Below, piece after piece: positions 1 through 64,000 of a DNA stretch of 64,000 nucleotides. A program made the position numbers and the translations under genes. The notes under the pieces were generated by a model that was not told where the DNA came from, made no database searches, and saw only the letters and a program-made list of their open reading frames with translations. Every line of letters starts with the position of its first letter. Position 1 is the first letter of the stretch. This DNA comes from an uncultured Roseburia sp. (lineage in GTDB: Bacteria; Bacillota; Clostridia; Lachnospirales; Lachnospiraceae), in the NCBI GenBank assembly GCA_944380515.1, contig CALWHT010000031.1, forward strand, positions 17,332 through 81,331. Reading direction: 5' to 3'.

Positions 1-1215
1 TCTGGTGAGCTCAACCAGCCCAAGCTTTGTCATATCCACAAGCCGCACCGGAACGCCATCCTGCTTTAAGGCCGCGCCAAACTCCTTCATAAGCGTTTTC
101 TGCGCCTCCGCCGAGGTAAGATTCATAAAATCCACCACGATGATACCGGATATATTGCGCAGACGGAGCTGTCTGGCAATCTCCGCCGCCGCCTCCAGAT
201 TGACGCGCAGAAAATTTTCCTGAACATCCTTCCTGGCGACGTTCTTTCCGGTATTAACGTCTATGACCGTGAGCGCTTCCGTGGGCTGAATGATCAGGTA
301 TGCCCCTGACTTTAACCAAACCTTTTCCCTTAAAGCGTCCGTAAGCTGCCCCTTTAAGCTGTAAAGTGCGGAGAGAGAAAGCATCTCATCCGCATAATAC
401 GAAAGACGAAGCCCATCCTCAAGCACAACCTCATCCACCCGCTTCGGCACACTGCCCCCAGCTGTAAGACGGCTTTCGGGCACATCAAACATACGGCAGA
501 CCTCCTCAAAAACCTCCCGTTCATCCGTGACGACTTCACCGAGCCATTCCCGGCGCTGGCCAAGCAGCATCTTCTGCCAGGGGGTGCGCTCCTTATACAC
601 ACACGAGCCGCAGGTCTTATGCGCGGCCGTTTCCAAAAGCTGCTCATAACATTGCCGGAGCCATGCAATTTCTTTCAGCAATTCCTCATCCGAAGCACCC
701 TCGGCATTCGTCCGGACAATCACCCCGAACCCTCTGTCTTCTTCCTCTCCGAGCTTTTCGCGCAGGAGTCCGGCATAATGCTCTCTTTGCGCGGCAGACA
801 GGCGCAGGGAAACGGACAGCTGCCGTCTTTCCGTCGTCAGCACCGCGTATCTGCCGGAAAACGTCAGGTTGGTCGTCACCACCGGCTCCTTGGTCTTAAC
901 GGCCTCCTTTGAGACCTGAACCAAAAGTTCATCCCCCGCCGCCAGCTTCTTCCTGGAATATTTCTTCGTAAAAACAGGATTCCGGCAGTCGGCCAGGGAA
1001 CAGTAGCATTTCTGTCCGTCTGCGATGCGGATAAAGGCCGCGTTTAAGTTTGTCACGACATTTTCCACGCGCCCGACATAGATATTTCCGAGAATGGAAG
1101 GGACACCGACGGGCTCCGGCGTCACCTCAATCAGCTTTCGATTTTCATCGTAAAGGGCAGAAATGCGGTATTCCTGCCCTCGAATCTGCCCTGTTGTGAT
1201 CACAAACCGGTTCAT
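1..1215 (-). CDS. rng: Ribonuclease E/G family protein (3' end runs off the window)
   Basis: Manual translation from ATG at 1215 (MNRFVITTG...) gives an S1-like GNIYVGRVENV segment and the catalytic-domain motifs KVWLKSGAYLIIQPTEALTVIDVNTG and LRLRNISGIIVVDF. ATGA overlap with the upstream gene. Confidence 0.92.
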   Translation of the reverse strand, partial: MNRFVITTGQIRGQEYRISALYDENRKLIEVTPEPVGVPSILGNIYVGRVENVVTNLNAAFIRIADGQKCYCSLADCRNPVFTKKYSRKKLAAGDELLVQVSKEAVKTKEPVVTTNLTFSGRYAVLTTERRQLSVSLRLSAAQREHYAGLLREKLGEEEDRGFGVIVRTNAEGASDEELLKEIAWLRQCYEQLLETAAHKTCGSCVYKERTPWQKMLLGQRREWLGEVVTDEREVFEEVCRMFDVPESRLTAGGSVPKRVDEVVLEDGLRLSYYADEMLSLSALYSLKGQLTDALREKVWLKSGAYLIIQPTEALTVIDVNTGKNVARKDVQENFLRVNLEAAAEIARQLRLRNISGIIVVDFMNLTSAEAQKTLMKEFGAALKQDGVPVRLVDMTKLGLVELTR

Positions 1216-1961
1216 GCTCTGTCTGCCTTTATTGCCTCTGCCGCATCAATGGGCGTTCCCAATGCCCCAAGGGCGACAAAGCCGCCGTCCGCCGCCGCAT
1301 AGACATCCTTTCTGTGAATCTGAACAGCATTCCCGTCATAGCAAAGTCCCATAAAGTCGAACAAGGCTCCCATCACAAGCTCCGGTTTTATGTTGTCGCT
1401 GCTTCCGGCGGACAGTCTCAGGGAAAAGACGGGACGTCCCTCCTGCTCCGTCACCCGAAAATCATAAACCAGCTTCTTTAAATCCATAACCTTCTCGCCT
1501 TTTTTCGTCTGCTTTGTAACCAAAACCTCATCCCGCTCGAAAAAGAACTCCTTTATTGCCTTCTCAAATGCCCCGGCGTCCGCGGGCGGCTCATAGCCCT
1601 CTTTCACCCAAAGCCCGTAATCCGCCGCCGCGACGATAGACATCGCTGTCTTTGCGTTATCCGGAAGCTTTACATAGTCCGTCACCTCTACGCCTTCCAC
1701 CATCACGTCATTCAATGCCCGGATGGAATCCTGCGTGGAGCGGGTCGAATGAACCTCAATATCAAGATATTCGCCGTCACTGGTAATCCCGACACCCAGA
1801 GGCGCCGCAAAGGACATAATCTGATGGGGAGAAAAGCCCTCGGAATAGCAGATGTCGATGTCCGCCCTGCGCATTGCCTTCTGAAAATACCGCATCATAT
1901 CCAGATGTCCGATAAACTTCATCACGCCGTACTTTCGGAACTTAATTCTGATTTTTATCAT
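1212..1961 (-). CDS. TIGR03936 family radical SAM-associated protein (DUF2344)
   Basis: N-terminal KFIGHLD...FQKAMRRADI...YSEGFSPH..SFAAPL signature; lies directly downstream of the TIGR03960-type gene. Confidence 0.9.
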   Translation of the reverse strand: MIKIRIKFRKYGVMKFIGHLDMMRYFQKAMRRADIDICYSEGFSPHQIMSFAAPLGVGITSDGEYLDIEVHSTRSTQDSIRALNDVMVEGVEVTDYVKLPDNAKTAMSIVAAADYGLWVKEGYEPPADAGAFEKAIKEFFFERDEVLVTKQTKKGEKVMDLKKLVYDFRVTEQEGRPVFSLRLSAGSSDNIKPELVMGALFDFMGLCYDGNAVQIHRKDVYAAADGGFVALGALGTPIDAAEAIKADRA

Positions 1962-2013
1962 AACGTTACCTTTCCATGAACCTTTCTGTCATTAAACTTC
2001 ACCGGACACGCCG

Positions 2014-3879
2014 TCACTCTCTTGCCGCCGTACATACACCGGTTTTGAATTTTCCCGCCCCGCAGGCAGAGCAGCGCATTCTGCAGTTCGGCGTCACCGT
2101 CCCGTTCTTTGCATTCTGCCACTCGCGTTTTAAGAACTCCTTTGAGACGCCTGCATCAATAAAATCCCACGGGAAAAGCTCATCCAGCGGACGCTCCCGC
2201 TTTGTGTAAAAATCCATATCGACGCCGCATTCCGCAAAGGCGTCCAGCCAGCGCTGATAATCAAAAAACTCGGACCAGGCATCGAATATTCCGCCTTTTT
2301 CATAGACCCTGCGCAAAACCTGTCCGACTCTGCGGTCGCCTCTTGCCAGAACCCCCTCCAACACCGTGACATCGGCCTCATGCCAGTTGTATTTGATACT
2401 TTTGCGGTTTAACTGCTCCTTCACCGCTTCGTTTACGATTTTGGCTCTGCCGATATAATCCTCGGGGTCATGCATGGACGCCCACTGAAACGGTGTAAAC
2501 GGCTTCGGCACAAAAAAGGAGGTGGAAATCGTAATCTGGCACTTCCCGTTGCGTCTGTCCTTCGGTATCTCATAATAGCGCACCGCAATATCATTGGCAA
2601 GCTCGGGAATTGCCCGCATATCTTCCTCCGTCTCCGTCGGCAGCCCTAACATAAAGTACAGCTTAACCTTATTCCAGCCGCCCTCAAACGCCATCCCGGC
2701 GCCCTCTAAAATGACGTCCTTCGTCAGTCCCTTGTTAATTACGTCGCGCAGGCGCTGTGAGCCGGCCTCGGGGGCAAAGGTCAGACTGCTCTTTTTGATG
2801 TCCTGTACCTTTCCCATCACATCTAAGGAAAACGCGTCAATGCGCAGCGACGGCAGCGAAATATTCACGCCCTTTCCCTTAAACTCCTCAATCAGGAAAG
2901 TCACCAGCTCCTCAAGCTGGGAATAATCCGAGGAGCTTAAAGAGCTTAAAGAGATTTCTTCATGTCCGGTAGACTTTAGCATCCGCCAGGCAAGCTCTTT
3001 TAACCGCTCCACATTTTTTTCTCTGGTCGGGCGGTAAACCATTCCCGCCTGACAGAATCTGCAGCCGCGGATACAGCCGCGCTGGATTTCGAGCACCACA
3101 CGATCCTGCGTCGCCTTGATAAACGGTACAATCGGCTTTTCCGGATAAACAGCCTCCGTCATATCGCTCACAATCTGCTTTTGAACGGTCGCCGGAACGT
3201 CGTCAAACAGCGGCGCAAACGCTTCTATCGTGCCATCCTCCCGATACGTGACCTGATAAAGGGAGGGGACATAGATACCCGGAATTTTTGCGGCCTCATG
3301 CAAAAACGCCTCCCGCGAAGCACCTTCACGCCTCATTTTTTTATACAGATCCAAAAGCGCGTCATAGGACACCTCACCCTCGCCCAGATAAAACAAATCA
3401 AAAAACTCGGCAATCGGCTCCGGGTTATAGGTGCAGGGCCCGCCGCCGATGACAATCGGATGTTCCCAGGTTCGTTCGGAAGCAGATAAGGGAATCCGGC
3501 TTAAATCCAGAATTTGCAGGATATTGGTATAGCACATTTCATATTGGATGGTAATGCCGAGAAAATCGGCGTTTTTCACAGGCTCCTGGGACTCCAGGGA
3601 AAAAAGCGGAATGTCCCTCTCCTTCATCACGGCATGCAAATCCGGCCACGGTGAGTATACCCGCTCGCACCACACATCGTCCCTGCGGTTAAACATGTCG
3701 TATAAAATCTGAATACCCAGATGTGACATCCCGATTTCATACACATCGGGAAAGCACATAACAAAACGGATATCGACCCGCTCCTTATCCTTTATTACAC
3801 TGTTTAACTCATTTCCGATATAGCGCGCCGGCTTATCGATTTTCATGAGTATTTCATCCGATAAAGCTAATTTTGTCAT
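2014..3879 (-). CDS. TIGR03960 family B12-binding radical SAM protein
   Basis: KPARYIGNE N-terminus, FPDVYEIGMSHLG motif, CxxxCxxC (CIRGCRFC), C-terminal CxxxCxxC. Confidence 0.92.
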   Translation of the reverse strand: MTKLALSDEILMKIDKPARYIGNELNSVIKDKERVDIRFVMCFPDVYEIGMSHLGIQILYDMFNRRDDVWCERVYSPWPDLHAVMKERDIPLFSLESQEPVKNADFLGITIQYEMCYTNILQILDLSRIPLSASERTWEHPIVIGGGPCTYNPEPIAEFFDLFYLGEGEVSYDALLDLYKKMRREGASREAFLHEAAKIPGIYVPSLYQVTYREDGTIEAFAPLFDDVPATVQKQIVSDMTEAVYPEKPIVPFIKATQDRVVLEIQRGCIRGCRFCQAGMVYRPTREKNVERLKELAWRMLKSTGHEEISLSSLSSSDYSQLEELVTFLIEEFKGKGVNISLPSLRIDAFSLDVMGKVQDIKKSSLTFAPEAGSQRLRDVINKGLTKDVILEGAGMAFEGGWNKVKLYFMLGLPTETEEDMRAIPELANDIAVRYYEIPKDRRNGKCQITISTSFFVPKPFTPFQWASMHDPEDYIGRAKIVNEAVKEQLNRKSIKYNWHEADVTVLEGVLARGDRRVGQVLRRVYEKGGIFDAWSEFFDYQRWLDAFAECGVDMDFYTKRERPLDELFPWDFIDAGVSKEFLKREWQNAKNGTVTPNCRMRCSACGAGKFKTGVCTAARE

Positions 3880-3894
3880 TCGAATATTCCTTTC

Positions 3895-4188
3895 CTACTC
3901 GCTTTGTTCCTGTATCATAACATAATTTTTCAGATTTGTATAATAATGATTGTCGCAGACAAGCTCCATGACTTCCTCCGCCGAATACCCCGCGATTTCC
4001 GTCCCCGTCGAAAGACAGCCGAAAAACGCCGCAAACAGCATGACAGCCACAAGCAGCCGAAGCTTAAAGAACGTAAAAAAGCCGTCCCCCGCCTGCTCTC
4101 TTTGCTCCGCGAGGCGGTTTTCCTCCCGGAATGAGTCGCGCACCTCCTGCACATAGGCCCTGCGCCGGTTGGCATAGTCCATATCCAT
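3895..4188 (-). CDS. Small hypothetical membrane protein
   Basis: 97 aa with one hydrophobic segment (LLVAVMLFAAFFGCL); fills the gap between co-oriented genes. Confidence 0.65.
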   Translation of the reverse strand: MDMDYANRRRAYVQEVRDSFREENRLAEQREQAGDGFFTFFKLRLLVAVMLFAAFFGCLSTGTEIAGYSAEEVMELVCDNHYYTNLKNYVMIQEQSE

Positions 4189-4315
4189 ACAAATACACCA
4201 CCTGGTTTACCGTAAAAAAATTATGTTTACCAGTTTCGGAAGGCAAGCATTTTTACGGTCTCTTTGTATGATTTTATTCGCAACGGGACAAAATCATGCA
4301 TGACGATGGCACGCC

Positions 4316-5359
4316 TTACTCTTTTTTCTCCCGGCGTGCCCCATTTCCGGAAAACGGAAGTGTCAGCACCCGCATCAGGGTATTGTCCAAAAGCGCTGCC
4401 CCGGCCGCGGAAATGACAAGTGTCAAAGCCATCATAAGGATACAGCCGCCCCAGATGCCGCCGCTTAAAACGTTAACGCCAAGCACCTGTTTTACGACAA
4501 AATGAAGTACACCCCAGTGGATAAGCAAAATGGAGTAGCTGTACCGGCTGATCAGGCGCACAAAATGTCCCGCGCTGCGCTTTCCCGCAAAGAGGCGTTT
4601 GACGGCAATAAAAATTGCGGACGAAAAAAACAGCATGGTCGGAGCATTCTGGTAAATATAATTGGCAAAATCCGCCGTCCGAAAAATCAGGACGCAGCTC
4701 ACTGAAAACGAAATTACTCCGGCCGCAAGAAAAAAGTTCTCCTGCCGTTTTGTACATTTCCCATTGACGAAATAACCGAGCAGAAAGGCGCCCGCAAAGG
4801 AATCCACCACGATTCCAAGCGGCGACGCGACGCCGAAGGCCGGAAGATACGTATCAAGGGCGCAGACAAGAAAGATAACCGCCATAAGCCCGGAAAGCAC
4901 ACTGTCCGGAATATTTGCCGTGATAAAGCGCAGCAGCGGGGTGAGCACATACAGCCAGATAATCACATAGACCAGCCAGAAATGCGGCGCTTCCACCGGG
5001 GCTCCGGTGAGGATCCGGCGCAGCATGGGAAGCCAGTGGTCCGGGTAAATCCACTCGATTCCCTCTTTGGCGCAGACGTAAAGGATATAATAAACCACCA
5101 TCGGAATCACAACCTTTGTGAAACGCTTCCGAAAAAAATCTCCCGTGCGCTCGTTTCGTACCGGAAGCAGCAGCGCCCCGCTTATCATCACAAACAGCAG
5201 ATTGCAGGATAAAAATATAAAATTAAAAATTTCCAGCACATAATAAGCGGTGCCGCCGTACTCCACCATCGTTATGGCAAGGGAAACCGTATGCACGCCA
5301 ATCACAAAAACGGTTGCCAGCACCCGCAGAATATCAAGATAAATCAGCCGCTCTTTCAT
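4316..5359 (-). CDS. Acyltransferase family 3 (membrane O-acyltransferase)
   Basis: RLIYLDILRVLA..VIGVH N-terminus, LFVMISGALLL, HFWLVY and SYSILLIH motifs; polytopic. Confidence 0.88.
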   Translation of the reverse strand: MKERLIYLDILRVLATVFVIGVHTVSLAITMVEYGGTAYYVLEIFNFIFLSCNLLFVMISGALLLPVRNERTGDFFRKRFTKVVIPMVVYYILYVCAKEGIEWIYPDHWLPMLRRILTGAPVEAPHFWLVYVIIWLYVLTPLLRFITANIPDSVLSGLMAVIFLVCALDTYLPAFGVASPLGIVVDSFAGAFLLGYFVNGKCTKRQENFFLAAGVISFSVSCVLIFRTADFANYIYQNAPTMLFFSSAIFIAVKRLFAGKRSAGHFVRLISRYSYSILLIHWGVLHFVVKQVLGVNVLSGGIWGGCILMMALTLVISAAGAALLDNTLMRVLTLPFSGNGARREKKE

Positions 5360-5387
5360 CGCAATAAACTCAATCTCCTATAAAGCC

Positions 5388-5429
5388 AAAAAACTTTGCT
5401 ACACAAAAAACAGTATAGCAAAGTTTTTT
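5388..5429 (-). terminator. Intrinsic terminator of the his operon
   Basis: 14-bp inverted repeat AAAAAACTTTGCTA / TAGCAAAGTTTTTT just past the hisIE stop. Confidence 0.75.
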
Positions 5430-5447
5430 CTCTCTCTCAATCTTTTC

Positions 5448-6731
5448 TTAACGCTGGGACAGCTCCTGTGTAATTTCCTCCCAGGATACGCCTTTTTCCG
5501 CCATCAGCACCATCATGTGGTACAGAAAATCGGAAATTTCGTATTTGATTTCCTCCGGGTCGGGGTTTTTTGCGGCAATGACAATCTCCGTCGCTTCCTC
5601 TCCGACCTTTTTTAAAATTTTATCGATACCTTTATCAAACAGATAATTGGTATAGGAGCCCTCCTTCGGATTGGCCTTTCGGTCAAGAATGATGGCATAG
5701 ACATCCTCCAGCACCTTTAAGGGATTCTTCTCCATATACTCTTTTTTGACGATCTCATGGAAAAAGCAGGTTGGATTTCCGGTATGGCAGGCAGCGCCGA
5801 CCTGCGAAACCTTGGCGAGGATCGTATCGTAATCACAGTCAGCCGTCAGGGACTTCACGTACTGAATGTGGCCCGAGGTCATTCCCTTCGTCCAGAGCTC
5901 CTTCCGGCTCCTGCTGTAATAGGTCATCTTCCCGATATTGATGGTCGTCTCAAATGCTTCCTCATTCATGTAGGCAAGCATCAGCACCTCATCGGTGCGG
6001 TAATCCTGTACTATTACCGGAACCATACCCTCGGAATTTTTCTTCAAATCCGCCCATTTCAGCGCCGGCTCAAAATTATCCATCTTAATCCCCGCCGCGG
6101 AAAGCTGGGACTTTAACTCCATGATGTCGGTCTTCGGGTCGTTGATAAATGGGCCCGCGATTCCTCGCACATTCGGGCGCTTTAATACCTCGATGATTTT
6201 TTCATAATCACATGCTTCAAAATAAACCACATACGGAACATCCGTAATATTTTCAATCGCGTTTAACACCTCGGTGTTTAAAGCTAAAAGTTCGTGGAAA
6301 TGCTCGTCCATCTCCTCCTGATGCTTAAAGATAAAGTCCACATTTTCAACGGAAACCAGGATGCGGTCCTTGCCGAACCGGCTGCTCGCCTCCTCCGCGA
6401 TTTTCATACTGTTCGGCTTTGCGCCGTTTACGATCACCTGAAGGCAGCCCGCGTAGATGAACTTCTTCACGTCCTCGAAACGCTTAATGTTTCCTCCCGC
6501 GCAGACCTTAATCTCTACGTTGCGGTTGATATTTTTTATGGTCTGGATATTTTTCTCGTGCTCCTCATCGTCGTCCGACAGATCAAAAACGATAATCTTA
6601 TCAATGCCGCTGTCATTGTAAAGGCGCGCCAGCGCGATCACGTCATCGCCCATCGGCGCAAAATTGTCAATCCCCTTTACCGCCTGACCATCCTTTAAAT
6701 AGATAGTCGCAACAATGTTTTTGTGTTCCAT
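5448..6731 (-). CDS. hisIE: Fusion: N-terminal HisF/HisA-like TIM-barrel domain + phosphoribosyl-AMP cyclohydrolase + phosphoribosyl-ATP pyrophosphatase
   Basis: C-terminal half carries HisI motifs ([36 protein letters not shown]) and HisE motifs ([22 protein letters not shown]). N-terminal ~215 aa resemble HisF. Confidence 0.9.
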
Positions 6732-6752
6732 AATTATGATAATCCTTCCTGC

Positions 6753-7340
6753 CTATAAACTTCCCTTCGTGGACAATACATCCGTAATGCGCGGATCATA
6801 TCCCGTCGCCTCATCAAGCGCCCGCGCGAACGCCTTGAACATCGCCTCGATCATATGGTGGTTATTGCCGCCGGAAAGCACCTTAAGATGAAGGTTCATC
6901 CCCGCGGAATACGACACGGCATAGAAAAACTCCTTTACCATCTCCGTATCCATATAGCCGACCCGCTCCGCCGTAAACGCGGCGTCAAACACGAGATACG
7001 GCCTGCCGGACAAATCCACGGCACAGAGCACCAGCGTTTCATCCATCGGCAGAATACAGCTTCCGAAGCGCCTGATTCCCTTTTTATTTTTGAGCGCCTT
7101 GCGGATTGCGTTTCCGAGCACGATTCCGGTGTCCTCAATGGTATGGTGGCAATCCACCGCAAGGTCTCCCTGCACCTTGACGTTTAAATCAAAAAAGCCG
7201 TGCCTTGCAAAACCCTCCAGCATATGGTCGAAAAACCCGATGCCGGTGTCAATATCAGCGTTGCCGCTGCCGTCAATATTGAGGGACATGGAAATGTCCG
7301 TCTCCTTTGTCTTTCTTATGTAATCCGCTGTTCTATCCAT
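6753..7340 (-). CDS. hisB: Imidazoleglycerol-phosphate dehydratase
   Basis: RKTKETDI, TGIGFFDHML, DCHHTIED, NNHHMIEA and STKGSL motifs. Confidence 0.97.
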   Translation of the reverse strand: MDRTADYIRKTKETDISMSLNIDGSGNADIDTGIGFFDHMLEGFARHGFFDLNVKVQGDLAVDCHHTIEDTGIVLGNAIRKALKNKKGIRRFGSCILPMDETLVLCAVDLSGRPYLVFDAAFTAERVGYMDTEMVKEFFYAVSYSAGMNLHLKVLSGGNNHHMIEAMFKAFARALDEATGYDPRITDVLSTKGSL

Positions 7341-7391
7341 TTTGGCCTCCCTGTTATCTTACCATATCCGCCTGCGGTTTTCAAACCGGAT

Positions 7392-8684
7392 TTACCGCTC
7401 AAACCGGACGCGGATGGAATTGGCGTGCGCGGTGAGCTGCTCGCACTCCGCAAACTGTACGATGTCTTTATATACCGGCTCCAGCGCCTCCCTTGAGTAG
7501 GAAATAATACTGGACTTCTTGATGAAGTCGTCCACACTGAGCGGAGAAAAGAATTTCGCCGTGCCGTTGGTTGGAAGAACATGGTTCGGTCCCGCAAAAT
7601 AATCCCCGAGCGGCTCACTGGAGTACTCCCCGAGGAAAATAGCCCCCGCATTGCGGATTTTTGTCATAACCTCGTATGGATTTTTCGTCACGATTTCCAG
7701 ATGCTCGGAAGCAATTTCATTGGCAGTGGCAATCGCTTCCTCAAGGTCTCCCGCAATCAGGATATAACCGTAATTGTCCAGCGATTTTTGAATGATTTCC
7801 CTACGTGAAAGCTCTGCCGTAAAAGCTTCCGCTTCCTTTGATACCTGCTCTGCCAGGGCTCTGCTTGTGGTAATTAAAATCGCCGATGCCATCTCGTCGT
7901 GCTCCGCCTGGGAAAGCAAATCGGCCGCCACGTAGCGCGGATTTGCCGTCTCGTCCGCCAGCACTAAAATTTCGCTCGGACCCGCAATGGAATCGATGCT
8001 GACATAGCCAAATACCGCTTTTTTTGCCAGTGCGACATAAATGTTGCCCGGGCCTACGATTTTATCGACCTTCGGGATGCTCTCGGTCCCAAAGGCCAGC
8101 GCCGCGATTGCCTGCGCGCCGCCCACCTTATAAATTTCGTCCACACCCGCCTCTTTTGCCGCAACCAGCGTGGAAGCGCAGACCTTGCCGTCTTTGCCCG
8201 GAGGCGTCGTCATCACGATACGTTTTACGCCGGCAACCTTCGCCGGGAGCACATTCATCAGTACGGAGGAAGGATAAACCGCTTTTCCGCCCGGCACATA
8301 AACGCCGACCTTCTCCAACGCCGTGACCTTCTGTCCGAGCAGAATGCCGGATTCCTCCGTGTCAAACCAGGAAAACTGGCGCTGCTTTGCGTGGTAATCC
8401 CGGATATTCACTAGCGCCTTTCGAATTACCTCCAAAAGTTTCGGGTCAACGCTCGCGTACGCCTCTTTGATTTCTTCCTCTGTCACCAGAATATTATCCG
8501 CGCAGATGTCGGCGCCGTCAAATTGTCTGGTGTAGGCAAACACCGCCGCGTCACGCTCCTTTTTTACCCGTGCGATAATTTCGTCCACACGCCCCTCAAA
8601 TTCACCGTAGGAATTGGGGCTTCTCTTTAAAAGATTTTCCAGGATATTACTCCGTGTCTCCTCTGTCAATTCTAAAATTCTCAT
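7392..8684 (-). CDS. hisD: Histidinol dehydrogenase
   Basis: GVYVPGGKA.YPSSVLM, DKIVGPGNIYV, IDSIAGPSE, DLLSQAEHD and GDYFAGPNHVLPT motifs. Confidence 0.97.
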   Translation of the reverse strand: MRILELTEETRSNILENLLKRSPNSYGEFEGRVDEIIARVKKERDAAVFAYTRQFDGADICADNILVTEEEIKEAYASVDPKLLEVIRKALVNIRDYHAKQRQFSWFDTEESGILLGQKVTALEKVGVYVPGGKAVYPSSVLMNVLPAKVAGVKRIVMTTPPGKDGKVCASTLVAAKEAGVDEIYKVGGAQAIAALAFGTESIPKVDKIVGPGNIYVALAKKAVFGYVSIDSIAGPSEILVLADETANPRYVAADLLSQAEHDEMASAILITTSRALAEQVSKEAEAFTAELSRREIIQKSLDNYGYILIAGDLEEAIATANEIASEHLEIVTKNPYEVMTKIRNAGAIFLGEYSSEPLGDYFAGPNHVLPTNGTAKFFSPLSVDDFIKKSSIISYSREALEPVYKDIVQFAECEQLTAHANSIRVRFER

Positions 8685-8706
8685 CGCTTTCCCTGCCTTT
8701 CCGACG

Positions 8707-9387
8707 TTAAATCACCGTTTTCAAATCCGAAATCAGCTTTGTGATCCTCTCATTCTCCATCTTCATGCTCACCTGATTCACTACCATTCTCGCGGAAAGC
8801 GGGCATACTTCTTCCAGTACGCAAAGTCCGTTCTCCTTTAAGGTTGAACCGGTCTCCACAATATCACAGATGACCTCGGACAGCCCGACAATCGGCGCAA
8901 GCTCAATCGAGCCGTTTAACTTGATAATCTCAACGGTCTGATGTTTTTTATTATAAAAGTAATCCTTTGCGATATGGGGGTACTTGGTAGCGACGCGAAT
9001 CAGCTCATGGTGCTTTAACAGCTCCTCTGCACTCTTTGGCCCGCAGATGCACATACGGCACTTCCCGAAGCCTAAATCAAGCACTTCATAAATGTTGCGC
9101 CCCTCCTCTAAAATCGTGTCTTTCCCCACAATGCCGATATCCGCCGCCCCGTACTCGACGTAGGTCGGGACGTCCGGCCCCTTCGCGAGGAAAAACCGAA
9201 GCTTTAACTCCTCATTGACAAAAATCAGCCTGCGGGTGTCCTTATCCTTCATCTCCTCGCAGGTAATCCCGATTTTTTCGAACATTTCCAGCGTCTTTTT
9301 TGCAAGCCTCCCTTTGCCCAGCGCAAAGGTAAGGTACCTGATATCTTCCATAACTGCATAATCCTTTCCGGTAATTTCTTTTGGCAC
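8707..9387 (-). CDS. hisG: ATP phosphoribosyltransferase, short form (start GTG 9387 or ATG 9351)
   Basis: ALGKGRL, DVPTYVEYGAADIGIVGKD, RVATKYP and DIVETGSTL motifs; no C-terminal regulatory domain, consistent with the hisZ partner. Confidence 0.96.
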   Translation of the reverse strand: MPKEITGKDYAVMEDIRYLTFALGKGRLAKKTLEMFEKIGITCEEMKDKDTRRLIFVNEELKLRFFLAKGPDVPTYVEYGAADIGIVGKDTILEEGRNIYEVLDLGFGKCRMCICGPKSAEELLKHHELIRVATKYPHIAKDYFYNKKHQTVEIIKLNGSIELAPIVGLSEVICDIVETGSTLKENGLCVLEEVCPLSARMVVNQVSMKMENERITKLISDLKTVI

Positions 9388-10571
9388 TACATGAAGGTGA
9401 CGCCGGCAATCCGGTTTCTGTCCGCGTAGGCGCTGTAATCCTCCTGCGTTTTTTTCCCGTCCTTTGCAATCAGCTCCACTCTGCCGCCGGCCGCGCGTTT
9501 CTCCTGTGCCGCCCGAATTGCTTCCAGCCTCTTTTCCGGCTCATATACAATAAGCTCATTTTCGTATGCGAGCGGAATTTCGATTTTCTGACGCGACAGT
9601 GCCGCAAGAAGCTGATCCACCACAAACGCGAACCCGATGGAGGCCGAATTTTTCCCGAAATACGTCAGCAGCCTGTCATAACGCCCGCCCTTTACGATGG
9701 GTTCGCCGCTGCCGAAGGTATAGCCCGCAAAAATAATTCCGGTGTAATACTGATAATCACTGATAACGCCAAGCTCGAAGGAAACGTAACGCTCTGCCTG
9801 ATAAACCTTAAGCACCTCATAAAGTTCCTCAAGGCGGTTTATCGCCTCTGCGATCCTCGGGTAAGCAGCCGCGTATTCCTTTACCTCCTTAAGCCCGCAC
9901 GCGTCCGTGTAGAGAGTTCCGAGCATATGGAAAAGCTTCTTTAAGTTCTCGTTTAAGTTCAGAGTTTCCACGAACTCATCCACGCCGAAATAATTTTTAT
10001 TGGAAATCAGGCCGCGCAGTTCTTCCTCCTGCTCCTCAAAAAGGCCGGCCGCTTCCATCAATCCCCGGAAAAAATCAGCATGCCCGATAGAGAGCTGGAA
10101 TTCTTTTAAGCCTGCGCGCTTTAAGCACTCCACGACCATGGCGATAATTTCGGCATCCGCATCCACCGTGGAATCTCCGAGCAGCTCCGCGCCAAGCTGG
10201 GTGCTCTCCTTTAACCGTCCCTGGTAGCTGCTGTTATTGATGAAGGTGTTTCCCATATACCAGAGACGAATCGGCATATCCTCCTCGCCGAAATATTTTG
10301 CCGCGCAGCGCGCGATGGAGGGGGTAATATCCGGCCGCAGCACAAGCGTATTTCCCTCACGGTCAAAAAACTTGTATAAATCCTTTGACGGCGTCGTTCC
10401 AATCTCCCTGCCGAAAATATCAAAAAATTCGAAGGTCGGCGTCTGAATCGGATTATACCCGTACTGCTTTAATACCTGATAAAGCTCCTCCTGTAAAATG
10501 AGCTTCTTCTCACATTCTTCATTATATATATCCCTGACGCCTTCCGGCGTATGCAACAGTTGTCTTTTCAT
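9387..10571 (-). CDS. hisZ: ATP phosphoribosyltransferase regulatory subunit
   Basis: HisRS-like sequence (TPEGVRD, LVLRPDITPSIAR, YYTGIIF, GGRYD) heading the his operon; start chosen from the SD AAAGGGG. Confidence 0.93.
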   Translation of the reverse strand: MKRQLLHTPEGVRDIYNEECEKKLILQEELYQVLKQYGYNPIQTPTFEFFDIFGREIGTTPSKDLYKFFDREGNTLVLRPDITPSIARCAAKYFGEEDMPIRLWYMGNTFINNSSYQGRLKESTQLGAELLGDSTVDADAEIIAMVVECLKRAGLKEFQLSIGHADFFRGLMEAAGLFEEQEEELRGLISNKNYFGVDEFVETLNLNENLKKLFHMLGTLYTDACGLKEVKEYAAAYPRIAEAINRLEELYEVLKVYQAERYVSFELGVISDYQYYTGIIFAGYTFGSGEPIVKGGRYDRLLTYFGKNSASIGFAFVVDQLLAALSRQKIEIPLAYENELIVYEPEKRLEAIRAAQEKRAAGGRVELIAKDGKKTQEDYSAYADRNRIAGVTFM

Positions 10572-10607
10572 ACCGAAATCCCCTTTTTGTCTTGTCAGCC
10601 CGCGATT

Positions 10608-10627
10608 CACTTTAGCGTGCTAACTTG
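10608..10627. promoter_or_regulatory. Candidate HisR operator
   Basis: CACTTTAG-CGTG-CTAACTTG matches the recalled Firmicutes HisR palindrome (CACTTTA-N6-TAAAGTG) with 2 mismatches; sits between the promoter and hisZ. Confidence 0.65.
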
Positions 10628-10649
10628 TTACCATGTGAAACTACCGCCT

Positions 10650-10678
10650 ATTATATGGGAAAACAGAGGGAATGTCAA
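10650..10678 (-). promoter_or_regulatory. Sigma-A promoter of the his operon
   Basis: Perfect TTGACA-N17-TATAAT on the minus strand. Confidence 0.85.
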
Positions 10679-11208
10679 TCCCTCGCCAGCAAATCTTTCT
10701 GAAGCCCATCCAGATACGGCACAAGTACGCCGCGTCCCTTTTCCAGGAAAAAATCAGGCTCCAGCTCCTCATAGCGGAAGCTCTTTCTTCCGCCCTCCTT
10801 TGCCCTCACCCAGAATTCCATAAGCTTCTTTAAACGAAGATAATAAAATTCATCCCGCGCCGTAAAGCTGATGAGAAAAAAGGAGACGCCTCCCTGCTTC
10901 TCGAAGTCCTCCATGAACTTCACCTGATGTTCATGTATATTCTGAAGCGGAAAGGTATCGGTACGGCACTCCTTCGCGTCAAAGCAGACCGGAATGCCCT
11001 GCACAGCGCCGATATAATCCACGGTACTTTTCTGCTCAAAATATGCCAGCGTGATATGGCGCGACTCCTTATCAATATTAATCGGCGTAATCGGCGTCGG
11101 TACCTTCTGTATCAGCGCCAGCCCGTTTTCCAGATACTTCTCGTTGGTGCGGTTAATAAATTCCTCAAGGGTCGAACCGCGCAGCCCTCTTGAATTCCAG
11201 GTAGCCAT
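10675..11208 (-). CDS. recU: Holliday junction resolvase RecU
   Basis: SRGLRGSTLEEFIN, IQKVPTP, KSTVDYIG, FDAKE and HEHQ motifs. Confidence 0.93.
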   Translation of the reverse strand: MATWNSRGLRGSTLEEFINRTNEKYLENGLALIQKVPTPITPINIDKESRHITLAYFEQKSTVDYIGAVQGIPVCFDAKECRTDTFPLQNIHEHQVKFMEDFEKQGGVSFFLISFTARDEFYYLRLKKLMEFWVRAKEGGRKSFRYEELEPDFFLEKGRGVLVPYLDGLQKDLLARD

Positions 11209-11215
11209 AATTTCC

Positions 11216-12223
11216 TCATCTTCCTTTATCCAATGCGGCTTTCGAAAGAAACGCCTCCGCCCTGGCAAAATCCTCCCCGCAGGGCGCCGTCACCTCCGTG
11301 CCGTCCGAAAATACCATGCGGTACGCGTGCAGAAGCTGGGAGGTCACACCCGCTTTTTTCCGGAATAACGCGTTGACGTCCGCATCGCCGTACTTTACAT
11401 CCCCGACAATCGGGTGCCCCAAAACGGCGAGCTGCGCCCTGATTTGATGGGAACGCCCCGTAATCAGATGTACTTCCAGCTCGGTATAGCCGTTTAGCAC
11501 CTGCACCGGACGGTATTCTGTCCCAATCCGGCGTGCCTCGTCTTCTCCACTCTTTTCCCTCAGTACCGCAACCTGATTTGTCCGCCTGTCCTTTACCAGC
11601 CAGCCGTCGATACGGGCGCTCTCTAAAACCTCACCTTTAACGATACAGCGGTAATATTTTTGCACAGAACGTTCTTTTAAGGCCTTAGAAAGTTCCTGAA
11701 GTCCCTTTAAGGTCTTTCCCGCTGCCAAAAGCCCTGAGGTATTGCGGTCAAGCCGGTTGCAGACCGATGGCTTAAAGGTAGGGAGCTCCTCCGGCGTAAG
11801 CTTTCCTGCCGCCATAAGCCATGCGAGAATATATTCGTTTGCCGAAACATCGGAGGGCTTTGCCTTCTGGGAAAGCATGCCGGAGGGCTTATTGATGATG
11901 ATTACGTCAGCATCCTCATAAACAACCTGAAGTTCAAGTTCCCCTGACGTGAACCTCCCGGCAAGCTGCTTTAAGCTCTCATATTCGGTAGATGGCTGAC
12001 TGCCCGTGCTGAACTTTTCAAAGGTTTCATCGGAGAGAAACAGTGTCACCCGGTCCTTTTCCCGCAGCTTTTCCGTCCCGTCGGCCTTTTTCCCGTTTAA
12101 AACAATATTCTTTTTCCGCAGCATTTTATACACAAAGCTGCCCGGCGCCTGTCCGAGCAGCTTCTTTAAGTACTTATCGAAGCGCTGTCCGGCCTCGTTG
12201 GTGTTAATTTCAAATTCACGCAT
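11216..12223 (-). CDS. RluA/RluC/RluD family pseudouridine synthase
   Basis: S4-like N-terminus (GQRFDKYL), NKPSG, NRLDRNTSG catalytic Asp, TGRSHQIRAQ. Confidence 0.93.
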   Translation of the reverse strand: MREFEINTNEAGQRFDKYLKKLLGQAPGSFVYKMLRKKNIVLNGKKADGTEKLREKDRVTLFLSDETFEKFSTGSQPSTEYESLKQLAGRFTSGELELQVVYEDADVIIINKPSGMLSQKAKPSDVSANEYILAWLMAAGKLTPEELPTFKPSVCNRLDRNTSGLLAAGKTLKGLQELSKALKERSVQKYYRCIVKGEVLESARIDGWLVKDRRTNQVAVLREKSGEDEARRIGTEYRPVQVLNGYTELEVHLITGRSHQIRAQLAVLGHPIVGDVKYGDADVNALFRKKAGVTSQLLHAYRMVFSDGTEVTAPCGEDFARAEAFLSKAALDKGR

Positions 12224-12233
12224 ACGTTCGTCT

Positions 12234-14141
12234 CTATTTCTTTTTGTGGATATTCCGGATTGTTTTTTTCCGGTGTGTTTTTATACCCTTTGCCGTCCGA
12301 CGGCCGTTTTGGGACTGTCCGCCTGCATGCGCCGTCCGATGGCCGCCCTTCGGGCGAATCAGGCATTTTTTATCGTAGCCGATCAGGTCCGTCCGTCCCG
12401 CCTTTGTCAGCGCCTCCGCTACCAGGTCATAATTTTTCGGATTCCGGTACTGAATGAGCGCGCGCTGCATCGCCTTTTCATGCGGATTGACCGCCACGTA
12501 GACCGGCTCCATGGTACGCGGATCAAGCCCTGTATAGTACATGCAGGTGGAAATCGTGGAGGGCGTCGGATAAAAATCCTGCACCTGTTCGGGCATATAA
12601 CCCAAATCCCGCAGAAACTCCGCCAGCTCCACCGCCTCCTTTAACGTCGAACCGGGGTGCGAGGACATCAGGTAAGGCACAAGATACTGTTTCTTGCCAA
12701 GCTGTTCGTTCATATCCTGATACGCCCTGACAAATTTACGATATACCGAAACGCCGGGCTTTCCCATTTTCTCGAGCACTGCGTCAGAAATATGCTCGGG
12801 CGCCACCTTAAGCTGTCCGCTGACATGGTGCTCGCACAGCTCGCGCAGAAATGTCCGATCCTCATCGTAAATCAGATAATCAAAACGGATGCCCGAACGG
12901 ATAAATACCTTTTTGACGTTCGGCAGTTCCCGCAGTTTCCGCAGTAAGGCGAGATAATCCTGATGGTCAACCTTCAGGTTTTTGCAGGGCTTCGGAAACA
13001 GACACTGCTTCGTCGGACAGGCGCCCTTGGTGAGCTGCTTTTCGCAGGCGGGCGCGCGGAAATTTGCGGTCGGTCCCCCGACATCATGGATATAACCCTT
13101 AAAGTCCGGCTCCCATACCATTTTGTTCGCCTCCGCCAGAATCGACTCGTGGCTTCTGGTCTGAATGATGCGTCCCTGATGGAAGGTTAAAGCGCAAAAG
13201 CTGCAGCCGCCGTAGCAGCCTCGGTTGCTCACCAGTGAAAAACGAACCTCCTCGATGGCAGGAACCCCGCCCGCCGCCTCGTAGGACGGATGATAGGTCC
13301 TCATGTAGGGAAGGGAATAAACCTGGTCCATTTCACTCTGAGAAAGCGGTTTTGCCGGCGGATTCTGCACGACAAACAGCTTTCCGTCATAGGTCTCGAA
13401 CAGGCGTCTGCCCGCAAAGGGATCCGTATTGCAGTACTGGATATAAAAGCTCTTTGCGTACTCCCGCTTATCCGCTAAAAGCCGCTCATAATGCGGAAGC
13501 TCAATGGCGTCATAAATATCCTCCCGCTTCCTGGTCTTGTAGACCGTCCCGTCCACAAAGGTTATGTCACGGACGTCAAGCCCGCTGTCTAAAGCGTCGG
13601 CAATCTCGACAATGCTGCGCTCCCCCATTCCGTATGAAATAATATCCGCCCCGGAATCCAGCAAAATGGAACGCTTAAGCTTGTCCGACCAGTAGTCGTA
13701 GTGCGCCAGCCGGCGCAGGCTCGCTTCTATTCCGCCGATAATAATCGGCGTATGCTTATGTGTCCGGCGAATGAGATTACAGTAGACGATCGTCGCGTAA
13801 TCGGGACGTTTTCCCATGACGCCGCCCGGCGTAAAGGCGTCCGCGGCACGCCGCTTTTTGGAGACGGAATAATGGTTTACCATGGAATCCATATTTCCGG
13901 CGGAGACCAAAAAGCCAAGCCGCGGCTCACCAAGGCGGTTGACAGAATCCGGATCCCGCCAGTCGGGCTGCGCAATAATCCCCACTTTATAGCCGTGCGC
14001 CTCCAAAAGCCTTGAAATAATTGCATGGCCGAACGACGGGTGGTCCACATAGGCATCCCCGCACACGTAAACAAAGTCGAGCTGCTCAATGCCGGCCTCC
14101 CTCATATCTTCTCTGCTGATTGGTAAAAAACCGTTTTTCAT
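12234..14141 (-). CDS. YgiQ (UPF0313) family radical SAM protein
   Basis: [38 protein letters not shown] and QVQDFYPTP motifs. Confidence 0.93.
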
Positions 14142-14162
14142 TCCGTACTCTCCAAATTCTTT

Positions 14163-14888
14163 CTATTTCGCCGAAAGCGTCTCCGGCTTAAGCAATGCAA
14201 GTTCCTCGTCCGTCAGCGGGCGGTATTCACCGGGTGCCAAATCCTCCGGCAGACGTAAGGGTCCCATCGACAAACGTTTTAAGTAAAGCACACGCATTCC
14301 GACCGCCTCAAACATCCGTTTCACCTGATGGAAGCGTCCCTCCGTGATTGTCAACCGTACTTCGGAAATGTCACCCTCACGCAGGACCTCCAAAATTCCC
14401 GGTTTTGTGAGCTTTTTCTCCCCTATGTCAACCCCTTTTTCAAAAAGGTTGACAATATCCTCTGTGACCCTTCCGTCGACTTTTGCATAGTATGTTTTTT
14501 CCACATGCTTTGCGGGTGCAAGCAGTTCGTGTGCAAGCGCCCCGTCATTGGTGATGAGCAAAAGCCCTTCCGTATCAAGATCCAGCCTTCCGACCGGAAA
14601 GAGATCCCTGCGCGCCGCAGAATGAATATAGTCCATAACTGTCCGATGTCTTGCGTCCTCCGTAGCGGTAACGCACCCCGCCGGTTTATGGAACAGATAA
14701 TATTCATAGCGTACATAGCAAAGCTTTTTGCCGCGGAGACATACTTCGTCCGTTTCCCGCACCTTTTCCTCCGGCCTCTTCACTGGGACGCCGCCGACGG
14801 TCACGAGGCCGGCCCTTATGTATTTTTTCACTTCGCTCCGGCTTCCCGCGCCAAGCTCCGTTAAATATTTATCCAATCTCATTTCCAC
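14163..14888 (-). CDS. RsuA family pseudouridine synthase
   Basis: MRLDKYL S4 domain, FPVGRLDLDTEGLL, EGRFHQVKRM. Confidence 0.92.
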   Translation of the reverse strand: MEMRLDKYLTELGAGSRSEVKKYIRAGLVTVGGVPVKRPEEKVRETDEVCLRGKKLCYVRYEYYLFHKPAGCVTATEDARHRTVMDYIHSAARRDLFPVGRLDLDTEGLLLITNDGALAHELLAPAKHVEKTYYAKVDGRVTEDIVNLFEKGVDIGEKKLTKPGILEVLREGDISEVRLTITEGRFHQVKRMFEAVGMRVLYLKRLSMGPLRLPEDLAPGEYRPLTDEELALLKPETLSAK

Positions 14889-15733
14889 TGTGGCGTTCCC
14901 TCATTTTCCTTTATGTATAAAAGCATAGGATAGGAATTGACGGAAAATTCCGTGCCGTTTTCATCATTTAAATAAATGCCGAGATGAAGATGGACGACAA
15001 AATTCCCCGTGGTTCCAACCTCCTCGCTGTAGCCGGTATCTCCCATAAACCCCAGAAAGGTTCCGGCCTCCACTTCCTCACCGATTGCAAATTCCTTTGC
15101 GTACTCCGCCAGATGCGCGTAATAAAAATAGGCGCCGGAGGGGCTGCGGATACCGATACGCCAGCCGCCCAGCTTCAGCCAGCCGATATTTTCCACAACA
15201 CCGTCGGTCATACTGTAAACCGGATAGATGCCGCGCTGGTTTACGGAGGGCATAATATCGGTTCCCTCATGCCCCCGCTCTCCTCCGAAGGTACGGCTCT
15301 GCATCCAGCTGTTTTCAAAAGAAACCGACGCCTCCGCTTTCCCGGCAATGTCCCCCACCGGAAAACGCTCCAAGTCCTTCCAGACAGCTTCCACATACCC
15401 CCGGATTGCTTCAAATTCTTCGAAACGGTATTTTTTCACATAGGAAATATCATCCGCAAGCGCTTCCGGGTCCGTCTGACGGCAGCCGGAGGCAAAATAC
15501 ATGGTCAAAAGCTCGCTGTACTTTTCTAAATCGCAGTCCGCCGCCTGCAGAAAGCTCTCCATTTGCTCTTTGGTCAGGCTGTGACTGCGAAAATTTTCAA
15601 AGGCAGTCTCATAAGAAAAACAATTTATCTGATGTACTCTCTCGCCAATGGCGTCCAGCAGCAATACATGAAGCGCTGCCAGCGTAAAAAACAGAAGCAA
15701 TGCCGCAAATCTGCTTTTTCTTCGTTCCATCAA
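14879..15733 (-). CDS. M23 family metallopeptidase, LytH/YunA-like
   Basis: N-terminal TM anchor; RTFGGERGHEGTDI (HxxxD), YYAHL and HLHLG zinc motifs. Confidence 0.85.
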   Translation of the reverse strand: MMERRKSRFAALLLFFTLAALHVLLLDAIGERVHQINCFSYETAFENFRSHSLTKEQMESFLQAADCDLEKYSELLTMYFASGCRQTDPEALADDISYVKKYRFEEFEAIRGYVEAVWKDLERFPVGDIAGKAEASVSFENSWMQSRTFGGERGHEGTDIMPSVNQRGIYPVYSMTDGVVENIGWLKLGGWRIGIRSPSGAYFYYAHLAEYAKEFAIGEEVEAGTFLGFMGDTGYSEEVGTTGNFVVHLHLGIYLNDENGTEFSVNSYPMLLYIKENEGTPQWK

Positions 15734-15753
15734 ACTTCGCTGCCCCTTTATAT

Positions 15754-17220
15754 TTATTTACATCTCTTTAAAAATTCCACCAGAAGCCTCCATACCCGCT
15801 CGGTAGAGGAAATACTTAACCGCTCCCTGGGCGTATGGATATCATAATTATCCGGACCGAAGGACACGCAGTCCAAATCCTTTATTTTCCCGGAAAGGAT
15901 CCCGCATTCAAGCCCCGCATGGATTGCCTCAAACACCGGCTTCTCACCGAACAATTCCTCATAGGCCGCGCTGATATCCGTACGCAGCGCTGAATCGGCG
16001 CAATACTCCCAGGCGGGATAATCCCCGCTGACGGAAATCTCACCGCCGAGGAACTCCGCAAGATACTCCAGCTTATTCCGCAAATCCTCCTTGCGGCTGG
16101 AAACGCTGCTGCGCACGGAGGAGGTCAGCCTTAAGCATTCCCCGTCAAGCTCCATAATTCCGAGATTCAGCGAGGTTTCCACAAGACCCGGCATCACCAT
16201 GCTTTTGTTCTGGACACCGTTTGGGACATTTCTCAGATAAAAGATCACCTTCGTCATGGAAGAATACGACAGGACGGAACATTTTTCCTCCGCCTTTTCC
16301 TCCGCCACTATGCGGATTTCGCCATCCGAAACGGCATACTCCTTTTGAAGCAGTCCTTCCAGATCCCGCAGATACGTATAAAATTCCGCCTTTTCCTCCT
16401 CTGGGATAAGAAGCCCGGCCGTGCACTCCCTCGGAATCGCGTTATCCTTAAGCCCGCCTTTCAGGGAACGGATGCCAAGCTCCATGCGGTCCGTCAGATA
16501 TTTTAACAGCCTGCCCATAACAATGTTGGCGTTGGCATGTTCCTTATCAATCTCACTTCCGGAATGTCCCCCGGCAAGTCCGGTGATGGTCACCTCCACT
16601 GCAGTTCCGGTCTGATTGATATAGGTCACCGGAATCGTAGTGCCGACCGTCATGCCTCCGGCACAGCTCGTCAGGAAATGTCCCTCCACATCGGAATCAA
16701 TATTCAGCATCTTATGTCCTTTTAACATGGATAAATCTATTTCCTGGGCCCCGAGCATCCCGATTTCCTCATCCACGGTAATAACGACCTCAAGCCTCGG
16801 ATGCACAATCTCCGGGGAGTCTAATATTGCGAGCGCATAGGCCACCGCGATTCCGTCATCTCCGCCTAACGTGGTTCCCTCCGCTTTCAGAAAATCCCCG
16901 TCGACATAAAGCGTCAGGCCATCCTTTTCAAAATCAATGTCCACGCCGCTCTCCTTCTCGCATACCATATCCATATGCCCCTGAAGGATGACAGGCTCCG
17001 CATCCTCATAGCCCGCCGACGCCTCCTGAATGATCACGACATTATTCCATTCGTCCTGGTAATATGTCAGCCCGTGTTCCTTTGCAAAGGTGACGAGATA
17101 ATCGCTGATTTGCTTTGTATTTCCCGAACCGTGCGGAATTGCCGCAAGCTGTTCAAAATAGTAAAAAACCTTCTTAGGCTCCAGATTCAGGTCAAAATTT
17201 AATTTTCCAGTGTTCTTCAT
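15754..17220 (-). CDS. pepD: Aminoacyl-histidine dipeptidase (M20)
   Basis: LQGHMDMVCEK, TTLGGDDGIAVA, DEEIGM, GGHSG, IHAGLECG and IHTPRE motifs. Confidence 0.93.
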   Translation of the reverse strand: MKNTGKLNFDLNLEPKKVFYYFEQLAAIPHGSGNTKQISDYLVTFAKEHGLTYYQDEWNNVVIIQEASAGYEDAEPVILQGHMDMVCEKESGVDIDFEKDGLTLYVDGDFLKAEGTTLGGDDGIAVAYALAILDSPEIVHPRLEVVITVDEEIGMLGAQEIDLSMLKGHKMLNIDSDVEGHFLTSCAGGMTVGTTIPVTYINQTGTAVEVTITGLAGGHSGSEIDKEHANANIVMGRLLKYLTDRMELGIRSLKGGLKDNAIPRECTAGLLIPEEEKAEFYTYLRDLEGLLQKEYAVSDGEIRIVAEEKAEEKCSVLSYSSMTKVIFYLRNVPNGVQNKSMVMPGLVETSLNLGIMELDGECLRLTSSVRSSVSSRKEDLRNKLEYLAEFLGGEISVSGDYPAWEYCADSALRTDISAAYEELFGEKPVFEAIHAGLECGILSGKIKDLDCVSFGPDNYDIHTPRERLSISSTERVWRLLVEFLKRCK

Positions 17221-17245
17221 AGCTGCCTCCTGTTTCTCATATAGT
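17217..17245 (+). promoter_or_regulatory. Candidate sigma-E (mother cell) promoter for the ylbJ-like gene
   Basis: TCATAGC-N14-CATATAGT fits the SigE consensus; ylbJ is SigE-dependent in B. subtilis. Confidence 0.65.
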
Positions 17246-17250
17246 TTAGT

Positions 17251-18174
17251 ATGAAAAAGAAATTAATATTCTTAGGTATTCTTATTTTTACCGGCTATGT
17301 GCTGATGTTCCCGCAATATGCCGTTGCCTCTGCGGCGGACGGACTCGTTTTGTGGTATGAGCAGGTGCTTCCGTCCCTGCTCCCCTTTGCAATTGTATCC
17401 AATATCCTCATTTACTCCAATTATCTGGGCTATATTACCAGATACCTCTACCCGGTAACGCGGCATCTTCTGCCCACCAGTGAAAACGGCGCTTTTGTCC
17501 TTATTTCCGGTTTCCTGTTCGGTTTCCCGATGGGGAGCAGAAACTGTGCCCAGCTGCTGAAATGCGGAAAAATCACACACGATGAGGCAGAGGTTTTGTT
17601 TATCATCACCAACAATATCAGCCCCGTATTCATCAGCAGCTACATACTCTGCGGACAGCTTAAAATGCCGTCACTGATTTTGCCGAGCTACCTTGTGCTG
17701 TTTCTTCCTCCGCTTGCTGCGGGACGAATCCTTTTAAAGGCGCGGGCGAAAACGGCAGCCGCCGCATACAATAAGCCGGCGTCCCAATCTCAAATAAATT
17801 TTAAAATCATAGACGCCGGCATCATGAATGGTTTTGAAACATTAACCAGACTCGGTGGTTACATTATGCTGTTTTCCATGATTGCTTCCATGCTGCAGCT
17901 TCTGCCGCTGCCGGAATCCATAACAATCCAGGCGGTGGGAATCACGGAAATCACAAACGGGATTCACCGTCTCTCCGCCGCCAACCTGCCGGCCTTACCC
18001 CGCTACGTACTCGCAATGGCGTTTACCGCCTTCGGAGGACTGTCAGGAATCGCGCAGACCAGCTCCATGATAAAAGGCACAGGACTTTCCATGAAACGCT
18101 ACTGCGGCTTAAAGCTTCTGCTTACCGCCGCCTCTGCCGCGCTCGCTTACCCTGTGTACTTACTGTTCTGTTAG
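17251..18174 (+). CDS. Sporulation integral membrane protein YlbJ-like (nucleoside recognition/Gate domain)
   Basis: GLVLWYEQVLPSLLPF, GFLFGFPMG, EITNG and FGGLSGIAQ motifs; usual position convergent with the coaD operon. Confidence 0.85.
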   Translation: MKKKLIFLGILIFTGYVLMFPQYAVASAADGLVLWYEQVLPSLLPFAIVSNILIYSNYLGYITRYLYPVTRHLLPTSENGAFVLISGFLFGFPMGSRNCAQLLKCGKITHDEAEVLFIITNNISPVFISSYILCGQLKMPSLILPSYLVLFLPPLAAGRILLKARAKTAAAAYNKPASQSQINFKIIDAGIMNGFETLTRLGGYIMLFSMIASMLQLLPLPESITIQAVGITEITNGIHRLSAANLPALPRYVLAMAFTAFGGLSGIAQTSSMIKGTGLSMKRYCGLKLLLTAASAALAYPVYLLFC

Positions 18175-18779
18175 CTCAGCATATCGGAGGAAATATCCGT
18201 GCCCGCCGGCTCACCTGTTTCCTCCGTCTCGGGAAGCTCCGCCGTGGGATTTAATTCCGCACGGTTCGTCGTAACGACATCCAAAAATCCCTGCAGGGTA
18301 TTCATGTACGCTTCGTTGCGCGCTTTTGCTGAATCCATGGCATGAGAAATCGTACTCTCAAGATTTTTGAGAATATCGTCCGTATACTGCATGGCACCCA
18401 TACGGATATTGTTTGCATCGTTGGTCGCATTATCCAAAATCTCCTGCGCCTGCTTGGTGGCAATCATAACAACCTCGTTTGCCTGCGCATATGCCTGCTG
18501 CATAATCTGATGCTCGCTGACCAATTCGTCGGTTTTTACCTGCGCCTTGGCGATAATCGCATCTGCCTTCGCCTGTGCATCCGCCAAAATTGCCTCCTTG
18601 TTGCTGATAATCTTCTGATAGCGCTTGATTTCCTCCGGGGTCTTGGTGCGGAGCTCATTTAAAAGTTCTTCCATCGTTTCGCGGTTTACGATAATCTTCG
18701 AGGAAGAAAACGCCTGTGTCTTACAGCTGTCAATATAGTCTTCGATTTCTTCAATGATTTGTTCAATTCTGCTGGCCAT
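18171..18779 (-). CDS. Conserved coiled-coil protein downstream of coaD (SepIVA/DivIVA-like)
   Basis: Heptad-rich A-x-x-x-A-x-x-I pattern; SD AGGAG 8 nt before the ATG. Confidence 0.75.
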   Translation of the reverse strand: MASRIEQIIEEIEDYIDSCKTQAFSSSKIIVNRETMEELLNELRTKTPEEIKRYQKIISNKEAILADAQAKADAIIAKAQVKTDELVSEHQIMQQAYAQANEVVMIATKQAQEILDNATNDANNIRMGAMQYTDDILKNLESTISHAMDSAKARNEAYMNTLQGFLDVVTTNRAELNPTAELPETEETGEPAGTDISSDMLS

Positions 18780-18791
18780 TGCAACCACTCC

Positions 18792-19277
18792 TTATTTCTT
18801 GATATTATATTTTGCGTAAATCCGCTCAATAAACCGCTGCGGAACGAACTTGGATAAATCTCCTCCATAAGAGGCAAATTCCTTTACGATAGTAGAGCTT
18901 AAATAGGAATATTGCAGGCTTGTCGTCAGAAAAATTGTCTCCACGTCCGGATTCTCCACATGGTTCGTCTGGGCAATCTGAAGCTCATACTCAAAATCCG
19001 TGACAGCGCGAAGCCCCCGGATAATAATGGTTGCGTCAATCTCCTTCATATAATCGACCAGAAGCCCGTCAAAGGAAGCCACCGTCACATTGGGGATGGA
19101 ATCTGTCATCTCTTTTATCATACTAACACGTTCATCCAGAGAAAACAACGAATTTTTTGCACTGTTGTTCAATACTCCCACCACAAGTTCGTCTACGATT
19201 TTAGCTGAACGCTCAATAATATCCATATGACCGAGCGTGAGTGGATCAAAGCTTCCGGGGTAAATTGCTTTTTTCAT
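18792..19277 (-). CDS. coaD: Pantetheine-phosphate adenylyltransferase
   Basis: [27 protein letters not shown] and LSSTIVKE motifs. Confidence 0.97.
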
Positions 19278-19337
19278 AGGTTCCTCCCATGTAAGCTGCA
19301 GCCCGCCGTCTTTTCCGCCGCGCCGCGCTGTAACAAA

Positions 19338-19892
19338 TCATTTGTTTTTCGTAATAAATGCATGCATATTCGTTTTATAGGTTTTGAGGCGTCCAAGCGA
19401 AAAGCCCAGCTCCTCCAGATAGTCAAAGGTGGTATCAAGCGCCGCCTCGACGATGATGATGCCGCCCTCCTTTAACAGGGACCGCCCGGAAAGCTCCCGG
19501 AGGACCTGCTCCTCAAGTCCCTGTCCGTACGGCGGATCCATAAAAATAACATCAAACCGGTATCTGCCCTCCATGCTGCGGATGGCGGAAAGCACGTCCG
19601 CCTGATAAAGCTTCGTCCTGTCCGTAAATTTCGTAAACCGGATATTTTCCTCAATACAGGCTGCGGCTTTTTTGTCATGCTCCACAAAGACGGCGTACGC
19701 CGCGCCCCGGCTGACCGCCTCCAGCCCAATCTGCCCGCTTCCCGCAAACAAATCCAGAAAATAGCTGCCCGGAACCTCATCCTGTATAATGTTAAACAGC
19801 GTCTCCTTAATCCGGTCAGTCGTCGGTCTCGTGTCCATGCCAGCAACCGTCTTCAGGGGAAGGCTCCTGGCCGTTCCGGCAATAATTCTCAT
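19338..19892 (-). CDS. rsmD: 16S rRNA m2G966 methyltransferase
   Basis: MRIIAG, TRPTTDRIKETLFN, LDLFAGSG and DPPY motifs. Confidence 0.95.
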   Translation of the reverse strand: MRIIAGTARSLPLKTVAGMDTRPTTDRIKETLFNIIQDEVPGSYFLDLFAGSGQIGLEAVSRGAAYAVFVEHDKKAAACIEENIRFTKFTDRTKLYQADVLSAIRSMEGRYRFDVIFMDPPYGQGLEEQVLRELSGRSLLKEGGIIIVEAALDTTFDYLEELGFSLGRLKTYKTNMHAFITKNK

Positions 19893-19918
19893 ATGAATCC
19901 TCCATTCCGGGGCGGAAA

Positions 19919-20464
19919 TTATTTTCCGTCTCCCTCATACTGCGCCACAATACGCTCCCCGAGCAAAGACAGCGCACGCTCCGCCGCCGCTCTCCTTACT
20001 TCCATCCGTCCTCCGGGGAACACATGACGTTCCGTCACCGTCTTTCCGTTTAAACGGCAGCCGATAAACACAAGTCCCACGGGACACTCCTTTGTCCCGC
20101 CGTCCGGTCCGGCCACTCCTGTTACGGAAAGCGCCGCCGCCGTCCGGGCTGTCTCTGCCGCGCCGTCCGCCATGGCCGCGGCTGTCTGCGCGCTGACCAC
20201 ACCGTAGGTATCAATGGTCTCTTTGCTGACATGAATCATCTTTACCTTTGCCGCGTCCGAATACGTGACATAGCCCTCCTGGAAAAACTCGGACATTCCC
20301 GGCACATTGATAAGCGTCGACGCTATCATGCCGCCGGTCGCCGATTCGGCCGTTGTCACCGTAATTTGATATTTTTTTAACAATCTGTAAATGGAATATT
20401 CCAGCGGTTCCCGCCCCTCTCGGGAAACACGGAAATCACTGGAACCCTCAATTTTCTCTGTCAA
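19919..20464 (-). CDS. CinA C-terminal domain / NMN deamidase (PncC-like)
   Basis: TAESATGG, GYVTYS, GVVS, TGVAGPDGG and PVGLV motifs; no N-terminal CinA domains. Confidence 0.88.
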   Translation of the reverse strand: MTEKIEGSSDFRVSREGREPLEYSIYRLLKKYQITVTTAESATGGMIASTLINVPGMSEFFQEGYVTYSDAAKVKMIHVSKETIDTYGVVSAQTAAAMADGAAETARTAAALSVTGVAGPDGGTKECPVGLVFIGCRLNGKTVTERHVFPGGRMEVRRAAAERALSLLGERIVAQYEGDGK

Positions 20465-20475
20465 TATAAGCTCTC

Positions 20476-21018
20476 CTATTTCTGCTCCTTTAACACGTCT
20501 TTGTTTTTCACGATATAATCCACGAGAGACACTACCGTAAGAATCAGGGCGATATAGGTAAGCAGTACACCGAGAATATCAAAAAAGCTTCCCGGAAGAT
20601 TCAGGATCAATACGATTACCATGAGCATCTGGAACACTGTCTTAAATTTTCCCCAATAGCTTGCGGCAATGACTACGCCGTTATCCGCCGCCACCAGCCG
20701 AAAGCCGCTGATAATAAATTCCCGCGCGATAATGACAATGACAATCCATGCCGCGAGCTGCCCTGTCTCAATGAGGCAAATCATCGCGGAACACACCAAT
20801 AGTTTATCCGCTAACGGGTCCATAAATTTCCCGAAATTTGTCACCAGATGATACTTTCTTGCAATTTTTCCGTCCAGCATATCCGTAAGACTTGCCACAA
20901 TGAAGATCGCGGCCGCAATATAATTGCCGTAGCCTTCAAAAAACGGCGCAAGCATGAAAAATACAAAAAACGGAATCAAAATGACTCGCATAACCGTTAA
21001 TTTATTTGGTAAATTCAT
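20476..21018 (-). CDS. pgsA: CDP-diacylglycerol--glycerol-3-phosphate 3-phosphatidyltransferase
   Basis: MNLPNKLT, TDMLDGKIARK..LVTNFGKFMDPLADK. Confidence 0.96.
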   Translation of the reverse strand: MNLPNKLTVMRVILIPFFVFFMLAPFFEGYGNYIAAAIFIVASLTDMLDGKIARKYHLVTNFGKFMDPLADKLLVCSAMICLIETGQLAAWIVIVIIAREFIISGFRLVAADNGVVIAASYWGKFKTVFQMLMVIVLILNLPGSFFDILGVLLTYIALILTVVSLVDYIVKNKDVLKEQK

Positions 21019-22337
21019 AATAATTCTCCAATCAAATCATACTCGTAAGCGCCCGTCACGCGGACCCTTGCAATATCTCCCGTCATCAATTCCTCATCCG
21101 TATTGATAAAAATATAACCGTCCACATCCGGCGCGTCCCGGTAGGTTCTGCCGACATAGGCGTTTTCATCGCTGACCTTTCCCTCAATGAAGACAAACAA
21201 CTCCCTGCCCTTTAAGGTCTCGTTTTTATCAAAGATGATTTCCTCCTGCAGCTCCATGACATCCGCCTGCCACTCCGCCTTGCGTTCCTCGTCCACCTGG
21301 TCGGGAAACTCCGCCGCGGGCGTTCCCTCCTCGGGAGAATAGGTAAACGCTCCAAGCCGGTCAAATTCCATATCATTGACAAACTGCATCAGTTCCTCGT
21401 GCATTTCCTGCGTTTCGCCGGGAAAGCCGCAGATAAGCGTGGTGCGCAGCGTAATATCGGGAATCCGCTCCCTTAAATGCGTCACAATCCTCACCAGGTC
21501 GGCGTTGTTTGTACGTCTGCCCATCCGTTTTAAGATGGTATCGTTCGCGTGCTGAATCGGAATATCCAGATAATGGCATACCTTCTCGTTGCGCAGCATG
21601 GAATCAATCAGGTCTTCGTAAATTTCCTCGGGATAACAATACATAATCCGAATCCAGAAAAGCCCTTCGATCTGATTCAGCTCATCCAGCAGACGGTGCA
21701 GGGACTTTTCCCCGTACAGGTCAACGCCGTAGAGCGTTGTCTCCTGTGCCACCAAAATAAGCTCTTTTGCGCCTCCCGCAACAAGCTCCCTCGCCTGAGA
21801 AAGCAAATCCTCCATCGGAACGCTGCGGTAGATGCCCCGGATATAGGGAATAATGCAGTAAGTACAGCGTTTGTTGCAGCCCTCCGCAATCTTTAAGTAA
21901 GCATAGTGGCCGCCCGTTGTAACGGTCCGCCTGACGGAAACGCTCGGAAGTCCCTCGAGCGTCCGAAAATTCTCGTAATGCACACCCTCTAAGGCCTGCC
22001 GGACCGCATTCACAATATCCTCATAGGAATTGGTGCCCAAAATCGCATCCACCTCCGGAATTTCCCGGAGGATTTCATCCTGATAGCGCTGTGCGAGACA
22101 GCCTGTGACGATCAGTGCTTTTAGCTTTGCATCCTTTTTGTGCTCCGCCATTTCCAGTATCGTGTTGACGCTTTCTTCCTTCGCGTCGTTGATAAAACAG
22201 CAGGTGTTAATGACGATAACATCCGCCTCATACTCGTCATCCGTCAATTCCATACCGGAGTCCCGCAGCATACCAAGCATAAATTCGCTGTCTACAAGAT
22301 TCTTGTCACAGCCCAGGGAAACAAACAGTAATTTCAT
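21015..22337 (-). CDS. rimO: Ribosomal protein S12 methylthiotransferase
   Basis: SLGCDKNLVDSE, NTCCFI..AKEES, KIAEGCNKRCTYC and a C-terminal TRAM domain. Confidence 0.95.
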   Translation of the reverse strand: MKLLFVSLGCDKNLVDSEFMLGMLRDSGMELTDDEYEADVIVINTCCFINDAKEESVNTILEMAEHKKDAKLKALIVTGCLAQRYQDEILREIPEVDAILGTNSYEDIVNAVRQALEGVHYENFRTLEGLPSVSVRRTVTTGGHYAYLKIAEGCNKRCTYCIIPYIRGIYRSVPMEDLLSQARELVAGGAKELILVAQETTLYGVDLYGEKSLHRLLDELNQIEGLFWIRIMYCYPEEIYEDLIDSMLRNEKVCHYLDIPIQHANDTILKRMGRRTNNADLVRIVTHLRERIPDITLRTTLICGFPGETQEMHEELMQFVNDMEFDRLGAFTYSPEEGTPAAEFPDQVDEERKAEWQADVMELQEEIIFDKNETLKGRELFVFIEGKVSDENAYVGRTYRDAPDVDGYIFINTDEELMTGDIARVRVTGAYEYDLIGELL

Positions 22338-22338
22338 A

Positions 22339-22584
22339 CTATTCTTCATCCGAAGATTCCGGAAGAATCTTCACCTTTCCCTCATAAAGCTCCTCGACCG
22401 CAATCGAAAGCGGCTTCGGGCAGATAATTTTGTCCGCCATCGGCTCGTCTCCGGCAATAATCTGACGCGCTCTCTTTGCCGCCGCAATCACAATCGAATA
22501 ACGGCTGTTTACCACCGGCTCCTCTCCGATTTCCACGTCATTGTTTACGACCTTCATTAATTCTACATAAGATGGATGTATCAT
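22339..22584 (-). CDS. rpoZ: RNA polymerase omega subunit
   Basis: MIHPSY, SRYSIVIAAAKRARQI and KPLSIAVEE motifs; follows gmk. Confidence 0.95.
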   Translation of the reverse strand: MIHPSYVELMKVVNNDVEIGEEPVVNSRYSIVIAAAKRARQIIAGDEPMADKIICPKPLSIAVEELYEGKVKILPESSDEE

Positions 22585-22611
22585 AAATATTCTCCTTTCA
22601 CCAGCATCCTT

Positions 22612-23253
22612 TTATTTTTTTGAAAAATCGCGGAGCTCTTTTCGCATCCGCTCGATGACCTCACGGTTTCTGGATACCCGGTAGTGCTCGTTTCTTATAA
22701 TATGGTTCACTTCCTCCACGCACTCCTCAAGATCATCGTTGATCACCAGATAATCGTATTCCTCGATGCCTTCCGCTTCCTCAACCGCCCGCGCAAGCCT
22801 GGAATCGATGACTTCCATCGTCTCCGTTCCCCTGCCGACCAGACGATTTTTCAGTTCCCCGGCGCTCGGCGGAGATACGAACAACAGCAGCGTGTCGGGA
22901 AATTTCTTTTTCACCTTCAGCGCTCCCTGAATCTCGATTTCCAGAATCACGTCTTTTCCGGCGTTTAACTGTTCCTCGACATACGTTCTTGGGGTTCCGT
23001 AATAATTGCCGACAAACTGCGCATATTCAATCAACGCATCCTCCGCAATCATACGTTCAAATTCTTCTCTCGTACGGAAAAAATATTCCACGCCGTCACA
23101 CTCGCCCGGTCTCGGGGCTCTCGTTGTCGCGGAAATCGACAGGGCGTACCGCTCCGAATACTTTTTCATCAATTCTTTCATGATGGTTCCCTTCCCGGAG
23201 CCGGAAAAACCGGAAACCACGGTCAAAATTCCTCTATTCTTTCGTATCATCAT
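22612..23253 (-). CDS. gmk: Guanylate kinase
   Basis: SGFSGSGKGT P-loop, SISATTRAPRPGE, YYGTP and EIEIQGA motifs. Confidence 0.97.
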   Translation of the reverse strand: MMIRKNRGILTVVSGFSGSGKGTIMKELMKKYSERYALSISATTRAPRPGECDGVEYFFRTREEFERMIAEDALIEYAQFVGNYYGTPRTYVEEQLNAGKDVILEIEIQGALKVKKKFPDTLLLFVSPPSAGELKNRLVGRGTETMEVIDSRLARAVEEAEGIEEYDYLVINDDLEECVEEVNHIIRNEHYRVSRNREVIERMRKELRDFSKK

Positions 23254-23503
23254 AAACCTCTGCGGCATTGCCGTTAAATCTTCCGGCGAGAGTCTCCGGC
23301 TGCAATGCGGATAAAATAATTGTATTGTTGTCGGTAAAAATCACGCTCTTAGTCCTGCGCCCCTGCGTCGCATCGATTAATATTTCCTGCTCCTTCCCGC
23401 GCTGAATCAGGCGTTTTGCCGGTGCGGAATCAGAGGATATAATACCGATGATCTTGCCGGTATTGACCATATTCCCGAATCCGATGTTCATCAGCTTTTC
23501 CAT
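23234..23503 (-). CDS. remA: RemA (DUF370) family regulator
   Basis: LMNIGFGNMV, SAPAKR, IDATQGRRTKS and SALQPETL motifs. Confidence 0.93.
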   Translation of the reverse strand: MEKLMNIGFGNMVNTGKIIGIISSDSAPAKRLIQRGKEQEILIDATQGRRTKSVIFTDNNTIILSALQPETLAGRFNGNAAEVYDDTKE

Positions 23504-23551
23504 TGTCCTCCCCTTTCTTCGTCCAGACTCCCGATACGGAAAGCTCCGGCT

Positions 23552-24430
23552 TTACTCGATATTCTGAATCTGTTCCCGAATCTTTTCGATATCTGTCTTT
23601 AAGCTGATTCCCGTATCGGAAATCGCAAGGTCATTCGCCTTTGAGAGGATGGTGTTAGCCTCACGGTTCATTTCCTGAGCAATAAAATCCAGCTTTCTGC
23701 CGATGCTTCCGCCCGCCTCAAGCGTGTCTCTTGTACTCCTGATATGGCTGCGCAGGCGCACCGTCTCCTCATCCACGCAGACCTTATCCGCGAAAATCGT
23801 CACCTCGGTGACAAGCCTTGCGTCGTCCACCTGACGGTCGCCCAAAAGTTCCTCCACCTTTGCCTTAAGCCGCTCCCGGTACTCCTTCATAATAACGGGC
23901 GAACGCTCCTCAATAAAATCAACATAGGAGAGCATGGTGTCGAGCTTGCCGCACAAATCATTTTTCAGGTGCTCCCCTTCTTTGATACGGCTTTGCACTA
24001 ACTGCTCCGCCGCTCCGCGAAGCGCCTTTTCCAGTCCTGCCCAGAGTGCCTTTTCATCCACGCTCTGTTCTTCCATCACAAATACCTCCGGGTATCTGGA
24101 GAGCGTGCTGACGCGGATATCGTTTTCCAGTCCGAAGCTTTCCGCCATATCATTCAGATAGGTCAGATACTGCGCCGCAATCTCACGGTTGTATTTGAGC
24201 GATGCATTCTGCTCGGTATAGTCCTCATAGGTAATATAGATGTCCACCTTGCCGCGCTCTATATATTCCTTCAGGAGGCTGCGGATGGCGCTCTCAAAGA
24301 AATTCAGCTTTTTGGGCATCTTCAGATTCACGTCAAGATAACGGTGGTTGACCGCCTTCATCTCAACCGTAAATTTGCGGTATTCGTCCGCGCTCTCGCA
24401 GCGTCCGTACCCGGTCATGCTTTTAATCAT
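23552..24430 (-). CDS. YicC/YloC family endoribonuclease
   Basis: MIKSMTGYG, VNHRYLD, GRKLDFIAQEMNREANTILSK and KIREQIQNIE motifs. Confidence 0.95.
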   Translation of the reverse strand: MIKSMTGYGRCESADEYRKFTVEMKAVNHRYLDVNLKMPKKLNFFESAIRSLLKEYIERGKVDIYITYEDYTEQNASLKYNREIAAQYLTYLNDMAESFGLENDIRVSTLSRYPEVFVMEEQSVDEKALWAGLEKALRGAAEQLVQSRIKEGEHLKNDLCGKLDTMLSYVDFIEERSPVIMKEYRERLKAKVEELLGDRQVDDARLVTEVTIFADKVCVDEETVRLRSHIRSTRDTLEAGGSIGRKLDFIAQEMNREANTILSKANDLAISDTGISLKTDIEKIREQIQNIE

Positions 24431-24509
24431 AGGTCCTCCTGACCAGCTGTATGCCTCTTCACAGCTCCAAAACGACAGGCAGCCGCTTCCCGGCTTTCCT
24501 GCATAAATA

Positions 24510-24558
24510 AAAATCACTGATGCATCACGTCTTTTCTCCCGTATGCATAAGTGATTTT
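24510..24558 (-). terminator. Long hairpin followed by a U-tract in the leader of yicC
   Basis: AAAATCACT-ATGCAT-ACG / CGT-ATGCAT-AGTGATTTT stem followed by a T-rich tract on the minus strand. Confidence 0.55.
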
Positions 24559-24587
24559 ATTATAAAACTAATTTGAGGGGAAGTCAA
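24559..24587 (-). promoter_or_regulatory. Sigma-A promoter for the yicC-remA-gmk-rpoZ operon
   Basis: TTGACT-N17-TATAAT on the minus strand. Confidence 0.75.
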
Positions 24588-25077
24588 CATTTCGTTTTTC
24601 GGCTCCGCCCTGTCCCTGCTGTCCGAATACACAGGACGCAAGTTCTTTGTAATTTTGAAATCCATATAAAAGATACCGTTCAGACTGATATATAATATAG
24701 AAGTGGTCCGTCCCGCACAAAGAATGTAACGCTTCCCTGTCCTTTCTCGGCAGAAGCAAAAAGACCCGTTCCGCCGTTTTCGAACCAGGCTCCTGCTCCG
24801 CATAATCCCCGCCTTTTTTATTTTCCGGATAAAGCCTTCCGCTTTCACTGCGGCAGCCGTATACGGTTATCTCACGGCCGCAGACCGCCTTAAGCTTCCC
24901 GGCACTGCCCTCCACCGCATAGCCGGTCTTAATCCGGCACTCCTTTAAAGCATCGCAGATTCTCTGAAATTCCCGATATTCGTCCGCGTGCTCGAGGACG
25001 CAGAGGCAAAGGAAACAGACGAACGCCGCGGTGAGCAATGCCAGCACGGATTTTCCGCAGATATCCCTGTTTTTCAT
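24568..25077 (-). CDS. Hypothetical secreted or membrane-anchored protein
   Basis: 169-aa ORF with an N-terminal signal/anchor (VLALLTAAFVCFLCLCVL); no recognisable domain. Confidence 0.55.
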   Translation of the reverse strand: MKNRDICGKSVLALLTAAFVCFLCLCVLEHADEYREFQRICDALKECRIKTGYAVEGSAGKLKAVCGREITVYGCRSESGRLYPENKKGGDYAEQEPGSKTAERVFLLLPRKDREALHSLCGTDHFYIIYQSERYLLYGFQNYKELASCVFGQQGQGGAEKRNVDFPSN

Positions 25078-25245
25078 ATGTATAAATCACTGCTTTCGTT
25101 CTTATGATAACTTATCATACCAATTTTCTTTTTTGATGTCAAATTAAATTATCATAATGATAATGAAATATCACAATGAATACTTTACTATACATTACAT
25201 CAATATACAGAGATAAAAACCGTGCAAACCAGAATGGAGTTTGAT

Positions 25246-25527
25246 ATGATCGCAGACAAAATCAAGGAATTAAGACAGGCAAATAATTGGACGCAGGCTG
25301 ACCTCGCCCGAAAACTCAATATTACCAGAAGCAGTGTGAATGCCTGGGAAATGGGAATTTCCGTGCCATCCACCACGTATCTGATCGAGCTCTCCTCCCT
25401 GTTTCAGGTTTCGACGGATTACCTGCTCGGCCTGCCCTGCAACAATACCATTGACATTTCCTCCCTCTCGGAGCGGGAAAGCATTCTCGTCTATGAGCTC
25501 ATCGAATATTTTAAATCACTGAAATAA
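25246..25527 (+). CDS. Xre-family helix-turn-helix regulator
   Basis: IKELRQANNWTQADLARKLNITRSSVNAWEMG..P..LFQVSTDYLLG; SD GGAG upstream. Confidence 0.9.
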   Translation: MIADKIKELRQANNWTQADLARKLNITRSSVNAWEMGISVPSTTYLIELSSLFQVSTDYLLGLPCNNTIDISSLSERESILVYELIEYFKSLK

Positions 25528-25532
25528 AAAAA

Positions 25533-25588
25533 GAGACACCACTGCTGACATATCTCCCACAGGAAATATTTCAGCGGCAGTGTCTCTG
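25533..25588. terminator. Bidirectional terminator between the Xre gene and niaR
   Basis: AGAGACAC-ACTGCTGA / TCAGCGGC-GTGTCTCT inverted repeat between convergent genes. Confidence 0.6.
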
Positions 25589-25598
25589 CAATTTTCTT

Positions 25599-26153
25599 TT
25601 ATTCTCCGACGGCATCGGCCGTCTCATAGGGAAGAAGCTGCGCCAGATAGCCTTTCCTTTTCAGCGCTTCTTCTATTTCATCCAGCACTTCCTCGCTTTC
25701 CGCGTTGATTTTATGGAAATGATACCCGGATGTCACGTTCAACAGCGGGGTTGACTTTCCCGTTTTCAAATCGTTGATAAAGGACTGTACGTCACGCCTG
25801 CTCTTAATGTTGAGCGGCGCGTTTAACTTGCCGTACACCCGGTGATTGACCATAACATTCACGATACAGCCGCCAAGATCCACAATGGTTGTCAGCTCGT
25901 CCTCCACCTGCTCATTCGTGTGGCAGACCTTAATCACCCTTGATGCCGCCTTGGGTTCGTCAAGCAGATATCCTCTTGCCGTAGAAATAATCGGATACCC
26001 CTGCGTCCGAAGCAGAGCAATATCCTGCACCACAACCTGTCTGCTGACTCCGGTTCTTTTTCCGAGCTCCGCACCGGATACGGGGGCATCCGCGTTTCTT
26101 ATCATGGATAAAAGCAATTTTCTTCTGTCTGCGCCGGTCATTTCCTTTTCCAT
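25599..26153 (-). CDS. niaR: Niacin-responsive repressor NiaR (HTH_11 + 3H domain)
   Basis: GVSRQVVVQDIALLR, ARGY, CHT, HRVYG and YHFH motifs; last gene of the nad operon. Confidence 0.93.
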   Translation of the reverse strand: MEKEMTGADRRKLLLSMIRNADAPVSGAELGKRTGVSRQVVVQDIALLRTQGYPIISTARGYLLDEPKAASRVIKVCHTNEQVEDELTTIVDLGGCIVNVMVNHRVYGKLNAPLNIKSRRDVQSFINDLKTGKSTPLLNVTSGYHFHKINAESEEVLDEIEEALKRKGYLAQLLPYETADAVGE

Positions 26154-26250
26154 TCCGCTTTCCTTTCCCAAAATTCTTTTCCGGGAGAACGCTTCACATT
26201 CTCCCTGCGTTCAAACGCCGTCGTACCTTCCCGTTTTTTGCAATCATAGC

Positions 26251-27132
26251 TTAATCGGAAAGGACTTTCAAGTGCTTCAGGCTGATGTCGAGAATCGGCG
26301 CCGAATGTGTCAGGGCACCGCTCGATATGTAATCCACACCAAGCTCTTTTAATACCTCAATGTTTTCCTTTGTCACATTTCCGGAGCACTCCGTCTCGGC
26401 CTTACCGTCAATGATGCGGATTGCCTCCGCCATTTCCTCCGGCTTCATATTATCAAGCATGATAATATCAGCGCCTGCCTCGACGGCCTCCCTTACCATC
26501 TCGAGATTTTCCGTCTCCACTTCGATTTTGCGCACAAACGGTGCATATTCTCTGGCAAGACGCACGGCATTGCCAACACCGCCGGCCGCGTCAATGTGGT
26601 TGTCCTTCAGCAGGACGCCGTCGGAGAGATTATAGCGGTGATTATGTCCACCTCCGACGCGCACCGCATATTTTTCGAAAATACGCATACAGGGTGTTGT
26701 TTTTCTCGTGTCAAGCAGCCGAATCCCGCTCCCCTTAAGAAGCGCGGCAACAGCATGGGTATAGGTTGCAATGCCGCTTAACCGCTGTAAATAATTGAGC
26801 GCCGTCCGCTCTCCCGACAAAAGCACGCGAATATCCCCCGTCACAACCGCAAGAAGCTGGCCGCGCGTCACGGCGTCGCCATCCTTTACCCTCGTTCCAT
26901 CATCCTTTTGGGCATAGGTCACCGTTGTTTTTTCATCCAAAAGCGTAAATACGCGCTCAAACACCGGAAGCCCTGCAATAATGCCGTCCTCCTTGCAAAT
27001 CAACTGTACTTCGCCCTTTTTGTACTCCGGCATCACTGCATTGGTAGAAACGTCTTCACTGTGGATATCCTCCTCCAGTGCAAGACGGATATATTTGTCA
27101 GCAACAAGCTGCATGGTAATCGGATTTATCAT
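26251..27132 (-). CDS. nadC: Nicotinate-nucleotide pyrophosphorylase (carboxylating)
   Basis: ERTALNYLQRLSGIAT, DTRKTTP, HRYNLSD, LKDNH, IEVE and IMLDN motifs. Confidence 0.97.
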   Translation of the reverse strand: MINPITMQLVADKYIRLALEEDIHSEDVSTNAVMPEYKKGEVQLICKEDGIIAGLPVFERVFTLLDEKTTVTYAQKDDGTRVKDGDAVTRGQLLAVVTGDIRVLLSGERTALNYLQRLSGIATYTHAVAALLKGSGIRLLDTRKTTPCMRIFEKYAVRVGGGHNHRYNLSDGVLLKDNHIDAAGGVGNAVRLAREYAPFVRKIEVETENLEMVREAVEAGADIIMLDNMKPEEMAEAIRIIDGKAETECSGNVTKENIEVLKELGVDYISSGALTHSAPILDISLKHLKVLSD

Positions 27133-28312
27133 ATCGTGTTCCTTTCTGTGTCATCATAATATTTGCCGCAGCGCGTTCCGCAAATACAAGGCTTTCCAGC
27201 AGACTGTTGCTCGCCAGCCTGTTTTTCCCGTGTACGCCGTTGCAGCTTGTTTCCCCGACCGCATAAAGGTGAGGCATCGTCGTTTCTGAGTTGCTGTCTA
27301 CATGGACCCCGCCCATAAAATAGTGCTGCGCCGGGACAATCGGAATCGGCTCTTTGAACAGATCGTAGCCCTCCTTCCGGCAGGTTTCATAAATATTGGG
27401 GAAATGTTTCGTTATTATTTCCTTCGGAACCTTCTCAAAGGAAAGCCACTCGTGCTCGACGCCCTCCATCGCCATTTCCTTTCGGATTGCCTCGGTGACA
27501 ACATCGCGGGGCAAAAGCTCGTTGACGAAGCGTTCCCCTCTGTGGTTCAGCAAAATAGCCCCTTCTCCGCGCGCCGACTCGGAAATCAAAAAGCTTCTGC
27601 CCGGCTTTGTACTGTAAAGGCAGGTCGGATGGATCTGCACGTAGTCCATATGTTCCAGGGCAACGCCGTGTCTTTCCGCAATCCGGCAGGCATCTCCGGT
27701 CAGGAGCGGGAAATTCGTCGAATGTTCATAAAGACCGCCGATACCTCCGGTTGCCATGACCGAATCCCTGGCGTGGATGTGAAGCATCTCTCCGTCCGCC
27801 GTCCTCGCAATCATTCCGGCACAGCGTCCATCCGCCACGAGAATATCGGTCATCACCGTATATTCCAGCATCGTGACATTCGGCAGCTTTGCCGCCTGGG
27901 AAAACAGCACCGTCGTAATTTCTTTTCCGGTGATATCCTTGTGAAAACAGATACGCGGTTTTGAATGTGCTCCCTCCCTGGTATAGTCAAGGCTTCCGTC
28001 CGGCCTGCGTGCGAAACGCACGCCAAGCCTGATCAAATCACTGATGATACCCCGGCTTGCACGAATCATAATATCAACGCTTTCCCGGCGGTTTTCGTAA
28101 TGCCCGGCCCGCATGGTATCCTCAAAATAGGAGGCGTAATCCGCCTCATCGCGCAGCACGCAGATGCCTCCCTGCGCAAGCATGGAGTCACAGCTCTTAA
28201 AATCCTCCTTTGAGAGCATTAATATTTTTTTTGTTTTCGGAAGCTTTAACGCCGTGTAAAGCCCGGCGACACCGCACCCGGCGATAACCACATCATAATA
28301 AAGATTTTTCAT
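27098..28312 (-). CDS. nadB: L-aspartate oxidase
   Basis: GCGVAGL FAD motif, SMLAQGGI, REGAHS, QIHPT, PAQHYFMGG and NRLASNSLLE; short form lacking the C-terminal helical domain. Confidence 0.95.
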   Translation of the reverse strand: MKNLYYDVVIAGCGVAGLYTALKLPKTKKILMLSKEDFKSCDSMLAQGGICVLRDEADYASYFEDTMRAGHYENRRESVDIMIRASRGIISDLIRLGVRFARRPDGSLDYTREGAHSKPRICFHKDITGKEITTVLFSQAAKLPNVTMLEYTVMTDILVADGRCAGMIARTADGEMLHIHARDSVMATGGIGGLYEHSTNFPLLTGDACRIAERHGVALEHMDYVQIHPTCLYSTKPGRSFLISESARGEGAILLNHRGERFVNELLPRDVVTEAIRKEMAMEGVEHEWLSFEKVPKEIITKHFPNIYETCRKEGYDLFKEPIPIVPAQHYFMGGVHVDSNSETTMPHLYAVGETSCNGVHGKNRLASNSLLESLVFAERAAANIMMTQKGTRYDKSDYHAACC

Positions 28313-29235
28313 ACGGCCCCCGTTTCTGCCTGCCCTGCAAGCGTAAGCATGCGCGTCAGCGTGCTTCCCGCTGCCGCCGCCGTCTTCTCATTGACCAGAA
28401 CCTCATTTTCCCCGGTTTTAAGGACCTGAATGATATTTTCCAGCGTAATTTTTTTCATATCCCCGCAGACGGGAGACGTTTTCGGGAAATAAAACGCCGC
28501 GTCGGGCCGCTCCTTTCCAAGCGCATAGGCGACACCGCACTCGGTCGCGATAATAAATTCCTTTTTCGGGCTTTTCCCCGCATAGCTTATGATGCCGCTC
28601 GTAGAACCTATGTAATCTGCAAGCTGCAGTACCCCGCCGCAGCACTCCGGATGCGCCAGCACCTCCGCCTTAGGGTGCTCCCGTTTGAGCAGAAGGATTT
28701 CCTCCGCAGCCATATGCTCGTGCACCGGACAATAGCCTTCGTTAAATATAAATTCTTTTTCCGGCACCTGCTCCGCCACATAGTGCGCAAGATTTTTATC
28801 CGGGATAAAAAGGATATGCCGATTCGGCAGATTTTTTACAATCGAAACCGCATTGGCCGAGGTCACACACACATCCGACCATGACTTGATTTCCTCCGTG
28901 GAGTTGATATAGCAGACCACGGCGAGGTCGTCATACTGCCTGCGCGCCGCGTCTACCACCGATTTCGACACCATATGCGCCATCGGGCAGTCCGCCGCCG
29001 CGTCCGGCAGAAGCACGGTCTTTTCCGGATTTAAAAGCTTCGCGCTTTCCCCCATAAAGGAGACGCCGCAGAATACCAGCGTCCGGTTTGGAAGCTCCGT
29101 TGCCTTTCTGCTCAGATAAAAAGAATCCCCGATGTAATCCGCAACTGCCTGCACCTCCGGCTCCACATAATAATGGGCGAGAATCACGGCATCCTTTTCC
29201 CGTTTCAGCTGTTCCAATACTTCCTGTTTTTCCAT
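28309..29235 (-). CDS. nadA: Quinolinate synthase
   Basis: ILAHYY, GDSFYL, FCGVSFMGE, CPMA, CYINS, CPVH and AHPEC motifs. Confidence 0.97.
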   Translation of the reverse strand: MEKQEVLEQLKREKDAVILAHYYVEPEVQAVADYIGDSFYLSRKATELPNRTLVFCGVSFMGESAKLLNPEKTVLLPDAAADCPMAHMVSKSVVDAARRQYDDLAVVCYINSTEEIKSWSDVCVTSANAVSIVKNLPNRHILFIPDKNLAHYVAEQVPEKEFIFNEGYCPVHEHMAAEEILLLKREHPKAEVLAHPECCGGVLQLADYIGSTSGIISYAGKSPKKEFIIATECGVAYALGKERPDAAFYFPKTSPVCGDMKKITLENIIQVLKTGENEVLVNEKTAAAAGSTLTRMLTLAGQAETGAV

Positions 29236-29294
29236 AATCATCCTCGATATTTTCTACTGATTGCCAAACCGGCTTTTTCCATGAAACTGACAGT

Positions 29295-29330
29295 AGTATA
29301 TCACTTATCATTACAGGTGACAAGACAGTT
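29295..29330 (-). promoter_or_regulatory. nadA promoter overlapped by a candidate NiaR operator
   Basis: TTGTCA-N17-TATACT with an extended -10 TG; the -35 lies within CTGTCTTGTCACCTGTA, resembling the recalled NiaR box TGTC-N2-GACA..TGTA. Confidence 0.7.
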
Positions 29331-29364
29331 TTTTATTTTTATTCTTCTGCATAAAACAGATGTT

Positions 29365-29592
29365 TTACACGACAAATTCACGGATTTCCTCTATAACACC
29401 ATCTTCTTCCTCCCCGTAAATGGTCAGCGTCAGCGGTGCGGATAAATCCATCGTGCAGATACCGAGAATGGACTTTCCATCCACCGTATAGCTGCCCTTG
29501 GCGAGATCAAAGGGGCCGCTGTGCCCGCTTAAAATATGGCATAACCGTTCCGCCTTCTCCGGTTCATTAATCAATACCTGTACCTGTCTCAT
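29365..29592 (-). CDS. HPr-like protein lacking His15
   Basis: VDGKSILGI (Ser46 motif) and HPr-like size; no GIHARP motif. Confidence 0.8.
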   Translation of the reverse strand: MRQVQVLINEPEKAERLCHILSGHSGPFDLAKGSYTVDGKSILGICTMDLSAPLTLTIYGEEEDGVIEEIREFVV

Positions 29593-29695
29593 AATACCTC
29601 TTTTCCCGGCCATAAGGTGCCGCGCCCGTAAAGCCGTCTTTTGATAAGTACAGTATTCCACAATTTCCCACCGGATATTCTTTCCTTTTCCAAAA

Positions 29696-30085
29696 TCAGC
29701 GTTCCGGCTTCGCGTTTGTCCGTTCCTCCCTGTGTGCGTCAATCATGCGCTTGATTTCTTCGGCCTCCTGCTCCGTTAAAGTTTTTCCGCCTCCCAAAAA
29801 GGCCGCGATAAACTTCGGCAGAGAGCCTCCGAAGGTACGTTCCAGAAAATAATCCGATTCCTCTCTCTGGCAGCGCTCCTGCTCTACCAAAACCGTCACC
29901 AGCGACGACTCATTTCGGATAAAGCCTCTCTGGCAGAGCTTTTTGATTACCGTATAGGTCGTTGATTTTTTCCAGCCCAGCTTATCGGCACAAAGCTTCA
30001 CCAGTTCCCCCGAGCTCACCGGGGCATGCTCCCATACAATCGTCATAAATTTATAATCGCTGTCGCACAGCTTTAAATCTTCCAT
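29696..30085 (-). CDS. BlaI/MecI/CopY family repressor
   Basis: KFMTIVWE, WKKSTTYTVIKKLCQRGFI and FLERTFGGSL motifs. Confidence 0.92.
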   Translation of the reverse strand: MEDLKLCDSDYKFMTIVWEHAPVSSGELVKLCADKLGWKKSTTYTVIKKLCQRGFIRNESSLVTVLVEQERCQREESDYFLERTFGGSLPKFIAAFLGGGKTLTEQEAEEIKRMIDAHREERTNAKPER

Positions 30086-30222
30086 ATAATCTCCATTCCG
30101 GAGCGTTTTACGCGACGGGGCGACGCAAATCTTCAATTTGCGTCTGCCATCAGGGCTTATTTGTGACGCTCCGGCACAAATAGCCGTGCGCAAAATAAGC
30201 TATCAAGCTTATTTTGCACACT
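30086..30222 (-). repeat. Structured intergenic repeat, copy A (between the M56 gene and blaI)
   Basis: Shares identical blocks of 35 nt (30087-30121), 41 nt (30124-30164) and 24 nt (30192-30215) with 42184-42356. Confidence 0.95.
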
Positions 30223-30268
30223 GTGACCTCCTGCTGTTTTTGTTCTCCATTTGAAATTCTTCCGGCCC

Positions 30269-31741
30269 TTACATCTGCTCCAATTTCTTTAACAGCTCCG
30301 CGACCTTTTCCGCGGACCCGCCATAGGCTTTGAGGTCGGATATCGAGAGATTCTCTTCGGCATCCCTGACGCTGATGTAATGGGTAATCAGCTCCCCGGA
30401 AACAGAATAGTCCCAGCGCACTTCACCGCAGTTATCGGTCAGTGCCAGAAACAGCACCGCCCGCCTCCACATGTCGTCATCCAGAAGCTTTGTCTGTTCT
30501 TCCCGATCTTTTGCGGACTGCCCGGACAGCTCAAAATGCAGAATATATGTATAGGGCTCAGCTGCCGTCAAAAGCTGTGTCGTAGCCGTACCGTAGACGG
30601 ACAAATCCCCGTAAATCTGCTCGATGGCTCCCATCAATCTCCCGTTTGCAGGAACGTCTCCGACATATGGATTTCTGCTCTCATACAAAAGCAGTGCCGC
30701 AGGGTTTTCCGTTTCGTTTTCCATACCGTCTCCCCCTCCGCTGTTTGCGGCATCTGTAAGACAGAACGCCGCCGCAAGAAGCACAAGCAGCAATGCGGAG
30801 AGCAAACGCCAAAACCCGGGTCTGCGATAATTTAAAATACGCCGGATCCTCCTTGAAACATCACCTTCCCCGAAGGACAGGGGCTGTAACGGATGCCATT
30901 TTTCTCCGGCAAAGGACAGTAAAAGCGCTGCGTATGCTTCTCTTTCCTCCCCGGTCTGGCCTGACAGAGCTTTTTCATCACAGCTCATCTCCATATCCCG
31001 CTCCATCAAAATATATGCCGTCCACACCAGCGGATGGAACCAATAAACGGAAAGCAGGGCGTATGCAAACAGCTTGACCAGATAATCCCTTCTTCGTATA
31101 TGCTGCCGCTCATGCCGCAAAATACACTCCCTCTGCCCTTCCGTAAGACCGCAGGGCAGATAGATGCGCGGCCGGACGATGCCAAACACAAAGGGCGAAC
31201 GAATCTCTCCGCTCTCATAAACAATGCCGTCCCATTTAGTTGCAAAGCGCAGCCTGCGCCTTAAAAACACATAAACGGCCGCTCCGTAAACGGGAAATAA
31301 CACCGCTCCCAAAAGCCAGAGATTGCGAAGCAGGCGGTACACAGCGCTGTCAGTTTGGGCAGCATCCGTATCGGCTCCCTCCCGGGATTGCTCCGCCACG
31401 GTACTCTGTGTCCCGTTAAGGGAAACTCCGCCTGTCTGCGCCCCCGCGGCAGATAGCTCCGCCCCTGATAAAACTCCTTCTTCCGCACTACCCGTATCCA
31501 CATAAAGCAGGCTGTCTGCCACATACCGCTCCGCCGTCGAAACGACTCCGAACAGCCCGTACTCCGATGGAAGCATTACCGGGATGGTCAGCCGCAGAGC
31601 GACAATTCCCCACAGCGCATAAGAAAAAATCCTGGCATTCCGCCTAAGCAGCAACCGGCAGAGCAGCACAACCGGAATAACAAACACCGCTCCCCAGGAC
31701 ATTTTTATCACCGTTTCAAAGATTAGATTGATAAAAGACAT
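30269..31741 (-). CDS. BlaR1/MecR1-like M56 peptidase with a non-penicillin-binding C-terminal domain (DUF4825-like)
   Basis: TM helices, SPFVFG..RPRIYLP, HERQH (HExxH), YWFHPLVW and EMSCDE motifs; C-terminal YESRNPYVGD segment. Confidence 0.88.
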   Translation of the reverse strand: MSFINLIFETVIKMSWGAVFVIPVVLLCRLLLRRNARIFSYALWGIVALRLTIPVMLPSEYGLFGVVSTAERYVADSLLYVDTGSAEEGVLSGAELSAAGAQTGGVSLNGTQSTVAEQSREGADTDAAQTDSAVYRLLRNLWLLGAVLFPVYGAAVYVFLRRRLRFATKWDGIVYESGEIRSPFVFGIVRPRIYLPCGLTEGQRECILRHERQHIRRRDYLVKLFAYALLSVYWFHPLVWTAYILMERDMEMSCDEKALSGQTGEEREAYAALLLSFAGEKWHPLQPLSFGEGDVSRRIRRILNYRRPGFWRLLSALLLVLLAAAFCLTDAANSGGGDGMENETENPAALLLYESRNPYVGDVPANGRLMGAIEQIYGDLSVYGTATTQLLTAAEPYTYILHFELSGQSAKDREEQTKLLDDDMWRRAVLFLALTDNCGEVRWDYSVSGELITHYISVRDAEENLSISDLKAYGGSAEKVAELLKKLEQM

Positions 31742-31781
31742 GTTTTTCCTCCCCTTGCCCGCACATTTTTGTACACAGAAA

Positions 31782-31846
31782 AAGTGGTCGATAATTATAG
31801 ACCTCACTCCTCTATAAGTCTATAACTATCGACCACTTATGTCAAG
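31782..31846 (-). promoter_or_regulatory. Promoter of the M56-blaI operon overlapped by a long inverted repeat
   Basis: TTGACA-N17-TAGACT on the minus strand; AAGTGGTCGATA-TTATAGAC / GTCTATAA-TATCGACCACTT inverted repeat (candidate BlaI operators and/or pepF terminator). Confidence 0.6.
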
Positions 31847-31872
31847 CATGAATTTTTATCCCGTGCTGCTCT

Positions 31873-33672
31873 TTATGAAACGAGCTGCTCCATCTCGTCA
31901 AGCACCCCGCCGAACACATCAAGGGCCTCCTGAATCGGAGCCGGCGTTTCAAGATTCACGCCCGCAATTTTAAGCAGCTCTACCGGCGCCTTGGAACAGC
32001 CGCCCGATAAAAACTTCTTATACCGTTCCACGGCCGGAGCGCCCTCTTTTAAGATTGCATGGGCGATGGCCACCGCCGAAGAAAATCCGGTCGCATACTG
32101 ATATACATAGAAATTGTAGTAAAAATGCGGAATCCTTGCCCACTCATAGGCAATCTCGGGATCCGACACCATATCCGGGCCGTAATATTTGCTGTTCAAA
32201 TCGTAGTAGACCTTGCACAGTGTTTCCGCCGTCAGGCTTTCGCCCTCCTCCGCCATTTTGTTGGTCTGCATCTCATATTCCGCAAACATGGTCTGACGGT
32301 ATACGGTTCCCTTAAAGCTGTCGAGGTAATGATTCAGCAGATAAGCGCGCTCCTTTTTATCCTCCGTATTTTTCAGCAGATATTCCATCAAAAGCACTTC
32401 ATTGCAGGTGGATGCCACCTCAGCCACAAATATCTTATACTGGGAATAGATATAGGGCTGCGCCGCATTGGAATAATAGGAATGCATGGCATGTCCCATC
32501 TCATGGGCCAGCGTAAACATATTGTCCAGCGTATCATTATGGTTTAAAAGCACGTAAGGGTGTGTGCCGAAGGCCCCCGCCGAATAAGCGCCGCTGCGTT
32601 TTCCCTCATTCTCATAAACGTCAATCCAGCGGTTTTCAAAGCCCTCCTTCACCTTCGCCACATAATCCTCACCAAGAGGAGCCAGCGCCTTTAACACGGT
32701 CTCCTTCGCTTCCTCAAAGGAAATCTTTTTTGCCGCGTCCGGAATCATCGGCGTATAGACATCATACATATGAAGCTCGTCAACGCCGAGGCATTTTTTG
32801 CGCAGGCGCACATAACGGTGCATTTTATCCATGTTTCGGTTGACCGTCTCAATCAGATTGTGATAAACCGAGGGCGATACGTTGTTGGCGTCCACGGCCG
32901 CCTCCAGCGTGGACGCATAGTGCCTCGCGCCCGCATAAAACATCTGCTGCTTCACCTGTCCGCTGTACAGGGCTGCCAGCGTATTCGCATATTGCTGATA
33001 TACCTTATAATAATTTTCAAAAGCATCCTTTCTGACACGGCGGTCCGAAGACTCCAGGGTCGGGACAAAATTGCCGTGTGACAGGCGCATGTGCTCTCCC
33101 TGCTCATCCGTAATCTCCGGGAAAACAAAGTCCGCATTATTGATAATCGAATACACCTGCCCGGCGGTTTCCGCCATATCCCCGGTCATTGCCACAAGCT
33201 TTTCCTGCTCCGCGGAAAGGATATGCGGCCTGGTGCGCTCGATTTCCTCCAACTGCTTCCGGTAAAGCTCCAGCGCCGGAAGCTCCTTCAAATATCCCTC
33301 CAGCACCTGGCTGTCTACAGCAAGAATTTCCGGAACAATAAACGCTGTTTTGCTGGAAAGCTCCGTCGCCAGGGCATACATTTTCTGGGACATTGCCTGA
33401 TGCGCCGTATTTTTCTGGTCTTCGTCAAACAGCCTCTCCGCATAATTAAAGGCGAAATCAAGCTTCTGCTCCGCCGCCGCCGCGCGCTCAAGGACAAAAA
33501 GCAGATTTTCGGCAGAAGCGGCAGCCTTTCCCTCCATGGAAGCGATTTCCTCCATCAGCCCCGCAAGCGCCTTCAAATCCTCCTTCCACGCATCCACAGA
33601 CGGATACATGTCCTTTAGGTTCCATGTATATTCTTCTTTTACTTCACTTCTTTTTAATAATTCCTTTGCCAT
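31873..33672 (-). CDS. pepF: Oligoendopeptidase F (M3B)
   Basis: EEYTWNLKDMY, GKRSGAYS, TLAHEMGHAMHS (HExxH), VAEVAS and RIPHFYYNFYVYQYATG motifs. Confidence 0.96.
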   Translation of the reverse strand: MAKELLKRSEVKEEYTWNLKDMYPSVDAWKEDLKALAGLMEEIASMEGKAAASAENLLFVLERAAAAEQKLDFAFNYAERLFDEDQKNTAHQAMSQKMYALATELSSKTAFIVPEILAVDSQVLEGYLKELPALELYRKQLEEIERTRPHILSAEQEKLVAMTGDMAETAGQVYSIINNADFVFPEITDEQGEHMRLSHGNFVPTLESSDRRVRKDAFENYYKVYQQYANTLAALYSGQVKQQMFYAGARHYASTLEAAVDANNVSPSVYHNLIETVNRNMDKMHRYVRLRKKCLGVDELHMYDVYTPMIPDAAKKISFEEAKETVLKALAPLGEDYVAKVKEGFENRWIDVYENEGKRSGAYSAGAFGTHPYVLLNHNDTLDNMFTLAHEMGHAMHSYYSNAAQPYIYSQYKIFVAEVASTCNEVLLMEYLLKNTEDKKERAYLLNHYLDSFKGTVYRQTMFAEYEMQTNKMAEEGESLTAETLCKVYYDLNSKYYGPDMVSDPEIAYEWARIPHFYYNFYVYQYATGFSSAVAIAHAILKEGAPAVERYKKFLSGGCSKAPVELLKIAGVNLETPAPIQEALDVFGGVLDEMEQLVS

Positions 33673-33757
33673 AAAAAACCTCCAGTTCTGTTTTGTACAT
33701 CCATCCTCTAATTTACGCTCCGGCACCCAAATTGTAAAGAAAAAACTGCGAAAAAAA

Positions 33758-35080
33758 TCATCTTTTCCGCTTAAACCAGAAATAATAGGGTACCTCCGCG
33801 GCCAGCATAAAAATCCATCCGATCAGGCTCGCGTAAGCGACGCCGTCAATTCCCATCCGGGGAACCAGCGCATAGACAAAAATAACACGGAATGAAATCT
33901 GTATCAGGGTCGAAATCAATGTGATCGACATATTTCCCATTCCCCGGAAAAAGCCCTGAATTCCGTTCGTAAAAGCGGGAAGCAGGTAAAAAAACGCCAT
34001 CAGGGACAGATAAGAAACGCCCATCGGTACCATCGCCGCATTCTCTCCGGCCGCAAAAAGCTCCATCACTGCCTGCCGTCCGAACAGCACCGCTGTACAG
34101 ATGAGCAGCCAATAGCCCGCCTCCAGCAAAAGTCCGATCCGAAATCCGTTTCTTACACGCTCCCGCTTTCCCGCGCCCCGGTTCTGCGCCACAAACGTCA
34201 TAATGGCGCTCGCGATGCTCTGCTCCGGCGTAAACGCAAAGTCGTCCACGCGGCTGACTGCATTAAACGCCGCGATGGCGCTGACCCCCAGCGTATTGAT
34301 TTTTCCCTGAATCAAAAGCTTGCCGATGGGCTGGCAGCACTGCTGCAATGCGGTAATGCTGCCCTGCTGTATGGTCAGCTTCAAAAGCTCCCCGTCGACT
34401 TCCATATCCTCCCTGCTAAGCCGCAGCGAGGGGACGCGCCTTCTGATATAGCAGACGCATAAAAAGACTGACACCGCCTCCGCAATCACGGTCGCCAGTC
34501 CCGCTCCCGCGGCGCCCCAGTGAAATCCGGCAACAAACAGCAAATCCAGTCCGGCATTCAAAACCGAAGCCGCCGCCAGAAAATAAACCGGCGTTTTCGC
34601 ATCCCCCACGCTGCGAAGCGCCGCCGCCACGGCATTATAAAAAAAGGTAAACGGCATACCGAAAAAAATAATGCGCAGATATACCTTTGCAGTCCCGAGA
34701 ATTTCATCGGGCACCTGAAGCCATATCAGAAGCTGTTCCGAACAAAGCAGCCCCGCTGCCAGCATCAATACCGAAAAAACACAGCCCAAAAGCAGCACGG
34801 TTGACAGCTCCCTTTTTAATTTTCCATATTCGCCGGCACCGAAAAACTGGCTCATCAGCACCGAGGCTCCGATACAGATACCGGAAACGCCCAGTATGAC
34901 AATATTCATAACCGGATTTGCGCAGCCGACCGCTGCCAGCGCGTCCTCCCCCGCAAAGCGTCCGACAATAACGGAATCCACCGCGTTGTAAAGCAGCTGG
35001 AACAGGTTTCCGAGTATCAACGGAATCGAAAACAATATCAAATGTCCGGCAATACCGCCCTCTGTCATCTTTCTTGTCAT
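33758..35080 (-). CDS. MATE family efflux transporter
   Basis: IPLILGNLFQLLYNAVDSVIVGRF and LRSVGDAKTP motifs; two-repeat 12-TM layout. Confidence 0.93.
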   Translation of the reverse strand: MTRKMTEGGIAGHLILFSIPLILGNLFQLLYNAVDSVIVGRFAGEDALAAVGCANPVMNIVILGVSGICIGASVLMSQFFGAGEYGKLKRELSTVLLLGCVFSVLMLAAGLLCSEQLLIWLQVPDEILGTAKVYLRIIFFGMPFTFFYNAVAAALRSVGDAKTPVYFLAAASVLNAGLDLLFVAGFHWGAAGAGLATVIAEAVSVFLCVCYIRRRVPSLRLSREDMEVDGELLKLTIQQGSITALQQCCQPIGKLLIQGKINTLGVSAIAAFNAVSRVDDFAFTPEQSIASAIMTFVAQNRGAGKRERVRNGFRIGLLLEAGYWLLICTAVLFGRQAVMELFAAGENAAMVPMGVSYLSLMAFFYLLPAFTNGIQGFFRGMGNMSITLISTLIQISFRVIFVYALVPRMGIDGVAYASLIGWIFMLAAEVPYYFWFKRKR

Positions 35081-35107
35081 AACATCTCCATCTAAGACAG
35101 GTTGTCA

Positions 35108-35136
35108 TTGTCTTTCCTGAAAAAATCGTCTATAAT
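35108..35136 (+). promoter_or_regulatory. Sigma-A promoter of rqcH
   Basis: TTGTCT-N17-TATAAT. Confidence 0.65.
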
Positions 35137-35190
35137 AAATTTTTGCAGCTTAATATATCGTTTTACAACTTTTATATAAGGAGAAACACC

Positions 35191-36939
35191 ATGGCATTTG
35201 ACGGATTAGTCATATCAAATCTCGTATACGAGCTGAACAATACCATTTTAAATACCAAGATCAGCAAAATCGCCCAGCCGGAAAGCGACGAGCTGTTATT
35301 CACCTTAAAGGGACCGCAGGGTCAGTACCGCCTTGCCATGTCCGCAAGCGCGTCACTGCCCTTTTTATATCTGACGGACAGCAACAAGCAAAGTCCCCTG
35401 ACCGCCCCGAATTTTTGCATGCTGCTGCGCAAGCATATCGCAAACGGGCGCATTACTCGCATTTTCCAGCCGCATATGGAGCGCATTATCCATTTTGAAA
35501 TCGAACATCTCGACGAGCTTGGAGATTTGCGCACCAAAACACTGATTGTCGAGTTGATGGGCAAGCACAGCAATATTATTTTCTGTAATTCCGACGGCGT
35601 AATTATCGACAGCATTAAGCATGTTTCCTCCATGATGAGCTCCGTGCGTGAGGTTCTTCCCGGCCGCCCGTACTGTATTCCTGCCACGCAGGAGGATAAA
35701 CAGAATCCTCTTACGGCAACGGAGGACACATTTTTAAATATTGTCATGAAAAAGCCTGTTGCCCTCACAAAGGCAATCTACGGCTCTTTCACCGGAATCA
35801 GCCCGGTCATCGCAAACGAAATCTGTTTCCGTGCTTCCGTAGACGGCGATATGCCGACGGACGCGCTGGACGAAAACGGGAAAAAGCATCTGTTCCACAA
35901 CTTCCAGTGGATGATGGATGACGTCAGAAACCATAACTACACACCGAATATCATCACCCGCGGGAAGGAACCCGTTGATTTTTCCTGCTTCCGGCTTTCC
36001 GAATACGACTCAGACGCTTATTCCGTGCAGGAATACGATTCCATTTCAAAGGTGCTCGAGGAATATTATGCCTCCCGAAATGTCTATACGCGTATCCGCC
36101 AGAAATCTGTGGATCTGCGCAAAATCGTAAACACGGCGCTTGAGCGCAACCGGAAAAAATACCAGCTTCAGGCAAAGCAGCTTAAGGACACTGAAAAGCG
36201 GGACAAGTATAAAATTTACGGCGAGCTGCTCCACACCTACGGCTACGGGCTCGCGGAGGGCAGCCGCCAGCTTGAGGCGCTCAATTACTACACCAATGAA
36301 ATGGTCACCATTCCGCTTGATCCGACACTGGATGCAAAGGAAAACGCACAAAAGTATTTTGACAAATACGGCAAGCTCAAGCGCACCTATGAGGCTCTCA
36401 CGGATTTAATCCAGGAAACAAAAGCGGAAATCGATCACCTGGAAAGCATCGCGGCGGCCCTCGATATTGCCCAGACCGAGGATGACCTCGTTCAGATTAA
36501 GGAAGAGCTTATGGAATACGGCTATATCCGTCGGAAGCGTACCGACAAAAAAGCCAAAATCAAAAGCAAACCTTTTCATTACATTTCCTCGGACGGCTAT
36601 CATATGTACGTGGGAAAAAATAATTACCAGAACGAGGAACTGACCTTTAAATTCGCGACGGGGAATGACTGGTGGTTTCACGCAAAGGGAATCCCGGGCT
36701 CCCATGTCATCGTGAAGACGAACAACGAGGAAGAACTCCCTGACCGCATGTTTGAGGAAGCGGGAAGGCTTGCCGGCTACTATTCCAGCGGAAGAGACAG
36801 CGATAAGCTGGAAATCGATTATCTCCAGAAAAAGAATGTAAAAAAGCCCGGCGGCAGCGCGCCCGGCTTCGTCATCTACTACACCAATTATTCGCTGACC
36901 ATCCAGCCCGACATCTCCGGGCTGACGTTGGTAGAATAA
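35191..36939 (+). CDS. rqcH: RqcH/FbpA (NFACT) ribosome quality control protein
   Basis: MAFDG, KIAQP, FCMLLRKHI, ELMGKHSNII, ENAQKYF, YVGKNNYQN and WWFHAKGIPGSHV motifs. Confidence 0.95.
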   Translation: MAFDGLVISNLVYELNNTILNTKISKIAQPESDELLFTLKGPQGQYRLAMSASASLPFLYLTDSNKQSPLTAPNFCMLLRKHIANGRITRIFQPHMERIIHFEIEHLDELGDLRTKTLIVELMGKHSNIIFCNSDGVIIDSIKHVSSMMSSVREVLPGRPYCIPATQEDKQNPLTATEDTFLNIVMKKPVALTKAIYGSFTGISPVIANEICFRASVDGDMPTDALDENGKKHLFHNFQWMMDDVRNHNYTPNIITRGKEPVDFSCFRLSEYDSDAYSVQEYDSISKVLEEYYASRNVYTRIRQKSVDLRKIVNTALERNRKKYQLQAKQLKDTEKRDKYKIYGELLHTYGYGLAEGSRQLEALNYYTNEMVTIPLDPTLDAKENAQKYFDKYGKLKRTYEALTDLIQETKAEIDHLESIAAALDIAQTEDDLVQIKEELMEYGYIRRKRTDKKAKIKSKPFHYISSDGYHMYVGKNNYQNEELTFKFATGNDWWFHAKGIPGSHVIVKTNNEEELPDRMFEEAGRLAGYYSSGRDSDKLEIDYLQKKNVKKPGGSAPGFVIYYTNYSLTIQPDISGLTLVE

Positions 36940-37053
36940 AGGGCGCTGTCCGGCGACAGCGCCCTTAAGAGAATGCTCCGCATTCTCCCCGGCGCATTTC
37001 ACCTGGTTCGCGCACTTTCTCCTCTGCTATAAAGAGCGCCGTCCGGCGCTCTT
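36938..37053. terminator. Cluster of three hairpins between convergent genes (bidirectional terminator)
   Basis: GGGCGCTGTC/GACAGCGCCC, GAGAATGC/GCATTCTC and AAAGAGCGCC/GGCGCTCTTT stems. Confidence 0.7.
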
Positions 37054-37598
37054 TATACCCCTCCGTCATGCTCTTTTACATACTGCATAAATTCTTGCGT
37101 TTTCGCCCAGTAACGGCTGCCCCAGTTTTCAAAATTCCATTCCTTATGGTACTCGTTGCACTCATAATCCACATAATACAGCAGCTCTTCCCGCACCACA
37201 AAATTGGTCGGGAAATAATCGATATTGAGTCCCTCTGCGTAGAGCTTGCGGCACATCTTATGGATTTGCTCCGTGTAGGACGGGTTCATCTGCTCCCGCA
37301 GCACCAACTCATAGATGGTCGGGCCTTCGATATACTCCTTTAAAATCCGCTCTTTCTCCTCGTCTGTATCGAGCAGCTTTGGCATGCGGATTCCGGCCGC
37401 AAGCAGGCGCATATAATCCTTTTTCTCCGACGCCAGCTTATCTCCGAACTGGTAATAATCACACGGCTCATGATGAATCTGCTTTAAAACGTACACACCG
37501 GCGGCATCCTCCGCCAGATAGGAATAACCGCCCTTCCCCTTTCCGAGCAGCTTTAAAATCCGATAAGGTTTTCCATTTACCTCCAGTATCTCTTCCAT
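37053..37598 (-). CDS. Small protein-kinase-like fold protein
   Basis: Gly loop LGKGKGGYSY, VLK lysine, KEYIEGPT, NIDYFPTNF catalytic loop and YVDYE (DFG-like). Confidence 0.75.
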   Translation of the reverse strand: MEEILEVNGKPYRILKLLGKGKGGYSYLAEDAAGVYVLKQIHHEPCDYYQFGDKLASEKKDYMRLLAAGIRMPKLLDTDEEKERILKEYIEGPTIYELVLREQMNPSYTEQIHKMCRKLYAEGLNIDYFPTNFVVREELLYYVDYECNEYHKEWNFENWGSRYWAKTQEFMQYVKEHDGGV

Positions 37599-37717
37599 AC
37601 GGTTTTCTCCTTTCCCAGTAGCTTTTCTCCATCATAAAGCCTGTGCCCCGGAAAGTCTTGCACAATTACCGTAAGTACCGATACAATCCTACCCTGCCGA
37701 AAACAAACGCTTCAAAT

Positions 37718-38854
37718 CTATTCGAAAACACTTCCGAGACGACGCATCTCGGTATACGCCAGCAGAAACGGGCCGACGCCCTTTGCGTCATCCTTCACCA
37801 CCGGCTCGGACATATAATAGTCAAAGGTTCCTGAACGTCTGCCTGCGCCGCCGAGCCCTGCCACAAGACAAATACCGTCCAGATGCAGTTCCCCGTTTTC
37901 ATCCTCGGAGAGATATTTTTTGCAGATACCGCGGAAGGCCTTTTCCCCGTAAGCCCTGTAGTTCTCCGGCAAAAAGCCGAGACGCACGCCCTTTAACAGG
38001 GCATATGCCATAATCGAGCTTCCGCTCGTCTCCAGATAATTGCCGTCCATGCCGCCCACATTGACTACCTGATACCACATGCCGCTCTCGTCCTGATACC
38101 GGAGCATGGAATCCATCAAATCCACAAAAATCCGCTTCATATGCTCATAGGGCTCACGTTCGGACGCGTCCATTTTATCGAGCGTGTCAAGCAGCGCCAT
38201 CGAGAACCAGCCAAGCGCCCGGAGCCAGAAGTTCTGGCTTAATCCAGTCACCTTATCGCACCAGAACATTTCACGGGAGGAATCCCACGCATGGTAATAA
38301 AGCCCTGTTTTCGGATCCCTCATATACTTCTCCACATTGAAAAACTGGGAAAATATATCGTCATAATTTTTCTTATCGTTAAACCGCGTCTCATATTCCA
38401 TATAAAACGGCTGGCACATATAAAGTCCGTCAAGCCAAACCTGGTTCGGATAAATATTTTTATGCCAGAAATTCCCCTCTTTCGTGCGCGGCATTTTCTG
38501 AATCTGGCTGTATACCAAATCAATCGCTTTCCGGTATTTTTCCTTTCCGGTCAAATCGTAAAGCTCAAACAGCGTCTTTCCGGCATTTACATTGTCAATA
38601 TTTAATTCCTCCACCGAATACCCCTCAATGGAACCGTCCTCCTTTACCTTGCAGTCGATAAAATTGTCCGCAAACTGAAAGTATTTTTCATCCTTTGTCA
38701 TGGAATACATTTCCAGAATTGCCTTAATCATACAGCCGTCAATGTAATTCCAGGTGGATTTTAAGCCCTGAAGAATTTTTTCGATATTCCAGATTGGCTT
38801 GTCCGGCGTACTTTTCTCCAAAAGCTCATCAATGTACTTTTCAATTTTATCCAT
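37718..38854 (-). CDS. GH105 unsaturated (rhamno)galacturonyl hydrolase (YteR/YesR-like)
   Basis: WNYIDG, NIDNVNAG, FWHK..YPNQVWLDGLYM, YYHAWD, FWLRALGW and ETSGS motifs all intact. Confidence 0.93.
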   Translation of the reverse strand: MDKIEKYIDELLEKSTPDKPIWNIEKILQGLKSTWNYIDGCMIKAILEMYSMTKDEKYFQFADNFIDCKVKEDGSIEGYSVEELNIDNVNAGKTLFELYDLTGKEKYRKAIDLVYSQIQKMPRTKEGNFWHKNIYPNQVWLDGLYMCQPFYMEYETRFNDKKNYDDIFSQFFNVEKYMRDPKTGLYYHAWDSSREMFWCDKVTGLSQNFWLRALGWFSMALLDTLDKMDASEREPYEHMKRIFVDLMDSMLRYQDESGMWYQVVNVGGMDGNYLETSGSSIMAYALLKGVRLGFLPENYRAYGEKAFRGICKKYLSEDENGELHLDGICLVAGLGGAGRRSGTFDYYMSEPVVKDDAKGVGPFLLAYTEMRRLGSVFE

Positions 38855-38922
38855 GTTCCCCTCTCCTTTTCCCCGGTCGGCCGTCTCACCTCCGACACGG
38901 TTGCAGTTTTTATGATAGCTTT

Positions 38923-38951
38923 ATCATATCGAAAAAAAGCGGGTTTGTAAA
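38923..38951 (-). promoter_or_regulatory. Sigma-A promoter of the GH105 gene
   Basis: TTTACA-N17-TATGAT on the minus strand. Confidence 0.65.
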
Positions 38952-38958
38952 CATAATT

Positions 38959-38974
38959 TTGTAAGCGCTTACAA
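38959..38974. promoter_or_regulatory. LacI-family/cre-type operator 1
   Basis: Perfect 16-bp palindrome TTGTAAGCGCTTACAA just upstream of the GH105 -35. Confidence 0.8.
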
Positions 38975-39154
38975 TTTTGGATTTTTTTGAAATTTTGACA
39001 AAAACTGCATGTTTATCGTTTTCAAATCCTCATATACTATCACTGAACAAAACGCAGCGCGATAAAAAAGGGCCGCGGTATTTCGCAGGAAAAACCGTAA
39101 TACCTGAAATCGCCGCGGCGGATGTTCAAAGGAAATCTGATACAGGCAGATAAA

Positions 39155-39183
39155 TCATAACATGAAAACAAAGGAACAAACTA
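39155..39183 (+). promoter_or_regulatory. Candidate sigma-G promoter of the SASP gene
   Basis: TCATA-N17-CAAACTA, close to the SigG consensus GHATA-N17/18-CATWHTA. Confidence 0.5.
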
Positions 39184-39206
39184 ACACACCAAAGGAGGAA
39201 ACTATT

Positions 39207-39413
39207 ATGGCAAGTCGTTCATCGAACAGAGCAGCAGTCCCGGAGGCAAAGAGTGCATTAGACCGTTTCAAATACGAGGTGGCAAGCGAGCTTGGCGTAC
39301 CTTTAAAGGACGGCTACAACGGTGACTTAACTTCCAGACAGAACGGTTCTGTCGGCGGTTATATGGTTAAGAAAATGATCGAGGCACAGGAAAGACAGAT
39401 GGCAGGCAAGTAA
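39207..39413 (+). CDS. Alpha/beta-type small acid-soluble spore protein
   Basis: KYEVASELGV and LTSRQNGSVGGYMVKKMI motifs; strong SD AAAGGAGG. Confidence 0.96.
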   Translation: MASRSSNRAAVPEAKSALDRFKYEVASELGVPLKDGYNGDLTSRQNGSVGGYMVKKMIEAQERQMAGK

Positions 39414-39418
39414 TACAT

Positions 39419-39464
39419 AAAAAAAAAAAACGGACGGGAAGCGATTGCTTCCCGTTTGTTTTTC
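39419..39464. terminator. Bidirectional terminator after the SASP gene
   Basis: A12, then ACGGGAAGC-GATT-GCTTCCCGT, then a T-rich tract. Confidence 0.8.
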
Positions 39465-39465
39465 G

Positions 39466-40077
39466 TTATTTTACTCCGATTTCCCGCAGGTCTTCCGCAC
39501 GGATGTCAGGAAACAAAACGACGGGTAACGGACTGGCGGGGTGATCCCCAAGCATTTTTTCCATCCATACCATATCGTACCATCTTCCGAATTTATAACC
39601 GCATTTATGAAATTTTCCAACCATGCGGTAGCCCATATGCGCATGGAACTCTACGCTGTTTTTCGTCAGGTATTCATCCTCCGTTTCCGGATAGCCGATG
39701 CAGGCGTTCAGATTGAGAATATGCTGCATTTTGGAAATCTCCTCCAGAGCCCGGTACAGCCTCCTGCCAAGTCCCATTTTCCGTTTGTTTTCTTTCAGAT
39801 AGATAGAAACTTCCGCCGCCCAGCCGTAGGCCGCCCTTCCGACAAACGGCCCCGTATAGGCATAGCCGAGTATTTCCCCGTCTTCTTCCGCAACAATGTA
39901 AGGATATTTTTCTTTCGTCTTTCTCATTCTCTCCTGAAATTCCCCGACATCCGGCAGGTCATATTCAAACGTAATTGCCGTTTTGGTTACATACGGCTCA
40001 TAGATATTTTGAATTTGCACTGCATCGTCGGGCAGGGCAATCCGGATGCAAATATTATCTTTTTCCATTATTTTCAC
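39466..40077 (-). CDS. GNAT acetyltransferase, phosphinothricin/methionine-sulfoximine (YncA/Pat) type
   Basis: TAITFEY, YPYIVAE..GEILGYAY, RAAYGW..EVSIY and GYKFGRWYDMVW motifs. Confidence 0.88.
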   Translation of the reverse strand: MKIMEKDNICIRIALPDDAVQIQNIYEPYVTKTAITFEYDLPDVGEFQERMRKTKEKYPYIVAEEDGEILGYAYTGPFVGRAAYGWAAEVSIYLKENKRKMGLGRRLYRALEEISKMQHILNLNACIGYPETEDEYLTKNSVEFHAHMGYRMVGKFHKCGYKFGRWYDMVWMEKMLGDHPASPLPVVLFPDIRAEDLREIGVK

Positions 40078-40125
40078 TCTTCCTTCATCCTGAAGCGTTT
40101 ACAGTAAGAAATACCCACAGCCGTC

Positions 40126-42183
40126 TCAAAGATTCAGCCGGTTATTCCTCTCCTGCAAAAACCGCTCCATATAATGACGCAGCCTTTCGTTGTTTTCTCC
40201 GGACAGATCGGGGTCTTCCTTTAAAAGCTTTTGTACCTCGCCGGACGCCTGCTGTAAGACGGACGCGTCCTGATAAATATCTGCGAGCAGAAATTCCATT
40301 TCGCCGGACTGGCGGATCCCAAAAAAATCTCCCGGCCCGCGGAGCTTTAAATCCTCCGCCGCAATCTGAAATCCGTCGTTGGATTTGTTGAGGATGTCCA
40401 GCCGTTTCGCCGCGTTTTTGCTGTCCGAGCAGTTTATCATGATACAGTAGGACTGTGCGTCTCCTCTGCCGACACGCCCCCGAAGCTGATGAAGCTGCGC
40501 CAGTCCGAAGCGCTCCGCATTTTCAATCAGCATCACCGTCGCATTCGGCACATTGACGCCGACCTCCACCACCGTGGTGGAAACCAGCACCTGTATCTCA
40601 TTTTTCACAAACTGTTCCATAATCCGATTTTTCTGTTCGGCCTTCATCTGTCCGTGCAAAAGCCCGACGGTAATGTCATCGGAAAGCCCCGCACGCAGTT
40701 TTTTCACGTAATCCGTAACGTTCTCGGCCTCTATCTGCTCACTCTCCTCAACAAGCGGACAGATGACATAGGCCTGATGCCCTTTTTTCACCTCATTTTC
40801 GATAAACGCATACGCTTTGGGACGGTATCTTGTATCAACGACGCAGTTTTTCACCGCAAGCCTCCTTGCCGGGACCTCATCAATGACCGAAATATCCAAA
40901 TCCCCATAGATAATAATCGCAAGCGTCCTTGGTATGGGCGTGGCGCTCATCACCAGCACATGAGGCTCGGTTCCCTTCGCCGCAAGCGTCTCCCTCTGGC
41001 GGACACCGAATCGGTGCTGCTCGTCCGTAATCACAAGCGCAAGGTTCTGATAAATGGCTTTCTCCTGGATGAGCGCATGCGTCCCGACAATCATGGCATT
41101 CGGATAAACCTCAAGCGCCTCGTAGGCAAGCCGTTTCTGCCTTGCAGTCATCGAGCCGGTCAAAAGCACCACGGGAAATTTCAGTCCGAACTGCCTGCAC
41201 AGCTCCTGATAGGATTCGTAATGCTGCCTTGCCAGCACCTCGGTAGGCGCCATAATCGCGGACTGGTAGCCGTTGTGCGCCGCGTCCGCCATCGCGAGAA
41301 ACGCCACAATCGTTTTCCCGGAGCCGACGTCTCCCTGTATCAGACGCTGCATGACCGTCTCCGAGCGCATATCGCGCTTTACCTCGGAGAGCGCCCGTTT
41401 CTGCGCGCCGGTCAGTTCATAGGGAAGCTGCTTTATGAGTCGCTCCGTAAAATCATCGTCCGCAAAGATAAATTCGTTTTTTTCCCTGGCGCGCTTTTCC
41501 TTATGATACTGCATACTTAACACAAAGAGGAAAAACTCGTCAAATACCAGACGCTTTCTCGCTCCGATCAGCGTATCCATATCCGCCGGAAAATGTATCT
41601 GTCCGATAGCGTAATTATATTCGCAAAGCCCGTATTTTTCCCGGATATCGGCGGGCAGATAATCGACAAAAAGATTCTCGTCCCCTAAAGCCGCGCGCAC
41701 GGTTTTCGTGACGAGATTGTTGGAAAGTCCGTTTGTCAACGCATAAACCGGCAGAAACACCTGCTCCATCACCCGATACTGCTCCTCGGAATAGACCGCA
41801 GGCTGTTCCATCGTAAGCCTGCCGTTTTTTTTCACGGCCTTTCCGTAAAAAATATAGGTATTCCCAACTTTGAGGTTATTTTTCATATAGGGCATGCGGT
41901 ACCACACCAGCTCCATGGAAACACCGAGTTTTCCGATGACCGCGACCGTTATCTGCATGGAGCGCACCTTTCTTACGACGGGCGTTTTCGTAATCCTTCC
42001 GAGCACTGCAGCTGTCTCGCCGTCCGTGACCTCATCCACATGCTTCGCCTCGGGATAACGTATGTACGTCCGGGGATAATGAAGGAGTATATCACCTACG
42101 GTGTATACTCCTATCTTGTGAAATAATTCTTCTGTTTTCGCGCCAACGCCTTTGATTTCTGAAATGGAAGAATCCCTGTTCAT
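40126..42183 (-). CDS. recG: ATP-dependent DNA helicase RecG
   Basis: RLVFDEFF, RLIQGDVGSGKT, DEQHRFGV, MSATPIPRTL, RFGLAQLHQLRGRVGRG and DLKLRGPG motifs. True start ATG 42183; the longer ORF reads through the repeat. Confidence 0.97.
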   Translation of the reverse strand: MNRDSSISEIKGVGAKTEELFHKIGVYTVGDILLHYPRTYIRYPEAKHVDEVTDGETAAVLGRITKTPVVRKVRSMQITVAVIGKLGVSMELVWYRMPYMKNNLKVGNTYIFYGKAVKKNGRLTMEQPAVYSEEQYRVMEQVFLPVYALTNGLSNNLVTKTVRAALGDENLFVDYLPADIREKYGLCEYNYAIGQIHFPADMDTLIGARKRLVFDEFFLFVLSMQYHKEKRAREKNEFIFADDDFTERLIKQLPYELTGAQKRALSEVKRDMRSETVMQRLIQGDVGSGKTIVAFLAMADAAHNGYQSAIMAPTEVLARQHYESYQELCRQFGLKFPVVLLTGSMTARQKRLAYEALEVYPNAMIVGTHALIQEKAIYQNLALVITDEQHRFGVRQRETLAAKGTEPHVLVMSATPIPRTLAIIIYGDLDISVIDEVPARRLAVKNCVVDTRYRPKAYAFIENEVKKGHQAYVICPLVEESEQIEAENVTDYVKKLRAGLSDDITVGLLHGQMKAEQKNRIMEQFVKNEIQVLVSTTVVEVGVNVPNATVMLIENAERFGLAQLHQLRGRVGRGDAQSYCIMINCSDSKNAAKRLDILNKSNDGFQIAAEDLKLRGPGDFFGIRQSGEMEFLLADIYQDASVLQQASGEVQKLLKEDPDLSGENNERLRHYMERFLQERNNRLNL

Positions 42184-42356
42184 ATTAATCTCCATTCCGG
42201 AGCGTTTTACGCGACGGGGCAGATTTTCTTTCAGAAAATCGCAAATCTTCAATTTGCGTCTGCCATCAGGGCTTATTTGTAACGCTCCAGTACAATATAA
42301 CCAACGCAAACAAGTTTGCGTGTGAAAAATAAGCTATCAAGCTTATTTTTCACACT
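42184..42356 (-). repeat. Structured intergenic repeat, copy B (between fakA and recG)
   Basis: Same three identical blocks as copy A (42186-42220, 42240-42280, 42326-42349) plus two extra small palindromes. Confidence 0.95.
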
Positions 42357-42373
42357 CGTTCCCTTCTGCACTT

Positions 42374-44071
42374 CTACTCTACCGAAATGACGTAGTAGTA
42401 AATCGGCTGTCCGCCATAGTGAATCTCAACCTCAACCTCCGGGAAATTCTCCTCCACCTTAGCTCCGATTGCCTCCGCGTCATCCTCTTTGACGTCCTCG
42501 CCGTAATAAATGCTTACAAGCGCGGAATCCCCGTCGATGAGCTGGCCCAGCATATCCATTACCGCGGCCTCCAGATCACGTCCCACGGAAAGGATACCGG
42601 TATCTCCGATACCCATATAGTCATCCTGCCTGATTTCCTTATCATCAATGACCGTATCGCGGACAGCGTAGGTCACCTGACCGGACTTCACGGTCTTAAT
42701 TTCGGAGTTCATACGCTCCTCGTTCTCCTCGGGCGTGCTGTCCGGAATATAATTGACCAGCGCCGTGATTCCCTGCGGAATGGTCTTTGTAGGAATCACA
42801 ATAATCTTTTTGTCCTCCACAAGAGAAGCGGCCTGATTTGCCGCGAGGATGATATTCTTGTTATTCGGTAAAATAAAGATTGTCTTTGCGTTGACTTTCT
42901 CGATGGCGTTTAACATATCCTCCGTACTCGGATTCATCGTCTGTCCACCCTCGATAATATAATCTACGCCAAGTCCTTTAAAAATCTCATTGATACCCTC
43001 GCCGATGCTCACGGAAATAAATCCCATATCCTTCGGTGGCTCTGCCGTCTCCTGCTTTTGTTCCTGCGGAATGCCTGCGGACTGCATCTCCTTTTCTTTT
43101 AAAGCGGAAATCTTCTCGTCGCGCTCCAGCTTCATATTTTCAATGATGATGGTAGTCAGCCCGCCGTAGGTAAGGCCGCGCTGCATTGCAAGTCCCGGAT
43201 CGTTGGTATGTACGTGTACCTTAACGATCTCGTCATCCGCAACCACCACGATGGAATCTCCAATGGTCTCCAGATAGGACTTAAATTCGCTCTCCTGCTT
43301 TGTGGTAATCGGCTTTTCCAGCATAATTAAAAACTGCGTACAGTAAGCAAATTTAATCTCCTGATTTGCCTGTGCCTCGATATTATAAGAAGATACTGCT
43401 CCCTCAGTGGGCTTTTCCGAACTTCCGGTTTCTTCAATGGTATAATCAATTTCCTTTCCGAGCAGGGCGTCAAGGGCTCCTTTGAGCACCTGCATCAGGC
43501 CCTGTCCGCCGGAATCCACAACGCCGGCCTGCTTTAATACCGGAAGCATTTCCGGGGTCTGGTCAAGCACACGGTCGCCCTCCTTGATGACTTCCTCAAG
43601 GAAATAAACAAGGTCCTCTGTCTCGTCGCTTAACTCCGCCGCACGCTCGGACATCCCCTTGGCCACGGTAAGAATCGTTCCCTCCTTCGGCTTCATAACC
43701 GCCTTATAGGCTGTCTCCACCGCCTTCTGGAACGCGTCCGCCAGAACCTGCACATGAATCTCGTCATACTCCGCAATGACCTTTGTAAAGCCGCGGAAAA
43801 GCTGGGAAAGAATTACGCCGGAATTTCCTCTCGCACCGCGCAGGGAACCGGAGGAAATTGCTTTTGCCAGCGAACGCATATCAGGCTTGGCAATCGCGCT
43901 TACCTCCTTTGCCGCCGACATAATGGTCATGGACATATTGGTGCCTGTATCTCCGTCCGGAACCGGAAATACATTCAGCTCGTTAATCCATTCTTTCTTT
44001 GCTTCCAGATTCTTTGCTCCGGCAAGAAACAGCTTCGCCAGAAGCTCAGCATTTATCGTAGTGATTTCCAC
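42374..44071 (-). CDS. DAK2 domain protein, fatty acid kinase subunit FakA/YloV
   Basis: INELNVFPVPDGDTGTNM, GARGNSGVILSQ, KEGTILTV, VVDSGG, KVHVHT, GGQTMNPS and GGQPIYYY motifs. Confidence 0.94.
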   Translation of the reverse strand: MEITTINAELLAKLFLAGAKNLEAKKEWINELNVFPVPDGDTGTNMSMTIMSAAKEVSAIAKPDMRSLAKAISSGSLRGARGNSGVILSQLFRGFTKVIAEYDEIHVQVLADAFQKAVETAYKAVMKPKEGTILTVAKGMSERAAELSDETEDLVYFLEEVIKEGDRVLDQTPEMLPVLKQAGVVDSGGQGLMQVLKGALDALLGKEIDYTIEETGSSEKPTEGAVSSYNIEAQANQEIKFAYCTQFLIMLEKPITTKQESEFKSYLETIGDSIVVVADDEIVKVHVHTNDPGLAMQRGLTYGGLTTIIIENMKLERDEKISALKEKEMQSAGIPQEQKQETAEPPKDMGFISVSIGEGINEIFKGLGVDYIIEGGQTMNPSTEDMLNAIEKVNAKTIFILPNNKNIILAANQAASLVEDKKIIVIPTKTIPQGITALVNYIPDSTPEENEERMNSEIKTVKSGQVTYAVRDTVIDDKEIRQDDYMGIGDTGILSVGRDLEAAVMDMLGQLIDGDSALVSIYYGEDVKEDDAEAIGAKVEENFPEVEVEIHYGGQPIYYYVISVE

Positions 44072-44085
44072 CTTTTACGTCCTCC

Positions 44086-44445
44086 TTAATCAATCACACG
44101 TACGCCTTCGACGTAAATGTTCATTTTTTTGATTTCCATTCCGGTAAATTCCTCTACTTTATATCTGACCGTCTCAATCAGGTTATCGGCAACGGTGCTG
44201 ATGCTGACACCATAGGATACTATGACATGGAAATCAATCGTAATCTTATTATCCTCATCAATCGCTACGTTAATACCGTGTGTCAAATAATCTCTTTTTA
44301 ATAATTTTACAAGACCGTCCTTCATATTGACTGCCGCCATGCCGACAATGCCGAAACACTCCACCGCAACGGAACCGGCATAGGTTGCAATTACTTCAGG
44401 GTCTATTGAAACTCTCCCCCACTGGGTATCCATATGTCCATTCAT
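44086..44445 (-). CDS. Asp23/Gls24 family protein (YloU)
   Basis: AVECFGIVGMA, DFHVIVSYGVSI and NIYVEGVRV motifs; canonical rpmB-yloU-yloV-recG context. Confidence 0.93.
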   Translation of the reverse strand: MNGHMDTQWGRVSIDPEVIATYAGSVAVECFGIVGMAAVNMKDGLVKLLKRDYLTHGINVAIDEDNKITIDFHVIVSYGVSISTVADNLIETVRYKVEEFTGMEIKKMNIYVEGVRVID

Positions 44446-44561
44446 ATACGTTCCTGCTCCTTTCAAAGGCATATTAACGCTAATTTACTGTCTATTATAA
44501 CCGCTTTTCCCGGAAATTCATAGCCATATTTTCGATTTTTTATATTTTTTTTAAAATTTGC

Positions 44562-44590
44562 TTGCAATATAAATTTGAATCTGGTAAAAT
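44562..44590 (+). promoter_or_regulatory. Sigma-A promoter of rpmB
   Basis: TTGCAA-N17-TAAAAT with an extended -10 TG. Confidence 0.7.
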
Positions 44591-44651
44591 AAGCATGTTG
44601 TGAGCCTGTAAGTACAAGCAGGCTTAGTGAATTACAAGGAGGTGCAAAACT

Positions 44652-44837
44652 ATGGCAAAATGTGCAGTTTGTGGAAAGGGCGCTCATTTCGGAAATAATG
44701 TCAGCCATTCTAATAGAAAATCCAACCGCATGTGGAAATCAAACATCAAACGTGTGAGCTGTAAAGTAAATGGAACACCGAAGAAATTATATGTATGTGC
44801 TTCCTGTCTGAAATCCGGAAAAGTAGAAAGAGCTTAG
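44652..44837 (+). CDS. rpmB: 50S ribosomal protein L28 (zinc-binding form)
   Basis: MAKCAVCGK, GNNVSHS, WKSNIK and CASCLKSGKV motifs. Confidence 0.97.
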   Translation: MAKCAVCGKGAHFGNNVSHSNRKSNRMWKSNIKRVSCKVNGTPKKLYVCASCLKSGKVERA

Positions 44838-44858
44838 TTTTTTCTTATAAAGAGCACA

Positions 44859-44904
44859 AAAGCTGCCGCAAAATCGTCTGATAAAGCGATTTTGCGGCAG
44901 CTTT
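44859..44904. terminator. Bidirectional terminator between rpmB and the nitroreductase gene
   Basis: Perfect 18-bp stem AAAGCTGCCGCAAAATCG / CGATTTTGCGGCAGCTTT. Confidence 0.85.
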
Positions 44905-44915
44905 CAATTACCGAA

Positions 44916-45590
44916 TTAAGCCCACCGGAAATTTTCTTTTCCCGCGCCGACTTCAAAATGATATTTGACAATACCCAAATCAATTTTGCTGTAAAACCCG
45001 ACTCCCGCTTTTGCGGATACCACATAGTCATTAAAAAAAAAAACAAATTTCTGCTGGTTTATAGCAGTCGGGGCTAACAGGGCCGCGTCAATACCGTTCT
45101 TAAACCAGTCGGGCAGTGTTGCCTGTTCCTTTATCACACTTTCCCTCGTCTTTGATTTGTGGGGCGTCCCCTGCGTGGAACCGTAGCCGATTGAAATAAC
45201 CAGGCAAAGCTTCTCGCCCTCATCAACGCGATAAGCCGACCGGATCTTGCTGTATGTCATAGCGACCCAGCAGGTATTAAGGCCCAGGGCTTGGGCGTAA
45301 AGAACGACCTTTTCGCCGTAATAGCCGCACGTTTCCTCCAAATCCTTCCCTTTTTTTCCAATCACTGCAATATAGTTTCTGACGCCGGAAAATTTTCCAT
45401 AATGCGCCATAAACCCGTCAAAAGCGTTTGGCTCATTGAGCACAAGCTGCATATGCAGCCCGCTTTCTTCATTGCACTGCCTGATAAATGAAAGCAGACT
45501 TTCTTTCGTGCTGCCCCCAATCGGACGGTCCGTATAGGAACGAACCGAGTGTCTGTTTTTCATTGCCTGTAATAAATCCATTTTAATCAT
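44916..45590 (-). CDS. Nitroreductase family protein
   Basis: NRHSVRSY, GYYGEKVVL.AQALGLNTCWV, ALLAPTAINQQ and IDLGIVKYHFE motifs. Confidence 0.88.
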   Translation of the reverse strand: MIKMDLLQAMKNRHSVRSYTDRPIGGSTKESLLSFIRQCNEESGLHMQLVLNEPNAFDGFMAHYGKFSGVRNYIAVIGKKGKDLEETCGYYGEKVVLYAQALGLNTCWVAMTYSKIRSAYRVDEGEKLCLVISIGYGSTQGTPHKSKTRESVIKEQATLPDWFKNGIDAALLAPTAINQQKFVFFFNDYVVSAKAGVGFYSKIDLGIVKYHFEVGAGKENFRWA

Positions 45591-45942
45591 CCTCTCCTCT
45601 CCTGTCAGGCGCGTTTTTCATTATCTCTTTGATGTCACAAAACAGCGTAATCAGATTGCTTATTTCGTTTGTTTCCGGGTCTAAATAATAGTAAACGCAG
45701 GTACCTTCCTTGCGGACTTTTACAATCCCGGCATCCTTTAATATCTGCATATGATGCGATACCGCCGGCCGCGACAGATTCGTCTTTTCCGTAATTTCCA
45801 CGACACGGTTCCCCCTGCATTCGCCCCTGAGCATAATGCAGATCAGATGCTGCCTTGTCTCATCGCCGATTGCCGTTAAGATTTTCCGGCAGGCCTTAAA
45901 TTCAGCCTCTAATCGGTTGATATCGTCTGACGTATTTTTCAC
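45583..45942 (-). CDS. ArsR/SmtB family regulator (GTG start)
   Basis: LTAIGDETRQH, LSRPAVSHHMQILKDAGIV and GTCVYY motifs; upstream of the nitroreductase gene. Confidence 0.9.
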   Translation of the reverse strand: MKNTSDDINRLEAEFKACRKILTAIGDETRQHLICIMLRGECRGNRVVEITEKTNLSRPAVSHHMQILKDAGIVKVRKEGTCVYYYLDPETNEISNLITLFCDIKEIMKNAPDRRGEDD

Positions 45943-46115
45943 GCTGACACCCTCCTTCCGTTTAAATGTTTGAACGCTTTGATTATAGCACACGATTCTC
46001 CGCAAAAATCATCCGTAAAGAAAATCAAGATACTTACCACTCTTTTGTACATACAAAAACGGCATAGCAAAAAGCTACACCGTTTCTTAAAAACACATCC
46101 GTAAAGTCATATGAT

Positions 46116-46766
46116 TCAGGGATCCGTAATGCTCTCTCCGACCATTTTTTCTTTCGGATCCAAATATTTCTCAAAGGTCTTCTGATAATACAAGGCAAAG
46201 AAATACCCCATCAGTCCAAAGCCGTAAATCAGGGTCAGGAAGTTCGCCAAAAGCGTCGTCGTATTAATCCAGACGAACAGAATCATCAAAATTGCCATCT
46301 GAATCGTATATTTCATATTGCGCAGCGCCATAAAAAACGAATACCGGATGGTCGCCTTTACGGGATTGACAAACCGCGACTGCACTCCAAAGACATATAA
46401 AAGGGAAAGAAAATACGGGACAGCTAAAATCCCCGCAACCGCCTGCATCATAAGGCCGAAGGTATTGCCCGCCTGATTGCCCAGCATAAAATCCGCCGCC
46501 AGAAACAGTCCTGCCGCCAGATACAGGAAAAACAGACCGGTCGCCTGCCTGAAATTTTCTTTAAAGGAGCGGAAAAAGTTCGAATGCCAGTAGCCCTCGT
46601 TATTTTTCAGCTTCATGCTGCTGTAAATGAGCGCCGTCGTGGACGCCCCGATGGTGAACACCGGAAGCGAACAAATCAGCCACAGCAGATTTAAAAGAAA
46701 TATTTTTCCTATCTTGTCAATGGTACGGAATACCACGTTGTCTACATTAAATATTCTATCCCACAT
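46116..46766 (-). CDS. YesL/DUF624 family membrane protein
   Basis: LNLLWLICSLPVFTIGASTTAL and FFRSFKENFRQAT motifs. Confidence 0.88.
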   Translation of the reverse strand: MWDRIFNVDNVVFRTIDKIGKIFLLNLLWLICSLPVFTIGASTTALIYSSMKLKNNEGYWHSNFFRSFKENFRQATGLFFLYLAAGLFLAADFMLGNQAGNTFGLMMQAVAGILAVPYFLSLLYVFGVQSRFVNPVKATIRYSFFMALRNMKYTIQMAILMILFVWINTTTLLANFLTLIYGFGLMGYFFALYYQKTFEKYLDPKEKMVGESITDP

Positions 46767-46823
46767 CTGTTATCTTCCTTTCTTCGCCAGGCACCCCTGC
46801 ATCCCTGTGCAGCCATATCTCTC

Positions 46824-47666
46824 CTAAAGCTCACACGTGTCCCACAAGCCCTGGATATAACGTCTTGCTTCCACCGCGTTTTCCGGCACGGTATTTTCCA
46901 GCGTCACGTGCACATAGGGTTTTCTCTCTTTGATAAAGCGGATAATTTTCCCGTAATCCATCTCTCCCGTTCCGGCTGCGACAGAGACAAGTTCCCCGTC
47001 CTGCACCACAAAATCCTTGATGTGTATCATCGCGATATCTTCACCAAGCAAGTCAATGGCTTCCTCTATAATAGCATCTCTGTCCCTGTAATTGCAACTG
47101 TCAAGAAGATTGACGGGGTCAAAAATAATCTGAAGATTTGGCGAACCTATCTCATCCAGCACCCTTCTTGCCCGGATTGGATTGCATACAATATGCTTAT
47201 ATACCGGTTCAATCGCAAAAATAACACCCATCTTTTCGGCATATTCCACCACCGGCTTCACATTGCGGATAAAGATTTCCAGCGCCTCGTCGGAATGATT
47301 CTTTTCCTCGAACCGGTATTCCTCGTTCACCGCTCCGGTCTCCGTCCCGACGACTCCCACTCCCAGCAGGGACGCAAAACGGATGTGCGCCAGATACCGG
47401 TGCGTAATTTTGGCAAGGCTTTCGGGATTGGGATTTGCAAGGTTTAAATAACAGCCGAGCACAGCGATGTCGAGGTGATATTTTTCAAACAGCCTTTTTA
47501 AATACAGCGCATAGCCCGGAGTCAGCGCCCCGTCGTCTACCGGATATTCCGAAATTACCTTTGAAAGCGCTAAGTGGCCGCAGGCAAAGCCCTGCTCCTC
47601 CGCTATTTTTAGCCGCTCCGGAAGCGGCGCCTTTTTAATATCGTGTAAACGTATTCCTAACTGCAT
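46824..47666 (-). CDS. Sugar phosphate isomerase/epimerase (xylose isomerase-like TIM barrel)
   Basis: LGCYLN, VGTETG, FAIEP, IIFDPVNL, IHIKD and LEN metal-binding pattern. Confidence 0.82.
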   Translation of the reverse strand: MQLGIRLHDIKKAPLPERLKIAEEQGFACGHLALSKVISEYPVDDGALTPGYALYLKRLFEKYHLDIAVLGCYLNLANPNPESLAKITHRYLAHIRFASLLGVGVVGTETGAVNEEYRFEEKNHSDEALEIFIRNVKPVVEYAEKMGVIFAIEPVYKHIVCNPIRARRVLDEIGSPNLQIIFDPVNLLDSCNYRDRDAIIEEAIDLLGEDIAMIHIKDFVVQDGELVSVAAGTGEMDYGKIIRFIKERKPYVHVTLENTVPENAVEARRYIQGLWDTCEL

Positions 47667-47687
47667 CGTTTTTCCTCCGTTCTCCCG

Positions 47688-49259
47688 TTACCGGCGAATG
47701 ATCTCATCGACCCCGTGAAGCTCTAACGCTTCACCCACGCAGCCATCCACTGTCACATGTTCCAATACAAGTTTTTTTACATTTCTGGCATAAATTCCCT
47801 TTTTACTGCATTTCTCCACGCCGTTTGACATAATCGGAACATCGCATTTCGCCTCCCCGGCAAAGGAAACAGCAACATTTTTCATCTCTACCGTTTCAAT
47901 TTTCTGCTCCGGCAGCCCGTCAAAATACGATGCCGCCACATGACAGTTATTTGCACGGATATTTTCAAACCGGAGTGTCCGAATCGAGGGAGTTCCGTCA
48001 TCCACCGGATAAACCTCCCTGGACTGCACGAACTCGGTTCTTCCGTCGGGATCGCAGAAATAAAACGCATTGGCGGTAAACGGCGTCATCACATGCTCCA
48101 TCTCAATATCCCGGAAAATGATATCATCCAGCACCGCGTCCTTTCCTCGCCCGCGCCTTGTTTTGATGCGCAGCCCCCGGTCCGTATGGGAGAACCGGCA
48201 TTTTTCCACCACCAGATTTTTCACGCCGCCTGCCATCTCACTTCCCACGGTGACAGCCCCGTGCCCGTTCTCCATCAGGCATTGCCAGATGTGAAGATTC
48301 TCGGAGGGTGTTTTGTATTTCCTTCCCATATAGATTTTTCCTGATTTGACTGCAATACAGTCATCCCCCAGCGAAAACCGGATGCCGCAAATGTCTACAT
48401 CCTTACAGGATTCCGGGTCAAGCCCGTCGGTATTCGGGGAATTTGCCGGATTTTCGACTGTCAGGCTGCAAAACATCAGGTGATTGCTGAAATAGGGGTG
48501 AAGCACCCAGGCGGGACTGTCGTGGAAGGTAAGTCCCTGCACCAGAATATTTTCACAGTGATTCAGAAAAAGCATGCGCGGCCGGAAAGCTCCCACCATC
48601 ACCTTTTCGTTTTTCCACCAGTTGTCATGGCTGGCGCAGCCGTTAATGCTGCCCTCCCCATACAGCTTCACATTTGAAACATAAATTCCCGTAAGGATTC
48701 CCGCAAAGCTCTTTAACGGGTTTCCCTCCCAGGAGCCCAGATTATATTCCTCTTTTTCATCCCAGCTCTCAATCAGACCGGGAAGAATCGCAAAATGATT
48801 TCTGTCCGTATCCGCTTTCAGCTCGGCCCCCTTTGCAAGCTCTACATTGATATCGCTTTTTAAAAAGAGGCTGGTAATCCGGTAGGTCCCGGCCGGAATC
48901 AGCACACGGCTGTCCTTCGGACACGCCATGATCGCCGCCTGGATAAAGGAAGTGTCGTCCGTGATGCCATCCCCTTTTGCACCGAAATCCCGGACATTCA
49001 GCGTAACAAATTCATAGTCCGTTTCAAATGAAAGTGCGGCTTCCTCCTCTCCCATCTCATTTTTCACCTGCACCGTGTACACGGTGGACGGCTTTAACCC
49101 GTAAAGAGAGGTGATGACAGTGTCCGTCGTCTTTGCCTCCTTCCCGTCCAGCAAAATACGATACGTTTTTTTTGTGTGATAAATTCCCCCATCGTCCAGC
49201 GAAAGCGAAACGCTTCTCGCTGTCTTTGTCAAGATTCGAAGCTCCATATCCATCTCCAT
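47688..49259 (-). CDS. GH28 (exo-)polygalacturonase with an N-terminal FN3-like domain; start may be 49247
   Basis: Catalytic motifs NTDG, GDDCIA, GHG and RIK; no signal peptide. Confidence 0.92.
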   Translation of the reverse strand: MEMDMELRILTKTARSVSLSLDDGGIYHTKKTYRILLDGKEAKTTDTVITSLYGLKPSTVYTVQVKNEMGEEEAALSFETDYEFVTLNVRDFGAKGDGITDDTSFIQAAIMACPKDSRVLIPAGTYRITSLFLKSDINVELAKGAELKADTDRNHFAILPGLIESWDEKEEYNLGSWEGNPLKSFAGILTGIYVSNVKLYGEGSINGCASHDNWWKNEKVMVGAFRPRMLFLNHCENILVQGLTFHDSPAWVLHPYFSNHLMFCSLTVENPANSPNTDGLDPESCKDVDICGIRFSLGDDCIAVKSGKIYMGRKYKTPSENLHIWQCLMENGHGAVTVGSEMAGGVKNLVVEKCRFSHTDRGLRIKTRRGRGKDAVLDDIIFRDIEMEHVMTPFTANAFYFCDPDGRTEFVQSREVYPVDDGTPSIRTLRFENIRANNCHVAASYFDGLPEQKIETVEMKNVAVSFAGEAKCDVPIMSNGVEKCSKKGIYARNVKKLVLEHVTVDGCVGEALELHGVDEIIRR

Positions 49260-49263
49260 TCAA

Positions 49264-49301
49264 TAAAGAAAAGAGGGGCAACAACCTGTGCTGCGCCCCT
49301 C
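49264..49301 (-). terminator. Internal terminator between the ABC permease and GH28
   Basis: GAGGGGC/GCCCCTC stem followed by TTTTCTTT on the minus strand. Confidence 0.6.
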
Positions 49302-49308
49302 CAAATCA

Positions 49309-50172
49309 TTAACCCTTCACACCGCCGGCCGAAATACCGTCTACGAATTTATCCTGCGCCAGGAAGAATATGATCAAGGACGGCAGGATGGAAATCAGCG
49401 ACAGCGCCAAAATACGGTTCCATGAGAATCCAGCGTCCGCATCCATCGACAGCTTAACGAAAATAGCCAGCGGGTATTTTGCCGGAGTATTCACGTAAAG
49501 CAACGGTCCCATAAAGTCGTTGGACGACCACATGAACTGGAACAGCGCAATCGACGTAATTGCCGGAGAAAGCATCGGAACAATTACCTTCACCAGTGTC
49601 TGTACGGAATTACAGCCGTCAATCTTTGCCGCCTCATCCAATTCCTTCGGCACATTGCGCAGGAACTGAATAAGCTGGAATACGAACAGTGTATCCGTTG
49701 CGAAGAGCGTAGGCACAATAATCGGCAGATACAGCGGAGAGTCCACCCAGCCCAGCTTGGTAAAGAGGATGAACTGCGGAACGTTCAGCACTACCTGCGG
49801 CAGAAACAGCGTTGCCATCAGGATGGAAAACAGGATTCCACGCCCTTTGAACTGGAAACGACCGAAGCCGTAAGCCGTAACAGTTGCGGAAATCATTGTG
49901 AAAATAACCTTCGGGATTACGTAGGAAAAGGTATTTAACATAGCCTTCCATACATTGATGGTTCCTCCGTAATTCTCCATCGCCTTCTGATAGCCTTCCA
50001 GCGTCGGGTTTTTCGGAATAAATCCGATGCTGGAGAAAATCTCCGAATTGGATTTAAAAGTCGCACCGACCATCCAGATTAACGGGTATACCATAATCAG
50101 TCCGACGAGAATCAGCACAAAATATCTTATAAATAAATTGACATAATGTTTTGTTTTGCTTTCAGCTGCCAT
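49309..50172 (-). CDS. Carbohydrate ABC transporter permease (MalG type)
   Basis: VPKELDEAAKIDGC EAA motif; AYGFGRFQFKGR. Confidence 0.94.
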   Translation of the reverse strand: MAAESKTKHYVNLFIRYFVLILVGLIMVYPLIWMVGATFKSNSEIFSSIGFIPKNPTLEGYQKAMENYGGTINVWKAMLNTFSYVIPKVIFTMISATVTAYGFGRFQFKGRGILFSILMATLFLPQVVLNVPQFILFTKLGWVDSPLYLPIIVPTLFATDTLFVFQLIQFLRNVPKELDEAAKIDGCNSVQTLVKVIVPMLSPAITSIALFQFMWSSNDFMGPLLYVNTPAKYPLAIFVKLSMDADAGFSWNRILALSLISILPSLIIFFLAQDKFVDGISAGGVKG

Positions 50173-50177
50173 TTTCC

Positions 50178-51116
50178 TTAGCCCTCCTCATCTGAATAGA
50201 ATACCCAGTACTTCTGGCTTAAGAATGCGATAATGGTAAATATCATCAGAATGACGAACATTACCCAGGCCATCGCACTCGCCATACCCATGTCATACTG
50301 TTTGAACGCACTGTTGTAAATCAACAGGGAAATCAGCGTCGTAGAGTTTCTCGGACCGCCCTGCGTGATGATGTAAGGTCCGTTGAATTCCTGGAACGCC
50401 TGGCAAAGCTGCGTTACCAGATTGTAGAAAATAACCGGCGTAATGATCGGCACCGTCACCGAGAAGAACTGACGCCATTTTCCGGCTCCGTCGATTGCCG
50501 CCGCTTCGTAAAGATCCTGCGGTACACCCTTTAATGCGGCAAGGAAGATAACCATTGCCGAACCGAACTGCCATACACGCAGCAGACAGATTACAAACAG
50601 CGCATAATCCGGATCGCTCAGCCAGCTCGGTCCCGCAATTCCGAAAAAGCCAAGTACGGTGTTCAAAAGTCCGTCATCGCGGAATACTGCCTTCCACAAT
50701 ACCGCGATTGCCACGGAACCGCCGAGAATAGACGGAATGTAGTATGCGGTACGGAAGAAATTCACGCCCTTAATCTTGAAGTTTAAGATATACGCAATAA
50801 ATAATGCGAATACCAGCTTCAGCGGCACGGTAATAAACGCGTATTTAAATGTTACCTGCAGCGCCGTTACAATCTTGCGGGTCGTGAACACATCGATATA
50901 ATTCTGGAGCGTCCCGATCACATTCATTCCCTTAAACAGATTGTAGTCGGTAAAGCTGTAAAACAGGGAAGATGCCATTGGCCATAACTTGAACACAAGA
51001 AATCCAAACAGCCACGGCAGAACAAAGAAAAAGCCGATATTATCCCGACAGATGTCTTTAAAGGACTTTTTCTTTTTTGGAATTGCTGCTACTGCAGCGT
51101 TGCTTTTCTTAGCCAT
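50178..51116 (-). CDS. Carbohydrate ABC transporter permease (MalF type)
   Basis: SLFYSFTDY, FRTAYYIPS and VPQDLYEAAAIDGA motifs. Confidence 0.94.
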   Translation of the reverse strand: MAKKSNAAVAAIPKKKKSFKDICRDNIGFFFVLPWLFGFLVFKLWPMASSLFYSFTDYNLFKGMNVIGTLQNYIDVFTTRKIVTALQVTFKYAFITVPLKLVFALFIAYILNFKIKGVNFFRTAYYIPSILGGSVAIAVLWKAVFRDDGLLNTVLGFFGIAGPSWLSDPDYALFVICLLRVWQFGSAMVIFLAALKGVPQDLYEAAAIDGAGKWRQFFSVTVPIITPVIFYNLVTQLCQAFQEFNGPYIITQGGPRNSTTLISLLIYNSAFKQYDMGMASAMAWVMFVILMIFTIIAFLSQKYWVFYSDEEG

Positions 51117-51133
51117 CCTTTTGTACCTCCTAA

Positions 51134-51958
51134 TTAAAATTTATTTGTGTGCCTCGCTTCGTTTTGGCCTGTTATCACATATTGTGCATATGCCATCATG
51201 ATAATCCCCATTGTCACTGCATCCTGCGGTTCAAACGGGCCATCTATCACACCATCAATCAGCATAAGTCCCGATCCGGTATACTTCTCACAATTCAAAA
51301 CACCCATGTTGCATGCCTTTGTAATCGCGTAACCCACCATCGCACGTTCCATCAAATCCATTTTTTCCGCTCTGATGTTCTGCTGGATATGCCTGATGGT
51401 CTCCTTAAAAATCCCCTCGAGGGATTTGTAATGTTCGAATATTTCAACGCTCATGCGCTCCATGACATCTATGAGCGTCATAAGATACCAGCCTGTCAAA
51501 AAATATCGTCCGTTCTCCTGCGGCTTCGTCCGCCGGAGCTGGAGAACAATATCACTGTATTCCGCCTTATTATGAAATCTCGTCTCATACTCCATATAAA
51601 ACGGCAGGATTGCGTATTGCTCCGCCGGTCCCATTCCGGCAAACACTCCGTCTGCCTCCCGCGGCAGAGCTTTCACCCGGCTTATCACAGCCTCAATTCG
51701 GGAGCGCCATTCCTCATCTCCCGTCTCATCATATATCCCGTAAAATGCTCTCGCGGCGTTTACCCATTCCGCCAGTGCGTCCTGCGGCATATTATGTATA
51801 TTTTTATATTTTTCCGCAACAGAAAAAATCTTCTTTCTGTAAAATTCCTCTCCGGTTGCCCGGTATAGCTGCATACATCCGTTCAAAATGCAGCCCGAAG
51901 GTTTCTGTGTGAGCGTCTCGTCCTCAAGATATTCACGCAAATATAAACCAAATTCCAT
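51134..51958 (-). CDS. Degenerate GH105/GH88-like protein, probable pseudoenzyme
   Basis: Shares PFYMEYETRF, VNA and GWY..L.D with the 37718 GH105 but lacks the WLDG, YHAWD and FWxR motifs. Confidence 0.75.
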   Translation of the reverse strand: MEFGLYLREYLEDETLTQKPSGCILNGCMQLYRATGEEFYRKKIFSVAEKYKNIHNMPQDALAEWVNAARAFYGIYDETGDEEWRSRIEAVISRVKALPREADGVFAGMGPAEQYAILPFYMEYETRFHNKAEYSDIVLQLRRTKPQENGRYFLTGWYLMTLIDVMERMSVEIFEHYKSLEGIFKETIRHIQQNIRAEKMDLMERAMVGYAITKACNMGVLNCEKYTGSGLMLIDGVIDGPFEPQDAVTMGIIMMAYAQYVITGQNEARHTNKF

Positions 51959-51979
51959 AGTGCACCTTTTCATAAAAAT

Positions 51980-52009
51980 GGAGCTGCTGTTGTCTCTAAC
52001 AGCAGCTCC
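51980..52009 (-). terminator. Stem-loop downstream of the solute-binding protein gene
   Basis: Perfect 12-bp stem GGAGCTGCTGTT/AACAGCAGCTCC; typical SBP mRNA stabiliser or partial terminator. Confidence 0.75.
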
Positions 52010-52019
52010 TTTTCACCTA

Positions 52020-53423
52020 TTACTGGGAAATAACTGCATTAACGCCGTCAATCAGAATCTCTGCTGCTTCTTCTGCGGTGTAATCGCCGTAGCTTAAGCC
52101 TGCCATAACATCATAGTAAACGCCGTCGCTGCTCTTTAAAGTAGAGTCCTCGAAATACGGGTCAAGGCTATTGCTTACATATGCAAGAACCTTTCTGTTC
52201 GCCTCTACTACGATTCCGTCAAGACCGCCGTCTGCCTCTGCTGCTGCCAGAGCCGACTGAGATACCGGAATACCTCTCTCGGATTTCAGAATCTTAGCTG
52301 CGTCTTCATCGTTCATTAAGAAGTTTACAAGCATTGCTGCTTCCTTCGGATGCTCACAGTTTGCATTGATTGCCCATGCCATGGAAACTTTGGAGAAACC
52401 TCCCTGGTAGTCGCCCATGCCGGTCAGATAATCGCCAACCACGAACTCACGTCCCTCTTCCAGAGCTGCCTGGAATTTGCTTGCGGAGGAATCCCACTCG
52501 AAGATACCTGCATAATGTCCGTCAATCCAGTTCTGGTTCTGATCCAGGGAAGCCGCGCCGTCACCTGCAATCGTTGCGATGGACGGAATCACGTGTGCAT
52601 CCTCAAGGCTCTGAATGAACTCAAGACCTTCCGTTACCTGCTCTGCCGTATAATTTAAGGTATCACCGGTTACCCAGTCATTGCCGTATACGGACTCAAG
52701 ATAGTAAACCATGAAAATCATTCTGTCGTACTCGCCGAGAGCCAGCGGATAATAATCATCGCCGTATGCAGCAAACGCCTCGCCGCATGCCATCAGCTCA
52801 TCCAAAGAAGTCGGAATTTCACAGCCAACCTCATCAAAGGTCGTCTTATCCCAGTAGAGAATTCTTCCGGTCATGGAAATCGGAATACCTGCCTGAGAAC
52901 CATCGCCCGCCTCGCACATTGCAAGGAACTTGGAATCCACCTGGCTTAAATCAATCACGTTTGAATATTCATTTAAGTCAAGAAAAACCGAGCCATCTGC
53001 ATCATACTGTGTGATCCAGTTCCAGTTAATCTGGTTTACATCCTGAGCGGAGCCTGCCGCAAAAGCGGTGGCCATCTTCTCCTCCCAGCCGTCCCATGCG
53101 GAATAAGTGGACTCTACTGTGATTCCCGGATACTTCTCCATGAACAGATCGAGTGCTTCCTGTGTTGCAGAATGTCTGCTGTCACCGCCCCACCAGGAAA
53201 TGGTAAGAGTGCAGTTCTCATAGGAGCCATCGCCAGCCGCCGCGGTCTCCGTAGAATCAACCGCCTCCGATGTTGCATCATCGGTTGCCGCCGCGTTGTT
53301 GGTCGTCGACGCATCATCTGTGGTTGCATTTCCTGTGTTACTGTTTCCACAGGCTGCTGTCGTGAATGCCATCGCTGCCACTAAACCGGTAGCCATTGCA
53401 CGTTTCAAGAATTCCTTCTTCAT
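52020..53423 (-). CDS. Carbohydrate ABC transporter solute-binding lipoprotein (probably oligogalacturonides)
   Basis: Lipobox TAAC, T/D/A-rich linker, SWWGGDSRH and ERGIP motifs, as recalled for TogB-like SBPs. Confidence 0.9.
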   Translation of the reverse strand: MKKEFLKRAMATGLVAAMAFTTAACGNSNTGNATTDDASTTNNAAATDDATSEAVDSTETAAAGDGSYENCTLTISWWGGDSRHSATQEALDLFMEKYPGITVESTYSAWDGWEEKMATAFAAGSAQDVNQINWNWITQYDADGSVFLDLNEYSNVIDLSQVDSKFLAMCEAGDGSQAGIPISMTGRILYWDKTTFDEVGCEIPTSLDELMACGEAFAAYGDDYYPLALGEYDRMIFMVYYLESVYGNDWVTGDTLNYTAEQVTEGLEFIQSLEDAHVIPSIATIAGDGAASLDQNQNWIDGHYAGIFEWDSSASKFQAALEEGREFVVGDYLTGMGDYQGGFSKVSMAWAINANCEHPKEAAMLVNFLMNDEDAAKILKSERGIPVSQSALAAAEADGGLDGIVVEANRKVLAYVSNSLDPYFEDSTLKSSDGVYYDVMAGLSYGDYTAEEAAEILIDGVNAVISQ

Positions 53424-53520
53424 ACTTCTCTTCTCCTTTTTCTCTGTAAAATCCTTTACAGTTTGTCAATGTGACCGCTTCCCCAGTTACTATCTCTGTG
53501 TTTCTTGTTCACATTGCAAT

Positions 53521-53538
53521 AATGTAAGTGCTTACATT
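53521..53538. promoter_or_regulatory. LacI-family/cre-type operator 2
   Basis: AATGTAAG-TG-CTTACATT immediately downstream of an extended -10 (TGCTATAAT, 53543-53551, minus strand). Confidence 0.78.
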
Positions 53539-53637
53539 ATGTATTATAGCATATGGTTTATAAAATTGCACTACTTTTTTTCATTTTTTTTTTATTTTTT
53601 TGTACGATTTTTTATTTCTTCTTACAGGCAGCAGCAA

Positions 53638-54441
53638 TTACTGTGGCTGTTTGCCGATGTAAGCCAGAATACCGCCGTCCACATATACGACGTGACCGTT
53701 GACAAAGTTTGATGCGTCGGATGCCAGAAATACTGCCGGTCCCTGCAGATCCTCGGCATTTCCCCATCTCGCTGCCGGCGTTTTCGCGATAATAAACTGG
53801 TCGAACGGATGTCTGGAGCCGTCCGGCTGAATCTCACGCAGCGGAGCTGTCTGCGGGGTCGCAATATAGCCCGGGCCGATACCGTTGCACTGAATATTGA
53901 ACTCGCCGTACTCGGATGCAATATTCTTTGTAAGCATTTTCAAACCGCCCTTAGCCGCAGCGTAAGCGGATACGGTTTCGCGTCCCAGCTCACTCATCAT
54001 AGAGCAGATGTTGATAATTTTTCCGTGTCCCTTCTTAATCATAGAAGGAATCACCGCTTTCGATACAATAAACGGCGCATTCAGGTCAACATCGATCACC
54101 TGACGGAACTCCGCAGCCGTCATATCGCACATCGGAATACGTTTGATAATTCCCGCATTATTTACAAGAATATCAATAACGCCTACTTCCTCTTCAATTT
54201 TCTTTACCAGTGCATTTACCTGCTCCTCGCTCGTCACATCGCATACATAACCGTGAGCCTTGATTCCTTTTTCCTCATAAGCGGCAAGTCCCTTATCCAC
54301 CAGTTCCTGCTTGATGTCGTTGAATACGATGGTCGCTCCTGCCTCTGCATAAGCGGACGCGATTGCAAAACCGATGCCGTAGGAAGCTCCTGTCACAAGC
54401 GCAATCTTGCCCTTCAATGAAAAACTGTCTAAAATTGCCAT
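53638..54441 (-). CDS. SDR oxidoreductase, gluconate 5-dehydrogenase / KduD(DhuD)-like
   Basis: TGASYGIG, NNAGII, YAAAKGG (YxxxK) and NGIGPGY motifs; uronate context. Confidence 0.88.
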   Translation of the reverse strand: MAILDSFSLKGKIALVTGASYGIGFAIASAYAEAGATIVFNDIKQELVDKGLAAYEEKGIKAHGYVCDVTSEEQVNALVKKIEEEVGVIDILVNNAGIIKRIPMCDMTAAEFRQVIDVDLNAPFIVSKAVIPSMIKKGHGKIINICSMMSELGRETVSAYAAAKGGLKMLTKNIASEYGEFNIQCNGIGPGYIATPQTAPLREIQPDGSRHPFDQFIIAKTPAARWGNAEDLQGPAVFLASDASNFVNGHVVYVDGGILAYIGKQPQ

Positions 54442-54506
54442 TTTTATCTCTCCTTTTCTTTTTATTTCAAATCTCCCCGCAGAGCGGGGAAGTCTTTGAC
54501 ACATAC

Positions 54507-55988
54507 TTACAATGTAACACCCTGTTTGAAAATCGCCATATCGTGGAAGCCCGCTTCCTCACTGCATACCTTTTTCCCGGAAGCAACTTCTATCACGTAA
54601 TCAAATAATTGCTGCGCCGTTCCGTCAGGCTCCGCGTCCTCCACCAGAACGCCTGCATTAAAGTCAATCCAGTTCTTCTTTTTCGCCGCAATGGCACTGT
54701 TGCTGGAGATTTTCACGGTCGGTACCGGGGAGGCGAACGGTGTTCCCCTGCCCGTCGTAAACAGGACAATCTGCGCCCCGCTCGCGGCAAGCGCCGTCGC
54801 CGCGACAAGGTCGTTGCCCGGCGCGCTCAAAAGATTGAGTCCCGGCGTGTGAACGCGCTCTCCGTAGGAAAGTACGCCTCTTACCGCCGCACTGCCCGAT
54901 TTCTGGGTACAGCCGAGGGATTTATCCTCCAGCGTCGAAATTCCGCCCTTTTTATTTCCCGGGGAGGGATTTTCATAAATCGTCTGGTGATTATCCTTAA
55001 AATATTGTTTAAAATCGTTAATCAGTTTTACCGTCTGTTCAAACAGTTCCTCGTTCTCGCAGCGGTTCATCAGAAGCGTTTCCGCGCCGAACATCTCGGG
55101 AACCTCCGTCAGTATCGTAGTGCCCCCCGTCCCGATCAGAAGATCCGAAAACTTTCCGACCAGGGGATTTGCCGTAATTCCCGAAAATCCGTCACTGCCT
55201 CCGCATTTCATGCCGACAATCAGCTTTGAGGTGCCCACCGCTTCCCGCTTGAAGCTGCCGGCGTAGGAAATCAGCTCATCCAAAAGCTTCTCTCCCTCCG
55301 CCATCTCGTCCTCGCACTCCTGACAAACCAAAAACTTTACGCGGTTTTCATCGTAATCTCCGATATATTTTTTTAATTCGCCGATATTGCTGTTTTCACA
55401 GCCGAGCCCCAGGACAAGCACACCGCCTGCATTCGGGTGCTTTACCAGGTCGGCAAGAATCGTGCGCGTGTGCTCCTGGTCGTCTCCCATCTGGGAGCAG
55501 CCGTAGGGATGCGGAAATGCGATGACCTCGTCCACGCTCCCGCGTACCTTTTCATTCGCCCGTCTCGCCATAGCGGTGGCAATATTATTCACACAGCCGA
55601 CAGTCGGGATAATCCAGATTTCATTGCGCACGCCGACGCTTCCGTCTGGCCGTACAAATCCCTGAAATGTGCGTTCCTCCGTCTTTTTTACCTCTGCCTT
55701 TACCGGCTCATAGGTGTAGGTGAGGAGGTCTCCCAGCGCAGTCTTTACATTATGTACATGAACCCACTGTCCGGCATGAATAGGCTCTTTTGCATATCCG
55801 ATGCGAAAACCGTATTTCATCACAGCCTCGCCCTCCGCGATATCACGGATTGCCATTTTATGTCCGGCCGGGACGGTCTCTGCCGCCGTAACCTCCGCTC
55901 CTTCCACAAGAACCTTCTCTCCCGGTGCAAGCTCCTTTAACGCCACGATTACGTTGTCGTTTTCGTGTATTCTGATATAATCTTTCAT
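54507..55988 (-). CDS. uxaA: Altronate dehydratase
   Basis: SAF domain (DNVIVAL, GHKMA), GVRNEIWIIPTVGC, HPYGCSQ, CGGSD, NPSPGNK.GG and TTGRGTP motifs. Confidence 0.96.
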   Translation of the reverse strand: MKDYIRIHENDNVIVALKELAPGEKVLVEGAEVTAAETVPAGHKMAIRDIAEGEAVMKYGFRIGYAKEPIHAGQWVHVHNVKTALGDLLTYTYEPVKAEVKKTEERTFQGFVRPDGSVGVRNEIWIIPTVGCVNNIATAMARRANEKVRGSVDEVIAFPHPYGCSQMGDDQEHTRTILADLVKHPNAGGVLVLGLGCENSNIGELKKYIGDYDENRVKFLVCQECEDEMAEGEKLLDELISYAGSFKREAVGTSKLIVGMKCGGSDGFSGITANPLVGKFSDLLIGTGGTTILTEVPEMFGAETLLMNRCENEELFEQTVKLINDFKQYFKDNHQTIYENPSPGNKKGGISTLEDKSLGCTQKSGSAAVRGVLSYGERVHTPGLNLLSAPGNDLVAATALAASGAQIVLFTTGRGTPFASPVPTVKISSNSAIAAKKKNWIDFNAGVLVEDAEPDGTAQQLFDYVIEVASGKKVCSEEAGFHDMAIFKQGVTL

Positions 55989-56003
55989 AAGTGGTCTCCT
56001 GAC

Positions 56004-57470
56004 TTATGCTTTAAAATTCTTTTCCATTGCCCCTCTCATGCCAAGCGCCCGGATATCAGCCATATAGCCCGCGACTGCAGCCTCGGCACCCGCAAGCTTT
56101 GTCAAATCCTGTCCCCAGAAGCTTTCATTAGAAAGAACCGCATGCGTATATTCCGCCGCATCCTTAGAACTGTTCTCTGCGAAGAACTCCAGCACGTACG
56201 CATCGTCGAGAATCTGATATTCTTCTCCGTCCCTGTGCCCGATCAAAGCCTTATCCCGAATCTCTGTTCCCGTATAGAATGCCATGAGCGCCGCAAGCGA
56301 GAAGGTAAGATGCGTCGGGAGCTTTCCCTCTTTTTCTATGTATTCCAGGAAGCTCGGCATACATCTCGCGCGCCACTTGGAAACGGAATTAAGTGAAATC
56401 GACAGCAGTGCATGTTTCACATAAGGATTATTAAATCTCGTAATGACCGCGTTCGCAAAATCTGCCAAATCCTGCTTCGGAAGGGTCAACGTCGGAATGA
56501 CCTCGTCAAAAATGGTTTCCTTCATAAAATTAAAAATCAACTCATCCTGCATGGACTCCAGCACAATATCATTGCCGCAGAGGTAGGATGCCAGTACAAA
56601 GGAGGTGTGCGCTCCGTTTAAAATACGCACCTTTCTCTGTTTATACGGCTTCTGATTATCGGTAAAGATGACCGGAAGCCCCGCATCCGGAAGCGGAAAT
56701 TCTTTGCTGATGTCCTTTGCGCTTTCAATCACCCACAGGGCAAAAGGTTCGCCCGTGACGATGAGATTATCCTGATAGCCGAACTCTTTGCAGAGCTCCT
56801 CCGCCTCATCCTTCGGGTATCCGGTTACAATCCGATCCACCAGGGTGGAGGTAAACACGCAGGCTTTCTCAAGCCACTCTGTGAAACCGTCCTCAAGCTC
56901 CCAAAGCTTCGCCAGCTTTAAGACACATTCCTTTAAATGGATACCATTGTCGTCGATGAGCTCTACCGGAAGCATCACAAGTCCCTTATCCTCTGCTCCG
57001 TTAAAATGTTTATATCTTTCATATAAGAATTTGGTCAGCTTTCCCGGATAGCTCTTCGGCGGTTCCATCTCCAGACGGTCCGTATCGTCATATACGATTC
57101 CCGCCTCCGTCGTATTGGAAACGATAAAGCGCAGGGTGTCAAGTTTTGCATAATCCGCGTATCTCTGATACTCGCCGTAAGCATCCACCGCATCGCTCAC
57201 GCTTGTCACGATGCGGTTAATCCGTTTCGGCTCGCCGTCTACAATCCCCCGAAGCTGTACGGTGTACTGGCACTCCTGTGCATGAAATCTGTCGAGGCTT
57301 CCAAATTCAATCGGCTTTACAAGTACGATATCTCCGTCAAACTTTCCCTGTTCGTTTGCAATGTCAATCATGTAATCAACAAATGCACGAAGGAAATTTC
57401 CTTCACCGAACTGCAATACCCTGACCGGTCTTTCAACCTTTCCTGTTTTTTCTTTGCTTAATAGTTCCAT
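56004..57470 (-). CDS. uxaB: Tagaturonate reductase (altronate oxidoreductase)
   Basis: QFGEGNFLRAF, SNTTEAG, TLVDRIVTG and RKVRILNGAHT motifs. Confidence 0.96.
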   Translation of the reverse strand: MELLSKEKTGKVERPVRVLQFGEGNFLRAFVDYMIDIANEQGKFDGDIVLVKPIEFGSLDRFHAQECQYTVQLRGIVDGEPKRINRIVTSVSDAVDAYGEYQRYADYAKLDTLRFIVSNTTEAGIVYDDTDRLEMEPPKSYPGKLTKFLYERYKHFNGAEDKGLVMLPVELIDDNGIHLKECVLKLAKLWELEDGFTEWLEKACVFTSTLVDRIVTGYPKDEAEELCKEFGYQDNLIVTGEPFALWVIESAKDISKEFPLPDAGLPVIFTDNQKPYKQRKVRILNGAHTSFVLASYLCGNDIVLESMQDELIFNFMKETIFDEVIPTLTLPKQDLADFANAVITRFNNPYVKHALLSISLNSVSKWRARCMPSFLEYIEKEGKLPTHLTFSLAALMAFYTGTEIRDKALIGHRDGEEYQILDDAYVLEFFAENSSKDAAEYTHAVLSNESFWGQDLTKLAGAEAAVAGYMADIRALGMRGAMEKNFKA

Positions 57471-57513
57471 GATATCCTCCTGGTCATCTGATTCTTACTG
57501 CATTTTGTCAATA

Positions 57514-57527
57514 TGTAAGCGTTTACA
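57514..57527. promoter_or_regulatory. LacI-family/cre-type operator 3
   Basis: TGTAAGCGTTTACA, 44 nt upstream of the uxaB start. Confidence 0.75.
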
Positions 57528-57656
57528 CTTTGTATTCTTACATCTTTTTCTCAATTAGTCAATATGTAATTTTGCACAATTTAGTAATCTTATCTATTTT
57601 ACTCCCGTTTTTTCCTTTACTTTTTTATATTTTTGATATTTTTCCGGTTTATCATA

Positions 57657-57685
57657 TTGCTTTCTCTTTTTCCATATTGTATAAT
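57657..57685 (+). promoter_or_regulatory. Sigma-A promoter of lacI-uxaC-kduI-dhuI
   Basis: TTGCTT-N17-TATAAT. Confidence 0.65.
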
Positions 57686-57849
57686 CAAGACAGTTGCAAT
57701 GAAACTGCTTTCATTATTATACTTAATATTATATTAGTTTGTGAAACAGACAAGTATTCTATTTCATTTGCATACGTCGCGGACGGGGCTTCCAAAAGTG
57801 CTCTCTGCGATGTAAAAAATTAATTACATTAATATCAGGAGACACAACC

Positions 57850-58860
57850 ATGACAATTTATGACATTTCAAAGAAAGCAGGTGTTTCCATTGCCACCGTA
57901 TCACGCGTTTTAAACGGAAGTGACAAGGTTCGTCCTGCCACAAAGAAAAAAGTAATGGATATCATTGAGAAGTACGAGTACGCGCCGAATGCGTTTGCCC
58001 GCGGATTGGGGCTTCATTCGCTGCGTACTATCGGTATTCTGTGCGCAGATTCCTCTGACCCCTTTCTTGCCAAGGCGGTCTATTATCTGGAACAGGAGCT
58101 TCAGGCCAACGGCTACGAATCACTGCTCTGCTGTACCGGGTATAATCTGGATATCAAACGGAACTATGTGAACCTGATTCTCTCCAAAAAGGTGGACAGC
58201 ATTATCCTCGTGGGTTCGAATTTTATCGGCACGACCGAGGAGGAGAATCAATACATCAAAGACGTTTCTTCTCAGGTTCCGATCATGCTTTTGAACGCAT
58301 CCTTTGATTATCCGAACGTGTACAGTACCCTGTGCGACGATTACAGCTCCATGCAGGAGGCAGCCAATGCAATGCTGGATGCCGGAATTACCGATATTTT
58401 ATATCTGTACAATTCCAATTCCTACAGCGGAAGAAAAAAGCTCGGAGGCTTCGAGGCCGCGATGCAGGCGCGGGGAATCTGCGGCTATGAAAAGCTGATC
58501 CATTTCTATGACGGTGAACCGGACCGCCTCAATGATATGGCCGACTTTGTGGAGCGCATCGCCAAAAAAGCCCCTCCCTTCCACGGAGTGATTGCCGCAG
58601 ACGACTCGCTCGCCATCGGCAGCATTAAATATGCACGCAGACACGGGCTGAATGTCCCGCAGGATTTATCGGTGATTGGATATAATAATTCCATGCTGAC
58701 CGCGTGCTCTACTCCGGAACTTACTTCCGTTGACAACCGCCTGGAAAACCAGACCCACCAGCTCGTACAGACACTGCTTGGTGTCCTTGCGGGAGAAGAA
58801 ATGCCGAAAAAATCTGTTTTTTCGGGCAAACTGATAAAACGCGGCACTACTTTATTTTAG
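57850..58860 (+). CDS. LacI family transcriptional regulator (ExuR/KdgR-like role)
   Basis: MTIYDISKKAGVSIATVSRVLN, YAPNAFARGL, VPQDLSVIGYN and LTSVD motifs. Confidence 0.95.
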   Translation: MTIYDISKKAGVSIATVSRVLNGSDKVRPATKKKVMDIIEKYEYAPNAFARGLGLHSLRTIGILCADSSDPFLAKAVYYLEQELQANGYESLLCCTGYNLDIKRNYVNLILSKKVDSIILVGSNFIGTTEEENQYIKDVSSQVPIMLLNASFDYPNVYSTLCDDYSSMQEAANAMLDAGITDILYLYNSNSYSGRKKLGGFEAAMQARGICGYEKLIHFYDGEPDRLNDMADFVERIAKKAPPFHGVIAADDSLAIGSIKYARRHGLNVPQDLSVIGYNNSMLTACSTPELTSVDNRLENQTHQLVQTLLGVLAGEEMPKKSVFSGKLIKRGTTLF

Positions 58861-58889
58861 TATCAATATTATGGTATGGAGGAAAACCT

Positions 58890-60296
58890 ATGAGACAATT
58901 TATGGACGAAAATTTTTTACTGCAGACGGAAACGGCGCAAAAGCTCTACCATGATTACGCGGAGCATACGCCCATTCTGGACTATCACTGCCACATCAAC
59001 CCGCAGGAGATCTACGAGGACAGGCAGTTTGAGAACATTACCCAGGTATGGCTGGGAGGCGACCATTATAAATGGCGCTTTATGCGTTCCTGCGGCATTG
59101 ACGAGCGCTTTATCACCGGGGATGCTTCCGATAAAGAGAAATTTTTAAAATGGGCCGAGGTTCTGGGCAAAGCCATCGGCAATCCGCTCTTTCACTGGAG
59201 CCATCTGGAGCTGAAAAAATATTTCGGCTATCAGGGTGTGTTAAACAAAAATACGGCAGAGGCGGTCTGGGAGCTGTGCAACAGGCGGCTTGCAGAGCCC
59301 GATATGAGCGTCCGCAACATTATCCGCCAGTCGAACGTTACACTCATCTGCACCACGGATGACCCGGTGGATTCTCTGGAATGGCACAGGAAAATTGCCG
59401 AAGATGCTTCTTTTGAGGTTCAGGTGCTTCCGGCATGGCGTCCCGACAAGGCGATGAACATTGAAAAGACCACCTACACAGACTATCTTGCCCAGCTGTC
59501 CGAGGCTTCCGGCATGGCCGTTTCCACCTTTGCCGATTTAAAGAAAGCCCTGGCAAACCGTATGGACTTCTTCGCCTCCATGGGCTGCAGCGTATCCGAT
59601 CACGCGCTGGAATATGTGATGTACGCTCCCGCCTCCGACGAGGAAATCGAAACGATTTTTGCAAAGCGGTTAAAAGGCGAAGCTCTCACACGCGCGGAAG
59701 AATTAAAATTCAAAACCGCTTTCATGCTGTTTGTCGGGGCAGAATACGCAAAGCGCGGCTGGGTAATGCAGCTTCACTACGGCTGCAAGCGCGACAACAA
59801 CACACCGATGTTTGACCGTCTCGGACCGGATACCGGCTACGACTGCATCAACAACTACGCTCCATCCTCGGAAATGGCAGATTTCTTAAATTCTCTCAAC
59901 CGGAACGGAAATCTTCCGAAGACGATTATTTACAGCTTAAACCCGAACGACAATCAGGCAATCGGAACGATTTTAGGATGCTTCCAGGATTCCACTGCAG
60001 TTGCCAAAATCCAGCAGGGCTCCGCATGGTGGTTTAACGATCACAAGACCGGCATGCAGGATCAGATGATTTCCCTTGCAAACCTCGGCAACCTTTCCGG
60101 CTTTGTCGGAATGCTCACGGACTCCCGCAGCTTCTTATCTTATACCCGTCATGATTATTTCCGCAGAATCCTCTGCAATTTAATCGGCGGCTGGGTAGAG
60201 AACGGAGAATTTCCGGCGGACTATGATACGCTTGAGGAAATCGTAAAGGGAATCTGCTATTACAACGCAGTCAAGTATTTTGGTTTTAACCTGTAA
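58890..60296 (+). CDS. uxaC: Uronate isomerase
   Basis: DYHCH, WLGGDHYKWR, GNPLFHWSHLEL, CTTDDP, AWWFND, GMLTDSRSF and RHDYFRR motifs. Confidence 0.97.
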   Translation: MRQFMDENFLLQTETAQKLYHDYAEHTPILDYHCHINPQEIYEDRQFENITQVWLGGDHYKWRFMRSCGIDERFITGDASDKEKFLKWAEVLGKAIGNPLFHWSHLELKKYFGYQGVLNKNTAEAVWELCNRRLAEPDMSVRNIIRQSNVTLICTTDDPVDSLEWHRKIAEDASFEVQVLPAWRPDKAMNIEKTTYTDYLAQLSEASGMAVSTFADLKKALANRMDFFASMGCSVSDHALEYVMYAPASDEEIETIFAKRLKGEALTRAEELKFKTAFMLFVGAEYAKRGWVMQLHYGCKRDNNTPMFDRLGPDTGYDCINNYAPSSEMADFLNSLNRNGNLPKTIIYSLNPNDNQAIGTILGCFQDSTAVAKIQQGSAWWFNDHKTGMQDQMISLANLGNLSGFVGMLTDSRSFLSYTRHDYFRRILCNLIGGWVENGEFPADYDTLEEIVKGICYYNAVKYFGFNL

Positions 60297-60310
60297 AAAA
60301 GGAGGATTTT

Positions 60311-61174
60311 ATGGAACTTCGAACTGCTGCATCCCCGAGGGATGTAAAACATTACACCACAGAACGTTTGAGAGAGGAATTTTTAATCGACGATTTATTC
60401 CAGCCCAATGTGATTAAGCTGGTTTACAGCCACATCGACCGCATTATCACCGGCTCTGCCGTTCCGGTCAGGGAGGTTTTGAAGCTGACCGCCGGCGACG
60501 AGCTGCGCGCGCAGTATTTTTGCGAACGGCGTGAGCTCGGCGTGATCAATATCGGCGGCGCCGGAAAAATCACCGTGGACGGAAAGGTCTACGAGGTCGG
60601 CCCGCGGGAAGGCATGTATATCGGTATGGGCTCAAAGGATATTTCCTTTGCGAGCGCAGACGCTTCCGCTCCGGCAAAATTTTATTTAAACAGCGCGCCC
60701 GCTCACAGAACCTGCCCGACTGTATTAATCAAGCCGGAGGGCGAGCCTGCCGAGGGCGTTGTCATCGTTAAGGACTGCAATAAGGTAGAGCTCGGTTCTC
60801 TGGAGACCGCAAACCACAGAACCATCTGCAAATATATTCTGCCCGGCCAGGTGGAAAGCTGCCAGCTTGAAATGGGTATGACCAGGCTGGAGCCGGGAAG
60901 CGTCTGGAACACAATGCCCTGCCACACACATGACAGACGTATGGAAGTATATTTGTATTTTGACATGCCAGAAGACGCGCTTGTCATGCATTACATGGGC
61001 GAGCCGACCGAGACGCGCCACATCGTAATGCGCAATGAACAGGCTGTCATCTCCCCGAGCTGGTCCATTCATTCCGGCTGCGGCACGCAGGCATATACCT
61101 TTATCTGGGGTATGGTCGGCGAGAATCAGGACTTCGATGATATGGATGATGTGGGAATGAAGGATTTGATGTAA
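60311..61174 (+). CDS. kduI: 5-dehydro-4-deoxy-D-glucuronate isomerase
   Basis: LREEFLI, YSHIDR, RRELGVINIGG, WNTMPCHTHDRRME and SPSWSIHSG motifs. Confidence 0.96.
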   Translation: MELRTAASPRDVKHYTTERLREEFLIDDLFQPNVIKLVYSHIDRIITGSAVPVREVLKLTAGDELRAQYFCERRELGVINIGGAGKITVDGKVYEVGPREGMYIGMGSKDISFASADASAPAKFYLNSAPAHRTCPTVLIKPEGEPAEGVVIVKDCNKVELGSLETANHRTICKYILPGQVESCQLEMGMTRLEPGSVWNTMPCHTHDRRMEVYLYFDMPEDALVMHYMGEPTETRHIVMRNEQAVISPSWSIHSGCGTQAYTFIWGMVGENQDFDDMDDVGMKDLM

Positions 61175-61204
61175 TTTTTAATTTTGGGAGGTAATGAGGT
61201 AATA

Positions 61205-61843
61205 ATGAAGATCGCTTTAATTAACGAGAACAGCCAGGCGGCAAAAAATGAACTGATCTGCACTACCCTGAAATCCGTTGTCGAACCAATGGGACATACG
61301 GTCTTTAATTACGGTATGTACTCGGCTGAGGATGCCAACCAGCTCACTTACGTGCAAAACGGTATTCTTGCCGCTGTTTTATTAAACTCCGGCGCTGCCG
61401 ACTATGTGATTACCGGCTGTGGAACCGGCGAAGGCGCCATGCTGGCATGCAATTCCTTCCCGCAGGTGCTCTGCGGACATATCGAGTCCCCGCTGGACGC
61501 GTATCTGTTTTCTCAGGTGAATGACGGGAACTGTATTGCTCTGCCGTTTGCGGAAAACTTCGGCTGGGGCGGCGAACTGAATCTGACCTATATTTTTGAA
61601 AAATTATTCTGTGCTCCGGGCGGAGGCGGCTATCCGAAGGAGCGTGTTGTTCCGGAACAGCGGAACAAAAAGATTCTCGATGAGGTAAAAAAAGTAACGC
61701 ACCGCGACATGGTCTCCATTTTAAAGGAGCTGGACCGCGAGCTTGTTATCGGCGCGTTAAGCGGCGAACACTTCCGGGAATATTTCTTTGAAAACTGTAA
61801 AGATGAGGCGATTGCTGCCTGTGTGAAGGAACTGCTTGGATAA
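61205..61843 (+). CDS. RpiB/LacA/LacB family isomerase, DhuI-like
   Basis: MKIALINENSQAAKN, NYGMY, TGCGTGEGAM, QVNDGN and FGWGGELNL motifs. Confidence 0.85.
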   Translation: MKIALINENSQAAKNELICTTLKSVVEPMGHTVFNYGMYSAEDANQLTYVQNGILAAVLLNSGAADYVITGCGTGEGAMLACNSFPQVLCGHIESPLDAYLFSQVNDGNCIALPFAENFGWGGELNLTYIFEKLFCAPGGGGYPKERVVPEQRNKKILDEVKKVTHRDMVSILKELDRELVIGALSGEHFREYFFENCKDEAIAACVKELLG

Positions 61844-61911
61844 TCCCCGGAAACAGGCACGCATACATAGGAGGGAGATACCGGTGAAACGCCTGTATCT
61901 CCCTCTTTATT

Positions 61912-62058
61912 TCAGCAGTCATCGCTGCAAAACAGATAATATCCCGCCAGCATACAAAGAATCATCAGGAAAAACCCAAAGAAACGGTTATGAATTACAA
62001 TCATCACCAACATTCCCAGCGCAAAGCAGAACAATGCAAATCCAAAGATCCGTTTCAT
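61912..62058 (-). CDS. Small two-helix membrane protein
   Basis: 48 aa, two hydrophobic segments, SD GGAG 7 nt upstream. Confidence 0.65.
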   Translation of the reverse strand: MKRIFGFALFCFALGMLVMIVIHNRFFGFFLMILCMLAGYYLFCSDDC

Positions 62059-62125
62059 GGCAGACTCCAATAAAAAAGCATATATCACTATCAATATATG
62101 CTTTTCTCTGCGTCCTTTTCACTTT

Positions 62126-62581
62126 TTATTCTTCTTTGTTCACAGCATCCTTTAACATATCCGCCATTTCTTTTCCGGCCGCCTTCATGGCATTCTCATC
62201 CTTTTCGGCAGTACTCTCCTGTGCATGGCCCGTTTCCGCTGTACTTCCGTTTCTTGCAGTAAAACGGTTCACAAAATCCGGCACCATATCCAGTACCTTG
62301 GTGATGCCATCCTGATTTTTAATATTTACCAGCTTGGTAGTTCCGTTTTGGATCACCAGCACGGCACTCGGCATAATTTTTCCGCCCATACCTCCCGCGC
62401 CGTTATTCTTTTTGTCCTGGGAAAAAGCCCCCGCCGCAACGCCAAAGGACACATCAACCATCGGAAGAATAATGGTGTCCCCGATATGGATTGCGTCGCC
62501 GACCACGGTCTTTGTCGTGATAAAGCTGTCCATCCCCTTAAATAAGGATTCTACCGTTGTGTGAAAACTATTGTCTGCCAT
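62126..62581 (-). CDS. GerW/YtfJ family sporulation protein
   Basis: TVVGDAI, IILPMVDVSFG, GGMGGKIMPSAVLVI and DMVPD motifs. Confidence 0.88.
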   Translation of the reverse strand: MADNSFHTTVESLFKGMDSFITTKTVVGDAIHIGDTIILPMVDVSFGVAAGAFSQDKKNNGAGGMGGKIMPSAVLVIQNGTTKLVNIKNQDGITKVLDMVPDFVNRFTARNGSTAETGHAQESTAEKDENAMKAAGKEMADMLKDAVNKEE

Positions 62582-62620
62582 AATAAAAACCTGCCTTTCT
62601 TTTTTCTGTCTGCCCGGGTT

Positions 62621-63565
62621 TTACCCGCTATACTGCGACAGCATTCTCATAATTCTCTTTACAAATATCCGAAATTCCCTTTCTTTCAGAAGCCGCAGGA
62701 ACGACACCAGCATGTGGATCAGACGGATGTGTCCCTTTATTTGAAAGCTTCCCCTTACATAGGCGCTTTCCGTCTCAAAATCGGGATATACCTGAATTTC
62801 ATACCGGTACATCACTGGAAGCATACACAGCACTCCCAAAAACTGTCCTGTCGCCGACGGCTCCCAGAGAGCAAATGTCAGGTTTGTCTGAATCCGCCGG
62901 AAACCGGAATGACGAAGCAGATATCGAAGCTCCCGAAAGATAAGCCTCACCGACCTTTGGTTTATCTCATCCTCCAACAGTGCCTTCCCTCTGCAGAGCA
63001 TGTCCTTCATTTGACGGCACTGTGCGAGGAAGCGTTTTAGGGTCCGGCGCAGCGAATGAAAGAATTCCGAAACCATGCGCCTCTTTTTTTTCTTTTTTTT
63101 CTTTTTTTTCTTTTTTCTGTCTGCCTTAGTCTTTCCGGAACCGCCGCTCTCCATACTGAAACCCGCGCCGTTTCCGCCGCTGTCGGAATGTTGTAATAAT
63201 ACGGTCTCCTCCTGCGGAATGGTGCCATCGTCTTCCTCCGGGATAAAGCTGTCATCCTCCTGCGGGATAGCGCCGTCGTCCTCCTCCGGGATGATATAAT
63301 CATCCTCCTCCCCGTCCAGTCTCTTTCGAAACCACAAAAACCGAAACCAACATTCGGTTTCCTCCTTCCGGTAGGAAAATCGGAATGCAAGCACTGGAGA
63401 AAGCCAGCGGACATCCGCCTCCATGCGAAATTGTTCCTCCTTCCCGCCCTCCATACGGTACCGGATCGGCACAAATAAAACCAGAAAGAGCAGGAACAAC
63501 AGAAGGCCCAAAACGACAAGAAGAATGATTCCTATAATTTTTAGTATGAGCAATACGACTGACAT
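62621..63565 (-). CDS. DUF2953 (YtfI-like) membrane protein
   Basis: LKIIGIILL..LFVPIRY N-terminus, a low-complexity middle, and PSATGQFLG..YPDFE C-terminus; upstream of ytfJ. Confidence 0.82.
   Translation of the reverse strand: MSVVLLILKIIGIILLVVLGLLLFLLFLVLFVPIRYRMEGGKEEQFRMEADVRWLSPVLAFRFSYRKEETECWFRFLWFRKRLDGEEDDYIIPEEDDGAIPQEDDSFIPEEDDGTIPQEETVLLQHSDSGGNGAGFSMESGGSGKTKADRKKKKKKKKKKKRRMVSEFFHSLRRTLKRFLAQCRQMKDMLCRGKALLEDEINQRSVRLIFRELRYLLRHSGFRRIQTNLTFALWEPSATGQFLGVLCMLPVMYRYEIQVYPDFETESAYVRGSFQIKGHIRLIHMLVSFLRLLKEREFRIFVKRIMRMLSQYSG
63081..63117 (-). repeat. (A8G)n tract encoding about 11 consecutive lysines
   Basis: Plus strand C-T8-C-T8-C-T8-C-T6; reading frame intact. Confidence 0.9.
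63206..63313 (-). repeat. 24-nt coding tandem repeat (about 4.5 units, IP[EQ]EDDxx)
   Basis: Units at 63221-63244, 63245-63268 and 63269-63292; alternate units are more alike (48-nt higher-order period). Confidence 0.85.
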
Positions 63566-63894
63566 TCTTCTCTTTTCCGTCTCCTTTTCTCATCGAAATA
63601 AGCGCGGACGGCAAAGGTTCCCGTCCTGCGGTAAACCTCGTCGACGATGGATGCCGCAACCTCAATGGCTTCGTCATAGCCCTTCGCCAGGCCGACCACA
63701 AACAGATTCTTCTTCGGATAGCCCTTCTGCATCAGTTCCCGGGACGGTATGATATCGAGCAGATTCTTTTCATTTGAGGCCAGCGTAATGACATAGACGG
63801 AAGGCTGTCCGGCATTATGAAGAATCTTCCATTTTATTTTTTTTGTCTTATGTAAAATGCTCTCTCCGACATACAGGTCTTCATACCATACCAT
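63541..63894 (-). CDS. Conserved hypothetical protein
   Basis: 117 aa with natural composition, SD GAGGAG, overlaps the downstream gene start. Confidence 0.75.
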   Translation of the reverse strand: MVWYEDLYVGESILHKTKKIKWKILHNAGQPSVYVITLASNEKNLLDIIPSRELMQKGYPKKNLFVVGLAKGYDEAIEVAASIVDEVYRRTGTFAVRAYFDEKRRRKREECQSYCSY

Positions 63895-64000
63895 GCAATC
63901 TCCTCACATCTTAAAAATATTTATGGCTCCCCCATAAATTGCTTTTTTTTAATTCCTGATACTCTCCGTATGCCTTTTCAAGTATCTGCTTCTCATTCGG

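Follow-up and report, generated by a model that had tools for sequence, protein, structure and literature searches.

Among known systems, the repeat described here comes closest to Neisseria REP2, pneumococcal BOX and mycobacterial MIRU. As outlined in PMC3184786, REP2 comes with a promoter and an ATG of its own and is associated with a set of co-regulated genes (Parkhill 2000; Morelle 2003). In the same account it shares with our element a length of 120-150 bp, the lack of terminal inverted repeats, stem-loops predicted at the RNA level, a position directly upstream of ORFs, a ribosome-binding site carried within the repeat, tens of copies and mis-annotated small ORFs (PMC3184786). In our element, however, there is no promoter-like site, and about two-thirds of its copies are intercistronic. 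It uses the ATG of the host gene, contains a covarying pseudoknot and optional modules, and has no sequence similarity to REP2, which belongs to another phylum. Similarly, BOX is found in Firmicutes, is modular in that variable hairpin modules are enclosed by a conserved 5' and a conserved 3' part, is co-transcribed with its neighbours, can give rise to spurious ORFs and contains internal modules that fold independently (PMC3049150). BOX, built of boxA, boxB and boxC, differs in having terminal inverted repeats, which the element lacks; it also shows target duplications and occupies varied intergenic positions (PMC3049150), and it neither keeps a fixed distance to a start codon nor supplies a Shine-Dalgarno (SD) sequence. 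MIRU (Supply 1997), as portrayed in PMC3184786, resembles the element in its sense orientation within the intercistronic gaps of operons, in ends that touch or overlap the flanking stop and start codons, and in orthologous sites that are empty in a sister species, but its units, 40-100 bp long and arranged in tandem, have short direct repeats and small ORFs that are conserved. MITEs of the ERIC and Correia type have in common with the element TA at both flanks (53 of 106 copies of the element), transcription within mRNAs and effects at the level of RNA; in contrast, they form long, imperfect palindromes bounded by terminal inverted repeats and insert in both orientations, whereas the element is asymmetric and always lies in sense. 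Pseudoknots close to the SD are also found in the leaders of the preQ1-II and SAM-II riboswitches and in the rpsO and T4 gene 32 operators. There, as in the element, base pairing joins a hairpin loop to a single-stranded segment beside the SD. However, those leaders are single-copy and serve functionally coherent genes, whereas the element is dispersed among unrelated genes and has no match in Rfam.

Two copies in one window

The 64-kb stretch of DNA analysed here (the window) carries two copies of the repeat, A and B (Table 1). A preliminary description had reported three shared blocks in the same order and orientation, and a repeat search of the window confirmed them: a 35-nt block is 100% identical (30087-30121 and 42186-42220), for which the chance expectation in 64 kb is ~1e-12; a second block of 56 nt is 95% identical (30124-30179 and 42240-42295), its initial 41 nt without a difference; and a third, at 85% (30176-30222 and 42310-42356), contains the identical 24-nt AAAATAAGCTATCAAGCTTATTTT. 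The copies differ, as described, by whole hairpin modules, copy B adding 42222-42240 (GATTTTCT..AGAAAATC) and 42304-42321 (ACGCAAAC..GTTTGCGT), and in the terminal hairpin both the compensatory change from C-G to A-U and the U.G wobble confined to the minus strand were found. The flanking genes had likewise been correctly named, their Pfam labels being Peptidase_M56 and Penicillinase_R (BlaI-like) around copy A and FakA/Dak2 and RecG around copy B. As had been suggested, a covariance model was built and Rfam compared. The model, constructed from other copies of the family, recognised copies A and B and nothing besides them on the minus strand of the window, and no known family matched: Rfam 15 at the gathering score gave no match in the whole window, and at both copies there was merely hairpin noise (E of at least 0.3). 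The idea that the direct repeats promote deletion of the 12 kb between them found no support: an independent metagenome contig keeps both copies 12,096 bp apart, as in the window.

Table 1. Features of the two copies and their loci, in window coordinates.
Feature	Position	Strand	Remarks
BlaI-like repressor gene	29696..30085	-	Pfam PF03965; ATG 30083-30085, 5 nt past element GGAG
Copy A, canonical 135-nt unit H1-H2-H3-tail	30087..30221	-	cmsearch, model R1: 154.5 bits, E 6e-35
Copy A 3' tail CCGUCGCGUAAAACGCUCCGGAAUGGAGAUUA	30087..30118	-	pseudoknot strand ACGCUCCGG 30098-30106; SD GGAG 30091-30094
Copy A H3, variable hairpin GGCAGACGCAAAUUGAAGAUUUGCGUCGCC	30119..30148	-	30-40 sequences per pair changed on both sides
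Copy A H2 hairpin	30154..30185	-	upper stem UUUGUG/CACAAA invariant; 9-nt loop CCGGAGCGU at 30166-30174
Copy A H1, 16-bp hairpin GUGUGCAAAAUAAGCU-UGAU-AGCUUAUUUUGCGCAC	30186..30221	-	opens with GUG, 7 nt past flanking AGGAGG
AGGAGG upstream of H1	30227..30232	-	GGAGG-AACCT-ATG in element-free orthologue L188; GGAGG-TCACA-element in the window
Peptidase_M56 (BlaR1-like) gene, upstream of copy A	30269..31807	-	
recG	40126..42183	-	ATG 42181-42183, 6 nt past element GGAG
Copy B, 170-nt unit with two additional modules	42186..42355	-	cmsearch 87.2 bits, E 1e-18
Copy B 3' tail	42186..42217	-	pseudoknot strand 42197-42205; SD GGAG 42190-42193
Copy B optional module H3b (GAUUUUCUGAAAGAAAAUC)	42222..42240	-	module alike in L031
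Copy B H3 core hairpin	42240..42258	-	
Copy B H2	42270..42302	-	loop CUGGAGCGU at 42282-42290; U.G wobble with tail
Copy B optional module H1b (ACGCAAACUUGUUUGCGU)	42304..42321	-	same module in copies L025, L027 and L179
Copy B H1	42320..42355	-	
fakA (Dak2/FakA-like) gene, upstream of copy B	42374..44071	-	

Family size and RNA structure

This repeat family of gut Lachnospiraceae is previously undescribed; we found no match to it in the literature and no related annotated entry in searches of plasmid and phage records. The two window copies are far from the only ones, and covariation across the family is strong. At least 165 copies were collected from 18 species-level Lachnospiraceae MAGs and gut metagenomes, with 51 exact matches across the 18 MAGs (at most seven per fragmented MAG, frequently at contig ends) and more than 120 metagenome loci that carry the element. 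The roughly 165 cmsearch matches are strand-specific, reverse-strand scores reaching no more than 31 bits. The hosts are Roseburia- and Acetatifactor-like Lachnospiraceae of the chicken, rabbit, mouse, deer and human gut. Identity between copies is 88.9% inside one MAG versus 82.6% between MAGs (permutation p = 0.0005). Tandem neighbours at one gene start belong to different subfamilies, 50-85% identical, and are joined exactly, GUGUG following directly on GGAGAUUA. The build is modular, with optional H1b and H3b, an H3 of variable size and certain copies without H1 or H3; partial copies (without H1, H3, or H1 and H2) stand before intact genes (L009, L025, L032, L035, L048). The element was also found in metatranscriptome RNA contigs, which shows presence only. 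Assemblies break or become chimeric at the repeat (L173-L179). The uORF of the element is not conserved, and it is structure rather than coding capacity that has been maintained; the spurious peptides that the preliminary description mentioned do exist, as at least 24 clusters of 41-81 aa 'proteins' in public annotations.

The modelled transcript folds into three hairpins, H1, H2 and H3, and a pseudoknot between the H2 loop and the 3' tail. In the family alignment the proportion of paired cells is 97.1%, compared to 85.1% in shuffles, and 27 of 36 pairs have changed on both sides, among them all 12 modelled pairs of H1. The covariation score is 0.238 versus 0.075 in shuffles, none of 500 of which reached 0.238, and 0.02-0.04 with slid partners. 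Seven distinct combinations of loop and tail occur, all complementary and several solely through G.U. The upper six base pairs of H2 are almost invariant while its lower stem and loop covary; covariation is absent from the 4-bp anti-SD:SD hairpin that the CUCC of the tail could form with GGAG. Within the helices G.U outnumbers A.C by 84 to 42, a count that is biased towards G.U because the alignment had been fitted to the sense-strand model; this asymmetry of wobbles points to the transcribed strand, as was proposed from the two window copies. The earlier view of a multi-copy, non-autonomous family selected for structure and devoid of a transposase or terminal inverted repeats is also supported.

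Start codons, Shine-Dalgarno supply and empty sites

The preliminary description placed the copies between co-transcribed genes. This is not the defining anatomy: each copy borders on the downstream start codon and itself contains the SD of that gene; the description missed this abutment, the supply of the SD and the H2-loop:tail pseudoknot, which are the defining features. For 151 of 166 copies, an ORF of at least 50 aa begins 3-11 nt beyond the 3' end CGCUCCGGAAUGGAGAUUA. GGAG and the start codon are separated by exactly 6 nt in 128 of the 166, and from this GGAG-N6-start arrangement we conclude that the element supplies the SD sequence. At ordinary gene starts in the same DNA the spacing is broad, 5-10 nt, and TA occurs at -4/-3 in 8.5%. 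Conservation is bordered by UA/GUGUG on the 5' side and by GGAGAUUA/nnAUG on the 3' side, and the element lies in sense relative to the downstream gene. Upstream ORFs stop at the element's own TAG, TGA or TAA in 24 of 64 intercistronic copies. The downstream genes are unrelated (123 proteins and 191 Pfam families, with at most three proteins per family). No sigma-70-like promoter was found in copy A or copy B.

In sister species, the junctions orthologous to those at recG and blaI, examined as empty sites as had been proposed, are free of the element. The fakA-recG spacers of recG orthologues at 83% and 79% identity measure 13 nt and 7 nt, and a blaI orthologue at 82% reads GGAGGAACCT-ATG. Comparison with such orthologues shows that the ATG in use is the native start of the host gene: the MNRDSS/MDRNSP N-terminus marks the same start in the recG orthologues L181 and L183, and the N-terminus MEDLKLCDSDYKF is common to the BlaI of the window and L188. 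Judging from the junction sequences, the AGGAGG upstream of copy A is probably the native blaI SD, displaced. In the species used for the empty sites intergenic DNA is no longer alignable. No within-species presence/absence polymorphism was detected among 21 contigs with identical BlaI, each of which either has the element upstream or is broken within it, so insertion is deduced solely from species that are 17-21% apart in protein.

Origin and function of the repeat

We consider it fairly probable that the element is a non-autonomous repeat derived from insertion, that it is specific for translation-initiation regions and tolerated because it takes the place of the ribosome-binding site, and that its pseudoknot serves as an insulating leader. 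Insertion would be in sense, some 2 nt before the start codon, and would displace the native SD to the 5' side of the element. The 3' end of the element, GGAAUGGAGAUUA, offers a new SD at the optimal distance of 6 nt, so that the gene remains translatable, and its 5' edge, UA followed by GUGUGAAAAAUAA, has stop codons in two frames, which end upstream ORFs that run in. The purine-rich, SD-like H2 loop pairs with the pyrimidine-rich, anti-SD-like tail directly upstream of the real SD, and this pseudoknot may hold the tail and the upstream hairpins off the SD. Such insulation would explain both the tolerance of the element at hundreds of unrelated genes and the selection on RNA structure. However, the invariance of the upper H2 stem hints at a bound factor, which an insulator would not need, and the lack of covariation in the anti-SD:SD hairpin also counts against this explanation, as does the fact that no transposase, recombinase or RT was found beside any copy, nor a longer 'parent' with the same ends. 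The family may be mobile, or have been so recently, and would target sequence that resembles a translation-initiation region. No DNA transposition mechanism known to us accounts for targeting 2 nt before a start codon, nor do we know of a bacterial element that targets this position; yet the heterologous tandem insertions argue that the specificity is mechanistic and not just selective. A bolder possibility, which we put forward tentatively, is a mobile 'translation-initiation cassette'. The junction of tandem units, GGAGAUUA-GUGUG-AAAAAU, resembles an SD, spacer and start codon, and a circular or tandem junction of this kind (GGAGAUUA-GU-GUG-AAA-AAU) could integrate by recombination at the equivalent region of any gene, the pseudoknotted RNA acting as shared translational control or insulation. 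To our knowledge, the translation-initiation region has not been described as a target class for any bacterial mobile element.

The pseudoknot immediately 5' of the SD, with its seven covarying variants, and the nearly constant upper stem of H2 above a covarying lower stem and loop could also be read as a mobile cis-regulatory module, that is, a site that binds or senses a single trans-acting factor (a protein on the UUUGUG/CACAAA stem, or a general signal). The factor would switch the tail, whose CUCC is able to pair with GGAG, between the H2 loop, leaving the SD free, and the SD itself, which would be masked; many unrelated genes would thereby share a single translational control. The same has been proposed for Neisseria REP2, a precedent for a repeat that carries a ribosome-binding site and co-regulates genes. 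We think this unlikely, given that the downstream genes have no common function, that the CUCC:GGAG hairpin comprises just 4 bp and does not covary, that partial copies persist before intact genes, and that Rfam holds no match.

Alternatively, the hairpins could be DNA recognition structures of an IS200/IS605-type PATE or REP-like unit, moved as ssDNA, as the preliminary description suggested, by an HUH (TnpA/RAYT) enzyme encoded elsewhere and inserted 3' of a short TA-ending target that the right end, ATTA, mimics. The orientation is indeed strand-specific, terminal inverted repeats are absent, about 75% of the 5' flanks end in NNTA, and head-to-tail insertion right after the ATTA of a resident copy (ATTA/GTGTG at tandem junctions) is what this mechanism predicts. 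Nevertheless, we regard such an origin as quite improbable. The paired subterminal hairpins of PATEs are missing: the sole terminal hairpin, H1, begins at the left boundary itself, with no space for a guide sequence, and the right end is single-stranded or pseudoknot tail without a similar hairpin. Furthermore, the 5' TA is missing at both window copies (CA and GA), a tetranucleotide target is insufficient for the exact start-codon position, and the G.U wobbles and the loop:tail pseudoknot suit RNA better than a DNA hairpin. A non-systematic look at the retrieved flanks revealed no Y1/HUH gene. REP units are 20-40 nt GC-rich palindromes with a conserved 5' tetranucleotide and an associated RAYT gene; the unit described here is a composite, asymmetric 135 nt with an AT-rich H1. 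A target duplication, which the preliminary description had excluded, would be compatible with the TA that flanks both ends in about half of the copies. A classical MITE of the ERIC, Correia or RUP kind, with TA as its target-site duplication and a transposase of the IS630/Tc1-mariner type, of which selection would keep only landings between the SD and the start codon, would fit the TA at both flanks (8.5% background), the extensive pairing and the other MITE-like traits of the element, which at ~135 bp is small, non-coding, multi-copy and absent from orthologous sites. We hold this to be very unlikely, as the left end GTGTGAAAAAT and the reverse-complemented right end ATCTCCATTCC (or TAATCTCCATT) share no inverted repeat, the orientation is sense throughout, neither window copy has a 5' TA, and the spacing of 2 nt from the ATG is much tighter than selection for a suitable SD position would yield. 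Chance similarity or an assembly artefact, for which breaks and chimeras at the repeat might speak, has a negligible probability and was rejected on the strength of at least 165 copies in independent assemblies and hosts and of the covariation statistics.

For annotation and assembly, the element matters as contigs break inside it, start codons are mis-called with N-terminal extensions, and spurious protein clusters arise from it. The covariance model is a ready handle for this new candidate RNA family. If a translation-initiation-specific repeat is indeed what we have found, abundant gut commensal Lachnospiraceae carry an element through which dozens of housekeeping genes in each genome have their ribosome-binding sites rewritten, and the affected genes would all be translated from an identical SD within an identical RNA fold. 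Should the element prove to be a cassette, unrelated genes would be wired into one post-transcriptional circuit.

Two window copies of a modular repeat family

A repeat search of the window recovered as real repeats the two similar stretches to which the preliminary description had drawn attention (see table), with identical blocks of 35 nt and 41 nt and a palindromic block of 24 nt common to both, in the same order and orientation. We read the element on the minus strand, which carries every flanking gene. The compensatory change from C-G to A-U reported for the terminal hairpin is present between the copies, as is the U.G wobble, the plus-strand equivalent of which is a C.A mismatch. Folding is strong on both strands of the copies (z = -5.5 to -8), so the functional strand is not identifiable from folding energy alone.

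Coordinates of the repeat copies and neighbouring features (window positions unless a fetched locus, L, is named)
Feature	Position	Strand	Remark
Copy A	30087-30221	minus	before blaI
H1 of copy A	30186-30221	minus	carries UGUG/CACA motif
H2 of copy A	30154-30185	minus	carries UGUG/CACA motif
Copy B	42186-42355	minus	before recG; two additional small hairpins relative to copy A
Additional hairpins of copy B	42304-42321 and 42222-42240	minus	
70-nt direct repeat	38345-38414 and 51539-51608		71% identity
Glyco_hydro_88 gene	37718-38854		contains first copy of the 70-nt repeat
M56 then blaI	29696-31807		
21-nt inverted repeat	31782-31838		95% complementary, 15 nt apart, at the M56 gene 5' end
fakA-recG spacer, 83% orthologue	L181:2488-2500		13 nt, element absent
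blaI element copy, metagenome scaffold	L179:160-625		copy-B-type H1b

A covariance model for which 68 canonical copies were used matched only copies A and B in the window and detected about 165 copies in the fetched DNA, scoring up to 160 bits on one strand and at most 31 bits on the opposite strand, where the palindromic H1 alone matched. The family is therefore multi-copy, as had been proposed from the two window copies. An exact 21-mer from block 1 gave 51 matches in 18 species-level Lachnospiraceae MAGs (at most 7 per MAG), labelled Acetatifactor, 'Roseburia', Lachnospira, or unclassified Lachnospiraceae or Eubacteriales, and a 21-mer from the H2 loop region occurred in more than 120 metagenome contigs among the matches listed. 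Many block 1 matches sit at contig ends, as expected of an assembly-breaking repeat. The window organism is a chicken-gut bacterium. Proteins with 74-83% identity to its RecG include some that their sources name Roseburia sp. The element is also present in RNA libraries, at high word depth and with many copies contributing, the evidence here being Logan contigs of metatranscriptomes alone, which do not give processing sites.

From 5' to 3' on the transcribed strand, a variable purine run of the 5' flank resembling a Shine-Dalgarno (SD) sequence, usually followed by UA, leads into hairpin H1 (GUGUGAAAAAU...AUUUUUCACAC), in which the lower stem is conserved and the upper stem covaries. An optional hairpin, H1b, may separate H1 from H2, where the lower stem covaries, the upper stem (UUUGUG/CACAAA) is essentially invariant and the loop (CCGGAGCGU) is 9 nt long. 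The linker CUGAUGGCAGA then leads to H3, variable in length and sequence, to an optional H3b, and to the tail, CGCCCCGUCGC(G)UAA(A)ACGCUCCGGAAUGGAGAUUA, after which come two variable bases and then a gene's ATG. Partial copies without H1 (L009, L035, L048), without H3 (L025) or without both H1 and H2 (L032) retain the tail ahead of a gene; loss of H1 in L118, compared with L064 and L119, is a deletion between two TTTCAC copies. Given these partial copies and the optional hairpins, the earlier designation of the repeat as modular is right. In all copies a UGUG/CACA motif recurs in two stems, the lower one of H1 (GUGUG/CACAC) and the upper one of H2 (UUGUG/CACAA); strands of H1 and H2 could pair with each other in an alternative fold, or the motif could be a repeated protein site.

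Several features of assemblies and annotations bear on the same DNA. Many Logan and MAG contigs start or stop inside the element, with the break typically 30 nt ahead of the ATG of the downstream gene (examples are L173-L177, L002, L011, L034 and L039); assemblies of these genomes break systematically at the element. The metagenome scaffold L179, where the blaI copy has a different upstream context, may have arisen by recombination between copies or may be an assembly chimera spanning the repeat. In NCBI/ENA-derived collections, 24 clusters of predicted proteins of 41-81 aa (P0241-P0264) are translations of the element, with up to 92% identity to its read-through frame; they are spurious ORF calls, of the kind that the preliminary description mentioned for gut Lachnospiraceae annotations. 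The 70-nt direct repeat elsewhere in the window is probably a paralogous gene pair.

Selection on the RNA fold

The element is under selection for its RNA fold. RNAalifold predicted H1, H2 and H3 from 68 copies, with two-sided changes at 20 of 33 pairs. When 106 further copies were aligned to the model, 97.1% of cells paired, compared with 85.1% in shuffles, and 27 of 36 pairs had two-sided changes. The covariation score was 0.238 against 0.075 in shuffles, a value reached by none of 500 shuffles, and was 0.02-0.04 with partners slid by 1-3 columns.

In addition, the H2 loop has its complement in the tail stretch just upstream of the SD. For most copies the search patterns themselves prescribed the loop and the tail; the informative cases are therefore the divergent subfamilies that the model detected, all of which keep this complementarity with different sequences. 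The loop and tail combinations are CCGGAGCGU with ACGCUCCGG, UCUGAGC with GCUCAGA, UCAGAGC with GCUCUGA, CGCAGGCGC with GCGUCUGCG, CCGCAGGCGU with ACGCCUGCGG, CCGAAGCG with CGCUUCGG, and CCGGGGCG with CGUCUCGG; several pair through G.U only. This G.U pairing, together with the excess of G.U pairs (84) over A.C mismatches (42) in the helices, indicates that the selected structure is the transcript's, with the reservation that the sense-strand model had been used to fit the alignment. Two other helices were rejected: a CUCC:GGAG (anti-SD:SD) hairpin drawn by RNAalifold and an extra UGAU:GUCG helix had no covariation and did not differ from shuffles.

Probable insertion at the start codon

The element occupies the native junction of spacer and start codon, replaces the SD and closes upstream reading frames. 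An ORF of at least 50 aa starts 3-11 nt after GGAG in 151 of the 166 copies with a recognisable tail, a fraction that carries an anchor bias from the extraction, and the spacing is exactly 6 nt in 128 of the 166. Among 764 ordinary gene starts of this DNA, the GGAG-ATG spacing is broad (5-10 nt), TA stands at -4/-3 in 8.5% and GGAAUGGAG occurs in 1%. On the 5' side conservation sets in at UA|GUGUG, and on the 3' side it stops at GGAGAUUA|nnAUG. From this adjacency, spacing and these limits it follows that the downstream gene's SD is supplied by the element; a putative displaced native SD lies 3-5 nt upstream of H1. About two-thirds of copies (64/99) lie behind a same-strand ORF and are thus intercistronic, and in 24 of these 64 the upstream ORF stops in the element's own 5' edge, at UAG (-2), UGA (+3) or UAA (+10). 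The preliminary description was partly right, in that the modular repeat family is real, but it had missed this start-codon-adjacent anatomy. The downstream proteins are real and their N-termini native; the N-terminal residues of RecG and BlaI are the same in orthologues without the element.

We believe that the element is an insertion-derived repeat rather than a conserved leader. An SD and then a start codon occur at the H1 5' edge in 94 of 107 copies, but a conserved leader peptide was rejected as a coding feature, since the position of the stop, the frame and the peptide differ among copies and 25 copies run on into the gene, counting any frame. The genes downstream have unrelated functions: 123 proteins match 191 Pfam families, none of which occurs in more than three proteins. 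Moreover, empty sites of the kind sought since the preliminary description were found at orthologous recG and blaI junctions. Between fakA and recG lie 190 nt in the window and also in L180, a strain of 99% identity. The spacer measures 13 nt (GAATGGAGTAAAA) in the 83% orthologue and 7 nt (GAGCAGT) in the 79% one, and the covariance model had no match in these two short-spacer loci. Likewise, the M56-blaI junction reads ...GGAGGAACCT-ATG in an 82% orthologue and ...GGAGGTCACA-element-T-ATG in the window. Copies are more alike within a MAG (88.9% identity) than between MAGs (82.6%; permutation p = 0.0005). In five tandem pairs the units belong to different subfamilies (50-85% identity) and meet exactly at ...GGAGAUUA|GUGUG..., with GU-AUG directly after the last unit. 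This is what would be expected if insertions had recurred independently at one SD/start junction, and not if a unit had been duplicated locally. Within the species, all 21 contigs encoding identical BlaI were occupied or broken in the repeat; L179, with its different upstream context, may be a chimera.

Other readings were also rejected. TA as a remnant of the upstream stop codon fits 7/7 cases, but the baseline is 79% and the fit is not significant. The extensions of N-terminally extended BlaI homologues (139-177 aa) are not derived from the element, and no internal promoter was found in either window copy.

Within the empty L181 spacer, GAATGGAG matches the end of the element tail, and about 12-20 of 106 5' flanks carry GGAATGGAG, compared with 1% of ordinary gene starts; such matches may have been left behind by a lost copy, or may represent a solo tail or a preferred target. 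M56 precedes blaI in the window, L184 and L188, and blaI precedes M56 in the 76% orthologue L190; this regulatory pair is rearranged within the clade. The inverted repeat AAGTGGTCGATAATTATAGAC / GTCTATAACTATCGACCACTT in the window is probably the BlaI operator of the M56-blaI operon, and a very similar palindrome (GGTCGATAGTTATAGAC...GTCTATGATTATCGACC) lies ahead of blaI in L190.

Proposed working, mobility and relatives

We propose that the pseudoknot pairing of the SD-like H2 loop with the anti-SD-like tail would leave the SD 5 nt downstream unmasked by the pyrimidine tail or by the stable hairpins upstream. With its SD so insulated, an insertion would be nearly neutral at any gene. That the element is instead a mobile regulatory module seems to us unlikely, and we retain this rival because the near-invariant H2 upper stem hints at the site of a bound factor, whether mobilising enzyme or regulator. 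The unit-unit junction GGAGAUUA-GU-GUG-AAA-AAU, itself a near-consensus SD, spacer and start codon, suggests that integration may be recombination of that junction with the equivalent region of a target gene. TA stands at both flanks in half of copies, with which a TA duplication or an IS200/IS605-like insertion 3' of NNTA would each be compatible. No mobilising enzyme was seen next to copies in the fetched loci, and a search for an autonomous parent, with the H2 anchor and the tail up to 4 kb apart, found none; the apparent cases were dismissed, as they came from the near-palindromic H2 matching on the reverse strand or from the end of a contig.

Rfam held nothing relevant for the window at gathering score or for both copies by E-value, so that the comparison first proposed in the preliminary description returned no known family. 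Viral contigs scanned with block 2 gave 0 matches and the plasmid collection none. The phage collection gave three matches, MT837007.1, MT836788.1 and MT838414.1 (L191), each a virome contig labelled 'UNVERIFIED Bacteriophage sp.'. One of them was examined; its genes (MBOAT, DUF6077, DUF6020) are bacterial, so that it resembles bacterial DNA captured in a virome and gives no evidence of phage carriage. The conserved strings were absent from papers in a full-text search, and a keyword search returned no description of the element.

Among described repeats, Neisseria REP2 (PMC3184786) comes nearest in kind; it is likewise 120-150 bp, without terminal inverted repeats, with internal stem-loops and a ribosome-binding site, and immediately upstream of genes; unlike the element, which has no promoter-like site, REP2 has its own promoter and ATG. 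BOX (PMC3049150) shares its modular build and MIRU (PMC3184786) its intercistronic, codon-touching placement, but the ends and position rules of both differ. The element lacks the terminal inverted repeats of a MITE and the two hairpins of an IS200/IS605 PATE. We file it with the known small non-autonomous interspersed repeats, among which it is unusual in lying exactly next to the start codon, where it replaces the SD, and in having a covarying pseudoknot. In conclusion, the element is real and widespread, with no description found in the literature and databases searched (Rfam, plasmid collection).

Follow-up and report, generated by a model that had tools for sequence, protein, structure and literature searches.

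A structured intergenic repeat of gut Lachnospiraceae that ends at start codons and appears to supply the ribosome-binding site

The window (the whole stretch of 64,000 nucleotides that was analysed, from an uncultured Roseburia sp. that inhabits the chicken gut) carries on its minus strand a gene encoding a BlaI/MecI/CopY-family repressor and the recG gene, the latter with a DAK2/FakA-like yloV homologue upstream of it. Both genes are directly preceded by a copy of the same non-coding repeat, called here copy A (before the blaI-like gene) and copy B (before recG). The two copies share the 20-mer ACGCTCCGGAATGGAGATTA, which occurs exactly twice in the window (30087-30106 and 42186-42205, both on the minus strand), with none expected in shuffled sequences. 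This 20-mer ends 1 nt before the blaI-like ATG (30085-30083) and 2 nt before the recG ATG (42183-42181). The features of the window that concern the repeat are the following.

29696..30085, minus strand: gene of the BlaI/MecI/CopY-family repressor (129 aa, PF03965), served by copy A
30086..30221, minus strand: copy A of the repeat, running from GUGUGC through GGAG and the AUUAU spacer; covariance-model score of 126 bits
30186..30221, minus strand: hairpin H0 of copy A, 16 bp with a UGAU loop; its stem changes are compensatory among copies
30154..30185, minus strand: hairpin P1 of copy A, with the loop L1, CCGGAGCGU, at 30166-30174
30114..30151, minus strand: P2 of copy A (GAUGG/CCGUC), enclosing the variable-arm hairpin P2a (30122-30144)
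30098..30106, minus strand: tail of copy A, ACGCUCCGG, pairing with the loop L1 as the long-range (pseudoknot) helix
30091..30094, minus strand: GGAG Shine-Dalgarno of copy A, with which the conserved part of the repeat ends, 5 nt from the blaI-like ATG
40126..42183, minus strand: recG (685 aa), served by copy B
42184..42355, minus strand: copy B of the repeat, from a subfamily with two extra hairpins; covariance-model score of 96 bits
42320..42355, minus strand: H0 of copy B, a perfect 16-bp hairpin
42270..42302, minus strand: P1 of copy B, closed by an A-U pair, with the loop CUGGAGCGU at 42282-42290
42197..42205, minus strand: tail of copy B, ACGCUCCGG; the minimum-free-energy fold itself contains the loop-tail helix
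42190-42193, minus strand: GGAG Shine-Dalgarno of copy B
19899..19910, minus strand: probable solo 3' remnant, CCGGAAUGGAGG, 5 nt before an ATG at 19893-19891
33701..33737, minus strand: possible decayed copy with the 12-mer GUGCCGGAGCGU, below the covariance-model threshold and upstream of a pepF-like ATG at 33672-33670

The RNAs of both copies fold far more stably than shuffled sequences (z about -6.5). A GUG is located at the foot of H0 in copy A, the tail of this copy includes a CUCC anti-Shine-Dalgarno, and copy B presents a small additional hairpin at 42321-42304. A covariance-model match at 12107-12208 lies inside coding sequence and was discarded as spurious. The repeat also inflates ORF predictions, as in the case of a 165-aa TTG ORF over blaI.

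The original prediction, made from these two copies, held that blaI and recG use an identical Shine-Dalgarno (SD) derived from the element, and this is what is read before both genes: GGAG followed by AUUAU-AUG in copy A and by AUUAAU-AUG in copy B. Its description of P1 was equally accurate. The loop CCGGAGCGU (30174-30166) is 100% complementary over 9 nt to 30106-30098, and in copy B the loop-closing pair is A-U in place of G-C, with a C-to-U change in the loop that leaves a U.G wobble. The linker CCUGAUGG is identical in both copies, and the arm that follows it consists of one hairpin in A and two in B. All these parts lie where they had been placed, but the extent of the repeat had been underestimated, as its 5' third, about 36 nt further upstream and corresponding to H0, was missed.

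The analysis assembled 47 copies of this family, which is non-coding, multi-copy and 100-175 nt in size. Their sources are 13 genome bins of Lachnospiraceae, three GenBank records from human faeces and a single contig of IMG/VR. The element is portable, as had been proposed, since copies from at least 17 sources precede unrelated genes. An internal 19-mer was found at 44 places in species-representative genomes. Thirty-six of these, complete or partial copies, come from 12 Lachnospiraceae bins assigned to Roseburia, Kineothrix, Lachnospira, Eubacterium and unnamed genera, no single bin having more than about 11; the remaining eight are chance matches in unrelated phyla. Fuzzy matching within these loci brought in divergent copies as well as solo 3' ends. 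Collection through an internal sequence motif implies that highly divergent or 3'-only copies are under-sampled, and the identity of the copy A core with copies in 11 other species-level bins (92-99%) is biased upward by the exact 19-mer that the search required. Copy B is 94% identical to L011 (copies are cited by their locus labels) over 167 nt, from GUGUG to GGAG, and beyond these limits both sequences are unrelated.

Regarding mobile vehicles, blastn of phage records retrieved three human-faecal contigs with a subfamily that is 74-78% identical (L131-133) and stands before bacterial genes, for instance an enolase-like ORF. These records contain bacterial housekeeping genes and therefore do not speak for a phage vehicle. 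In IMG/VR a degenerate pattern gave 78 matches, 77 of them in an unrelated phage gene family, leaving one subfamily member (L204); no copy of the main subfamily was found in IMG/VR, and no copy of the repeat was found in the plasmid search. Depth summed over the element, measured in four DNA metagenomes, was 20-50 times that of its flanks (8-10 times for single exact 47-mers), which suggests that the window organism carries roughly 20-50 copies, that is, tens per genome. Metagenome assemblies break at every copy. Rfam 15 gave no match across the window at gathering scores, and around copy A only a chance match (E=3.9) with permissive settings; nothing was obtained for the human-gut subfamily either. 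The literature search found no description of an SD-bearing repeat that abuts start codons, and the family appears to be undescribed so far.

The conserved unit starts with (UA)GUGUGAAAAAU and ends with CCGGAAUGGAG. A long ORF begins 5-12 nt past the terminal GGAG in 36 of 43 copies, exactly 6 nt past it in 25, and two further copies keep the 6-nt distance (L014 before a 37-codon ORF, and L043 at a contig end, before a GTG start). The exceptions comprise L001, L018 and L041a, which are decaying and whose gene has its own SD further on; L020, the leading unit in a tandem pair; and L028 and L021, each facing a convergent gene. Apart from these last two, the copies share the orientation of the following gene. 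Conservation among copies reaches through AA(U/C)GG(A/G)G and drops in the spacer. This comparison shows that the predicted SD of the downstream gene is the terminal GGAG of the repeat, usually 6 nt from AUG. The other copies had been checked for random orientation and for distance from start codons, and the idea of an SD supplied by the repeat withstood the check.

The genes located after the copies are unrelated to one another: recG, blaI, xseB, flgG, flagellin, mnmE, topoisomerase, a ROK kinase, a glucokinase-like gene, enolase, response regulators and transporters, among others. On the other side of the element, 20 of 38 copies have a same-strand ORF whose stop codon, often a UAG or UGA inside the conserved 5' end UAGUGUGA, lies at most 50 nt from this end. 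The commonest site is a short gap between two co-directional genes, and some copies are found in long intergenic regions.

Metatranscriptome contigs extend from the element across recG and other genes that follow it, so the element is part of these mRNAs. The element-to-flank depth ratio in RNA was 7-50 (in runs stored as contigs) and did not exceed the DNA ratio; hence, nothing in the depth ratios points to a stable processed fragment. No sigma-70-like promoter was found in the interior of copy A. Its H0 was flagged as terminator-like solely through a weak U-rich tail.

The structure was evaluated in an alignment of 43 copies. In the proposed fold, 95.2% of the cells are paired and 13 pairs changed on both sides, compared with 2.4 in column shuffles, and none of 500 shuffles attained the observed count of double changes; register shifts lower the pairing to 33-46%. 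P1 presents 97.7% of paired cells and 4 pairs with both sides changed. The loop-tail helix alone reaches 97.4% of paired cells, with 5 double-change cells versus 0.8 expected (0 of 500 shuffles), and its compensations are C-G to U-A in L006, L012b and L023a and G-C to A-U in L039c and L019b. H0 covaries as well, retaining 15-17 bp and a YGAW loop despite many paired changes. The arm between P1 and the tail has been lost, shortened or doubled among copies.

The strongest evidence for the predicted loop-tail helix comes from the divergent subfamilies. In L131-133 the loop and tail read CCGCAGGCGU/ACGCCUGCGG versus the standard CCGGAGCGU/ACGCUCCGG, with one flipped and one inserted pair, and form a helix of 10 bp (-20.0 kcal/mol). 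In L204 they read CCGAGAACGU/ACGUUCUCAG, with three changed pairs and one inserted. The formal pair count excludes these subfamilies with a 10-nt loop (MAFFT gaps place them out of register), and their helices are given from direct reading and duplex energy. Furthermore, departures from Watson-Crick pairing favour G.U (44) over A.C (26), with 15 versus 5 in the loop-tail helix, which fits selection on the sense strand. The sequence around the loop, UUUGUGCCG...CGUCACAAA, is invariant, and unpaired GCAGA and GUAAA stretches are also conserved. As a whole, the covariation shows H0, P1, the variable arm and the loop-tail helix to be kept by compensatory substitutions in the sense strand, in agreement with what had been proposed for the pairing of loop and tail.

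When copy A is folded with nested pairs only, GGAG is buried in a CUCC:GGAG hairpin and its chance of being unpaired is 0.14-0.19; with the loop and tail withheld from nested pairing, this chance becomes 0.54-0.89. The loop-tail duplex of copy A was calculated at -16.9 kcal/mol versus 7 kcal/mol lost. In copy B, the effect of removing loop and tail on SD exposure is absent from the folding calculation. The CUCC:GGAG hairpin showed no covariation among copies, and CUCC is absent in L131-133 and L204, which retain the pseudoknot pairing. Hence, the conserved feature is the long-range helix and not an anti-SD switch. Concerning the geometry, in the nested minimum-free-energy folds of copy B and L131 the long-range helix forms at the expense of P1. 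Since the 9-nt loop is fully paired, without linkers, beside an 11-bp P1, both helices may be partly exclusive instead of building a classical H-type pseudoknot, and they could alternate or fray.

Copies have been propagated, as indicated by the recurrence of subfamilies and internal-deletion variants at different loci and in different genera. In fact, the same internal deletion (GAAGAU|AAACGC) is present at two loci of one genome (L020, as L020b, and L043), the subfamily with two extra hairpins stands at recG in the window and at xseB in L011, and extra-hairpin subfamilies reappear at other genes and in other genomes. Some copies (L020 and L016) are tandem or nested.

The loci of related species give some indication of the state before insertion. 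In these species recG follows the yloV homologue after a gap of 10-40 nt with its own SD, for example UAAGAAUGGAGUAAAAAUG or ...AAAAGGAGCAGAUAUG. All of the 80 metagenome recG loci and the 4 further recG contigs are empty, with identities of 43-83%, the nearest recG relatives being at 79-83%. No empty site of the same species was found among the metagenome contigs, which break at the repeat, none of them skipping it. The upstream flank of copy B, GCAGAAGGGAACGA, aligns with GCAGAGAAACGA of L212, and after the aligned stretch L212 has 15 nt of SD and spacer where the window has the element. The element of copy B may have replaced the native SD; in an alternative alignment, the flank would be a decayed native SD. 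The blaI homologues occur in differing gene contexts. Upstream of copy A, AAUUUCAA-AUGGAGAAC matches the native SD region of the blaI homologue L128 (...AUGGAGGAACCU-AUG), and the native SD seems to survive at this locus, 22 nt upstream of the element. No target duplication is visible at copies A and B.

The flank upstream of H0 is nearly always SD-like. It reads GGAG-AUUAGU-GUG AAA AAU, with the SD-like motif 5-6 nt from the second GUG, and mirrors the 3' end, GGAG-AUUAGU-AUG, and the consensus flanks of other copies in the window organism are likewise SD-like and resemble the 3' end. Within loci, the similarity between upstream flank and 3' end showed a modest excess (204 versus 190.9 +/- 4.6; 18 of 5000 permutations). 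The upstream flanks of L016, L012a and L033 resemble collapsed older copies, and such copies could explain this similarity. The SD-like flanks fit a target duplication, an insertion between the native SD-spacer and AUG, or insertions recurring at a junction that an earlier copy had produced.

Considering these data, the repeat of gut Lachnospiraceae is, on balance, probably a portable translation-initiation cassette. Spreading as DNA, the element would reach positions directly 5' of start codons, and its insertion would orphan the native SD upstream (copy A) or replace it (possibly copy B). It would be tolerated because it brings a replacement SD along. The loop-tail helix would impose a definite fold on the RNA segment that leads up to the SD and, in the main subfamily, would also sequester the CUCC that is otherwise able to pair with GGAG. 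Judging from the folding calculations for one copy (A), this fold could act as an insulator and not as a ligand switch, since the SD would stay exposed whatever the flanking sequence.

A more far-reaching version of this idea is possible, and we put it forward only tentatively. The element would home to translation-initiation regions, inserting between the SD-spacer and the start codon and substituting its own structured, pseudoknot-controlled signal for that of the host, and dozens of unrelated genes would come under a common control at the RNA level, exerted via upstream translation, a global factor or temperature. If so, it would represent a new targeting principle for bacterial mobile DNA together with a natural portable riboregulator.

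The hairpins and the loop-tail pairing could also be read as single-stranded DNA signals for a strand-specific HUH/Y1 transposase (IS200/IS605-derived, REP/RAYT). The RNA fold and the SD would then be by-products, and copies would persist only where an SD happens to be restored. Several traits agree with it. Terminal inverted repeats are absent (GUGUGAAAAAU and CCGGAAUGGAG are not complementary, and all inverted repeats are internal hairpins), a perfect palindromic hairpin occupies the extreme 5' end, 21 of 27 copies have a short conserved TA(GT) sequence at their left junction, the structure accommodates G.T and is specific to one strand, and the tandem and nested copies point in the same direction. 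Nevertheless, this explanation seems unlikely, given that a target of 4-5 nt cannot account for about 85% of copies lying 5-12 nt from a start codon, those in long intergenic regions included, and that the element is transcribed in sense orientation. Moreover, no version carrying tnpA, RAYT or tnpB was found in the 44 loci, and the family of IS608 and ISDra2 is not known for a helix of 9-10 bp between a loop and a distal tail. The same 44 loci, of 8 kb each, contained no autonomous longer version or partner gene, and all the H0-like palindromes in them belong to known copies.

The translational switch contemplated in the original prediction has its broader form in a true regulatory RNA (riboswitch, thermosensor or protein-binding operator), where the pseudoknot would leave the SD free and CUCC:GGAG would hide it in response to one global signal. 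A compact fold backed by covariation that ends 3 nt from the SD would suit this function, as would the invariant sequence around the loop and the conserved unpaired stretches, and in the calculations for copy A the nested fold hides the SD that the pseudoknot would free. The switch is plausible in the folding of this copy only; the anti-SD hairpin has no covariation and was lost in L131-133 and L204. In addition, the downstream genes are functionally unrelated, the stems are near-identical between copies and genera, the middle of the element is freely deleted or expanded, and no Rfam model matches, all of which makes a regulatory RNA of this kind quite improbable. Regarding the suggestion of a riboswitch-like ligand sensor, the lack of a common function among the downstream genes and an identity of 92-99% across genera, stems included, argue for a spreading repeat and not for a metabolite riboswitch.

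Very doubtful is a translational-coupling device, in which the GUG at the foot of H0 would start a short leader through H0 and P1, remodelling the fold that controls the downstream SD. The ribosomes would be loaded at the SD-like upstream flank or would be those terminating at UAG/UGA in UAGUGUGA. Such coupling to upstream translation is conceivable because the 3' arm of H0 is complementary to the 3' arm of P1 and could pair with it. In nearly all copies that bear H0, GUG-AAA-AAU is preceded at 5-6 nt by an SD-like GGAG or GGGG, and the start is GUG, AUG or UUG but never CUG. Of 27 copies, 14 contain a frame of 20 codons, VKNKL(D/E)SLFFTRLFVPERHK, that survives two different 18-nt insertions. 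Against this, neither frame nor peptide is conserved in other subfamilies, many copies that look functional have no H0 and no GUG, and so short an open frame could arise by chance in a sequence constrained by structure. Since the frame shifts between subfamilies, conserved coding for a leader peptide or a type I toxin was rejected.

Other assignments were rejected directly: a hammerhead ribozyme (with CUGANGA and GAAA cores), since the element reads CUGAUGG, has no GAAA core and is unmatched by the Rfam hammerhead models; an integron attC site (RYYYAAC ... GTTRRRY), since the ends are not complementary and the copies are dispersed among housekeeping genes; and a group I intron or IStron, by sequence and size.

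Small intergenic repeats are usually viewed as junk or as stabilisers located after genes. This family differs, as the spacing between repeat end and start codon is fixed in about 85% of its copies, which would provide the ribosome-binding site there, and compensatory evolution across genera maintains the adjacent fold. Should the portable cassette be real, dozens of housekeeping genes of abundant gut Firmicutes would be translated from an initiation region acquired with a repeat, and mobile DNA would have an unrecognised route to find, or to survive only at, the junctions with start codons. The element would also constitute a ready-made and naturally tested standard ribosome-binding-site part for Clostridia.

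Among known systems, REP/BIME of E. coli, the enterobacterial ERIC and the pneumococcal BOX repeats are short, non-coding, multi-copy sequences with stable hairpins between co-directional genes. They lie within mRNA and are able to alter the stability or translation of neighbouring genes. The element is like REP, BOX, ERIC and Correia repeats in size, copy number and co-transcription. REP, ERIC and BOX repeats, in contrast, are found behind genes or at any point of the spacer, can have either orientation and contain no SD, and neither a loop-to-tail helix nor a fixed 6-nt distance to the start codon is known for them. Membership of REP/BIME proper, defined by a palindrome of 20-40 nt with a 5' GTAG, often in inverted pairs downstream of genes, was rejected; H0, a palindrome of 36 nt, is always single and always stands on the 5' side of a larger asymmetric unit, ahead of a start codon.

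The Correia elements (CREE) of Neisseria and MITEs such as RUP are non-autonomous elements of 100-160 nt, with tens to hundreds of co-transcribed copies. They bring expression signals to neighbouring genes, in the form of promoters or RNase III sites; an SD next to the start codon is not among these signals. Their ends carry terminal inverted repeats, the target duplication is TA or short, and insertion occurs in either orientation. The present element resembles a classical MITE in being small, non-coding and multi-copy, with subfamilies across many loci; it differs from CREE and RUP, and from the classical definition, by its lack of terminal inverted repeats, and no related autonomous IS was found in the 44 loci of 8 kb.

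Palindrome-associated elements derived from IS200/IS605 lack terminal inverted repeats, carry a hairpin at the end, are strand-specific, have a short conserved sequence at the left junction and insert 3' of a target of 4-5 nt. The 5' H0 and the left TA(GT) fit this group. No transposase partner was found among the 44 loci, the 3' hairpin is set back 35-40 nt from the end, and the SD-like character of the flank extends well past 5 nt. Neither the adjacency to start codons nor a long-range helix of 9-10 bp is known for such elements.

In local architecture the element is closer to certain riboswitches. In the SD-adjacent pseudoknot riboswitches preQ1-II/III and SAM-II/SAM-V a hairpin loop is reported to pair with a strand next to or overlapping the SD, whereby the fold governs the access of the ribosome (PMC11625349, PMC6061858). 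A similar arrangement is predicted here, where the P1 loop pairs with the strand adjacent to the SD. The structure is likewise supported by covariation, but it is not associated with one pathway. Riboswitches precede genes of a single pathway, and their ligand pocket is conserved while the stems drift, whereas the element precedes unrelated genes with near-identical stems.

Engineered initiation cassettes, such as bicistronic designs and insulator parts, are synthetic, self-contained units that can precede any ORF and place an SD at fixed spacing, with an upstream SD, a short leader and shielding from the surrounding sequence. By analogy, the element might be seen as a natural, self-propagating counterpart of them, with a putative insulating effect. 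The element is classed here among the structured intergenic repeats, and its unusual and well-supported trait is the delivery of a putative ribosome-binding site at the start codon.

Besides the two full copies of the repeat in the window, which precede the blaI-like gene and recG, three shorter stretches resemble parts of it:

19891-19920, minus strand: UAAUUUCCGCCCCGGAAUGGAGGAUUCAU-AUG, the SD of another gene, with an 11-12 nt match to the 3' end of the repeat
33670-33737, minus strand: CAAUUUGGGUGCCGGAGCGUAAAUUAGAGGAUGG, upstream of a pepF-like gene, with the 12-mer GUGCCGGAGCGU in common with the repeat
40066-40100, minus strand: GUAAACGCUUCAGGAUGAAGGA, immediately 3' of the recG stop and before the next ATG

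The first of these lies directly after the stop codon of the upstream gene and is likely to be what remains, on its own, of a repeat copy. The same solo 3'-end pattern is found at the genome-bin locus L017, with a 16/16 match. The stretch upstream of the pepF-like gene presents the general arrangement of hairpin P1 followed by the linker, as in the repeat, and looks like a decayed copy. Regarding the stretch after recG, its likeness to the repeat tail is weak (covariance model 10.6 bits, E=0.44).

Variants of the repeat were also found in a single genome, where two loci (L020, 3586-3760, and L043, 6149-6222) carry an identical internal deletion, GAAGAU|AAACGC. L020 presents a second, partial unit, in which the 5' arm of hairpin H0 is joined to the 3' arm of P1 at the common AAAUAAGC, and this points to deletion between the internal direct repeats of the element itself.

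Concerning records labelled as phage or viral, a divergent subfamily of the repeat stands before bacterial housekeeping-type genes in three human faecal GenBank records described as 'UNVERIFIED Bacteriophage sp.' (MT837007, MT836788 and MT838414; L131-L133), with an enolase-like start downstream of it in L132. The likely source of these records is bacterial DNA in virus-like-particle preparations. The CTATTTGTGCCGAAYGCGTCACAAA common to 77 IMG/VR phage contigs (L134-L211), located in a conserved phage region, was rejected as a repeat copy, being an unrelated chance match to the P1 pattern.

The window also differs from the Roseburia bin locus L013, elsewhere 94-96% identical, by a stretch of ~980 bp (24614-25595), which is a small strain-specific islet because it is missing from L013 and holds two ORFs:

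24568-25077, minus strand: ORF of 169 aa
25222-25527, plus strand: XRE-type HTH ORF of 101 aa

Finally, the repeat copy before blaI affects how the reading frame of this gene is delimited:

29696-30193, minus strand: mechanical ORF of 165 aa, with a TTG start within the repeat and in frame into blaI

Database entries for BlaI homologues include several of 147-177 aa that may be comparable over-extensions through repeat copies.
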